Source of the DNA: Gnetum montanum
Lineage: Eukaryota; Plantae; Gnetophyta
Direction of reading: 5' to 3'
DNA length: 64,000 bases
NCBI GenBank assembly: GCA_015680685.1
Contig: MNCI01000286.1
Span: 373,213-437,212 of the forward strand
The position numbers and the translations under genes are program-made. The notes under the pieces were generated by a model, which did no database searches, was not told the origin of the DNA, and saw only the letters and a program-made list of their open reading frames with translations. Below are positions 1 through 64,000 of the stretch, piece after piece (position 1 is the first letter of the stretch; each line of letters begins with the position of its first letter).

Positions 1-830
1 TTGGAGGTTCCTTTGGAAAATTTAGGAACAAATTTAAATTTTTCTAGTGCATATCATTCATAATTTGATGACTAAATTGAACTAGTCAATAAATATTTTG
101 AGGTGTTTATTTGAGGAACAATCCAATAGGTAAAATTATTTTTTTTATCATGCTAAATTTTCTTAAAATAATGCTTTTCATATTGCTTTTGTAAGAAGCT
201 CATTTGAGGGTAACTATGGATTTAGTCCAAAGATGATGAATGATGTTAGGAGATTTGACGGAGAAGCTTAATTGAGTACTGGTTTTATCCATGAGATGAA
301 AGATTTTTATGCTCAAGTGAAGGCTAATCTTGAAAAGAAGGTTAAAGAAACAGTTATTAAGAGGAATAGGGTAAGAAAAAGTCAAAATTTGATGTTGGTA
401 ATCTTATTTGGGTGCATTTGAAGAAGATGAGGTTAAGAGGTGTCAACTTCTCAAAGTTAAAATGATATGAAGAAGGGTCCTTTCAAGATGAATATCAAAA
501 TTAATTATAATTCTTTTGAAATTGACTTATCAAATGATGTCGGTATGCATTTTATATTTAATGTTTTAGATCTTATACTTTATCATGGACTTGTGGATGA
601 TGAAACCTTATAGGACAACATTGATAAGTTGAAGGGATCTATTGACAAGTCAAAGTTTTCACAGGAGAGGAAGGAAATTGTACTCAAGAAGAGAAAAGCT
701 TCTAACACTTGTGGAGTAAAGAGTCATGAGTACTTGATCCATTGGAAGGATCAAAATGCTAATGATGTTGTATGAGTCTATGAGACCAAACTTATTAAGT
801 AGGGAATTACTTCTTCCCCTAATCCCTTGT
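1..830 (+). pseudogene. Ty3/gypsy (chromovirus-like) integrase C-terminus plus chromodomain, degenerate
   Basis: Manual translation gives F.VGNLIWVHLKK...KGPFK..KINYNSFEIDL..DVG...IFNVLDL (GPF motif, ~385-600) and EYLIHWKDQ...DV (chromodomain-like, ~728-775), with stops and frameshifts. Confidence 0.75.
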
Positions 831-850
831 TCACATAATTTTACTTTTTA

Positions 851-1107
851 AAGGGTGAAAGAGCTAGTGTAGGAACATTTCTTTCAAGTCATTTTTCATC
901 CCTACAGGTGATTAATTTGTAGGTTTGGGAAGCTAGAAAGATGTCTTTGCTATAAGCCATACAAAGAAAAGGAAAAACATAAAACATAAAACATGAAGAT
1001 ATCCAAAGTGGCTAGGAGACATCTAACCAAAAGAAGATATGTTTTTAGCTCTATGTTTGGGATAAATATAGAGGTTGGATTACTTGTTGAGCATAGATGA
1101 AGAGAGA

Positions 1108-1151
<44 letters not shown>

Positions 1152-1500
1152 GATAGATTATAAGGAAGGGTGCACATCTTTATAGTTAAGTATATGTAAT
1201 CTTGGCCGAGATTTGGTTTGATTGAACCTTGCATTAAGGTTAACCATTGTATGATTATAGAGCCTCATGCTCTATAATAGTGTTGAGTGTGTGAGGATTG
1301 AATGTGATTTGGATTGTAATTTCATTATAATTGTAATCTTTTCAATTTAATGGAAAATAGCTAGCTTTTCTAGCTTTTATGGCAATTGAATTATCTTTTG
1401 TTTTTTTTTTCTAGATTTAGTATTTTTAAAGGGTTAAAGAAAATCGGAGTGACCTTGCTCCACTATGTACCCTTCCAAATTGATTTTTCCTAGGAAAAAC
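851..1500 (+). repeat. PPT (851-867) and probable 3' LTR (TG at 868) of the chromovirus element; right end uncertain
   Basis: Purine tract AAGGGTGAAAGAGCTAG followed by TGTAGG directly after the chromodomain. No partner LTR is in the window, so the right boundary is approximate. Confidence 0.45.
1114..1148 (+). repeat. (AG)n microsatellite, about 17 units
   Basis: Read directly from the sequence. Confidence 0.97.
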
Positions 1501-1870
1501 TTACTCATGTATCCTAAAATAATAATATATTAGACAATAATGTTCAAAAGAGTTAGAAACCCATTTAACAACTAAAGCTAGGCTTTGATGAGAGGTGTGT
1601 AGAAGTGGGGAAGGGTGTTGGATCCTAAAATAATATTAATAATAAGAAAAAAAATTAGAGTACATCATATGATTAATCATTGAGTAGAAAGCCCCAAAAA
1701 TAACATCAAAAGGAACAACTTCATAATTTTAAGGATGTTGACTTATGTGAATTGTCTTGCAATGTATACTTTTAAAAAAATAGAGAGAAAAATTAATTAT
1801 TGGTGGGAAGCATGGTTCTAGTCCTAAAAATATTAACATCATTTTTAATATCTATGTTCTAACTTAATCA

Positions 1871-2012
1871 TTTTTTAAGTCCCTAAATTTTTTAAGTCCC
1901 TAAATTTTTATGTCCCTAAAATTTTTAAGTCCCTAAAATTTTTAAGTCCCTAAATTTTTAAGTCCCTAAAATTTTTAAGTCCATAAATTTTAAAATTTTT
2001 AAGTCCCTAAAA
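1871..2012 (+). repeat. Minisatellite, about 8 copies of 16-17 bp TTTTTAAGTCCCTAAA(A)
   Basis: Tandem units read directly; most units contain CCCTAAA. Confidence 0.93.
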
Positions 2013-2139
2013 TATGTTCATGAAACCTTAAGATGATGTCATAAGTGCTATATTAAAAAATTGAATGAAATGGAATAGCTAAGATGCTAAATTTTCCATG
2101 TAGAAGACTAATAAGAAGTAGAGATTAAGACAACTAAAC

Positions 2140-2832
2140 CCAAGCCTATTGAACTTAAAACATCATTAGAATCTCTTAAGTATATGTTCTTAGGGAATGG
2201 TAAATTAGTAATTATAAATGCATAAATTACAAGGGAATAGAAATAGAATTTATTGGTGATTGTTAGTAAATGGTTAATATCCTTTGTTTGGTCATATGAT
2301 AAAATAATGGGGATTGATCCTTACATATGTGAGTATAGAATCTACATTGATCCATCCATCAAGCACAAAAATAAACCATAGTGGAGATGAAATCTAAAAC
2401 TAAAGCAAGTTGTCAAAAAGAAGGTTGAGAAACTTATAAAAGTTGAGTTCATTTACCCTAGAGCAAGTATTGAGCAAGTTTTCTTATTATTGTACTAAAG
2501 AAATGTGAACAGTGAAGGATCTACATTGATTTCAGGCTATTAAACATGACAACCTTTAAAGATCATTTTTGTTGTCATTTGTAGACTAGGTGTTAGATAC
2601 TATTATATGACACAAATATTACAACTTCCTGAATGGTTGTAGTGGCTATAATCAAATTTAGATAGCCCTAAAAGATCATGCTAAAATCACATTCACAAGT
2701 TTTTGGAAAATATTTTTTAATGAAAAGATGCACTTTGATCTATGTAATTTTCATGCAACATTCCAACATCTTATCCTTAGTATCTTCCAAAAATAGATTG
2801 AAAAGAGTGTGGAAGTATTCATAGATGAATTC
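2140..2832 (+). pseudogene. Element A pol, RT N-terminal part
   Basis: ELK.....LKYMFLG, FVWSYD...GIDP, VVKKKVEKLIKVEFIYP, FLNGCSGYNQI, VEVFIDEF; interrupted at the catalytic DD-motif region by T1. Confidence 0.85.
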
Positions 2833-4500
2833 TATAGTGACAAAAAATGTTGGAGGCTGGAATGGTACACCAAGAGGTTCACAACATGTACAACTTGAAC
2901 CCACGTCTACATGAGGGCCTCTTGGAAATAGAGATGGGGTGCGCAAAATGGTCTTGTCGATCAAACTGGGGCTTACAATGTGTTACACCAAAATGAATGT
3001 TAAGGGTTCACACAATGTTTGCAATGTCCATTATGTCAATGAGGGTGAGCGTAGTCAGAGTTCTAGGTGCAAAACAAAAGTGCAAACACACAAATATGTG
3101 TAGAAAATAGCAAAGAATGCAAGTAAATGCTAGAATGCAAAAGAAAATGCTAAAAAATCCATAGGAAGTGAATGAGAAAGAAAGCGGCACCACCCCAAAT
3201 GGGGGAAGCATAGTTAACTACAGAGAAAGGTGAGGAGGTATGCAGTGTACAGATAGCCATAGTAGGTAGTGTAGTCATAGTCTCAGGGTGTTTGGGCTAT
3301 GAAGATTAATGTTCACCATGAAGTTTGGGCCTATGAGCTACAGTGGTCTACGGTATCCAAGGTGGGTGTGTGATGGTGCTGCGATGGTGTGCAATGGTGC
3401 CTACCAAAGTGCCAAGTGCACTCGAATGCTAGAGTGCTCCAAATGAAAATTTGTCTAGCTGACTGCTTCAAATGCCAACCCCTAAAATGTGAAACGCTAG
3501 GGTATTTATAGGGTTATGGTTGCCATGAATTGAGGATCAGGCGCCATGTTGAGACTATGCTATACCCAGCTATGCTCCCATTGAAGCAAATGGTGTTTTG
3601 TTGGTAATGGACCTTGTGAGACTACCAAACTGTGATTGCACTACCTAAACTATGTGTGCATGTGCCAAATAGACTACAATCTACCTAAAAATAATACAAA
3701 ATAGTGTAGTTTTGGAGACTACATTGTCCACTCTCTTAAGTGGTATCGAGTGTAGGTACAATTTTGGAGAAAATGGGGGATGTGTCAACAAATGCAAACT
3801 ACTGATCCTGCTCGTTGAAGGGGTGATGAAGCTGAGACAAAGGTTGGTGCTAAGTTATAGAGGCTTCTAAAGGTAATCTTGGTAGACTACATTGACTATG
3901 CTCTAGAGTGTAGCCCCAATAGTTAGACAAATTTTGCAAAACTAAGGTTCAGTGCTGACTACGCTAACTACACTCTAGAGCATAGTCCCAAAAGTGAGAG
4001 CGTAGTTCAAGCAATTAGAAATTTTTTTGCAAAAGTAGTGTCTCCAAGAAAACTACACTAACTATGCTCTAAAGCATAGTAGGGAGCATAGTCTAGTAGT
4101 TAGAAATTTTACCAAACTATTTCTTCCATCCCAAGCATGCTTGACAGCTTCTGGTAGAGATTTTGCTTAACTATTTTTTCCATGCCAAGCATTTTTTATG
4201 CCTCCTGGCTTAACACTTAGGCAACTTTTCAAAACTAGCAATTGGTGTGCTAACTATGCTCTGGAGTGTAGTCTCGGTAGTGAGAGCATAGTCCCCACAC
4301 TTAGAAACATTTGTAGCTACAGTTGACACTTAGAAAAATCTTGCAATTCTAAAATTCTTGTGCCAACTATGCTAACTATGCTCTGAAGCGTAGTCCCAGT
4401 AGTGGGGAATATAGTCTCAACACTTAGAAAAAATACCTTGTGTTGACACATAGAAAAATTTGTGGTCAAGACGTGGCTACCCAAATTTGGTGGTGTTTCA
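2833..4500 (-). repeat. T1 3' LTR
   Basis: Colinear with 20503-22229. 17 differences in the first 88 bp (15 transitions), indicating an old insertion. Minus-strand TATA box CTATAAATACCC at ~3500-3512. Confidence 0.95.
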
Positions 4501-4514
4501 TTGGCCCCTCTTTA
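4501..4514 (-). other. T1 polypurine tract (AAAGAGGGGGCCAA)
   Basis: Abuts the 3' LTR; equivalent site in T2 at 32968-32980. Confidence 0.85.
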
Positions 4515-6059
4515 TTAATGTCTAGAGGAGTGGCTTGAGAGACATTGATAAAGAATGCAAAACATCATAGCAAGCTAGGCACCAACATCACTTGTTAGCA
4601 CCTAATCGGAGGTTTCTTCACTATGCTCAAAAGTGCTAAGGGTAATAGTATGCTGGAGATAAAGGATGTTGGGAATGTGCTAGGAGATAACAAGGGAATG
4701 AAATGCAAATTGTGTGATACTACAAGGTGCAAAGTTAGCATGGTTGATGGTGATCATGGCACCAAGGTGGCTTGTCACCAAAATAGTGATCCCTCATTAG
4801 AATGCTTTTGAGGAAGTCAATGTCCATGGCACTAGAATAGCTTGTCCCTAAAATTGTGGCCTCTTGTCAAAGCACTTATGAGAAGGTCAATGTGGATTCA
4901 AGGTTGGACCTATTGCAAAATTGTAGCTTTGCTAATTTTTTCTTGGGAACATGTTTTTTCTCATTTTATTTTTCTTTTTCTTTTACATTTTTTTTTCTTT
5001 TTTGACTACAAGGTGAACCTACTTTAGGTTTTGCACATTGCAAAATGCTAACTACAGGATGCTTTCCATCAGGTGAATTGAGTGCCACCTAATGGGATCT
5101 ACTTTAAGGCAACCATGTTGCATCTGTAGGATAGGTGTTTCCTCCCCAGGATGAATTACGTTATATCTGCTTGGGCTTTAACTAGCCCATAGTAGCTCCC
5201 CATGGGAAAAGTTGCATTAGGTCTACTATGGGCTCTGCAATTAACTTATGGAAGATGCCATGTGCATTGGACGGGTTGCAAGCTTGGTGAGGTAGGGGAA
5301 GGCAAGGGAATGTAAGGTAAAAGGTGTAAATGCAAGTAGGCTATAGTAGGGTAAGTAGGGATGTGCACTCTTGAGCAACTTGGCTAGTCCAATCATGCAC
5401 ATCAAAGTAATGTGGTGACTTGCTATTACGATGAGATGCATCTCTGTACAACCACCTCAAGGGCTTCATCCTACAAACACAATACAAAGAAAACAAGAAA
5501 AAAACCATACAACATGAGATGAGAGCAAATTTTTGGATGTAAGGATGCTATAGCTACAACAACAGCTAAACCGGTTGCAAGTATTTGAAAAGCAAATAAA
5601 GGTGCTAGGGGCAGTGATGTTGTAGGTGCTCAAGAGCCCGAGCAATGGCAAGAGCCTGAGGAAAAATTACCAAAATGGAAAGGGGCTATAATGCTGCAAA
5701 TGCTCCAAAGGTCTCTCCCAACAGGAGCTCAGGGTACCAGCAAAATGCCCAAGGCTAGTAGTGCTACAAGTGCCACCCAGAGTTGGTAGTGCTACAGGTG
5801 TAGCCCAAAGTTGGTAGTGCTAGTGATGATGATAGGAGCTCTGGAAGATTAGAAAAATACCTAGGGGAAATTATAAAAGATCAACAAAATGCTGAGGGGT
5901 GATAACACTACAAATGTTCCAGAGGCCTCTCCTGATGACAAGAAATCCATTTTGGAACTAAAGTATCACCACCCTACCCATGAGATCTAGGTAGATGAGG
6001 GGGAGCTGGAAGTATTCTCACTCTCGTATCTAAAAAACTATATGTGTTGAACTACAACC

Positions 6060-6365
6060 CTAGTTTAAGGTCTTGGTAGACCATATTCTTTGCTAGTTAG
6101 GGTCCTAGTAGACCATGAACCCAATTTAAGGTCTTGGTAGACTGTGGTATTCTATTTTATGGTCCTAGCATACTATTGATTGCCAATTTAACAACATGAC
6201 CCAAGGATGGGCTATGCCAGTTTAGTGTCATTGTGGATAGCCTATGCCAATTTATAGTTGTAGTGGACTTACTGTGCCAGTTTATAGTCATAGCAGACTT
6301 AAGGTTTGGTTGACAGTTTAATGTCATAGTAGACAAATGCTTTGCCAATTTATACTCATAGCATA
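6060..6365. repeat. T1 3' UTR tandem array of ~29-31 bp units (GCYAGTTTAAGGTC..GACCATG family)
   Basis: About 10 degenerate units immediately after the integrase stop. Confidence 0.8.
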
Positions 6366-6404
6366 CTTTTCTTACCTTGCTTTGTCATGATGTGGTGTTG
6401 TGTT

Positions 6405-9400
6405 CTAGGCATAGTAAGGCTTCAAGTACGAGTGGTTCACTAGATTGGAAAATTAATTTTCATTGTGGTTAGCAAGCTTGAATGCTTCATTTTCATATGC
6501 CTTGACAACTAAAGCCCTTCCCAGTTGGCTAAGAATTTATCTTTGGGCTCACAAATGACTTTGAGGACTAGGTCCCCTTTCTTGATCAAGCATTGGTGCA
6601 AATTTTGATGGTTCTTTTGCTATTGCATTTGTTGGTACCACTCAATATGGTTAAGCATCTACATGTGCTCCTCCTCTATCAAGTCAAGGTTCATGGTTCT
6701 CAACTTGTCATTTTAAGCTTCATCGATGAAGCTCAATAGGATCACCTGGAACGATGGGACCTACAATTCAAGAGGAAAAATTGCTTCAAACCCATAAACA
6801 AGGATATATGGCTTCTTACCTATTGTTGTGTAGTAGGCCTAGATTGCATAGACTAATTGCTTATGACATCGTTGTTTACTGTTCCTAAGCATATTCTTTA
6901 GAAGATTGATGATGACTTTGTTTGTGGCCTTCACTTGACCATTCGCCTGTGGGTAGTAGGGCGATGAAAAGGAACAGTTCATTTTCAAGCTCTCGCAAAA
7001 AGATTTGGTCTCAGCATTGCTAAATTTTGGCTTGTTTTCTATGACTATGGTCATGGGTAAACCAAAGTAGGTCACAATGTTATCAAGTACAAATTTGCAA
7101 ATCTATTGTGGTGTTATCTTCCTAAGGGAAATAGCTTCAACTTGATTGGTAAAATACTTAGTTGTAGTTATAATGAGGCTATGTCCCACAGAGAACTTAG
7201 GCATTATAGGTCCGATGATTTCCAACCCCCAACATTAGAATGACCAAGTGATCTATGTTGTGTGCAATTCAATTAGTGACACATGCATTAAGTTTCGATG
7301 CCATTGACATGTGTCGCAAGTCTTGACATTAGAGACACAATCACACTCCATGTAAGGCCAATAGTAGCCTAAGTATATGATCTTTACTGCCATTTCCCTG
7401 GGTGTTATGTGGCCTCTACATAGTCCTTCATGGACTTCTTCAATGATCATTTGCACTTTGTTGTCGCTCATTCATGTTAACAGTATGTCATCGTAGGATC
7501 TATGATGCAATGTGCTATCATCCATGATGATGTACTACCAAGATCACTTTTGCACTACATCTTTTTTGGCAATGGTTAGATGCTATGAAAGTTCACCCTA
7601 TAGAAGGTATTCCTTAATGTCATTGTACCATTCTACTATGTGGGTTGTGCTTACTATGGCTATGGATGCAATATCAATAGTTTGCATGATAGGCATAGTA
7701 CAATCCACCACTAAGGTGGACAATGTGTGAAACATGTCAGGTGCAATGCTTAAGGCTAACATTGCTAACACATCGACTATGGAGTTTTCGTTGTGGGGGA
7801 TATGCTAAACATTATTAGTTGCAAATTGTTTGAGCAAGCTCTTTGCCAAGTCACAGTAAGGTTGCAAGTGTTTTACTTTACAAGCGTAAACCTCAGTGAC
7901 TTGGTTTACCACTAACTGTGAGTCACCTTGGATCGTTAGGTTTTGTATTCCTAGGTCACAAGCTACCAAGATACCTTGGAGAAGACCTTCATACTCTACC
8001 ATGTTGTTAGTGCATGGAAATGCAAAATGATATGCAAAGGATCGGATCTTCCCAGAGAGAAATGTGCTTGTGGCAGAAACACTATCCCCTTGAGAGGTTG
8101 AAGCACCATCAAAGTATAAAAGTGCCATGAAGTTATTAGGCACTTGACTTATGCTAGTGACATGCTCATCTAGAAATTCTAGATCTATTTCTACTTGATC
8201 ATCAATTGGGAAAGTCATAAGTTGTGTGGCTATTACTTGACCTTTGGTTGATGCTTGTGCAATGTAATGTAAGTCAAACTCCATGGTTATTACTTTCCAA
8301 TGTGCAATGTGACTTCTCTCATAGATATTCATGGTAATGTCTCGAAGTACATTACTTTTGCAAATGATGTTAATATAGCTATGGAAAAGATAGTGCCTCC
8401 ACTTCTTAAGTGCAAAGACTAAGGCAAGGCAATTCTTTTCCACATCATTATACTTTGCTTCATAGGCAACCAATGCATGGATTAGGTAGTATATTGAGAC
8501 CTTTGTGACATTTTCTCGCTTTTGACAAAGCAAAGAAATGATGGATGTATCAGAGGTAGCACGGTAGATGTAAAATGGTTTATCTCCTTGTGGAGGGTAG
8601 ACCATTGAAGTTGTGCTAGCTCTTGCTTAAGGTTGTTGATTTCCTCTTGGAATTGAGTTGTCCACTCAAAGTGAACTCCTTTTTTGAGCAAGTGTTGCAT
8701 TAGCTACAAGTTATGGGTCAACCATGTGATAAACCTTTGTATAAATTGTAATCTTCCTTGAAACCCTTGTAGCTCCTCAAGCTTAGCTAGTGGTGCTAAG
8801 TTGATAATGGCCTTAACCTTACAGGGTCTACATGTATGCTTACCTCGAATACTATGAAACCTAGCATGTAGCTCGTCTTGATGTCAAAGACACATTTCTT
8901 AAGATTTAACCTAATTTCATGCTTCAGACAATGTTTGAGTATAAGGTCTAAGTCATCTGCATGTTTGTGTGCTACTTTGGACTTGACTACTATGTCATTA
9001 ATGTAATCATTAAGAAAACCTAACATGTAATCACTAAAAATGTACATCATGGCTTGTTGATAAGTCGCTCTTGAATTCTTAAGTCCAAAGGGCATCATAG
9101 TGTAACAAAATGTACCCCAAGGGATCATAAAGGTAGTAATGAGCTAGTTCTCTAGGTTGATCTAAATTTGGTTATAACCTGAGAACCCATCCATGAAGGA
9201 CAACAAGGCATGACTAGCCGTAGTATCGACCAATTAGTCAATACTAGATAACGGGAAGTCATCTTTAATGGTTGCATTTTTTAGGTCATGGAAGTCTATG
9301 CAAATGCATATACTTCCATTTTTCTAAGGTACAACCACGATGTTTGAGACACAATCTATGTAGTCAATGGTCTAGATGAAACTAGCTTTGTAGAGCTTAG

Positions 9401-9890
9401 TGATTTTATCATAGACTACCAATGCCACCTTAGGCCTAACCTTGCGAGCTTTTTGCTTAACTAGTTTTATGTTGGGATCCAGGATTATGTTGTGTTGTAC
9501 TATGCGAGGATCTGGACCTGGCATGTCTTCATAAGACCATGTGATCACCTTGATGTTTTTGTTGAGTACTTTTGCGATGTTTTAAGCATGCTGACGCTCT
9601 AACAAAGAACTAAGTTGCAATGTTTTTACCTCATCACTAGGTGTTGCTACAAGGATTTCAATGAGGGGATCCTCAATGATGTCACCTACCTCTAGATCTA
9701 GAACCCTAACTAGATGGTTTGGCCAGTCTAGCAGTGCCTCTATGGATGTTATGTATTCATCATAGGCTATGGGCTCAAGGATCAGGCATTGTAGATCAAT
9801 GTATCATGTGAGATCACCATGAGGCCCGGTGAGGACCAAAGGTAAGTGAAGATGGTTGTACATAGTATGTTAAAAATCCTACCAAAATCT
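6405..9890 (-). pseudogene. T1 pol: RT, RNase H, archaeal-type RNase H (aRH), integrase
   Basis: MPFGLKN.RATYQ..M, DYINDIVVKS (8796-9128); RH and aRH LYFDGAS...FPCTNNMVEYEGL...QGDSQLV (7805-8605); H..C..C zinc finger (7253-7471); SSPYYPQANGQ (6839-7075); stop at 6405. Confidence 0.95.
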
Positions 9891-10025
9891 TGCAAAAAAA
9901 ACTAGAAAAAATGTCAAGTTGCACTTGTCTTAGCAAGAAAAATATGCATATAAATGAAGAAAAGAAATGCAATAAAATTCCACCTAAGTATGCACATCTA
10001 ATGTTAAAAAGCAAGAAATGCATGG

Positions 10026-10112
10026 GCTAGTTTTAAGCCTTGGCAGGCCATGGATGCTAGTTTAAGGTCTTAGCAGACCATGAAGTGCTAGTTTAAGGTC
10101 TTAGTGGCCATG
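10026..10112. repeat. Three ~30 bp GCTAGTTTAAGG..C..GRCCATG units
   Basis: Same family as the 6060-6365 and 15716-15998 arrays. Confidence 0.85.
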
Positions 10113-12102
10113 GTATGCACTAGATGCATCATTTTGGGAAAGGCCAAGAGTGCTTGGAATGTGAAGCTGGACTAGGCATTCATTGGGTAGTGAGAAAAAT
10201 ATAAAATTTTTCTAAGTCTATGGTGGCCAAAAAAATCAAAAAAATTTCTAAGTTTGGTGACTATGGTTCCACCCAACTATGATCCCACCCAACTACACTC
10301 TACACTATGCAAATAGGGTTGGTAAAACATTAAGTGGTCCCAGGGGATATAAAATCATATTTCACCTTAGGTAAGTCTATCATTGTTAAAGTTAAAAATG
10401 TAAACTTTTCATAGTGTAGCCTAGTCTAAAGAGTGTAGTTGCTAGCATGTCACACCAAAGTAGATGCCAACACTCCAAGTTGGCCAACATGGATGAGGGA
10501 AAGTGAGCACTAAGACACTTTCCATGGGAATGCATGGAGGAGCAAAGGGCACCACCATCTGCCAAGTATCCTAACTACAATCTCCCCTTTTTTCCATTTT
10601 ACCTTTTTTCACTTTTCTTATTTCGAGGGTTTGGGGCCTAGTTTTGGTGGTACCATGCCATGAAGAGGGTCATCACCATCATGACCATTATGGCCATCGT
10701 AGCTAGGAAGAGAGGGTGCACATGCATGGAGAGAGGGTTTTTTCTTTGGTGCTTTGTCTATTTGAAATACTTTGCTTTTTGTTGCATGGTGGGCATAGGT
10801 AGAGCAAGGATGAAGGCTTCATAACAATGGCCAAGGATCACTAGTCACATGTGCAGGGTTCTCTAAGAAATTTCTTTTTTGTTGTTACGTGGGGTAGGAG
10901 ATTGGGGTTTGGTGGCTGCTTTAGGACTACTGCCTACAAGGCTAAGGCATAGCCAGTTTCTACGATTTTTCCTTTTGTTTTCAAAACCAACTACTATGCA
11001 CATAGCAGGGATAGGGGGGCACCAACGATGGCTAGGGTAACTCACCCCAAGACAAGAACATAGCAAGGTTTACCCTAAAATTTTTATTTTAATGCAAAAA
11101 ATGCAAGGGTTAGATGTCCAAGGGGCATAGGGGCCATGGAGTAACTACCCCATAGCATGGCAGTGAGGGCAAAGGCATCACATCTTATAATGCAGCTATG
11201 TAGTTGCAAGGGCCACGAAGGGGAGGCATGACACCAAGGACACATTTTGTGCATTTTCTAGTTTTTTGTTTATTATTTTTCTTGAAAAATTTTAAGTTAT
11301 TGCAATGGGGTAGGGTAAGCGATGTAGTGCATGGCAGCATCATCAATGTAGATGGCATGGCTGGCACTTGATGCATAGGGTGCGGTGAGAGCAGCCAATA
11401 GGGTAGTGTACAATGCCGTGGTGGGATGTTGGGTGATAGAGAGGAGAGTGTTGGGGTGGTGGCCAAACCTCAGTTCATTGGCCACAACTAGGACTAAACT
11501 CCCATCTTGGAGATGCAATTAACACCAGGTGTTTGTCAAATTTATCCTTACTCAACAGTTAGTTTTTTATGAACCATGCTCTCTGGGGAGCATAGTCAGC
11601 AATTAGAATTTGTTGATGTTTGAGACTATGCTCTATAGTTTTCTAGAGCATAGCTAGGGATTCTAGGGTTAGAAAAATTTACATGTTTTTTTGGACTACG
11701 CTCCCCAGAGAGGTAATCCAAAGTTAGAATTTTTTGCGACTGTTCCAAACTATGCTATCCAATGTTACAAAAATTTTGAAATTTTTTTTCAAAATGCTAA
11801 ACTTGTGAAATGTAAAATGTTGGTGCTAAATTTTCAAAACATGCAACCTGTAATGAAAACTGTGTAAATATGCGAAAAAAAATTATAATGCTATGCAAAA
11901 TGTGTTGTGCTCCAATGAGTACTAGGCAGGTCAAATGTATATGTTGATGTCCTACACCCATGGAACCCCAAGGGGTCCTAAAATATATTTGCTAAGCTAT
12001 GCCACATTATGCTGATTTTGCTAAGTTTAAGTTAATATTTTTTTCCAAAGTTTGCATCTAGTGTATACTAACATTACATTCGTTGCCCTTTTGTGGTTGT
12101 AG

Positions 12103-15100
12103 TGTGTTACTAAAACTAATCCTAGTCATTGTGGAGCTCATTGGCATTCTCTACTACATGAGTGAGCCTATGCCCAACACACCTATGCTAGATATGCAAG
12201 TCAGTTATCAAGAAATGTGGTTCTAGCTAGGGGCATCTGAGTTCCTAGTATTCCTACTATAGCACTTTAGTGTGATGGTGTGGACACACTTAGTGGCAAA
12301 GGATGCAAGTGTCATCATCGAGACATTGTTGCCCAGGGCCAATCGAGACATATTAAAATTTATGTCCAATGAGCCCACTATTGGTGATGATGGAGGAGGT
12401 GGTTTAGGAAGAGACCCCAAGAGCCCTCAACCCTTATCCAGGATTTGGCAGTTGCCAAAGTTCTCTTGCTACAACAAGAGAAACACCCTTTTTATTACTC
12501 TGTGCATGCACACTTTGTTATAGAACCCACCTAGAATGGTATACTACACCAAAGGGTAAATGCTCTTATGATTTTTGCATTGTATTCTTTTCCCTCGGCT
12601 CATGCTAAGTTTGCTAACTACTAATTACTCATGCTTAATACGAAATTCAAAGTTGATGATTAGGGTCTCTATGATTAGGATGAGGCTCTTGCCTTGACTC
12701 GTACTAGTTTGAATGTCTGGGAGGTTATCCTTGAGTAGTTAGGAGCTAATCTAAGAGATTATCCTACCTGATATCTAAGAGCATTTGAGCATTGTAAGAC
12801 CCATGATTAGCTTGATGGGTTAGTGCTTGTGCTACCACCTTCATCCAGCATACTATTTGTTCCATGTAAGTGTTTCGTGTTTTGGCTTTTATGCTTGCTC
12901 ACATCTACTTATTGATTTTCCTTTTTTCCTTACATGATGTTAATGTTGCATTTGCCAATGTTGTAGCTATAGTTGCTTCAGGAGAGGTAACAATGGCCAT
13001 GACAAGCCACACTGAGTTCACCCTCATCATGAAATATGGTGATGTGGAGGGGACGTAGCATTGGTTGTGCCACTAGGCCTCAAAGGTATTGACCAATCAG
13101 CTCACATGTATTGGGTTGATGGACCTTTTCTTAGCCCTTAGCCTAGGAATTCTAATGGATAAAATGATCACCATCATAGACTCCCTTAGCAACAATATCT
13201 ACCACTTCATCATCCACATGCGTGATGTGAGGGTAATTCTAGACCTCAATGAGAGCTTCTTCACTAACCTCTTTGGCCTTCCCATTGACAAGGATAATAG
13301 AGAGGTGGACCACAAAGGAGAGATCAAGGGTTGTTTGGGGGCCACTCAATCTCACAAAGGCATCCCAATTAAATATGTGCATGTGCATGAGGTCTAGGAG
13401 CTCTACCCTCTATTTCACACCTATGCCTTCCCAAAGTTACTCTCACAAGAAAAGATCCTTGGGGTGGAGCATGCATGGATGATGAAGGAGGTGTTGTAGG
13501 AGCACACAAGGTTCAATTGGACATATTACATTGCCACTGGCCTACACACAGAGATCACTATGTTACTCTTCAACCTCCAGGTGAGGTCCCACATACACTT
13601 CGCGTTCTTTGCAGCGTATCTATGAAGGTTCACAAAGCTCTTGATGGTTTGAGATAGTAGGTGATGGATCATGTAAGACTATGAGTAGCTATCAAAGCCT
13701 TGGGTTAAGCACATGTTCATAACCACTCACTCACAAGACCCCCCCAAAAAGGATCAATGAGTCATACTTAGTGATGACCAAAGGTCTCTTAGGGTGGTCA
13801 CATTATTCATGTGACAATGAGGGTGAGTGTTCACTAATTGTTATTGGGGATGTGAACAAGGCCAACTACTATATTGCAAAAATAGTTGGATTATTCGAGG
13901 TGAAAATCAAGAGGCCACGCCCAATAGAGGATGCTACTCCTAAGGTTGGGTGGGCAAGCATCAAGAAGATCCACCTTAAGATCCCCAGCTTGCACACAAA
14001 TGTTTTAGGTTAGTATATATGGCTTACTAGATTTAGTATTTTGTATTTTTTTTGTATTTATTTTTTTATGTTTTTTGCTATGTTATGCTAATGCTAAAAT
14101 GTTATGTTTGTAAATTTTCTAGCCTCTTTGATGATGTGCTGCTAGGAGACCTCCCTACTCTCACACCTAAGGGCTTGCTAGGTAAGTACCTTAGATTTCT
14201 ATCTATTTTTTCTCTTTTTCTCTTTCATATTTGGCTATTTAGTTGTTTCTTATTACATTATTGTATTGTAGCCCTAGATGAGCCTACTAGTTGTCCATCA
14301 TCCACATCTACCTAGCACATGAAGCCATGGGTAGAAACACCTAACAAGCTTTCCTTCATGGAAGGCATTATTGATGACATGGTTGGTCACCTATAGTAGG
14401 AAAATCTTGAGCTTGGTATGCATATGATGTTTTTTTTGCTTATGTTGCTTTACCAATTTAATATTTAGTCCATGGCTAAGGTTGATTTGCTTATTGTATG
14501 CCAACAGGTTCTAAGCTTCGTTGGGATCTAAGTAGGATGGCTAATGTAGATGTCATCCTTGAGTTCCCTCTTGAAGTAGAGTAGGTGCCTCATCATGTGT
14601 ACAAGGTATTCAACAAGTGCATGCTTTCTTGCATGAAAGCATTATGGTTCTACAAGCACTCAAACGAGCATCTATGGAAGTGTGTGCATGAACTTTAGGA
14701 GAGAGTGATGAGCCAAGAGATGAAGATCAAGGATCTTTAGTCCCAATATTACTTCTTGTTGATTCAATCATGGGGGAATAGTACTTGGCATACCATAGAG
14801 ATTGATTATGCCAAGTACTGGTTGGCCATCTAGGGCAAGAATGAGGATGCTTGAGAGATCATTGAGTAGTGGTTATAGATGGATCTACTTGCCCAAAAGA
14901 ACCAAGACTAGAAGAATTTCAGTGTCAAGGTATGCAAGTGGGGGAAAACAAAATAAAACCAAAAACACCACTATAAGTTTGAGAGAGATGCACATCTTCA
15001 ACCGCTCAAGGAAGAATTTTTCAAACATCATTGCCTTGAGATGTTCCTTGAGGCAACCAATGGGAGATAGGCCTATGAGTTTTTTGCTCATCATATCATG

Positions 15101-15491
15101 ATGAGTGGCTCTCCAAATAGGTAGATTGTTATTCCTATAGAAGAGGCTTCATCTATTACATTTTCCATGGAGCTACCTGCATGGACCACGGTGGACAAAG
15201 GCAAGACCCTTGCGGGGGTTGACTTTGGGCAAGAGGACTGGATGCGACTATCTAAAGTCAAGATTCTCAAACACTTGTAGGAGGGCCTTGATAGTTTTCC
15301 TTTAGATGTGATCAATGTAGGATCCTCTCAGGTTAGTTTTTTATGTTATTTTTATGCTTTTTATGTTAGTTTGTATATTGTACATTTGCTTACAGGTTTA
15401 CTATTTTTTTGTTGTTGTGGCAAGTACTAGGCAATGTTGCAAGCCCCAGAAGCACAATAGAGGAAGGAGGAGCTTTACCCCCACATAGGAC
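12103..15491 (+). pseudogene. T1 antisense multi-exon cargo gene: FCP1/NIF-like pseudophosphatase, PMD-like domain, helical C-terminus
   Basis: Exons 12103-12555, ~12645-12865, 12967-14008, remnant ~14115-14181, 14272-14415, 14508-15331, 15424-~15491. Donors GTAAAT, GTAAGT, GTTAGT, GTAAGT, GTATGC, GTTAGT. Phases are consistent and the gene is colinear with the T2 copy. Confidence 0.8.
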
Positions 15492-15715
15492 CACTGGTTT
15501 AGCATTTTCTGATGTAGCCCTACTATGGGCATTTTTGCACTCTTTGTGCATTTTTTTTGTATGATGCAGATGATCATGTTATGTACTATCATTTCTATGA
15601 GATGTGATGGATATTTTTCCATATGGAGTGTATACTGTGTAAGGCTTTTGCATTTATTTGTTATGTGCTTTGATGCTATGCAATGAATTTGATGTGACTA
15701 GGCCACTGTGAGCTA

Positions 15716-15998
15716 ATGCTAGTTTAAGAAAATTTTAGGCCACATGATTGCTAGTTTTAAGCCATTTTAGGTTGCATGTGTAGATAACTTGTGTTGATAT
15801 TTTTAGGCCATTATAGGCCCCTATTATAGTTTAAGACCATTTCAAGCCATTCATTGAAAGGAAAAGTGTTACCATTTTTAGGCCATGGTGGGCCATGCAA
15901 TGCCAATTTAGGGCCATGGTAGGCCATGCACTAGTTTAAGACATTTTCAGCCATGCGATGTAAGGGAGATTGCTAGTTTTAGGCTGTAGTAGGCCATG
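15716..15998. repeat. Array of GCYAGTTTAAGGCCAT..GGCCATG units downstream of the gag-PR stop
   Basis: Degenerate tandem units; homologous to 45212-45535 in T2. Confidence 0.75.
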
Positions 15999-16264
15999 TA
16001 TTTTTTTTTTTGTAATTTTCAAATTTTATGAATTTTTTATGTATTTTAATGCTTTTCATGCATAAGCTAATAACTGCTAAAAAGTAAACTTAACAAGCGA
16101 AAACATAGACTAAGCAAAAATGGACAAATAAAAGAAGTAAATGCATAACTATGCAAAAAATGCAAACAACCAAACATGAATGCACAAACAAGATGTAAGC
16201 AAGCTAAGTATGCAAAGGTTTGGGGCAGGAAGACACCTAGCACATGTTGACCTAAGGGGATGCC

Positions 16265-19200
16265 TTAGTCACGTAGTTTCTTCCTAACCTGATGTGGGTT
16301 AGAAGGCATGTAGGGCCTGGATGGTACTATGGAGTACTTGCCTTGACCTTTTTTAGCTATGTCAAAGGGTAATTCTACCCACAACACATCCTCTAGGAGG
16401 TCAGTGGCTCCCTTTGTTTCCTTAGGTTGGTCTACCTCACATGTTTCACCTTCTTCCTTTACAAGAGGCACATCATTGGGGAACTCTACCTCTAACCCTT
16501 GCTCTATGTTAATGTTGCTAAAGATCATAGGGGATACATTGTCATCATAGATGATAACCTCACCACCTTCATATGAAAGGTGGATTTCTTAGTGGATTAG
16601 AGAGGAGATAGCTTGTAGCTGGGCCAACCAAGGCCTACCCAAGATTAGGTTGAATATAGGAATCTCCTTGGTCACAATAAATTCTATTATGATGGGGAAT
16701 TTTTCCCCTACCATGCAGGCTATAGGGATGGTTCCCCTTACAACAATGCATGACCCATTGAAAGGTTTCAAGCATGTTGTCTTTGTGGGTTTGATTTGGT
16801 TGGCAAGACCTAACTTATCAATGACTATGTACAGGATGATGTTAGTTTCTACCACATCATCAACATGCACCCTATAGATTCTGGACTTTTCTACATGGAT
16901 TATTATGAACACTGGTGTAGTGATGACCTAGCCCTTCTCATGGTCAACCTTGATCACCTCATTGCAGAATGCTAGGGGCATTGAACTCAATTCCTGTGGT
17001 GTAGGGGGTAACATCACAACATGGATGGATTATTCATTCGCTAGGATGTCCTCTGTAATAGGAATGAAGGTCAACATGCAAACTAGCACTTTTTGGTAGG
17101 TGGAGAAGTCATGATCAAGTCATATAGGCTTAACATTTTACTTTTCTATTTTAGAGCTTGTTTAACCTATGCCACTACATCAAGGAATTCCTTGCCGATG
17201 TTTGCTATTTTGTTGTTGGCCTACATATCTTCCATGCAACCCAAGAGATGAATCTCTTGTGAAGGAGATTTGGGCATCACTTACCTTGCTTGTCTTGGAG
17301 CCTCAATGCTTCATTGTTGGTTACTTATGATGGACTTCCTAGTTGATTGGGCCATGGGAATAGAGGACAAGGGGACAGGCTTTGGTGGGCCTAGTGCCCT
17401 TTACTCTAGTTGCTGCCTAAGCATTTGATTGACAAGGTGCTTGTTGAGCCTCCTAGGTTGCCATCTCAATTTCCTGCTAGTGTCACTTACAAGATAGGGT
17501 CTCAGGTGAGTAGGGACTGATGCATTTCCCACCATTAGACTCCTAGTAGGTGGGGATTCTACACATTGTGACATCCTTATAACAAAGGGTGATTGGGTGG
17601 TTGCTACTACAACATGTTGTGGGACCCTGACCACAAAGGGTGTTATGGGTGCTCATGGTGGTGCTCTAACAATGAAAGGGGTCCTTAATCTAGTTGAAGT
17701 TGGGGGGCTTCAACATCACTAGAGGGAACACGAACCACAAATGGCTCCTATGCTAACTCTGAGTTTTTGTTAATGTTGATGCCATTGATGGTGTACCCTA
17801 CACCACTTGTGTTGAGAGGGTCCTTGTAAACCCTCATTGATTAGTTTTGGAGGCAAAATAGGTTGGTTGCATCAAGGACCAACTCGCCTCTATCAATCAT
17901 GCATTGTATGTCATCTCGTAAAGCCATGTAAAAGTTTGTATTGTGGATTGGCAATTGGTGATAATGGCAAAACCAGTCCAACCTAAAATGCTTAGGGACA
18001 AAGGCTCATTTCGTAGTGTAGCTAAGGGATTATTAAGAAGCTTGTAATATTGGTCATGATTTTTGCAAGCATCCTTAGAAATTTACTTATACTGGATGCA
18101 CCCAATGTAAAGCAATTGATCCAAGAGCTTCGACAGCTTAATGGGAAATGGTATGTACTTTAAGTGATCCTTGCACTCAAAGTCTAGCCTTGAGATAGTT
18201 GGTGCCACAACTATTGACAATGCAAGTTGGTTGTTTACTATAGTGCCAAAACCAAAAGCCTTGTTGTTATTAACTAGGGCCTTGGGTGGCCTAGCCATTG
18301 CCTTAGTATTGCTTGGCTTAGCCTTGTTGGCTATCACTACTATAATTGTGGTTGCCTATTTATCCTTTTTCTTTTCTTTTTCTTTCTTTGCATGTAGCTT
18401 TTTATAGGCCATGTAGGCTAAGTCCTTGCTAGCCTCCACTACATCCTAAATGCTCTTGATTTGAGAAAATTCTTGGCTCAAGGATTGCAGGGCAAGGTAA
18501 TACATCTTTGACTTAATGAAGTTATTCACTACACCCTTAAAAATAGCCAGCAGGTGTGCTTCCACAATGGGCTCATGGATTTCATTGAGTGATGAGATCC
18601 AGTGTTGAATGAATTTTTGCACGAGCTCTATGTGGCCCTACTTAACTTGCATCAACTGATCTAGGATGGCCTTGGGCTTCAAGTTATACTTGAAGCACAT
18701 GACAAATTGGCAAAGAAATTCCTCCAAAGAAGAGATGGAGGCCTTGGGGAGCACAAAGTACTAATCTAGGACCTTACCAATCAAGAACATGGTGAACACA
18801 TAGATCATCACATGTGGCCACACCTTCAACAAGAGGCATTCATATTGGAAGATCACCAAGTGTACATTGGGGACCCCTTCACTATTGTATTTGGTGAACT
18901 AGGATAGTGGGACCCTGATAAGTAGCATGAGTGGTGGAACTACAAGACTAACTAGATCATCCTGATAGAAGTCTATCACATGGACCATTTTAGAGGAGGT
19001 GGCCTTAAGCTACTTAACCTCTTTAGTGAGGCTTTGGATTAGCTAGAATGCTTGATCCAAGCATGATAAGGTTGCAATGGGCTATGTGGATTGTGCTACC
19101 CACCATGCTTGTTATGTGGCCCACAACCTAGCTACAGGATGTGCAACCATGCATGATGTTTGTTGTGTGGGTTGTATCACGAGCACAGTGGCTAGGCCCC

Positions 19201-19974
19201 ACCATGTGTTTGTGGGTTGGGCGATTGTAAAGGGTGCTGACATGACAAGTGGAACATACAATGCCTAAGTTGTGTGTGTCGGGGAATGTGCAAGGTGTGC
19301 ACATAAGGTTGCATGAGTGCAACAATTGTTGGCATGGATGACGAGATAGGTTGCAGTTGTATGACAAAGGGCAAGCTAAAAGGATGTATCACATCTTAGT
19401 GCATGTGTTGTGTTTGGTGAGTCACCATCATAGGCATGAACCTAGGTGGTGATACTTGGCTGACAACTATCACCAAAAAGATAGATGGATGGGACTATGA
19501 AGGCACAAAAGTGAAAGTTTTCCATTGGAACAAGGTATGAAAAGAGTCATCATGCTCAAATCAAGCTTCAAACTCATCCTACTCCTCCTGCAGGGGCTCC
19601 TCATAGTATTTCCCTATCTCAAAACCGATGTTTCAGATGAGATTATCAAGCATCCATTGGTAGGGCTTTGTAAGTGAAATAAAGTCCATAACAGAGGGGA
19701 AGTATTCCTTCTTGTTTCAATGTATGAGCTCAAAAATTCATTTTGCCTCCATTTCTTGGTAGTCTATGTATAGACTTGCCTAGAGCTTTGGGGAAATGAA
19801 GTTGTATTGCTTGTCATTGAGCACCATGTACTCAAGAGGTAGGTTATGCAACCTGAAGGATAAACTCTATTTAGCCATGACAGGACTAACAGGATGGTCA
19901 ATCTAGATTTCTTACTGAGTGGGCTAGACAACAACCGCACTTGAAGTGGAGGTTGAAGGTTGATTAGTGTTCAT
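16265..19974 (-). pseudogene. T1 gag-protease
   Basis: ATG at 19974 (conserved in T2); P..FTKYN.EG.P..HL gag core ~18850-18915; CHYH....H.T....L.DDIQ.MID.G knuckle ~17885-17970; protease RVHVDD...N and FNLILGRPWL (16589-16912); stop at 16265. Confidence 0.88.
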
Positions 19975-20479
19975 GATGCAAATGGAAAATGTAAAAGTTG
20001 TTATTTGCAAAAGGTAGAAAAAAGGCTAACTCTGCTAATTGGAAAAGTGACTAAGTGTGAAAACATAGAAAAAATGGTTAAGTGTAAAATTGCTAAAAAA
20101 ATGGCTAAGTATAAAAAGTGTAGAAAAAATGACTAAGTGTAAACTACTAAAAAATGGCTATCTCTAGGACTACACTCACTATGCTAGAGCCAACTACGCT
20201 CTCTAAGCTAAGAGCTAGCTATGCTCTCCTAAGTGCCTAGAATTTGGCCAAGTGTTGGATATACGCTTTGGTGTTGTTGAGTAGGGTTCTAGGGGAACCG
20301 ACAACTAGGTCTAGTCTACACCAATAGTTTGTAGGCAACTCCTATGCTAGCATGAGATCTAGCTACTACCATGGTAGGTCCATAGGGGTGTAAGGTTTAC
20401 ACTAGCCTAGAGCTAACAATAGTGGTGGAGAGAATGCAAGGAAACAACCAAGGGAAACTGCAAAAATAAATGGTGAAGG

Positions 20480-20496
20480 CCCTCCTTCTAGTGCCA
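20480..20496 (-). other. T1 primer binding site, tRNA-Asn
   Basis: TGGCACTAGAAGGAGGG, one mismatch to the complement of the plant tRNA-Asn(GUU) 3' end CCCUCCUUCUAGCGCCA (recalled sequence). Confidence 0.8.
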
Positions 20497-20502
20497 GAAA
20501 AC

Positions 20503-22229
20503 TATAGTGACCAAAAACGTCAAAGGTTGGAATGATACACCGAGAGGTTCACAACACATACAACTTAACCCCGCATCCATGTGAGGGCCTGATGAAAATG
20601 GAGATGGGGTGCCTAGAATGGTCTTGTCAATCAAACTAGGACTTACAAGCTGTTACACCAAAATGAATGCTAAAGGTTTGCACCATGTTTGCAACATCCA
20701 CGATGTCAATGACTGTGAGCATAATTAGAGTTTTAGGTGTAAAATGAAAGTAAAAATGCATGAATATGTGTAGGAAATAGTGAAGAATGCAAGTAAATTC
20801 TATAATATGAGAGAAAATGCTAAGAAATGTGCAAGAAGTGAGCAAGAGAGAAAGTAGCACCACCCAAAATGAGGAACGCGTAGTTAACTATAGAGAAAGG
20901 TAAGGAGGTACACGATGTATAGATAGGCACAGTGGGTAATGTAGTCACATTCTTAAGGTGTTTGGGCTACAAAGACTGGCATCTACTGTGAAGTCTAGGG
21001 CTACCAAGTTGGCTACCATGGTGTCCTACGAGTTTTGATGATATACGGTGTGCAAGGTGGGTGTGTGATAGTGTTGCGGTGCTATGAAACAATGTCTACT
21101 AAAGTACCAAGTGCACTCAAATGCTAGAATACTCCAAATGCAAATTTCTCTAGCCTAATGCTTCAAATGCCAACCCCTAAAATGTGAAACACTAGGGTAT
21201 TTATAGGATTATGATTGCCATGAATTGTGGATTAGGCATCACATGGGAGAAGGGTAGTTGGGACTATGCTACACCCAACCACGGTCCCGCTGAAGTAAAT
21301 GGTATTCTGTTGGTGTGCTCCAATGGACCTTCTGAGACTACTAGACTATGCCTACACTATCCAAACTATGTGTGCATGTGCTAAACAAACTGCAATGTAC
21401 CTAGAAATAATGCAAAATAGTGTAGTTTTGGAGACTATGCTCCAGGACTATGTTGTCCACTCTCTCAAGTGGTGTTAAGCATAGGTATGATTTGGGGGCA
21501 AATGGGGGATGCGACAAGAAATGCAAACTACTGATCTTACTTGCCAAAGGGGTGTTGAAGCTAAGATGAAGATCAGTGTTGAGTTCTAGAGGCTTCTGGA
21601 GGCAATCTTGGTAGACTACGCTAACTACACTCTAGAGCGTAGCCCCAACAGTTAGACAAATTTTGCAAAACTAAGGTTCAGTACTAACTACACTTTGGAG
21701 CATAGTCCAAAAAGTGAGAGCATAATTTAAGTAGTTAGAAAACATTTTGCAAAACTAGTGTCTCCATGCAGACTACGCTGGCTGCACTCTAGCATGTAGT
21801 AGGAAGAGTAGTCTAGTAATTAGAAATTTTGCCAAACTGTTTCTTCCATTCCAAGCATGCCTGACAACTTCTAGTAGAAGTTTTGCTGAATTTTTTTTCA
21901 TGTCAAGCATGCTTGATGCCTCCTAGTTTGACACTTAGGAAACTTTGCAAAACTGGCTATTGGTGTGTTGATTATGCTAACTACATTGTTGAGGGTAGTC
22001 TCGGTAGTGAGAGTGTAGTCCCCACTCTTAGAAACATTTGTAGCTACTATTGACACTTAGAAAAATCTTGCAATTCTAAACTTCTTGTGCCAACTATGCT
22101 GACTATGCTTTTGAGTGTAGTCCTAGTGGTGGGGAGTGTAGTCTCAACACTTAGAAAAAATTTCCCTTGTGTTGATACTTAGACAAATTTGTAGTTACAA
22201 CATGATGGCCCAAATTTGGTGGTGTTTCA
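20503..22229 (-). repeat. T1 5' LTR
   Basis: Partner of 2833-4500; begins TGAAACACC on the element strand; adjacent to PBS and TSD. Confidence 0.95.
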
Positions 22230-22234
22230 AATTC

Positions 22235-24740
22235 TAAACCTATAATTTTAATTTTAAGTAGTCATTGGACCATTTGGAGCAAGTGTTCAAGTGATGTGTA
22301 GAAATCAATTTGAAACCTAACTAATATAAAAGCCATTTGATGGTTTAGGATGGCATTGTTATTGGACACTGGATATTAGAGAAAGAAATAGAGGTATATT
22401 TTTAAAAAATAAGAGTAATCCATGAAGTCATATAAAAGCCACACATAGTGAAAGATGTCAAATGTTTTCTTGGACACACAACTACTATAGGAAATTCATT
22501 GAAAACTTTTCCAAAATTTCTAAATCTATGGTGGAGTTAACAAAAAAATGTAGTATTTGTATGAAACAAGGGATCCAATAGTAGATTGACAAGAGTGTGG
22601 AAGTATTCATAAATGACTCTTCCACCTATATTTTTAATTTCAAGTAGTTATTAGACCATTTGGAGTAGGTGTTCAAGTGATGTGTAGAAATAAATCTCAA
22701 GCCTAACTAATTGAAAAGCTATTTGATGGTTTAGGATGGTATTATTATTGGACACTAGATATTAGACAAAGAAATAGAGGAAGATCTTAAAAAGATAAGA
22801 GTGATCCAAGAAATCATATAGAAGACACACATAGTGAAATATGTCAAATGTTTCCTTGAACACACAAGCTACTATAGGAAATTCATTGAAAACGTTTCCA
22901 AAATTGCTAAATCTATGGTGGAGTTAACAAAAAATGTAGTATTTGAATGAAACAAGGAATGTGATCATGCATTTGAGCTCTTGAAATAGAATCTTATGAA
23001 AACTCTGATTCTAAAAGTTCTTAATTGGTCCAAAACATTTTACATCAAGACTAATGCATCCAAGTTTATCTTGGAAGCTATGCTTACATAATTGGATAAT
23101 AAAAAATGTTCATATTACATTCATTGTAGAAGTATAAGTATGACAAGTGCATTTTTGAACTATGCCATCACAAAAAAAGCTAATGATCATGGTGTATTCC
23201 CTAGAGAAATTTAGGTACCATGTGCTGGGATACCAAGTTTCTATACATCCTAATCACAATGTGATATAATACCTCATGAATAAGCTAGTAATTAGTCTTT
23301 GTATTATATAATGGTGAGTCATTTTATAATAGTTTGACATCATCATTATTTATATAAATGATAATGAGAATGTTGGAGCTAATCACTTATCTCATTTATG
23401 ATGGGATAAAAAAATTAATAAAGAGCCACTATCTGATCAATTTTTCAATGAGCTATTATTTGCAAAGGTAGTAATAATGACATCTGATGTATTCAAGTAA
23501 TGATATGCTAATTATCTTACTTATTTGCTCAAGTAGGAGATTTCTACTGAATGGGATAGATGTAGAAAATAGAAATTCCTATACCAAGTCAAATACTACA
23601 TGAAAATAAAGGGTACCCTCTATAAAATTTGCATAGATGACTTGCTGTAATGGTATATTCTATAGGAAGATTAATACAAAATTCTCCATTATGCTCACAA
23701 AGGATATTTTGGAGGCCATTATGTAGGAATAAGGATGACCATAAAAATCTTCATGGTAGGATAGTTTTGTTCAAAAATCTTTAGGAATGTCATTTATTTA
23801 TCAATTCTTGTAAAAGATGCTAATGTTATGGTGACATTAATGCATGGATTGGGGGGCCTCAAGAATGGATCTAACCATTGAATCCATTTGACTTATAAAG
23901 AATTGATTTCATATGTCCTATCATACCCATGTCTAATGGGAAGTTCTACATCATCACTGTTATAGACTATTGTAGAAAATGTGTAGAATTAGTAGTAGTA
24001 ATAGATTGTATTACAACATTAGTAGTAAGGGTTTTTGTAGAATAGGTGGTAAATATGTTTGGTATGCTAAGAGCACTTATTTCTAATAATGGTACCCATT
24101 TTATAAGTGTCACTTTTAATAAGCTAATGAGATGCTTAGGGGTAGGACACAAACTGACTATACATTACTATCTCCAAGCCAACTAAGATAGCCAACAAGG
24201 ACATTACATGAATCCTCATGAGAAAAATTAGCAAATATAAAAGATACTAGAGCACAAAACTAAATAATGACTTCTGGACCTATTGCTCCACCTAGAAACT
24301 TTCTATTGGCTACTTCCCTTATGGGCTAGTGTATAAAAAGCTATCAAAACTTTCTATTCAAACTAAGCTATGTATACTAAATACAGTTGATAAGCTTGAT
24401 CTCAACATTATCCTAGCATAGAAAAAACATCTAATGAATCTCAACATTCTAGATAAAACCCAAAGAGTAGCACTCATGATGAATGATGTACATAAGACCT
24501 ACACAAAGCAATAACATGATGCTAGAATTAGATGAGTAGAATTTTGACCTAGAGACAAGGTTCTTTACTAAAGATTCATTCATATACCTCAATGTACCAA
24601 ATTCCAAATATAATGGGAAGGAATTTACATTGTACATTTTACCTTCATATTTGACACCTTGCAAATATACCATTATGACTATTTGCAAACATTCATATTG
24701 GTCAACATGCAATAAGTTAAACTCTTTAATGAATCCTAGG
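22235..24740 (+). pseudogene. Element A pol continuation: RT C-terminus, RNase H, integrase
   Basis: TNAS (TDAS) RNase H motif ~23050; GGHY..C..C zinc finger ~23710-23820; IDF, DYC.K.VE, ISNNGTHF and YYLQAN integrase core; many stops. Confidence 0.85.
22581..22956 (+). repeat. Second, uninterrupted copy of a ~375 bp tandem duplication in element A RT (first copy = 2793-2832 + 22235-22570)
   Basis: TAGATTGA.AAGAGTGTGGAAGTATTCATA...ATGAAACAAGG occurs twice; only the first copy holds T1. Confidence 0.88.
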
Positions 24741-26959
24741 TAGCCATGCATTCTAAAGATATATCTACTAATTTTAAGTTCTATTTCAACTTTCATATCC
24801 CTACTTTTCAACCTACTTATGAGGAAGATATCTATCCCAATTAACACCTTGTGAGATCCAATTTTTTACTTTTTGTAATAACATTATTTTACTTTTATTT
24901 CTTATGAATATTCCTTTTCTTTGAGACATTTTACATTTTATTTTTTATGTTTTATGTTTTATGTTTTATATTTATGTTATCTTTGAATCATTCCATGAAT
25001 TTTTGTTAATAAAAATTATCGCTTTTGTGTAGATGTTAACTTTGTTATTTGGACTATGTCCTATGTTATTAAGATATTGGGTAAATAATTATGTAAATTA
25101 GTGAAATCATGTTATTCATTCTTCCAAATTATATGAATATAAGGTTCTTATCTTGAAAGTAAAATGGTTCTTATCATATGAAACCAAAATTAATCTATGA
25201 TCATTATGCCTTGAAGAAAAGTAAAAGCATTGAGAGGAAATGGAAAAGGATGTGACATTAAGAGGATTTTTTGATTCTTTAAACTTCCTTTATGAACCAT
25301 ACTACTCTATGTGGTTATGTCATTACTCATGTTTTAATTGTGATGGAAGCATGTTCTTTAAAAAAAATTTATCTTATTATATCACTGGAAAGACATATGA
25401 CTATTGCCTAAAGATAGTCCTTTGGTAAGGATTATATATTAATTAATTAGAATATGCAAAATATTCTTGGCATAACACTTAAAAAATATGGGACCCATGG
25501 CTAAAGGTAAGCTACTTCCAAGAATCCCATGATCTATTGGACTAGTTTCATCATGTGGTTAGATACACATATGACCCATGTCTAATGGTGCATGGAAAGA
25601 CATATAACCCATGCTTGAAGGCACCTCTCTAACTAATGGCTAAGAGCCCTCAAACTAAATGTATTAATTAATTAGTTATAACATGAATCTAATATCAACT
25701 TCCCAATTTTATTTTATGGAGTGATGGTCCCTTCATGTGGCTATGGTTGATTTAATGATGATGACTCTGAGATGACGTAATACAATGTCATTGGTAGCTA
25801 TATGGACTTGAATTAAAACTTTGACATATAGGTATGAGGATAATTATAATCATAATTGACATAACAACATATTGTGGATATGGTAAGGTACCTTATGTCT
25901 TGATTCCTATAATTCCTTTTCATTCCATTTCCATCTTACGATTACATATAATTATGAACTTAATGGTTTTATTTAGTATAGTATAGGGTCTCAACAACAC
26001 TAATTATATGGATGTGAAATATAAACTTGATCAATATTTAATATTTAGTGTACCCATGAATACCTTTTGAGATTGTTATAAAAGGGCATTTTAGGTAGAA
26101 GTCTCCTTTGGAAAGTATTCGCTTACATAACTAATGGAGATCTAGCATATGAACCACCTTCACATGTCCAAGTCATTTTGGCATAGTTTAATTGATTATT
26201 TCACATCACCATTTGTCAATGTTTTTCTATTCTATGAAGTAACACTTTGGCAACCATTATTTTTATGATTTATGCTTCACAAATTTGCCAAATCCATCAT
26301 CAACACTTATTCTCATTGTCTTCATCACCTTCATGCTTAATGATCCTTTATTTAGCTCTTATTTGATCCCAGAATTACATAGAAATTCCCATGAAAATCC
26401 AAGAAAAAGTGGTCATAACACCTCCGTCAATGCTATTATGTAAATGTAATGGGATTTGTTAATGAAGCCTCATCAATGCATCAACATTGACATAGTATAA
26501 AGATGTTGTATATACCCATTGATACTTAGTCAAATTTTCATGTATTTCTGATTTTGCAAGGGGATTTTTTATTGTTTCAAAAATCCTAAGCCTTGCAATT
26601 ATGATATGCTGCGAACCAGATATCCAAATTAAATTATTTAAATGCTTGGGAGCTCCTAAATTTGATCTATACATTATGGGGACAAGATACCTATAGTTTG
26701 AAATCCTTAAGAAATCCCATATTTTGAACAACTAAGATAGTTAGTACTAGTAATGATTAAAATAATGGAAAAATTAAGGACAACTAGTGACCTTAGGACA
26801 TCCAAGATGTGTACTGCAATCACTTAAAGCCATTAGTGCTAAAAGTTTTTAAATTTAAACTAATTCAAAGTATAATTAGAAATTATAATGCTTAGAAATA
26901 GTAACTAAGAACTAATAATTGATTATTTATGTTATTATAGATTACACTAAAGAGAGTCT

Positions 26960-27534
26960 CGAAGATGGATGGTTCATCCTAGAGAAGGGATAAATGACTA
27001 AGAGAAGGATGTGGATAGCTAGAGCTTAAGGATAAATCCATCCATGCAACTGGGCCAACAAGAGAGCAATCTAAGGTGGAATCTATTAGGCAAATTTCCA
27101 CTACAAACACAAGGTAGTCATGATAAGATGAGACATCCATATAGAGATCATGCACTCTTGAAGTGGCTTTCATTAAAGACTATCCTAAGAAGTTCATAAC
27201 CAAGAAGATCTAGAATGTTATTATTCAAGAACCAAGTTTTGAATACTTCTTGGGGTTTGCACCCTAAGAGATCCAAGAATAAAAATAGGTATCTCCATTA
27301 TGATCCACCATTTCAACTAATGGAGAATGGTACCTTGTAGAGATGTATCTCTTTTGGAATAATTACTAGGGAGATGTGACTATTAAGATCAAGAATATTA
27401 CCATCTCTTATTTGGTGAAGGCCACTGTAGAAGCCTATGAATCCCAAATGTGGGAACCAAATTGGCAGAAGCATCCATACAATCAAATAATAAGAGCAAG
27501 AAGGGGTATAAAGAATCTACTTCAAGATATTTGT
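26960..27534 (+). pseudogene. Element A extra (Athila ORF2/env-position) ORF, 5' part
   Basis: PL*STI..NGEWYL...LFWNN...KA....IPN..K.A aligns with B's ORF PLWPIL.DSGDWYL..HQF*HN...KAI....LPN..K.A. Start coordinate approximate. Confidence 0.65.
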
Positions 27535-28408
27535 TGATGAGTCATCATTGTGTCAGCCTTGATATCATATACTTGATATCGAGGATCTGATATTAGACAC
27601 ACGATATCAGGTCCCAAGAAACGATGTTGGATATCCAATATCATCTCTTCCATGCTAGCTTATAAATACAACACTTGGGTGCACAATTGGGACATAGTTT
27701 TAGTTCTTAGTTCTTGATAGTCTTTCTTGGATTCTCAAATTTAAGTTCTGTTATTCCTAGTTTATGCTTGCATTGTGATGTTTGTAATTGTATGGCACCT
27801 TTGTTTGAGCTTAATGTACTTGGACATGTTACATGACTAGAAATAAAGATAGATATTACTTCCATCGTTACAACATTCACTTAGACTTATTATTACTTTA
27901 ATTATTTAATTATTTACTATGTTCTTTAGTTAATGTTTCCATTTATTACTATTATTTTTATTAAGTGGAATGAGTACGACTTAATCATGAGCACTTAAGT
28001 GTAAATACTTGGTAATCCAACAGTGTATCATTTGGCACACTCAGTGACGTACGCTTGGCAATCCCAGCAGCAGTTATATGAAGTCCAAGGCATGTACGAA
28101 TGATTAGAAATAGATACTCATCACACATAGGCTAGTTTAGATCTTCTTTTCCATTGTTCATTAGCTTAATTAATTTATTTCTTTACCATCATTAGGAGCA
28201 GCATAGGATTAGACAACATCATATGCCTCACGTTGGACTAAACCATACATGACAAAGCTACCACTACTCCAAGTGGGAAGACAGTGAAATGTGATCAAAG
28301 CATAACAATTTAGATGCACAACTAGTCTCATCCATAGAATTTGACTGAACCATGCATGAACGCTTATGATTCGTATGGTCGGATGTAGGCGTACCTCATC
28401 ACTCATCA
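27535..28408 (+). repeat. B 5' LTR
   Basis: Colinear with 55090-55976; GATATC repeats followed by TATAAATA at 27661. Confidence 0.95.
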
Positions 28409-28409
28409 T

Positions 28410-28427
28410 TAGCGTCGTTGTTGGGGA
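28410..28427 (+). other. B primer binding site (tRNA-Asp type)
   Basis: TAGCGTCGTTGTTGGGGA is a transition-decayed form of the Athila PBS TGGCGCCGTTGCCGGGGA. Confidence 0.8.
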
Positions 28428-29089
28428 TGGTGCTAGTTATCTAGATTAGTTATATCATACATGATCATTGTAAATGCATAATGATATATCTTTCAGAAAA
28501 TATCAAATCACACACACCATAAACCAGCAACAATGTCTCTTTCACAAGGAAGCAATAATGTACTATATAACGAAAACCTTCATTAGAGAACTAACAAGAT
28601 ATATGATGAAGAAAATTGAAGTGACCAACCTTATGCAAGGGTTTCTTATGTTCATGAAAACCCTAATGACACTCAAAGACTACATTCACCTAAGGTAGAT
28701 AACCTTAGAGGAGATGAAGTAAGTCCTAGACCAAAGGAAGCCTTAAGGCCTAAGACCTTGTCAAAATTTAGAAAGGATAAATCAATGAACCCTAGGGAAC
28801 ACCATAGAAGCTATGGTAGTCCTTCTTGTTTTGCATCTTCCTCTTCCCTTTCACTGTCTAGTTTTGATGAAGATGAACATTGGTATGAAGATAAAGCTCC
28901 ACTACAAGGTCAGAATAGAAACAAAAATTGAACAGCAGAAAATCTCGTGGTTATCAACATGAACATAGAAAAAATCATTACCATTAACCATATGGGAATT
29001 TCCCTCATAACCTATCTGACGATGATGAACCCTTTTTGGCCACTAAGAGCCTGATACAGATCACACAGGTAGTTAAGATATCTTGCTAG

Positions 29090-30100
29090 CATGACAAAGA
29101 GACTCATCTACCTAGACTTGATATGAATAACATTCCTAAATTTGTAGGAGGCTATGATTCAGATTCACACCATCATTTACAAGCCTTCCATGATGCCTAT
29201 GTCTGGTACAACATTAAAAGTGGGTGGCAAAAGCTTAAGCTCTTTCCTAGGACACTAATTAATACAGCCGAAGTGTGGTATAGATCGTTAAAACCAAATT
29301 CAATCTGATGATGGTCCACAATGTTGGAACTTTTCAACAAGAAATACTAAACCTATGCAAGGGTATCCAACTTGAGGAAACAGATCCAAGGGTGGAGAAA
29401 AGAACAACATGAACCCTTGAACATGGCCTTGGATAGATATTATCTCCTATTGAATAAGTGCCTATGCCATGGTTTCTCTAAGAAAAGGTAACTTTTCAAC
29501 ATCATAGATGGGATTCATAATGAAATCAAGGAGACCCTTGGGATGTATTCCCCAGGCTAATTATATGAGCTACAAGTCCATCAAATTTGAGAGCTAATCA
29601 AGCATGTGGCAAACGAAGAAGGAGAGATATGTAAATGGAAAAATGTTGAGAAATACTAGTGAGACCAAACTCTTCAACAAATGGAGGTCCATATCTATGG
29701 TAAGGAGAAAGAAACTGCTCTCAATAAGATGATCCCACAACAAACCTTGTCAATATAAAATTCTATTGATGAACTTAAAGCAAAGTTTAATAAGATGTCA
29801 AATGGATATATGAAAATGTTACAACTCTTGTTGAGATGGTTGAGGAGAGGATCATGCAAAACAAGCCAAGCGATCATAATAAATAAACTATACAAAACCA
29901 AGAAATAGCTAGGAACACTTTTTTGCAAATAAGAAAAATAGCTAAAGGAAGTAAGGCTATAGAATCAACCAAAGATGAAGATAATGGATGTGACATCTAC
30001 ATATATGACCATCTGAAGGGTCATTGTCTGATCTTGTTACATCTACATGAGCATTGGACAGTGCATTAGATCCAAATTTTGTATAGAAGCACATGCCCAA
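29090..30100 (+). pseudogene. B gag
   Basis: IPKFVG..DSHHHLQAFHDA...KLKLFPRTL..TAEVWYRSLKPNSI, then E.L..A.DRY..LL.KC.CHG, typical of Athila gag. Ends approximate. Confidence 0.8.
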
Positions 30101-31189
30101 AAGATTTCCTTTCCCACATGGTAATCATAGATAGCTTCACAACCAACCACACTATCCTAGGGGGATCTATTACTAGCCAAAACACTATCATCAACCACAG
30201 TGGCAACAACCATAGTCATGGGGGAGGCCACCACCAAATTAGTCCTATCCTTCCTACTATCTGAAACCACACAAATATTATGTTCAACACCCTATTTCTC
30301 CAACTAGTTCTATGTCCTCTATTTCAAATTGCCACTACCACTCTCCTAAGTTCCATCAACCCATGACATCCTCGAAGGGATCACCACCTCATGCCTCTTA
30401 CCATCCATCCTACCCTTGATATTCTCATACTCCACCTCATCACATGCCACCACCAAGAACACAAGAAGTTTCAACACCACAATATCAACAAATGAATGCC
30501 ACTTGTGTTGAAAATATGCATAGACATGTTGACACCAGTTGATCTCAACCACCACATTGAAAACATATCTTCTTTAGCAAAGGTTGTAAGCCAAAGAAAA
30601 ATACTCATACCAGCATAATGCTAATCTAGTGCAACACCTTCCTTTTCACCACCACCATCCTCTAACCCTACATAAGGGCCACCATCCACCATTAGTCCAA
30701 TCCCAAACCCAAGAAATGAATTTACAAGCATGGGGAAACAAAAGAATCCATGCATACCATATCATAATCAAGGGTGAAATAGTGGGTCAGACATCCATAA
30801 CGCTAACACACCTCATACCCTAACCCACCATACGTTTAACACTCAAGTGTGTGATCAACAATTTATCTACCCAGCCATCGCAACATCAACAAACATGTAG
30901 TGGCTAGGGAATGAATGGTTATAAATGTTTTATACATGCATAGATCCTATCTATCCATTTATTAATCCTTGTAATAGCCAAATGTTTAGTTGTGGGGGTC
31001 ATGCCCCATTCTAATCTTCAGGATTTATAAGTGTTTTTAATCTTTTTGTTTTACAATTTTTTATCATTTTCTCATTTCTTGATACAATTTTTCTTATTCT
31101 TTTCAACCTTTTCTATTTTTTTTTTCATCTTCTTTGTTAGTAATCTTTCATGTGAATAAAATGTTCATGTTGCCCATTAAGGTGAGGTT

Positions 31190-32967
31190 TTGATGATTAA
31201 AAAAATTGGTGGCTAGAACACCAAGGGGTTCACAGGTGCATAGCCTTGAGCCTACCTCCATGCGAGGGCCTTGTTGGAAAATGGAGGTGGAGTGCCTTGG
31301 ATGGTCTTTTTGATTGAATAGGGACTTTGCTAAGCACAACCGGGGTATTGGATGCAACCAAAGATGGCATGATTAGTTGAAATGTAAGTGTTGATGTTGT
31401 GAAATAATGCTAAGCATTCTAATGGTGTTTTCGATAGTACTAGGGCTAACTAAGCCTAAGTGTAGCTAGGTTTCCTAACATGAGAATGAAGGTCCAAACA
31501 TGCAAAAAACATGTAAAGTAGTGAGGAGATATGAATGCAATGCTAAAATGTCAAAGAAAATGCATCAGAAATGCTTGAAAATGCTAAGGAGTTTAAGAGA
31601 GAGAGAATGGCACTACCCCAATTAGGGAGCATAGCAATTATAAAAGAGAGGTAAGAAGGTACATGGTCCATAGACAGGCATAGTAGCAACATAGCCACAA
31701 TCTCTAGGATGTCTCGAGGTGAAGACTGATGTCCGCTGTGAAGTCTGTGCCTACTAGGTTGGTTGCCGCAGTGTCCTACGAGTTGTGGTGTGCTACGATG
31801 CTAAATGGGCTACAAAGGTATTGCCAAGATGCTGATACACTCTAGTGTGGAGGGTGCTCAAGGTGCCTCAAGTGCTAAGTGGTACTCAAGCGTAATGCCA
31901 AAGATTATCAAATTGCCAAGCAGGTGCAAAATTGTCAACTGAAAATGTCAACTATTTCTTGAATTTTCCAACGAGGTGCCTCAAAATTCCAACCCCTAAA
32001 ATGTGAAATGTAGGGATATTTATAGGATTAGGGTTGATGTAAAGTGTGGATTAGGCCCCGCATGGTAAAGGGAATAGGTGTGGCTACACTGACCTCTACT
32101 ATGCTCCTCCTCGAGTAATAGGTGCTATGCTTTGGTATGCTCCACTAGATCCCAAGAGACTACCAAACTATGGCTATGCTACCAAGACTACAAGTGCCAA
32201 GACTATAATGTACCTACAAATAGTGCAAAATAGTGCAATTTGAAAGCTACACTCTAGGACTATGCTCTTCCCTCTTTCGAATAGAGCCAAGCATAGGTAC
32301 AATTTGGGATAAATGGGGGGTGTAAAAGAAATGCAAATTGTTGATCTTACTTGCTAGAGGAGTGCTAGAGCTAGAATGAATGCCTATGCTAATCTCTAGA
32401 AGCTTTTGGAGATAGTTTCATGTTGTTATGCTAGCTATGCTCTAGAGTATAGCCCAATAGTTAGGCAAATTTTTTAAAAGACTAAAGTCTAACATTGTTA
32501 TGCTTGCTACACTCATGGTGTAATAGGAGGGGATAGGGCATAACATGGACACTTAGAAAAATTTTGTGAAAATTAAAATCCTTGTTCTTGCTATGCTCTA
32601 GAGCTTAGCAAGATGGGTAGCCTCAGGAGTTGGAAAATCTATCAAACTGTTTCTTCCATTTTAAGCTAGCTTGACAACTTCTGGCTTGACACTCATGCAA
32701 ACTAGCCATTAGAGTGCTACTACACTCAAGAGTGTAGTATGAGGGATGGGAGAGTATCAAGGCACTTAGAAAAATTTTTGTGACCATTGTTAACACTTAG
32801 AAAATTTTGCAAACTTGGTTCTATGCTGCATGGTATGCTAGCTACACTCTAGAGCATAGCCCCAGTAGTGGGATCATGGGCCAAACACTTAGAAGAAATT
32901 TACCTCATGCTGACACTTAGGGAAATTTACAGTCAAGGTTCTATGGCCCAAAATTGGTGGTGTTTCA
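31190..32967 (-). repeat. T2 3' LTR
   Basis: Colinear with 49910-51685 and related to the T1 LTRs. Confidence 0.93.
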
Positions 32968-34589
32968 TTGGTCCCTCTTTGTTGATGATTAGAGGAGTGG
33001 CCTGAGAGATGTCAAAAAAGAACCCGAAACACCATGGCAAGCATGGCACCAACATCACTCATCAACACCCAATTAAATGATGCTTCATTGGGCTCAAGAG
33101 TGCTAAAGGAAATGGTATTATAAGGGTAATAAATGTAGAGAATTGGCTTGGGGATAGCAAGGGAGAAACGAGATGCAAATAATGTATTATGCTACAAGAC
33201 ATGGGGTCAGCACGGCTAACCATGATCATGACACCAGGGTGGCTTGTTGCCAAAACAATGACCTCTTGTCAAAGTGCTTGTGAAAGAGCCATTTCCCATA
33301 GCACTAGAATGGATTACTCTTGACATGTTGACCTCTCTTTGAAGTGCTTATGAGAAGGCTAATGCAAATTTAGGGTTGGACTAGTTGCGAAATTGCAAAT
33401 TTACTACTTTTTTTTAGTTTTATGCTCTTTTATTTTGATTTTTGTTTTTTTTCTTTGCAAAATGCTAGCTGCAAGATTCTTATCATCAAGTAGACTACAT
33501 GCCACTTGACAAGATTTGCTTAGAGGTAACCATGTCATGTCTATAGAATAGGTTTTTCCTCCCAGGGATGAGTTGCATTACATCTACTTAGGCTTTGAAA
33601 AACCTACAACGGCTCCCCATGGGATGAGTTGCATTGCATCCATCATGGGTTCTGCGGTCGACTAAAAGAAGAGTGCCATGTGCATCAAAGAAGTTGGTAG
33701 GGTAGGTAAGAAAATGTAAGGTAAAAGGGGTAAATGCAAGTAGGCTATAGTAGGGTAATAGGGATGTGCACTCTTGAGTGACTTGGCAATTCCAACCAAG
33801 CACATCAAAGCAATGTGGTGACTTACCACTGTGATGAAATGTGTCCTTAAACAATCACCTCTAAGGCTTCATCCTACAAACATAAAGCAGAAAAAAAAAG
33901 GAACAACCACACAACATGAGATAAGAGCAAACTACTGGTTGTGAAGGTGTTGCAAGTGCCACGAGTGCTAGGCCAATTACAAGAGCTTGCAGTGCCAAAG
34001 TAGGAAGGCCAATGTGGGTGATGGAGCTAGAAAGTTGTAAAAGCTCTAGTAGCAACACTGGAAGTGAGCACCCAAGGAAGGCTGATGAAGTGACTAGGGG
34101 TGATGTCAATGTCGGTGCTTGAGACTCCACACAAAGGATAGGAACTTGAAAATCTAGCAAAATCGTAGGGAGCCAAGCTACTAGATGCACTTTCAAGCCC
34201 AAGCATTGGTGAGGGCTAGAGGATGGTAGTGCTGCAGCTGGGCCAAAATATTACTGGGACTTCAATGTGTTGTGCTGATGGTGAGAGCGTCAACCAACAA
34301 TGAAATACCCAAGGTTGGTGATGCTATTGGCATGGCCTAGGGGTGGTAGGACTAGCAATGGTCGTAGTAGCTCTAGAAGGTTAGCAAAATGCCCGAGGGC
34401 ATATCTAGAGGATTAACAAAATGCAAATGTTCCAAAGGTATCTTTCTTGATGATGTGAACTCCATTCTGGAACTACAACACCCCACCCCACCCTACCCAA
34501 GAGGCATGGGTAGATGACAAAGGATCGAAACTATTCATGCTCACTTGTCTATAGAACTGTGCATGTTGAACTATGTGTGCTAAACTACA

Positions 34590-35000
34590 AACCCAATTTC
34601 AGGTCCTATTAGACCACATGCTATGCTAGTTTAAGGTCCTAGTAAACCATGAACCTAATTTAAAGTCCTAGAAAACCATGATGTACTAGTTTATAGTCCT
34701 AGTAGACTGCTATGTGCTAGTTTAACATAGTAGCAGATAATGGATGTTGTGCTAGTTTAATGTCATGATGAAAAGATGAGCTATTCCAGTTTATAGTCAT
34801 AGTAGACTTGCTATGCTAGTTTAACATCATAGTGGACGAGTCTATTGTTGATGACAATTTAATTTCATAGCCCAAGGATGTTCTATGCTATTTTATAGTC
34901 ATAGTAGACTATCTATGCCAATTTAACATCATAGCGAATGCTTTGTGCCAATTTAACATCATAGTGGATGTTGTGTGCTAGTCTAATATCATAGCAGACA
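34590..35000. repeat. T2 3' UTR tandem array, ~29-31 bp units
   Basis: GCTAGTTTAA..TC.TAGTAGAC units after the integrase stop. Confidence 0.82.
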
Positions 35001-35039
35001 CTCACTTACCTTACTTTATTGTTGATGTAGCATTGCATA

Positions 35040-38000
35040 CTAGGTGTAGTACAGCTTCAGGTATGAATGGTTGATTGGCTTAGAAAACTCATTGCTATCT
35101 AGGTCAACAAGCTTGAATGCTCCATTGTCATAAGCCCTGGTGACCAAGAAAAGCCCTTCCTAGTTTCCTAAGAATTTATCTGTAGGTTCAAAAATGGCCT
35201 TGAGGACTAAGTCCCCTCTCCTAATTAGGCATTGATGCTAATTATGGTGATGCTCTTGCTATTAATTTTCTTGATACCATTCGATGCAATCAAATGTTTG
35301 CATGCACTCCTCCTCTATAGAGTCAAGATCAATGATTCTCATAGCATTGTTCTAAGCCTCATCAATGAAGCTTGAGAGAATTACATGGAGCAATGGAACC
35401 TACAATTCAAGAGAAAAAAATCACTTTAGACCCATATACAAGGCTATATGGCATCTTATCTATTACTATTCTACATGTTGTGCGATAGGCCCATAGTGCA
35501 TAGACCAGCTACTCGTGCCATCATCATTTGCTGCTACTAAGCATCATCTTCAGAAGTTTGACAATGACCTTGCTTGTGGCCTCCACTTGACCATTCACCT
35601 AAAAGTAGTATGGGGATGAGAAGGAATGCTTGATGTTGAGGTTTTCACAAAAGGCTTTGGTCTCTACACTGCTAAACTATGGTCCGTTGTCTATGAAAAT
35701 GGTCATGGGTAGGCCAAATCGGGTCACTATATTGTCAAGGATGAATTTTCAAACCTATTGCAATGTTATCTTCCTAAGGGGAATAGCTTCAACCCATTTG
35801 GTAAAGTATTCTATTGTGATTATGATGAAGCTATGTCCTATAGAGGACTTAGCTATGATGGGCCCTATGATATCCAACCCCCAACACGTGATCTATGTGG
35901 TGTGCACTTCAGTGGGTGGCACATGCATTAAGTTGTCATGCCATTGACACACGTTGCATGTCTTGACCTTGGAAATGCAACCACACTCTATTTAAGGCCA
36001 ATAGTAGCCTAAGCATCTGATTTTCAATGCCATTTCCCTAGGTGCTATGTGGCCTCTACACAATTCCTCATGGACTTGATCAATGATAGTTTGCACTTCA
36101 TTGTCACTAATGTAGGTCAGTAGTATACCATCATAGGATCTATGACAAAGTGTGCTATCACCTACAATGACGTACTACCACAACCATTTTTGCACTACAT
36201 CCATTTGGGTAGTGATTAGATGTTGTAGAGGCTCACCCTATTGAAGGTATGCCTTAATGTCATCATACCATTCTTGTGCGTGAGTTGTGCTTGTTGTGGC
36301 TATAGATGCAATGTCAATTACTTGCATGATGGGCTCAATGCAATCTGTTATTAAAGTGGGTAAGGCATGAAACATGTTAGGTGCAATTCTTAAGGCTAAT
36401 GTGGCTAATGCATCAACAATGGCATTCTCATTATGGGGGATGTGCTAGATATCTACAGTTATAAGCCATCAAAGTAAGTGCTTTGTCAAGTCACAATAAG
36501 GTTGTAAATGTTGTGCTTTACAAGTTTAATCCTCTATAACTTGGTTGATGACTAACTTCAAATTACCTTGGATTGCTATGTTTTAGATTTCTAGGTCACA
36601 AGCTACTATAAGGCCTCTAAGGAGACCCTCATACTCCACTACATTTTTAGTATAAGGAAATGCAAAGTCATAACTAAAGGATCAGATCTCCCTAGAAGGA
36701 AGCATGATGACAGTAGCGGCACTACCCCCTTGAGAGGTTGAAGCACCATCGACATGTAAAATTGCCTCAAACCTGGCAAGCACTTGGCTTATATTGCTAA
36801 CATGCACATCAAGGAATTTTGGATCTATCATTGCTTGATCATTTAATGGTGAAGCTATTAGTTCTATGGCTATTGCTTAACCTTTGGTTGATGCTTGCGC
36901 TATGTAATGCAAGTCAAACTCCACGGTTATTACTTCTCACTATGTAATTTGACTAATTTCATAGATGTTCATTGTGATTACACGAAGTACATTTCTTTTT
37001 CAAATGATGTTTACTTGGCTTTGGTAAAGATAATGCCTCCACTTCTTAAGTGCAAAGACTAGGACGAGGTAATTCTTTTCCACATCATTGTGTTTTTCTT
37101 CATGGGCCACTAATGCATGGATTAGGTAGTATACAGGGACCTCTAAGCCATCATCTTGCTTTTGGCAAGGTAGAGAAGTGATGGACATATTACAAGTTGC
37201 AAGGTAGATGTAAAAAGATTTATCTCCTTGCAGAGGGTAGATTGTTGGAAGCTAAGCCAACTCCTGTTTGAGGTTGTCAAATGCCTCTTGGCATTGAGCT
37301 ATCCATTCAAAGTGAACTCCCTTTTTGAGAAAATGTTACATTGGTTGTAGCTTATCAATCAATCATGCGATAAACCGACATATGAATTACAATCTACCTT
37401 GTAACCCACATAGCTCCTTAAGGTTAGTTGGTGATGCTAAGTTAATGATGGCCTTAACCTTATCAAGGTATAGGCATATACCTACTTCTAATACCACAAA
37501 GTCTAGCATGCAACCCATCTTAATGCTAGAGAAAAAATTCTTAGGATTTAGTCTAAGGTCATGTCTAAGGCAACGTTTGAGTGCATGGTCTAAGTCATCT
37601 ACATGATCATGTGCCATCTTGGACTTAACTACTATGTCATCAATGTAGTCATTGAGCAAGTCTAATAAGTAGTCGCTAAATATGTACATCATGGAGCATT
37701 GGTAGGTTGATCCTACATTCTTTAGTTTGAAAGGCATCATTGTATAGAAAAATGTACCCCAAGAGGTCATGAAGGTCATACTAAGTAGGTGCTCCAAGTT
37801 GATCTAAATCTAGTTGTACCTAGAGAACCCATCCATGAAGGACAACAAGGCATGACCAGCCATAGTACCAACTAGTTGGTCAATGTTAGGCAATGGAAAA
37901 TCATCTTTGATGGTCACCTTGTTTAGGTCCTAGAAGTCTATGTAGATGCGTATGCTTCTATTTTTCTTAGGTACAACCTTGATGTTGGAAACCTAGTTTG

Positions 38001-38532
38001 CATAGTCAACTACCCAGATGAAACCAGCCTTGTAGAGCTTGGTGACTTCATTATGGACTACTAATGCCACCTCAAGCCTAATCTTATGGGCCCTCTATTT
38101 AACTGGTTTTATGCAAGGATTAAGGATCATGTTTTACTACACTATGCAAGGAACTAGGCTTGGCATGTCCTCGTAGGACCATGCAAACACCTTAATGTTA
38201 TCCTTGAGAACTTTCATGATGCTTTGGGTGTGCTTAGGCTCTAACAATAAACTAAGTTTCGGTGTCTTCGCCTCGTCAATGAGTGTTTCTATAGGTACTT
38301 TCACGAGGGAATCCTTAGTGACATCACCTACCTCCAAATTGAGAGCCCTAACTAGATGGTCAAGCCAATTTAGTGATGCTTCTACTAATGTTCCATAGTC
38401 ATCACGAACCGTGGGCTCAAGGTCTAGGCATTAGGCATCAATGCATCAAATGAGATCACCATGAGGACCAGTGAGGACCATAGGTAAATGAAGACACTTA
38501 TATGTGCTCATGTTGTAATCCTATGACATATC
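35040..38532 (-). pseudogene. T2 pol: RT, RH, aRH, integrase
   Basis: VFAWSYEDMPS, DYIDDIVVKS (37387-37797), YYLIHAL..E.NY..LVFALKKWRHY, aRH HVDGAS; integrase colinear with T1. Confidence 0.95.
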
Positions 38533-41089
38533 CTATAAAACAACCAGAAAGAACATCAAATTGCACCTATCTTAATAGAGTCACAATGCATAAAATGAGG
38601 AAAGCAATGCAACTAGAAATTGCCTAAATGTGCAAAAGTAGATTTAGAAAAGTAAACATCTGAGTTGGTTTTGGGCCTTAGTACACCATGGATAGCCAAT
38701 TTAAGATCTTAGCAAACCATGATTTGCCAGTTTAAGATCTTAGCATACCATTTTTTATGTAAGATGCATTAGTTCAAGCAAGGTAGACAGTATCTAGAAC
38801 ATGGAATTGGGCTAAGCCTTTGTTGGGAAACTAGAAAAAATATCAGAAAATTTTCAAGGTCTAGAAATCTTTACAAAAATTTCAAAAAATTTCTAACTCT
38901 AGTTGCTACACTCACCCCTTGCTATGCTTGCCCCCTTGCTATACTCCATAAAAATCCAAGAAAATTTTCCAAAGTGTTGATGCACCAATGTCATAGGTGG
39001 CACATTTAATTACCCCAGGGGGTATATATGTGCATTTTACCAAGTGGTAAACTATCATTTTCTTATGCAAAAATGAGAAATTACATAGCGTAGTGTGGTT
39101 AAAGTGAGGTGTGGAGCCCAGAGCATAGCAAGAAGAGTGAAGCACCAAAGCGCAGCACCCAAGCATGGTGCTAGGATGATGTGCCATAGTGACCATCAAC
39201 ACCCTGGACTCACCAATGCAAAAGAGAGAAGGTGAGTCCTAGAATGCCTACTATGGATGTAGGTGAAGAAGAGGAGAGAACTAATGACCACCAAGTATGC
39301 TTGCCTCCTTTGCACCATTCTTTTACTTCTACCTACCACTGTGCCTACATTGGGGTTGAAGGGTTGGAAGGCGACCTTCATTAGGTGAGGACCACCACTA
39401 CCATGGCCACCAGGGTTGTGCAATAAGAGAGAGAAAGCATATTGATGGGCAATGGGTATGTATTGATGTTTTTCTTTAGTTTTGTGCTTGCAATGAATGG
39501 GACAAGGGGTAGCATGTAGGCTACAAGGGTTTGATGCATCCTTTTGGATGATGCAAGGAGGGTCCATTGCAAACATTTCCTATTTATTCTTAAGGGCCTC
39601 AATGCATAGGGCAAGGGAGAGGGGATAAACAAGGGTTTTGTTTTCACTTCTTGCATGGTCATAAAGCATTGGAATGATGTACGGAGGGGAAGATAAGGTT
39701 TACCCTAGAAATGTACTAGGGTTTCCTACATATTTGTTTTCTCATTGTGCCTCACTAGGATCCATGTCGCATGGGGGATGGTGGATGGGACAAACATGGG
39801 ATTTCATCATGGCTATGGCAGGGCATGTGTGGCCAGGTTTTGAAGGGCCATGGAACTCCCTTGTTCCTTTTTTTCTTTTTCTATGCTTCATCAATGCATG
39901 GGTGAGGGTAACGGCAATGCAAGAGTGTGTTAGGGTTCTATCCCCTATATGTTTATGTTGGCTTTGGTGGTGAGGCTTGGCAGATGGAGGATTGGGGCAA
40001 GGGTTAAGCCATTGTGGTCTAGGATGGCCACAGCCAAGGGATAGGATTTTGATACTGCTAATTTTGTGATGTGGGGATAATGCAGGGTGAGGGTAAAGAA
40101 GAGGGCTAAGCATCATAGGACAAGAAATATGCAGGGAAAGCCGTAGGGATGGGAAAAGGGCCAATGGCATAGTCACAGGGATAGCAACCGCAACAAGGAG
40201 GTGAATGGGATCAGGGGGTTACCAAGGCAATGGCTATGGTGCACACCCTAGCATGCACCACTAGTGTGTGATGGTGTGATGAAGTAGGGGCAAGATAATG
40301 AAGTTGTGCAGTGGTGGAGGTGACACTTAGGTGTAATTTCATGCTTTGGAGGCTACACTCCCTAAGGATCATGGCTAGCACTTGGGGTGCTACACTGTCA
40401 ATAGTTAGAATTTTTCTTTTGCTATTTTTTGCATATTTTTTGGGGCCTACATTCCCTAGGAAGAGTAGCCAATAGTTAGAAAATTTTGGTTGTTCTTTAG
40501 GGCTACACTCCCTAGGGAGCATTGCAGATAGTTAGCATTTTTTTACTAAATATTTTCATGGGTTACGCTCCCCAAGGAATAACCTAGAGTTAGAATTTTT
40601 CAAGCATCCTAAGCTACCCCATCCAAAGATAGAAACAATTTAGAGGATTTTCCAAGTACAAAGGGTAAAGAATGCCAAATTGTAATGAAATGCCAAACAT
40701 GCAATGCTAAAGTGTGAGAATGCTAAATGCTAGAATGCCACATCAAACAAAAGTGCTTAATGTGCTAGAGCTTGCCAAAATGCTAAACTTGCAAATTGAT
40801 CATGTAGAACCACCAAAACATGCAAATTGGGACAAAGCTAATAATGCAGGTGTAAACTAAAATTCTAATGCTACGTTAGTACTATACCCTAATGAGAACC
40901 AAGCGAGTCAAATAGGTATTGACATCTTGTACCCATGGGACCTCATGGGGGATCCTAAGGATATATTTCTAAGTTGTGCTATTTTGGGTTAAATTTGCTA
41001 ATTTTACCTAAGTGTGAGTTAATATTTTATGCCAAAATGCAATCTATTGTGTGCTAACACTATGTTCATTTGTTGTCTTACAATTGTAG

Positions 41090-44000
41090 AGTGCTACTAA
41101 AGCCTGTCTTAGTCATCATGGAGCTCATCAACATTCTATCCTAGATCAGCAAGCCTATGTCCAACACACCTACACACGATATGAAGTTAGGTCATCAGGA
41201 GATGTGGTTTCAACCAAGGTCATCCAAATTCCTAGCTTACTTGCTACAACACTTTAATGTGATCATATGGTCATACTTGGCAGTGAAGGCTACAAGCATC
41301 ATCACTGAGACGCTATTGGCCAAGGCCAACTAGGACATATTGAGATTCATATCTGATGAGCCCATGACTAGCAGTGATCGAGCAAGTGGCCTAGGACTAG
41401 GTCCCATGAGCATTTCTCCCTTAGTCAGGCTCTAGAGCATGCTAGAGTTATCTTGTTATAATAAGAGCAACACCCTTTTCATTGCTATGTTCATGCATAT
41501 AGTCTTCTAGAACCCACCTGGGACTGTATATTGTGCCAAAGGGTAAGTGCTCTTACTTTTCGTCATGTCTCATTGTTATCTTCCATGCTAGATTTGCTAA
41601 CTACTGACTACAGATGTCTAATGCTAGGTTTAAAGTTGATTATGAGGGACTTCATAATGGGACAAGGGCTCTTACTTTGACCCATACTACACTAGAGGTA
41701 TTTTCCTCTAGTCCAAGCTTTTAGGACACCATTATTAAATAGGTGGGAAAGGACTTAGAGAACTACCCCACCTAGTACCCAAAGGCATTTGAGCAGTGCC
41801 AAAACTATGATTGGATTAATGAGGGATGGACTAGAAATAAGCCTATCTTCAGAGAGCTTGTTGCACCACTTCCTCCATCATGTACACCGTTTGTTCCATG
41901 TGGGTGTTATCGGCCATGTCTCATTGTTATCGGCCATGCTAGATTTGCTAACTACTGACTACAAATGTCTAAGGCTAGGTTTAAAGTTGATTATGAGGGA
42001 CTTCATAATGAGACAAGGGCTCTTACTTTGACCCATACTACACTAGAGGTATTTTCCTCTAGTCCAAGCTTTTAGGACACCATTATTAAATAGGTGGGAA
42101 AGGACTTAGAGAACTACCCCACCTAGTACCCAAAGGCATTTGAGCGGTGCCAAAACTATGATTGGACTAATGAGGGATGGACTAGCAATAAGCCTATCTT
42201 CAGAGAGCTTGTTGCACCACTTCCTCCATCATGTACACCATTTGTTCCATGCGGGTGTTTATTATGTTGGCTTAACTTTTATTGCTTGTTCTCATGCACC
42301 TATTAATCGCATGATGCTAACATTGTGTTTGCCCATGTTACAACTACCATTGCTTCAAGAGACATGATAGTGGTTACCACTAGCCGTAGTGAGGCCATCC
42401 TCATTATGAAGTATAGTGATGTAGAGGGGATGCAAAAGTGGCTATGCCATCAGGCCTCAAAGGCTTTGACTAGTCAGCTTACATGTGCTAGGTTAATGAA
42501 CCTTTTCTTGGCCCTCAGCCCAAGCTCTCTAGTGGTCAAGATGATGACTATCATTGATAACTTCAGCCATAATGCCTACCACTTTGTCACTCATGTGCAT
42601 GGAGTGAGGGTAGTCTTGGACCTCAATGATGCTTTATTCACTAACTTCTTTGGCCTTTCCTTTGAGGGCCTATCAATCATTGACAGGCCCAATCGAGAGG
42701 TGGACAAAAGGGAAACGATTAAAGGGTGGCTAGGAGACACTCACTCTTATAAAGGCATCATGATTAGTGATGTGTGTGTGCCTAAGGTCTAGATACTTTA
42801 CCCTCTTTTTCATGCTTGTAACTTTCTTAAGCTACTCTCCCAAGGAAAGGTCCTTGGGATGGAACAGGCATGGATGATGCAAGAGGCCATAGAAAAAGGT
42901 ACTAGGTTTAACTAGGCCTCCTCTATCACTACCAAAATATAGGCAAAGATTACCAGGCTTCGCCACAATGTCCATGCAAGGTCTCACTTTCACTTTGCAT
43001 TCTTTGCAGCCTATCTGCAAAGGCTTGTGAAGTTCCTAGTGATCATGGGTAGTGGGCATTGGGTTGTGCAAGATTGCAAGCAGCTATCCAAGCCATGGGT
43101 TTAGCACTTATTCACCACCACTCATGTGCAGGACCCTCCAGAGGGGATTGAGAATTCATATTCAATTATGAAAAAGGCACATCTAGGGAGGTTATAGTCA
43201 CATTATTCCTATGACAGCATGAGTGAGTATCCACCAACTATTGTTGGGGATGTGAACAGGGTTGAGCGATACATTATGGAGACGATGGGGCTCTTCAAGG
43301 CAAAAATGAAGATACCCAACTGAGGAGACTCCCCCTACGATTGGACAAGCAAGCATTAAGAAAGTCTAAGTCAAGATACCCACACTTCATTCAGTGGCTG
43401 TAGGTCAGTGTACATTCTAAATGCATTTGGCTTATGTTTATTTTTTGTTATATTATGCTAATACTACTACTCTATGTTTGTGAATCAGGCAAGAGGGCTA
43501 CTAAGGAAGCAATGGAAACAATAGCAGAGGTAATAGACACAACCCCTCCTTAGGTTGAAGAGGAGGTAGCACACGAGGAGGAGCCATCGAAGGCCCTAGA
43601 GATCTCCCAATAGTTTGATGTGGAGGGGTTTTTCCACCCTGAGGGTGACTTTTCCAACCTCTTTAACAATGTGCAATTGGGAGATCCACCCACGTTGATA
43701 TCTAAGGGCTTAATCGGTGAGCACTTTGTGTTACCATTTATCCTTACCCTTTACTCTTAAGCATTTAACTACTCAATTATCACTAAGTGTTATGTTGTGT
43801 TGTATTGCAATCTCAAATCTTCTTACTAGCGATCCATTGCTAGTGCCTACCCACTGCATGAAGCCATGGGTAAAGACACCAGATAAATTTGCCTCTATGA
43901 AAGACATCATGGAGAAAATGGTGGATCACACATAATAGGTGGATCCAAAACTTGGTATGTATGTCATTTTTCTTGAATTATTTTACTAATTCCATGCTTA

Positions 44001-45057
44001 ATCTGTTGCTAATATTGGTTTGTTCATTGTATGCTAATAGGCTCTAAGCTTCATTGGGATCCAAACTGGGTAGCTCATGTGGATGCCATCCCTAAGTATC
44101 TTCTCGAGATGAAGCAAGTGCCTCATCATGTATATGAGGTAGTGAGCAAGTGCATGCTTTCCAATGCAAAGGCATTGTGGACCTATAGGTGCTAGAATGA
44201 GCGCCTATGGAAACATGTGCACAAGCTCCATGAGACAGTGGTGAGCTTGACTACAAAGAACGAGGACCTTCAATCCTATTATGATTTCTTGTCAACTTGA
44301 GCATAGATGGATAATACCTCGTGGACATAAAAGATAGATTATGCCAAATACTGGTTAGCAATTTTAGGTAAGAACGAGGCTACCTGGGAGATTGTCGAGT
44401 AGAGGTTGCAAATGGATCTACTCTCTCAAAAAACTCAGGAGTGGAATAGCTTCAGCACCAAGGTGTGTAAGTGGGGTCATACGTAGAAGGACCACAAGTG
44501 CCACTACAAGCATGAGTAGAACACCTATTTGGAGTAGCTCAAGGATGACTTTGTGAAGGACCATCACCTTGAGATGTTCATTGAGGTGATTGGCAAGAGT
44601 TGAGCCTTCGAGCTGTTTGCTCAACATATAGTGGTTAATGACTTCCTAGAGTGAGAGATTACCCTACCCACAAGGGAGACTTCTACAACCACCTTTTCTA
44701 TGCAACCTCGTACATGGACTACCATGGATGATGACAAGACTCTTGCGAATGTTGACTTTAACCATGAGAACTAGACATGGTTATCAAATATCAAGATTTT
44801 CTAACACTTGGAGGAGGGCCTTGATAGATTGCCCCTAAAGTTTGATGTAGGATCCTCTTGGGTTAGTTTCTCTTTTATTTTTTATGCTTTTTATGTGTCA
44901 ATTTTTCACGTTAATTTGTATTTTAGTTTTGCACTTACTAATTAATTTGTTTTTTTGTATTGCTTTTGAGTAGGCACTAGGCAATGTTGCAAGCTCCAGC
45001 GGAGTAGCAAAGGAGGAGGAAGAGGAGCCTCAACCCCCACCAAACACCACCAGCTAA
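41090..45057 (+). pseudogene. T2 antisense multi-exon cargo gene (counterpart of 12103-15491)
   Basis: Exons 41090-41542, 41628-41899 (duplicated at 41979-42250), 42344-43403, 43489-43716, 43811-43954, 44041-44861, 44974-45057. GT-AG sites with CTAAC-like branch points. Confidence 0.82.
41564..42265 (+). repeat. Near-identical 351 bp tandem duplication
   Basis: 41564-41914 is repeated from 41915. Confidence 0.95.
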
Positions 45058-45211
45058 GAAAACCTAATGAAGCCCTACTGTTAGGAAATTTTGCACTTTG
45101 GCCATTTTTGTCACATGGTCATGCTATGTACTCCTACTAATGGAAATATAATAAAACTTATACCTTTTGCAATGAGGATTTCCATTTCAAGCCATAAATA
45201 AAATGAAAAGT

Positions 45212-45535
45212 GTTGCTAATTTTGGGCCATGGCAAGCCACAAGGTGCCAATTTAAGGCCATGGTGGGCCATGTGCTAGTTTAAGGCCATTTTGGTCCATG
45301 GTGATGCAAGAAAGATTGCCAATTTAAGGCCATGATAGGTTGTGTGCTAGTTTAGGGCCTTTTTGGACAATGGCAATGCAAGAAAGGTTCCCAGTGTAAG
45401 GCCATGACAGGCTATGTGCTAATTTAGGGCTTTTTTAAGCCATGGTGATGCAAGAAATATTTCCAATTTAAGGCCATGGCAAGCCATGGAGTGGGAGAAA
45501 AATGTTGCTATTTTTAGGCCATAGCAGGCTATGGC
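45212..45535. repeat. Array of GCCAATTTAAGGCCATG units with ~72 bp higher-order dimer
   Basis: Alternating 28 and 44 bp units read directly. Confidence 0.85.
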
Positions 45536-45777
45536 GATATACATCTTCTTTTTGTGATTTTAAATTTTATGATTTTTGTGTATCTTAATGTTTTTGTTTT
45601 AATGCATAAGAAAGCTAAATGAAAATGCATAAGCAAAAAGGAAAAATCCAGAACAAAGTAAATGGTGCAAAACATAGGCAACCATGCAAAATGCAAGTAC
45701 ATAAGTAGAAGGCAAGTGGGACATGCGAAGACCAAGGGTAGGCAAGCACCTAGCACCTATTGAACTAAGGGGATGCC

Positions 45778-48700
45778 TTAATCATGTAGTTGCTTCATAA
45801 CCTAATGTGGGCTAGGAGGTGCATAGGGATTAGGTAGCACAAGGCAACATTTTCCTATACCTTCATTGTTGATGCTAAAAGATAGTTCTGCCCATAGAGC
45901 TTCCTCAGGGAGGGTATCGACCATTTTTAACACTTCAAATGGGTCTGCTAGACAAGGTTGATCCTTATCCTCCATGGGTGGAATGTCATCAATTAACTCT
46001 ACCTTTAACCCTTGGCTTGTGTCAACATTGTTGATGGTTGGAGGGACCGAACTGTCACCATGTATGATCACTTCTCCACCTTTGTATGGAAGGTGGATCT
46101 CTTGGTGAATGGGCGAGGAGAATGTTCATAATTAGGCTAGCTAAGGCCTTCCCAAAATCAGGTTGAACCTAGGCATCTCCTCGACAATAATGAATTCAGC
46201 CATAGTGGGGAATTGCTCATCTACCATGAAGGCTATTGCAATTGTTCCCTTCACAAAAACATGTGATCCATTATAGGACTTGAGGCATGTTGTCTTTGTG
46301 GCTTGGATTTGGTTGGTGAGACCGAGCTTGTCAACAATTGAAAATGGAATGACATTAGTCACCACCTCATCATCGACATGCACCCTACGAATCTTGCATG
46401 CCCTACGCAGATGGTTATAAACATCAATGCAGTGGTGACCTAACCCTTTTTAGGGTTGACCTTGATTGCCTTATTATGAAACACTAAAGGCATTGAACCC
46501 AATTCTTGAGGTGAAGGAGAAAGCATCACATTGTAGACGGCTTGTTCCTCCACTAGGATGTTCTCCTTTATAGGAATGAAGGCCAACATGTGAACTAGTG
46601 CTTCACGGTGAATGGAGGAGGTCATCACCAAGTCATATAGGCTCAAGGTTGTATTTTTTTATTTCAGAGCCTACTTGACTTATGCCAATGTGTCTAGAAA
46701 GTCCTTACCACTATCAGTTGCCTTGTTAACCTTTATCTACTCCATGCAATCCAAGAGATAAATCTCCTAGGAAGGAGATTTTGGCTTGGTTTGTTTTGCC
46801 TGCCTGTGAGCCCCAATGCTTAGTTGTTGATCACTTGTGTTGGCAACTTCGGATGATGTGACCATAGGAATGTTAGATAGGGGGATGGGCTTAGGTAGAC
46901 CTAGCACCATGCATTCCCTCATCATTCGATCAATGAGGTGCTCATTTGGCCTCTTGGGCTACCACCTCGATTTCCTGGTGTTATATGCAGGATGAGGCCT
47001 TGGGTAAGTAGGGCCTATTGTAATCCCCACCATCGAAGTTGGCAAAGGGTCCATAGTTGCAGCAACCTAATGATGAAGGGTGTATGGGTTGCTTTGGCCA
47101 CAACATGCTATGGGGCCTTAACCACAAAGGATGTCATGGGTGCCCAAGGTGATGCTCTAATGAAAAAAGGGATTCTTGGGTTGGTTGATGCTAGAGAGGC
47201 CCTAATGTTATTAGAGGTAGATGAACCACAAATGATTCTCATGTTAATTCTACATTGTCATCAATGCTGATGACATTGATGAAATAGCTTGCGCTACTTG
47301 CATTGAGAGGGTCTTTGTAGACCTTCATTAATTAATTTTCTGGGCAAACTGGGTTGGTTGCATCAAGAACCAATTAGCCTTGGTCAATCATGTGTTGTAC
47401 ATCATCCTATAAGGCCATGAAAAAATCGGTGTCATGGTTAAGAAATTAATGGTAATGGTAGAACCAATCCAACCTGAAGTGATTAGGGACTAGAGGTTCA
47501 TCTGGTGTAGCCATTGATGGATTCTTAAGGATCTTATAGTAGCAATCATAATGCTTGTAAGCATCTTCAAACATTTTCTTCTACTGGATGCACCCAACAC
47601 TAAGCAACTAACCTAAAAGTTTCAATGGCTTGATGGGCAATGGTATATACTTTGAGTAGTCCTTGCACTTAAAGTTTGGCCTTAGGGCAACTTGCCCTAT
47701 GGTTGTCGATGGTGCAGGTTGGTTGGTCACAACAATGCTAGAGCTAGTTTCCTTGTTGTTAACTAGGGCCTTGGTTGCCTTGGTTATTGGTTTGGCATTG
47801 TGCAACTTGGCCTCATTGGCCACTACTGTAACCATTGTTATTACCTTGCCCTTCTCCTTATCTTTCTTCACATGTGCATTCTTGTAGGCCACATAGGCTA
47901 GATCCTTACTAGCTTCTACCACATCCTAAATGCTCTTTGTTTGAGCGAATGCATAGCTCAAGGAGTGCAGGGCAAGGTAGTATAGTTCTGACTTGATGAA
48001 GTTATTCACTGCACCTTTGAAAATAGCCAATAGGTGGGTTTCTGCAATAGGCTCATGGATTTCATTAAGTATAGCACTCCATCATTGGATGAACTTTTGA
48101 ATGGGCTCTAAGTGGCCCTACTTGATTTGCATGAGTTGATCCAAGGTTCCCTTAAGCTTCAAGTTATACTTAAAGTGAGTGACAAATTCACTAAGCAAAT
48201 CCTCCAACAAATATATGGAGGCCTTAGGGAGCACATGGTACCAATCTAGTGCCTTTTCGATCAAGGACATGGCAAACACATGAATGATTGCATGTAGCCA
48301 CACCTACAATAAAAGGCACTTGGACTAGAAGGTCATTACATGGGCATTGGGATTCCCTTCACCATTATATTTGGTGAACTATGGAAGTTGGATGCCAAGA
48401 GGCAAGGTCAACAATGGGACAACAAGACTAATAGAATCATCCCAATAGAAGTCCATCACTTGGACCATATCAAAAGAGGTGGCCTTAAGTCATTTGACCT
48501 CTTCAGTGAGTGTTTAAATGAGATGGAACACCTAATCCAAGCTCGGTGTGGGTGCAATAGGCTATTTTGGTTGTGTGGCCTGCTATGCTATTGGTGTGGT
48601 CCATGATCCCATTGTGGGTTGTGTGATCACATAGGATGCTTGTTGAGTGTATTATTGTGGAGGCTATTGCATGTGTTGCTGTTGCATGTGTTATGCCCAA

Positions 48701-49498
48701 GCCATGGAGGCAAGGCCTCACCACATGGTTGTGGCTTCAGCTATCATAGGGGACACCACCAAGATAGGTGGGATGTATGACACCTGACTCGTGTGTGGCT
48801 AGGACATCAGAACTGTGTGCATGTAGGGTTGCTTTGTCATCATAGATGCTAGCATAGAGGATTACACATACTATGCCAAGACCACGAAGGGTGGGATGAT
48901 AGATGGTCCTGCACCCTAATGCATATGCTCTTGATGGCTTGCTACAATAGGCATTGGCCTACGTGGTGACAAAGGAAACATTACTACCTCAAAGAAGGTA
49001 GATGGCTAAGATTGCAGGGGAGAAACATTAGAGGTAGATGATAGGAAAGAGACATAGAAGGGATTCTCATTCTCTAAGTGAGCCTCAAATTCCTCTTGCC
49101 CATCCTGCAAGGGCTCCTCATAGGTAGTTGTTGCATCATTTTCATTCAACCCACTTAGTTGGATGAGTTGGTCAAGCATCCACTGAAAGATCTCGATGAG
49201 GGGGATGAGATCATTAGGGGTAGGGAAGTATTCCCTCCTATTTCGATGTATGAGCGCCTTGCTTTGTATCTAGCTCTTGGTGGTCCAAGGGGATGCTTGC
49301 CTAGAGTTTTATGCAAAGGAAGCTGTATTTGTCTTTATCAAGCACCATGTGCTTAGGAGATAGGTTATAGATCCTAAGGGATTACCTTCCCACAAAGATG
49401 GGGCCCCTAGCCCTAGGAATGTCAATTGTGAATTCTTCCTGAATAGGTCAAACCATGATCATGCTTGAGGCGGAGGTTGAAGGCTCTTTAAGGTTCAT
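45778..49498 (-). pseudogene. T2 gag-protease
   Basis: ALDWYHVLPKASI gag core (48118-48303), protease HVDD..TN..FNLILGRP (46141-46383), stop 45778 equivalent to T1 16265. Confidence 0.88.
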
Positions 49499-49886
49499 GC
49501 TACTATGAGAAGATGCAAAAGGTGCAACACTAGAAAAGAAATGGCTAAGTACAATGATTGCTGAAAAAAGATAAGCATAGAAATTTTGAAATGATAGCTA
49601 ATTCTAAGAGTGCTACTAGAAAAAAAGTGTCTAACTTTGGTGCTACACTCTCATGCTAAGGACAAGCTATGCTCTTCCTAGCATACAAAGTTTAGGGTCC
49701 AAGTGTAAAAAATACACTTTGGCTTCCATCCTATAGGATTCCAGGGGAACTGACAATTGGGACCAATCTACACCAACCGGCTCATAGAAAATCACAGGGG
49801 TGTCATGTCTACACTAGTTTGAAGCTAGTAATGGAGGTGCATAGAGCACACAATACTACCATTAAATGTAAAAGGAAATGGCACAA

Positions 49887-49903
49887 CCCTCCTTCTAGTG
49901 CCA
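49887..49903 (-). other. T2 primer binding site, tRNA-Asn
   Basis: Identical to the T1 PBS. Confidence 0.8.
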
Positions 49904-49909
49904 GAAAAC

Positions 49910-51685
49910 TATGATGATCAAAAACATTGATGGCTAAAACACCAAGGACTTTGTGGGTGCATAGCCTTAACCCCACCTCTACGTAAGGTCCTTACTAGAA
50001 AATGAAGGTAGAGCGCCCTAGATGTTCTTGTCGATCGAACAAGAACTTTGCTAGCTACAACCAAGGTATTGGATGCAACTGGGATGTAACTGGGAGTGGC
50101 ATCGTTAGCTAAAATGTAAGTGTTGACATTGTGAAATAATGCTAAGCATTCTAAGAGTGTTTTTGGTAGTACCAAGGCCGACTAAGCCTGAGCGTAGCAA
50201 GGTTTCTCAACATGAGAATGCTAGTGCAAATGTGCAAAAAACATGTAAAGTAGCAAGGAGATGTGAATGTAGTACTAAAATATTAAAGAAAAATGCATCA
50301 GAAATGCTTGAAAATGCAAAGTTTGAGAGAGAGAGAATGGCACCATCCCAAATGGGAAGCATAGAAATTAGAAAAGAGAGGTGAGAAGGTATGTAGTATA
50401 TAGACAAGTGCAATAGCAGTGTAGCCACAGTCTTTGGGGTGTCCCAAGGTGAAGACCAACGTCCACTACAAAGTTTGAGCCTCCTAGGTTGGCTACTGCG
50501 ATGTCCTACGGGCTACGATGCACTATGATGCTGAATGGGCTGCAAAGGTGTTGCCAAGATGCTAATACGTTCTAGTGTGTGGGGTTCTCAAGGTGCCTTA
50601 AGTGCTAAGTGTACTCAAGCCTAATGCCAAAGATTATCAAATTGACAAGCAGGCACAAAATTGCCAACCAAAAATGCCAACTGCTACTTGAATTTGCCAA
50701 CCAAATGCCTCAAAATGCTAACCCCTAAACTGTGAAATGTAGGGGTATTTATAGGATTAGGATTAACATAAAGTATGAATTGGGTGCCATGTGGCAAAGG
50801 GGGTAGATGGGGCTATGCTAACCTTTGCTATGCTCCTCCTAGAGTAACAAGTGCTATGCTTTGGTATGCTTCATTGGATCCCAAGAGACTACCAAATAAT
50901 ACCTCTACTACCAAGACTGCATGTGCCAAGATTGCAATGTACCTACAAATAGTGCAAAATAGTGCAATTTGGAGACTACACTCTGGGACTACACTCTCCC
51001 ATCTTTCAAACATAGGTACAATTTGGGACAAACAGGAGGTGCAAGAGAATGAAAATTGTTGATCTTGCTTGCTAGAGGAGTGCTAGAGCTAGAATGAAGG
51101 CTTGTGCTAAGCTCTAGAAACTTTTAGAGGTAGTTCCATATTGCCACACTCTAGAGCGTAGCCCAATAGTTAGGCAAATTTTGCAACAAAAGGAAGTCCA
51201 GCACTGCTACGCTTACTACACTCATGAGGTAGTAGGAGGGGACATGGGATAACATGGACACTTAAAAAAATCTAGTAAAAATTATAGTTCTTGTTCTTGC
51301 TACACCAGCTATGCTCTAGAGCATAACAGGAGGGGTAGCCTCAGGAGTTAGAAAATCTTCCAAACTATTTCTTTCATTCTGAGCTAGCTTGACAACTTCT
51401 AGCTTAACACTCATGCAAACTAGCCACTAGAGTGCTACTACACTTAAGAGTGTAGTAGGAGAAATGGAAGTGTTGCAGGGCACTTAAAACAATTTCTGCA
51501 ATCATTTTTGATGCTTAGAAAATTTTGCAAACATGGTTTTGTGCTACATGCTACACTGGCTATGCTCTAGAGCATAGCTCCAACAGTGGGATCATGGGCT
51601 AAACACTTAGAAGAAGTTTGCCTCATGCTAACACTTAGGTAAATTTGTAGTCGAGGTGTTATAGCCTGAAATTGGTGGTGTTTCA
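49910..51685 (-). repeat. T2 5' LTR
   Basis: Partner of 31190-32967. Confidence 0.93.
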
Positions 51686-53489
51686 AGGTTTTCTCTATGT
51701 TGTCAAGTCATGAGAGACTAATTATTTGAAAAATGAGACCAAATAATCCATCCACTCATTCCATTAATAAGAGGTTCTTGCCCCAGTCATAATGATATTC
51801 TTTTTCATCATCCAGCCTAAAAATAATTCCTTAATCATTGTGTCTAGATAAAAGAGTGTAAGACCAAGGCTGCAAGACCAAGGCAGAATGTAAAGGATGT
51901 GACATCAAGGAGATTTGTGGATTTTCTTTGGCCACTTTTGTATGTTCTATCATGTTGCTGAGGTTCAAATTATATCCTTGTAGATCTAACAAAAAATGGA
52001 AGTAAGAGTATCATAAAAAGGCATTGAATAATTTCTGTGGATCCCACTAGAAAGACATGCACCCATACCTAAAGGTTGATGGCTTTCCAAAACTTCCCTA
52101 AAAAAAACACACACATGTGTCCTCCATTGGACAAAATGCCAAGTGATGTTACTCCTTGCAACTATGATATTCTTATGGTCATCAACTAAAGTGATGAAAT
52201 TATGTGATGTCACTAAAATGTGGTTTGACTTGGTTTGAATCTTGGAAAGAAGGGATCATGATTATTTAACCATTAATAACACACAAGGATTCATTGTGCC
52301 TATGGTAAGACACCTCATGTCCCAATTTCTACAATCCTTTTTGCAGTCCACCTCATCTCACTATCCATCTAATCCTAACTTGTGGTTTTGTGTAACATAG
52401 AGTTATTATCTCAAATTGGTGGTTTTAACATGTGTGTTTTGTTGCATAGGTATGTGTTGCATTTAACCCCTTTAGTACCTACTGACATTTTTAGGTGTTG
52501 TTACATAAGGGCATCATAGGTTGGAGCCTGCTTTGGGGAGGACCCACTTGTGTAATTTTTGTAACTTGTACTTGTTTGACACAACCACATCATTCTTCAC
52601 CTTCCAAGTGCATAGTTGTTAAATTTCGTAGTTTTCTTTCTCATGTAATTGATCCATTCACAACCTTGATTTAAATGCCCTTTTTCTTGATTCTTCCAAA
52701 TCTTTTCATGTCAACAACTCCACCTTCTCATACTTTTGGTGCCTCCAATTGATTTTCCACTTACCCTAGAATCATGATCTAACCTCAAACCTTCCCATCA
52801 ACCATAGAGCTTTGTTTCTTATGCTTAGTACCCCCATGAGATGCCTATCCATGAATCTTGATATTGAGTACCTAACATTGGATGGGATGCAACATTAAAT
52901 ACCTAATATTGGGTTGCATAAAACCTATAAATATGACCCCCATAATTCCCAAACTTCATTTTCATCATTTGTAGCTAGGGAAGTTGTTGAAAGTTTCTCT
53001 TGAGACTCTAAGCTCTATGCAGTCAATTACAACCTGCAATATTTGGCTCTCTACCACTCCAATTCTCATATTGTTTGAACCTATTTGACCCCAAAGTGTT
53101 CTAATTAGTTATGGAGGGATGCTTGTGTGAGAAACTTATGCCATTTTTCCAAAATTTTGTTATCTCTTAAAGGATATTATAAGGGTAAGAACGTTAAAAA
53201 CCATAAGTGTTATACTAAAAAATCACTTATGGTAATGCCAAAAATCTTAATCTTTTCACCCAAGGGACCATAACCATTATAATAAGCCACACATAAGGAA
53301 AAAGAAACCAATTGTGAAGGGTCATAAAAGATGGTAAACACTTTTTGAGGATTTTTCTTGAAAATTTTTCTAACTCTACAATCATATAAACTAAAGAACT
53401 TAATGAAATTAAGGTCATAAGCATGGTATACATCCATTAATGATAAATATTGGCACCTTAGAAACACTTGATCTTTGCTTGATTATAGA

Positions 53490-54900
53490 TGGTCCCAAAA
53501 AGAGGAGCACAAAGAGAACCTTCGTAGAGAGTGCCCAAATGCCCAAGAGGTGGTAGGGGACACCAAGGTGAGCTAGTAGAGCATGAAGAATACGAAGCCA
53601 AATCTTTCAACATCCATCAAGAGGTTCCTATTACTGGACAATCAGTCCAAGAAGAGGCTATAGAACCACCAACTCCTATGTAGGGACAACATCTCACATC
53701 ACCCCTTGCATTCCTTATGATCATTCAAGAAAAGTCCACATTAATCATGGTCATCGTGGAGATGAACTTTGGTCCATTAATGGCATTTTCCCTAAAAGTA
53801 GTTTAGACACAACTCCAGGTGTTGCCATTGTGGCCTATTCTCTTAGATAGTGGTGATTGGTACCTTGGCTAGACCCACCAATTCTAGCACAACAAAGATG
53901 AAGGCACCATTGTCAACATTTTTGGAGTCAACGTCTCATTCTCAATCAAGGCAATTGCAACAACTCTTAATTTGCCAAATGAGGAGGCTAAGGTAGCCCA
54001 TTTGTCCACAAAGTCTGACCTCGACACCAAGAAGCTATGGCTGAAATGGACATACGGCAAAGAGGACAAAGCATATGATGGATTAACTCTGGAGGAAAGG
54101 ACATACTCCAAGATTGGCACATACCATCTTTTCCTGAACAAAGGACTTAATAAGATCTCAACATATGCAGCCAAAGGAAGTGCTATCTTAATGGGCAAAT
54201 ACATGGCCAACCTTCCTTAATTCTATTTCACAAAAATTCATAGGTAGTTCAAGGAGAAAAAGGCAAGGAAGCCTTTTTCAGAGGTAGTTCAAGGAGAAAA
54301 AGGCAAGGAAGCACAAATGATGTCCCCAAGAAGGCTCAAAAAACTTCATTCAAAGAGTTGCTCAAACCTAAATATTGAGGATTTGAAAGAGTACATGACA
54401 TTGGCTAACCTCAGATATGCCAACCTTGCCATGTTAATAGTAGGCCAACTTAGAAGCAAGCTAGAGAAGCAGGTAGCAACCACCTATGCATTGTATGAAA
54501 AAGAGTTTGCAGATAGAAAAGATGCTTTGTAAAAGCTCCATGTGGCAAACTTGGAATATAATGTGGTTAAAGCTAGTTACCATGGACAGAGGGATGTCAC
54601 CTCAAACCTAGCTAGAAGATTAACAAATTATCAAGAATTAAGAGAAAAAGCTAGGACCTTTGAAGAAGAACGATAGCAGTTTTTAGCTTGGTATGTGAAG
54701 GCCAATAAAATGTTTCCACAGCTACCATGCCCTTGGGACATACTAACGCCAGCACACATCAATTCAGTAGCCTAGACAATACATGATCCAAGGACGGAAG
54801 AGGAGAACTTGCAGGCATTGCTTGATCGCTACAGATTTCACAAGCCTAGCAACAAAGGGAAGCACCCAATAGAAGAGCCATCGTCTCTAGGAATCACATG
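53490..54900 (+). pseudogene. B extra ORF (Athila ORF2/env-position type; helical, coiled-coil-like C-terminus)
   Basis: ORF fragments 53972-54220 and 54317-54532 plus homology to A's extra ORF; internal 31 bp duplication at ~54242 and ~54282. Confidence 0.65.
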
Positions 54901-55089
54901 AGCTTCCCCAAGTTGTGTCTTATAATTTTGTGTCCAATTTTTGTAAAACACAACTATGGCATGTATAAGTCCATTTTTATTTTTTTCTAAGTTAGTTAAT
55001 AATTCCATACCGTTCCACCAATTTTTGTAAAGAGCTTTTTCCTCATTTTGTTTAACTTGAGGACAAGTTTTCATTCAATCGTGGGGGTA

Positions 55090-55976
55090 TGATGAGTCAT
55101 CACTATGTTAGCCCCAATATCAGATAACCAATATCAAGGCTCTAACATCAGATACGTAATATCGGGTCCCAAGAAACAATGTCGAATATCTGATATCATC
55201 TCTTTTGTGCTAGCCTATAAATACAACACTTGGGTGCATGATTGGAACATATTTTTAATTTCAATTTTTCATAGTCTTTCTTAGATTTCTAAATTCAAGT
55301 TCTGTTATGCCCAATGCATGCCCACAATATGATGTTTGTAATTGTACAACACCTTTGTTCAAGTGTGACGTACTTGGACATATTACATGACTAGAAATAA
55401 AGATCAAGATTACTTCCATCATTACTAAATTCACTTAGATTTATTATTTCTTTAATTATTTAATTGCTTAATTATTTACTATTTTATTTATTTAATTTTT
55501 CCATTTATTACTATTTACTATTCTTGTCATTAAGTGGAATGAGTACGACTTAATCATGAGCGCTTAAGTGTAAGTACTTGGTAATCCAGCAGTGTATCGC
55601 TTGGCACACCTAGTGACATATGCTTGGCAATCCCAACAGTAGTTATATGAAGTCCAAGGCATGTATAGATGATTAGGAATGGATACTCATTTCACATAGG
55701 CTAGTTTAGATCTTATTTTCCATTGTTCATTAGCTTAATTAATTTATCTCTTTATCGTCATTAGGAGCAGCATAAGATTAGACAACATCATATGCCTCAC
55801 TTTCGAATAAACCATATGTGAGAAAGCTACCACTAGTCCAAGTGGAAAGATAGCAAACTATGATCAAAGCATAACCATTTGATGCACAACTAGTTCCATC
55901 CACGAAATTCGACTGGATCATGCATGAACACTTGTGATTCATATGGTTGGGCATAGGGGTACCTCACCACTCATCA
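55090..55976 (+). repeat. B 3' LTR
   Basis: Follows PPT GTGGGGGTA; partner of 27535-28408. Confidence 0.95.
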
Positions 55977-55981
55977 TTTGT

Positions 55982-56400
55982 ATACCACTTGAACCCCACA
56001 ATACAACCTATCAAGGTGATGTTTTTCTTTGCTAGGGCTTGTGCTACACTGAGTGAGAAATTCCTCATTAACTTGCCATAACTCATCTTCTTGGAAATTG
56101 AAAGATACTTCAAAAAAATAAGAAAGGTAGGAAGATACTCATCTGTTCATGTCTCGTCATAAAATTATAAAACAGAGGATGAGTTTCTTGCTACTTGAAT
56201 AACATCCTCTACAAGGCCATCATAGTGTCTGGGTATGAGATAATGAATGAAAATCCATCATTAAGACTCTAGAAAGAAACATTACCTTCACCAACCAAGG
56301 AGACACTAGGTGCTGGAGCAAGAATTTAGGAACTAATAGCATCTCATCAAGTACTTGATGGAGGATCTAGAGATTATCATCTTACAATGAGCCATTTAAA
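55982..56400 (+). pseudogene. Element A extra ORF, 3' part
   Basis: Removing B and one TSD gives continuous RIYFKIFV|YHL...ARACATLSEKFLINLP*LIFLEIERYFK, matching B's RTYSKIGTYHL...AKGSAILMGKYMANLP*FYFTKIHR*FK. End coordinate approximate. Confidence 0.7.
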
Positions 56401-56478
56401 TGAAGTTTCTTCAATAGTTAGTTATTAGTAGGATGATCTTTCCAACCTTTTCTTCATAAGAAAAATTTAAATTTAGTT

Positions 56479-56555
56479 GGGGACGGGAGGTGGGGGGGGT
56501 GTGGTTGGGGGTTGGGGGTTGGGGTGGGTGTGGGGTAAGACATATAGTGGGGGTA
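56479..56555 (+). repeat. G-rich tract (G-quadruplex-capable) ending in the probable PPT of element A
   Basis: About nine G3-G8 runs with short spacers. Confidence 0.8.
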
Positions 56556-57729
56556 TGTGTGTATTTATTTGACCCTAAAATAATTAAGAGTACCTTACAT
56601 TAACAATATATAGAAGAGAATATCTAAAGAGAACCCAATGATTTTGGAGATGCCTTTCCAAATTTTCATCTTTACAACCAATCTTGAAAACTTATTCTTT
56701 AGGGTAAGGCCTTACCCTTGTTTAGAAGTGCTCCCATGGGCTTTTACTTTTTATTAGAGGATTTCTTGTAAAGAGAAGAAAAAAACTTTCTCTAAAGACA
56801 AAGAAGGCATCAATTAGAAATAATGAACAAATAGCAATAGAAGCTGAAAGCTTCCCAAACTTAAGCCTCCAAAACAAAAAGAAATTAAGATTTCAGAAAA
56901 TAAATTAATTGTTTAGTTTTTCTTTTACTTCAAAGTTTAAAATAAATAAGATCTAGTAGAAGTACAACATGATGATTAATAAATATGAGTGAAGATAACA
57001 TAGATTTACAAAATAAATATTTTCCTACCATACTAAACATTTTTTCTTTCTAGTTATTCCAAAGTCCCAAAGACTTTAGGAAGCACCCTTAAAAGAAAAG
57101 GAAATGCTCCAAACTTTAAATATATATTTTTAAAATATTTATTGATTCCTTATTGCTTAATAAGGTGCAGTTGTATCTTCATTGCTTACAACAAAAGACT
57201 TTTTTCATTTGATTTTTGATCTAAATAACTTGTGATGTTCATCAATTCGATTGAGTAATTGTATTAGAGAAAGAAGTTCATTCTGTGTTTCTTTGAAAAT
57301 AAAAAAACAAAAAAATTTAAAAATAAAACCTAAGTACAACTATAGTACATTTGACTATAAAAATAAAATAAATACAAACTAATGAATATAAAAAATAAAC
57401 TCTCAACATTAACATTAACATTGCCTAATGAATAATAATCACTTATTCTTAAAACAATTATCTCTAGTAAAATATAATAATATTAAAATCATAAAAGAGA
57501 TAGAGTAATGTTATTATAGTTCAAAAGTAAAATATGGAAATCAAAATGTCTTATTACATCATGAAGAATCCTCAAAATTTGTATAGGATAAATCCTTAAA
57601 AGCCTTGTTACTCATGCGAAAGAACATACAAAGAATGCATTTCCTTATTGCAAAGGTTCCATGAATATTACCATCCAAAGATAAATAAATCATATATCAT
57701 TAAAAAATCATAACTCGTATATTCTTGTT

Positions 57730-58404
57730 GTGCAAGTTGGAAAGGTCATCGGTATGGATTCCTTTTTAGGTTTCCATCCAAGACCAACTCAGCGAGTGTA
57801 TGTTAAAATTAATATGCAAAAGCAACATCCCAACTCATTGGAATTTAATGTGAAAGGAAAGACTTTTGCTCAAAAAATTTCATATCTTACGCTCCCAAAC
57901 CATTGTTATTATTTTCTTGATCCTAATCATCAAAAAGCTCAATGTCCAAAGTTATTGGTCAAGATTAAAGCCGAGAGAATTTTAGCTAAACAAGTTATGA
58001 AAGAATTAAAAGATAAAAATATATCTAAGGATATAGGTGATGATACTGTTGAGGTGCACTTGGCTAAGCCTTCTTCTTCAAACCCCAAGATGTCAAATGT
58101 CAAAGATATGAATATGAAGGATGCCGATGTTACTAAGACTCCTCTTAACCAAGAAGGGGTCCCAAAAGATGCTACTAGTGGCTAGGAGTTAGTTACTTAG
58201 AAATCTTATGCCTTAGTCACACAAAATAACCCTATCTTTAGTGATTTCCCCAAAGGACATCAATCCACGATTGTTGCTAATGCTAATCAATCGCTAGCAA
58301 AAGAACAAGTGCTTGTCATCCTTTAGTAAATAGCTTCAAGTCTAGAAATTCTTTTTAAGGCCTTAGTGGTTGAGGGGAATCCTCCTTCATCTTCACATCC
58401 ATAA
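57730..58404 (+). pseudogene. LINE ORF1 C-terminal part
   Basis: GKVIG.D....RVYVKI....P...Q.I.Y..LPNHCYY....NHQKAQCP (decayed zf-CCHC_4-like); final in-frame TAA at 58402-58404. Confidence 0.8.
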
Positions 58405-61400
58405 TGAAGTGTTGCTCATGGAATGTTAGGGGACTCTCAAATCCCCGTAGAAGATATATAGTCCAACATTATATTTGTAGGCATTCCCTTAATGTTTTTT
58501 GTATTCAAGAAGTTAAAATCCAAGGATTCCATCTTCAAACTTGTTGTAAGAGTATTTTTTCCAATAGTTATTATGTCTCTTCTCACCATGAACATGGCAA
58601 AGGGGGAGCTATAATTCTTCTTCACAATAAGTGACAGGAGTCTGTTATTGATCACAGTTGTGATGATTCGCAACATCGTTGTTGGGTTTAGTTATAGTAT
58701 GCTAATGAAATCCTAGGGATCATTTTCATTTGTGCTCCTTGTAATCTGAATGATCAAAAGCTTTTTTGGAATGGGCTCAAGCACAACTTGCCCATAGCTA
58801 ATTGGATCATCACATGGGACTTTAATATGATTAAGCATAATAGGGATCTTTCTGTTTGGCTTTCATTGAAGAGCAAATTGAATTTGCAAGAAGCTAATGG
58901 AAACTACCCCTCTTCTAGTACCTCTAATTGGTTTACTTGGAGCAATGCTAGACATGGAGACTCCTACATTTCTTCTAGGTTGAATCAGGTTTACCTATCT
59001 ATGAATGCTTCTATTTAATTTACTACCACCAACAATGCTCATATTCAAGCAAATTATACCTAAGTTTTGTCAGATCATTATCCTATTCACTAGTCTCTAT
59101 CCCTCTCTAGCTACTCCTACTCTTCCAATGACCTTTATATTTTTAACATTGCCTTTGTTCATAGTAGTTCCCTTTGCTCTTTATTGATGCAAATATGGAA
59201 TTTGCATCCTAAACCCCTTGAAGAAGATGGTTGGATTGATTGGTGGACTTATGCTTGTACTCACCTCCAGCAGTTTTCCAAACATGCGGGAAATTGGTGG
59301 CTTTAAGGCTAAATTCTCATAAGTCCAACCTTCATAAGGAAATCTCCTTATTATAAAATGCCATTAATAGAGGTGAAGCTACTAAGGCTTAATTTTGTTG
59401 CTTGTAAATTGCCAAGGAGAACATGCATATGATGGATCACCATGAAGCTAGAGGTGCTCACCTTCATGCCCATCTTTCTTGGCTCTGCATGGGTGACTAG
59501 GCTACTAAATATTTTTTTCATTTTCTCAATGGGGGACACCTATTCCCTAAAGTCCCAGCTATTCAAGTCAATGATAATATCTTTACCTCCAAGATTAACA
59601 TTTGACAGGCTTTCTTTGAGTTCTACTCTTGAATTTTTTGAAAAGAAGATATTGATCCCACTACAATTAATACCTACTTAGGAGTTATTACTCCTTTCAA
59701 TCATTCCATCTTTGGTGATTCTTCTCTTCTTTCTAAATAGGATTTTGGTAAATCTCTTCAACAACTCCATGATGGCAAAGCCCCTGGTATGGATTGTCTT
59801 CCTACAGAATTTTTCAAGAAATTTTGGCCCACTCTTCAAGATACTATCTATAGTATGCTCTTAGGAAAGGTTCCTTTGGCAAAGTAATCAATGTTGGTAT
59901 TATTAAGCTTCTACCCAAGTTAGGAGATCATATGCACATTAGCAACTGGCACCCTACCACTCTTTAAATGTTATCTACAAAACTGTTGCTAAAGCTATAG
60001 CCAATAAATTAAAACCTTTTCTTCCTCATCTCATAAGCAAAGACCAAACTAGTTTTGTTCAAGGGAAGTATATTTTAGACAATGTCGTTACTGCTATTGG
60101 GGGTTTGCATTGGGCTTCTTGCACTAATCAAAAAGATATTCTTCTTAAGCTTGATTTTGCAAAAGCTTATGACATGCTTGATTGGTCCTTTTTAAGAAAT
60201 ATAATTAAGCATCATAACGTAGGTACTATTTTTGATAAACATATCAATCTGGTTTTGACAGAGGCCTCTTCAGTTATTTGTATTAACAGAACCTTCTCTA
60301 AGGTTATCGAGCTTCAAAAATTAGTACAACAGAGATGCCCTTTAGCTCCTTATCTTTTTATCCTAGCTTCTGGTGCTCTTGGAGCTATTCTTAGATCTCA
60401 CAATGAATTTATGAGGTTAAGAGGTATCTCTCTTCCACAAGAAGGAAAGGATCTCATTTATAGCTAGTTTGTGGATGACACTTTTCTTGAGGACCATAAT
60501 AACTTTACCACTACCATGGATTGCATTGACATCTATTGTAGAGCCTCAAGAGCTAAAATCAATTGGAACAAAATGCAAGCTATTTGGTCTAGCTTCTCTC
60601 CAAGGCCTACTTGGACTTATCATTTTAATATCAAGTGGCTTTCTCCAACAAGTGTTTTCACCATTTTGGATATCCCGATAGCTTTATTTGGCACTCCCAC
60701 TACCTTATGGAATAATGTGGTGGAAAAAGTGAAACATAAAGCTTTGAAATGGGCTTTTAAACCCTTATCTCCTACAAGTAGATTTATCATAGTTAATCAT
60801 ATTTTGAGCTCCACTCATGTGTACTACTCTTCCTTTATGGCTCCTTCCAAATCTTCCTTTTAATGCATCAAAAAAAATTTAGGAATTTTTTATGGGAGGA
60901 TAAGGACAATCACAAAGCTTTTCATTGAGTTTCTTGGGATATTTGCACTTTAAGCAAGGAACATGAAGGCTTAGGCCTCACCTCTATTAAGCACCAAAGT
61001 ATTTTCTTGGCCTCCAAGTGGATCACTCGCTATATAGAAGGAGATAAAGCTTGGAAGATCCTTTTTAGGCATAATATTTCTTGTCTTGGTAATCACTATA
61101 GATAGAAAAACACTCATTGGAGCAATTGGATCATTAGCAAAGGTTCTTAGAAGATTATAGATTCTTTCTTGTTCAAGCAAATTTGGCGGTGTTGGAGTCA
61201 ACTTAAAGGCTTTTTGCAATGGAAACCTTCCTATATAAGCTTAAACTCTTTGTCGATGCACTCCATCTAGTGGTCTCCTATTTTTAAAAAGAGTTTGGGT
61301 TGTCTTTATGACAAATTCTCTCATAGAGCCAATCGTTTTGCCTATCACAATCTCCATCATGTTGCTCAATTATTTACTATTAGGAATGATTCTACTACCC

Positions 61401-61500
61401 TCTTTTGGCAACATGCCAAAGTAAAATGGGGGTTTCAAAGACAAGATACTCTTATTTATCAGCACATTGAGCATGTTCTCTCCAACTTTGGTGTTCCTTA
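58404..61500 (+). pseudogene. LINE ORF2 (APE endonuclease and RT)
   Basis: SWNVRGL, CIQEVK, WDFN, SRLN.VY, SDH; KAPGMD, KLDFAKAYD, QQRCPLAPYLF, FVDDT. Confidence 0.93.
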
Positions 61501-61509
61501 GTTGCATAA

Positions 61510-62410
61510 TAATACTCCTCTGGACTAAGGACGGCTGATTCTCCATAAAGATTGTTTGGGATGCAACATCCGCTCTCGATCCCCAATCTGAACCTGAGCT
61601 TGGGATTATGGTTGGTTATCAATGCCACAATTTTTTCTTCCCAATCTGTGGTGTCCTTTTCTTGCAGAGGGCACTCTTTCCCGTTCAAACATTCTTTCAC
61701 ATTCAAACAGAAGACCAGCTCTTCTAAACTAGGAAAGCAAAAATTAATCATTCTTGATATCCTGCTTGAAGTCCATAGACCACCGGCACAGAAGTCAATT
61801 TCAATTTCAAGAAATTTCACCGCATGTCCACATTTGTTTTGAATAGGAATAGTATTCCAAGAAAATGGGTGCAATCAATACAGGCTCAGGATACCACTCA
61901 TTTATACTTTATCAAATACTGGAAATCGATACTCGCATTCCACATATCCATGATGACTAAATTGACAGGTTGCTTGAACTTTGGCAGGGCTTTTTCTCTC
62001 AGTGGCAGTGTTGTTGCAGCGCTGGAAGTCAAGAAAGATGCCTAAGATTTCCATATAAGATCATTATCTATCATCATACTACCAAATTCATTCCATTTAG
62101 ACCAGTTTTGTACATCCATCCCAACCCATACTATATGTGTAACTGACAATTTAGAAATCATGTTGGAGAGAATCACAACTTCTTGGAATTTCCTGAAACA
62201 ATTCCTGAAGATATGTACTCCCCTCCCTGTAATCTTCCTTGCTGCTGGTTTCCATGTTATTGCCTTGGATGCCTTCCTGAGAATCGGATGTCTCTACGAG
62301 AGCCCAGAAAAATAGAAGCCAAGAGAGTATCTTGGATGCTTCCTATATCAAAAGGCTCTTCAAGCAAAACCAGGAGAAAGTTATTCGCTCTCATTTGCCT
62401 TGTATAGATA
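61510..62410 (-). pseudogene. Gene-like fragment, possibly F-box/LRR-type C-terminus
   Basis: CpG retained, unlike the flanks; LRR-like phrases LPKFKQPVNLVI, VKFLEI and FPSLEELVF; interrupted frames. Confidence 0.3.
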
Positions 62411-62698
62411 GAATTTCTAGCAAAGTTCCATGATTGGATTTATTTTTTTTTTCTTTTTTTCTTTTTCTTTTTTTAAAATCAATAGTCTTACCACTAGTCT
62501 AATATGTCATTGTTAAATAATAATGATAATAATGTTTTAATAATAAGCATAAGAGATCCCACTCATAACTTGGAAACTTTCTTAGCCTTGGGTACTCATT
62601 TAAGGTGAAACAAAATTTGAGGTATTTTGCCATGCATATGGTTTAAATATTTTATTTTTACTTTTATTTTTATTGTTCTTTAGGTGGTGGAGAGGAGA

Positions 62699-62940
62699 TA
62701 TTGGAACCCCAAAGAATGACTTTAAATCCACCCTAAGCCATATACCCAACACTATACCTTAGAAGGATTATAAAGGAATATAACAATGCCTTTTGTCTAA
62801 CACTATAAGCTAACAACTTAAGCTACTTATAGGTTCAATTCTAGTGAGTAATGCTCAGTTATAGAGTTCTAATTTGACTACATGTTTTTGGGGGTAAATA
62901 GTGTTTTAAAAAAAAATTTCAAGTTCCAACACCCCCCACT
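62699..62940 (-). repeat. Short (~233 bp) 3' LTR plus PPT of another LTR element
   Basis: Termini T(G>A)TTGGAAC...GTTCCAACA (62699-62931) abutted by CCCCCCACT, which is the PPT AGTGGGGGG on the minus strand. Confidence 0.55.
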
Positions 62941-63701
62941 TGTCAGAAGCATATTGTTTAACTATTTAGCTATATGTAGCTCAATATATATAGTACAATT
63001 AAAACTCTTGATTTGAAAGCTCTAACTCATGGGTTTGATCCTAGTGAGCAATGTTGAGTTATAAAGTTATAATTGAATTATATATCTCTTAAAAATTGTG
63101 TACTTTTAGAAAAAATAGATGATCTTAAATAATACATTTAATTTAAAATCTTCTGCTAGCATAGTTGTGCTTTCCTTGTTATCTGCTATTTTGCTCCTAG
63201 AAATTCTACATTGTATCATACTATAGAGTTGTCTTGTAATTGTCCTTTCTAATTCATAAGGAGAGACATCCATAAATTTTCAATAAAAGGCTCAATGTTT
63301 ATTTGTAGAGATTTTAATGTAAGGATAGATTCATATCAAATAAAAATTATTTAGTGGCAACATGATGTTAACAATTTAGACATTGTTAAAGATTATAGCT
63401 TGGTACAACATTGTGCAAATGACATTCTTTATAAGATGGATCAATAAAGGCCTTACTAGATTTCCTCAATCTTCCTCATTTACATTCACAATGGCTATAT
63501 ATGTCTTGATATTCTCATGAAGACATTAAATTTATTTAGCAGTTCAAGGTTGAAGTGGGATTGGTGGAATCTTCAAATTATCATTTAGAGTTTATGACAC
63601 AAATTAAAAGTTCTTCTCAAATAACAAAAAATAACAATAAAAAAACATTTTAGTATAGAGTCAAGGAAATATGTACAAATGCAACACATAATAAATGTAA
63701 T

Positions 63702-64000
63702 TGATGGGACGCGATATTGCATATGTGATATCGCTGCCTTTGCGATATCGCATCCCTCGCGATATCGCATACGTGATATCGCATCCTCCCCCGTGATATT
63801 GCGTACGCAATATCGTAGTGCGCCGTCATATCTATAAATAAGAGGAGGCTCTCCCTTGTTTCCTCATCCTAGGCTAGACAGTAGGGAAACTCTGGCACAT
63901 TGATCACTCCAGAGATAGAATATTTTCCATGTGCCCGAAGTAGGAGTCCTAAAGTGAACGGATCTTTATTCGAGCAAACATTGTACCTGAACACAAGTTT
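63702..64000 (+). repeat. Start of a young LTR (TGAT..., GCGATATCGC repeats, TATAAATA at 63833)
   Basis: Abrupt CpG-rich block with the same layout as element B's LTR; runs off the window. Confidence 0.6.

Follow-up and report, generated by a model that had tools for sequence, protein, structure and literature searches.

The origin and function of the accessory open reading frames (ORFs) of plant Ty3/gypsy retrotransposons are described as mostly unknown and thus represent a standing puzzle (PMC7264820, in the sections consulted). Across the portions of four surveys compared here, these extra ORFs are of the PMD, TRP28, ATHILA ORF-1, SMC-like, lysine-decarboxylase-like, AlkB, G-patch and other types, and they are located either 5' to gag or 3' to pol (PMC6317226, PMC7264820, PMC11963269, PMC9289625). 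In the Ogre/Retand layout, gag-protease stands apart from the order RT-RH-aRH-INT (PMC6317226, sections consulted), and in Ogre the intron between protease and reverse transcriptase (PR/RT) is reported to be spliced (PMC4408406, sections consulted). According to the same parts of the REXdb survey, 89% of Ogre elements have a tRNA-Arg primer, their extra ORFs are mostly PMD, and the screen that retrieved such ORFs required at least 250 codons and considered 5' or 3' positions only (PMC6317226). Antisense ORFs are described for Retand, Grande and TatIII (i.e., TRP28, PMD, and gene23), where a conserved antisense accessory gene with a proposed regulatory role is present in most copies, lies between pol and the 3' LTR, and is given no phosphatase domain in the texts searched (PMC7264820, PMC11963269); for Grande, a separate promoter and a nuclear product are described for this gene (PMC7264820, sections consulted). 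Finally, Ogre-related elements of orchids carry an active AlkB enzyme in an additional ORF, which is a case of a Tat-clade element fixing a captured enzyme domain (PMC9289625, main text).

We analyzed a 64,000-nt stretch of DNA (the window), which displays strong CG and CHG depletion (CG observed/expected 0.10-0.22) and is plant-type DNA. Self-comparison of the window revealed two related LTR elements, A (2833-22229) and B (about 31190..51685), both lying on the minus strand, 19-20 kb in length, and flanked at both ends by target-site duplications (TSDs; AATTC for A and AGGTT for B). Element B belongs to the same family as A and has the same layout. In A, the 3' LTR (2833..4500, preceded by a purine tract) and the 5' LTR (20503..22229) differ by a K2P distance of 0.213, and the LTRs of B (about 31190-32967 and 49911-51685) differ by 0.212, so both insertions are old. 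Decayed gag and protease (16500..18997, minus strand), recognized by eye with no Pfam match, and decayed pol (6600..9878, minus strand; i.e., RT, RNase H, a second archaeal-type RNase H, and integrase) remain in copy A, in which pol matches PF17917, PF13456/PF00075, PF17921 and PF00665; in copy B, PF00078 was matched. The LTRs, primer-binding site, purine tract, TSDs, RT-RH-INT order and extra RNase H are those of the Ty3/gypsy Tat clade, and the archaeal-type RNase H between RNase H and integrase, the spacer separating gag-protease from RT, and the 5-bp TSD are those of the Ogre lineage. By these sequence features, both elements classify as Tat-type, being Ogre-like by layout rather than by placement in an RT phylogeny. 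Element A has, 6 nt after its 5' LTR, a primer-binding site that starts with TGG and is shared with B; this site may resemble tRNA-Asn rather than the tRNA-Arg of most Ogre elements.

When contigs from two DNA runs (X1 and X5) were aligned on 12085-12575, 2,098 and 2,172 contigs were placed, most of which were <95% alike, and the elements therefore represent a many-copy family. Copies A and B are both dead now, and no young intact family copy was seen in the data examined. Their decay bears a signature, in that changes between the LTRs number 35 on the CAG strand versus 16 on the CTG strand, with only 5 CAG/CTG triplets left unchanged in both LTRs.

The protease-RT spacer spans 9879..16288 in copy A (~6.4 kb, minus strand) and about 38521-45801 in copy B (~7.3 kb, minus strand), and it is a predicted sense-strand intron that hosts an antisense gene. 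Its donor (AG/GT at 16288) and its candidate acceptors (two at 9879-9889 in A) are kept in both copies and agree in phase with the reading frames of protease and RT. Alignment of the two spacers yielded gap-poor blocks bounded by AG and GT, with short, gap-rich introns between them. From this pattern, we predict a passenger gene of ~seven exons (E1 to E7) that runs along the plus strand, in antisense to gag-pol, and comprises ~1000 codons. Exon E1 occupies 12103..12555 in A and 41090..41542 in B; it is followed by E2 (12610..12865 and 41592-41899, the latter repeated in a 351-bp tandem duplication), E3 (12967..14008 and 42344-43403; about 345 codons), E4 (a remnant at 14111..14181 in A, with its 5' part deleted, and 228 nt at 43489-43716 in B), E5 (14291..14415 and about 43830-43954), E6 (14508..15331 and 44041-44861; about 270 codons) and a short predicted last exon, E7 (15431..15560 in A, with an approximate 3' end). 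Internal gaps amount to 0-1.5 per kb in E1, the 5' part of E3, E5 and E6 versus 23-73 per kb in six introns; E2 and the 3' part of E3 carry gaps, some of which are not multiples of three, and some splice acceptors have decayed in one copy. Neither a start codon nor an initial exon could be made out. Among the RNA reads placed over 10000-17000 from four runs (X13, 48 reads; X10, 4,535 reads, mostly poly-T; X14, 1 read; X15, 7 reads), none was 99% alike to copy A and none contained a joint at a predicted intron; this interval stops short of the sense-strand acceptor. The statement of the first-pass annotation, which had been made from the sequence and concerned E1, does not include this antisense gene.

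The elements share with the Ogre clade the separation of gag-protease from RT-RH-aRH-INT, a 5-bp TSD, a size of 19-20 kb, tandem arrays, and an extra gene (PMC6317226, PMC4408406, sections consulted). In contrast to the Ogre extra ORFs, as far as those sections describe them, the gene here lies in the PR/RT spacer in antisense orientation, has about six introns, and includes an exon derived from a NIF domain (PMC6317226). Likewise, it differs from the Retand, Grande and TatIII genes in position and cargo, and from the orchid AlkB in being a predicted dead domain that is antisense and part of a spliced gene. NIF, FCP1 and HAD terms are absent from five REXdb supplements (PMC6317226), and NIF and FCP1 are absent from the main text of the orchid paper (PMC9289625). 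In the open-access literature searched, no retrotransposon was described as carrying a NIF/FCP1 domain, and none as having a gene within its PR/RT intron. Both the NIF-derived antisense cargo and its position inside the PR/RT spacer are unreported in the surveys compared.

E1 is 453 nt long in both copies, with no indel between them, and its identity between A and B is 70% at the DNA level and 53% at the amino acid level. It is bounded by TTGTAG immediately before 12103 and GTAAAT immediately after 12555 in A, and by TTGTAG before 41090 and GTAAGT after 41542 in B; its reading frame begins one base in (12104 and 41091, respectively). The first-pass annotation had proposed these limits together with a set of FCP1-like motifs, NIF/HAD ancestry, and carriage by a transposable element. 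The AG..GT-bounded limits proved exact, the quoted motifs are present, and E1 indeed lies within the protease-RT spacer of two LTR retrotransposons. The TAG that both copies share ahead of N-P-P might have served as an internal splice acceptor, but this was rejected, as no donor lies at intron distance. All seven stops in E1 (three in A, four in B) are TAG, which fits the CAG/CTG decay seen in the LTRs of these elements.

The annotation had suggested a comparison with PF03031 as a check of ancestry, and the outcome depended on how E1 was presented. Single E1 copies matched neither Pfam NIF (0/2) nor NCBIfam models (0/2). A two-copy profile, searched against 1,835,955,588 proteins, gave 11 matches at E<=0.001 (best E 2.7e-7), 10 of which pass the PF03031 (NIF) cut-off, the eleventh being a low-complexity repeat protein; named cluster members among the matches are FCP1-domain/HAD proteins of Sphagnum and Helianthus. 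This profile result is the independent evidence for homology by sequence, which is transitive via the matches, and on its strength E1 is almost certainly a NIF domain. Searches that use the matches chosen by E1 itself gave consistent, though not independent, values: in a back-search, the E1 copies scored 58-60 bits over profile positions 3-150 of 194, and the hhalign probability was 99.4. Motifs are shared along the whole Rossmann core with the related NIF proteins (P0007-P0017). The C-terminal 44 profile positions were found in neither E1 nor E2, and E2 was rejected as a continuation of the NIF domain because it has no match to the C-terminal part of the profile; no family was found for E2. 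The two-copy profile had no match in the PDB, a word-indexed protein search with E1 (longer proteins) returned no match, and scans of metagenomes confirmed 0/136 and 0/128 pattern matches.

A fold comparison with Foldseek had been suggested as well. An alignment-guided model of E1 (pLDDT 73) matches SCP1, CTDNEP1 and UBLCP1, including the small beta insertion after motif I; Foldseek ranks SCP1 first (E 1.7e-4), and superposition on SCP1 (VIA) gives Z 10.8 and an rmsd of 3.0 over 123 aligned positions, with CTDNEP1 and other HADs within ~1 Z unit. The fold match agrees with the profile result, but it is not independent evidence, because the model was built on an alignment of NIF homologues.

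We observed that motif I of the nearest relatives reads D-[LVI]-N-G and not DxDx(T/V); in the 11 relative domains that cover the motif, the second Asp is replaced by N in 9, G in 1 and S in 1. All nine relatives tested fall far below the cut-offs for FCP1 (TIGR02250, with one weak match), Dullard/SCP (TIGR02251) and HAD-IIID. When a profile of the relatives was compared with solved structures, UBLCP1 was matched at E 3.7e-12 and SCP1 at about 1e-4, and FCP1 was absent from the 12 matches. As judged from these sequence comparisons, the nearest relatives form an uncharacterized D-x-N-G subgroup, to which UBLCP1 is a closer neighbor than either SCP or FCP1. Consequently, the 'FCP1/SCP CTD-phosphatase-like' label of the first-pass annotation is not supported for E1, which is of the NIF family but probably no CTD phosphatase. 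Atlas neighbors of the best match are three clusters, one mostly from giant viruses, one from Bacteroidota and one from streptophytes; in a tree of 14 rows, in which 2/11 inner branches are starred, the donor of E1 is not placed, and the E1 branch amounts to 2.8 changes per column. UBLCP1 (HAD-IIID), SCP1/CTDSP, FCP1, CTDNEP1 and Tim50 have the NIF fold that is predicted for E1. The latter differs in lacking the DxDx(T/V) motif and the SCP1 pocket residues that could be mapped, and neither a ubiquitin-like nor a BRCT domain was seen.

The active site of E1 has changed at most of its key positions. The nucleophilic Asp of motif I is Glu (GAG) in both copies; the Lys of motif III, present in 12/12 relative domains, is Gln in A and Ser in B; and the D-D of motif IV, the first Asp of which is present in 12/12 relative domains, is T-L in A and A-M in B. 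Only the Ser/Thr of motif II is kept (Thr in A, Ser in B). In contrast, the Asp of motif I, the Lys of motif III and the Asp-Asp of motif IV are for the most part intact in the D-x-N-G relatives. The claim that the catalytic aspartates had been lost is therefore correct for the motif I Asp and the motif IV D-D, and incorrect for the second Asp of DxD, the absence of which was inherited rather than lost in the element, as the nearest cellular relatives are already devoid of it. The further claim that the changes are not simple deamination products stands, since Glu, T-L and A-M do not derive from Asp codons by a single C>T or G>A change. None of 36 differences at >=45% of depth in the X1 and X5 contigs (12085-12575) restores a catalytic residue of motif I, III or IV, with these contigs being aligned at 80% likeness, a procedure that is biased towards the letters of copy A and lists no split variants that are each <45%. 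Copy B, which is 30% away in DNA, agrees independently on the lost catalytic residues. In HAD chemistry, loss of the motif III Lys and the motif IV Asp removes Mg2+ binding and stabilization of the phospho-intermediate. Judging by these residues, E1 is very probably catalytically dead in the element family.

To compare codon-level constraint across the gene, we determined dN/dS between A and B. The ratios were 0.35 for E1 (95% CI 0.20-0.55), 0.24 for E3 (over its first 239 codons), 0.38 for E5 (CI 0.16-0.96) and 0.25 for E6, relative to 0.24 for gag, 0.28 for protease and 0.28 for integrase (range for gag/protease/RNase H/integrase, 0.24-0.42) and to 0.49-0.92 in the 6 frames of a neutral LTR control. 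The E1 interval overlaps the lowest LTR control, and a value of 0.40 is obtained when E1 is read in one of its antisense frames (a codon mirror). For transversions pooled over E1, E3 and E6 in the plus frame, the ratio of 0-fold to 4-fold sites was 0.41 (p=0.0002). A strict transversion test favors constraint in E3, E5 and E6 (p 0.002-0.008), and for E1 alone it gave 0.065 at 0-fold versus 0.071 at 4-fold sites (p=0.75, with only 42 four-fold sites). The passenger gene has been under purifying selection at the codon level, like gag and integrase, with dN/dS of 0.24-0.38.

The remaining exons provide leads rather than assignments. E3 and E6 have no confirmed family (Pfam 0/2 for E3); the E3 profile had no match in the PDB, and word-indexed protein searches with E3 returned no match. 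A model of E3 from a two-row alignment reached a pLDDT of 29.8. A weak lead connects E3 to ATHILA ORF-1 (Atlas rank 10, score 0.88, with PF03078 on 14% of members).

Taken together, we propose that E1 is the NIF/HAD-derived, predicted dead domain of an antisense passenger gene and likely served as a non-enzymatic interaction module, and we assign a probability of roughly 55% to this mechanism as a whole. Pol production would involve removal of the 6.4-7.3 kb spacer by splicing, as in Ogre, and the unspliced full-length RNA would be what is copied, so that the passenger would travel with every copy. The passenger itself may be transcribed from the opposite strand, starting at a promoter close to where the spacer meets RT. 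Since its introns are in reverse orientation in the packaged RNA, they would not be lost during reverse transcription. The spliced product of ~1000 residues would bind a partner via the dead HAD fold and, together with a downstream region that may be ATHILA-ORF1-like, may act in the nucleus and favor element expression. Tim50 is a precedent for a non-catalytic NIF domain that is used in binding.

A different reading, which we regard as somewhat unlikely, is that E1 is a relic, i.e., an exon captured from the host or a gene fragment left by a nested DNA transposon, that persists as an in-frame folded spacer before E3-E6 and has no binding role. The very long E1 branch, the loss of all catalytic residues except that of motif II, the null result of the strict test on E1, and the missing C-terminal profile positions all fit such a relic, and retroelements do not usually carry a gene so rich in introns, which suggests an origin at the DNA level. 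However, the dN of E1 (0.28, with a dS of 0.79) is as low as those of E3 and E6 (0.26 and 0.28), and E1 has acquired no indels and has kept both splice sites in copies that are 30% apart. Moreover, a search for the terminal inverted repeats expected of a nested DNA transposon yielded 20 and 17 short pairs, none of which delimits the spacer of A or B.

The proposed interaction module can be extended into a more specific scenario, although we consider it rather doubtful in this form. The PR-RT intron would be a cargo bay for a spliced antisense pseudo-enzyme gene that joins a dead HAD fold, possibly of giant-virus or host origin, to an ATHILA-ORF1/PMD-like domain, and the protein would selfishly imitate modules of the host, e.g., PMD-PP7L, shielding the family from silencing or setting the balance of spliced and unspliced RNA. 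MAIN/MAIL1-PP7L and MAIL3, in which a transposon-related domain is paired with a phosphatase fold in the control of TE expression, offer an analogy only, since, in the sections consulted, they are host genes with a PPP and not a HAD fold (PMC7156037), and E3 is at most a candidate PMD domain.

The first-pass annotation had proposed a pseudophosphatase that could bind the Pol II CTD in its phosphorylated form or act as a decoy; the version weighed here joins both, with E1 as a decoy for host CTD phosphatases. The Pfam family shared with SCP and FCP1, the beta insertion retained in the model, the first rank of SCP1, and the Ser/Thr of motif II would all accord with this idea; the model, however, derives from NIF homologues, CTDNEP1 and other HADs score within about 1 Z unit of SCP1 on it, and the nearest relatives are D-x-N-G proteins nearer UBLCP1. 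In the sections consulted, the CTD-proline pocket of SCP1 is formed by Phe106, Val118, Leu155, Tyr158 and Arg178 (PMC7281111). Mapping three of these five residues (all except Val118 and Arg178) by register from motifs I and II places E/K (A/B) at Phe106, D/A at Tyr158 and V/A at Leu155, such that Phe106 and Tyr158 would not be kept; E1 has likewise lost its phosphate- and metal-coordinating residues. A CTD decoy is therefore improbable, and the binding partner of the proposed module is probably not the Pol II CTD.

It is very improbable that E1 retains an unusual phosphatase or ligand-binding activity with Glu in place of the nucleophilic Asp: an acidic residue has been retained, as A and B alike have Glu in motif I and no majority variant replaces it, and motif II is retained too, yet the Lys of motif III has disappeared along with the two Asp of motif IV, which by established HAD chemistry abolishes Mg2+ binding and stabilization of the phospho-intermediate. 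Equally remote is the notion that antisense transcription through the spacer mattered, by splicing interference or siRNA control, with the protein being secondary, for although such control is discussed for plant LTR elements (PMC7264820, sections consulted), codon-level constraint over ~660 codons (E1, E3, E5 and E6) points to a protein.

The dead state of copies A and B limits direct follow-up. With a non-enzymatic passenger module as the preferred reading, this accessory gene has a traceable cellular ancestor and a clear change from an enzyme to a predicted pseudo-enzyme. Its exon-intron structure would escape screens based on ORF length, such as that described in the consulted sections of the REXdb survey (PMC6317226). 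If the arrangement is general, giant plant genomes may hide many spliced passenger genes, and pseudo-enzymes would join the tools that transposons may turn on their hosts.

Cytosine decay in CHG contexts was asymmetric in the LTR pairs of elements A and B, the two related minus-strand Tat-type retrotransposons, with C changed in CAG at 35 sites versus 16 in CTG; an excess of TAG and CTA would be explained by this roughly twofold higher rate of change of the CAG cytosine. Both elements also carry related short tandem units of 28–31 bp, located at either end of the spacer between protease and reverse transcriptase (RT) and in the 3' region (i.e., 10026–10104, 15720–15990, and 6205–6301 in element A; 34626–34995, 38677–38751, and 45244–45478 in element B).

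Larger tandem duplications were observed in and beside the elements. More specifically, a 351-bp duplication in element B (41564–42259; units 97% identical) has doubled predicted exon E2 of the antisense passenger gene, and judging by this identity versus LTRs that are 18% apart, it is far younger than the insertion of element B. A duplication of 386 bp (22238–22957 and 2786–2828) adjoins element A and includes the target site of that element in an unbroken copy, in which 22574–22616 matches the left flank.

Outside the two elements, LINE-like remains occupy 57685–60863 (+), comprising an RT open reading frame (59943–60467, +; PF00078, E = 2e-14) and, upstream of it, a frame that bears a Cys/His motif and has no Pfam match. 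A 140-codon stop-free frame at 61452–61874 (−), likewise lacking a Pfam match, is possibly a host-gene exon. Two dispersed repeat pairs were also detected, i.e., 27535–28410 with 55090–55978 (83% identity) and 25771–25981 with 52193–52400 (67% identity).

At 14446–14913, RNA run X10 gave a first-mate depth of 17–22 on the minus strand versus 0 on the plus strand, from about 10 distinct read starts. Almost all mapped X10 reads were <95% alike; depending on the library type and its strand rule, the signal may represent plus-strand transcription of predicted exons E5–E6 from other copies.

Among protein relatives of the NIF-derived exon E1, P0015 (a cluster of three, on contigs of 2.8–4.8 kb) has a divergent NIF domain with D-N at motif IV and a long charged tail; it lies close to plant proteins on a long branch, and is possibly another mobile NIF gene. 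Motif degeneration was also observed in P0012 and the second domain of P0014, two further relatives, where one pattern reads N-L-S-G at motif I and the other combines D-I-G-G with a motif IV of D-T; this suggests that the NIF subgroup gives rise to pseudo-enzymes repeatedly.
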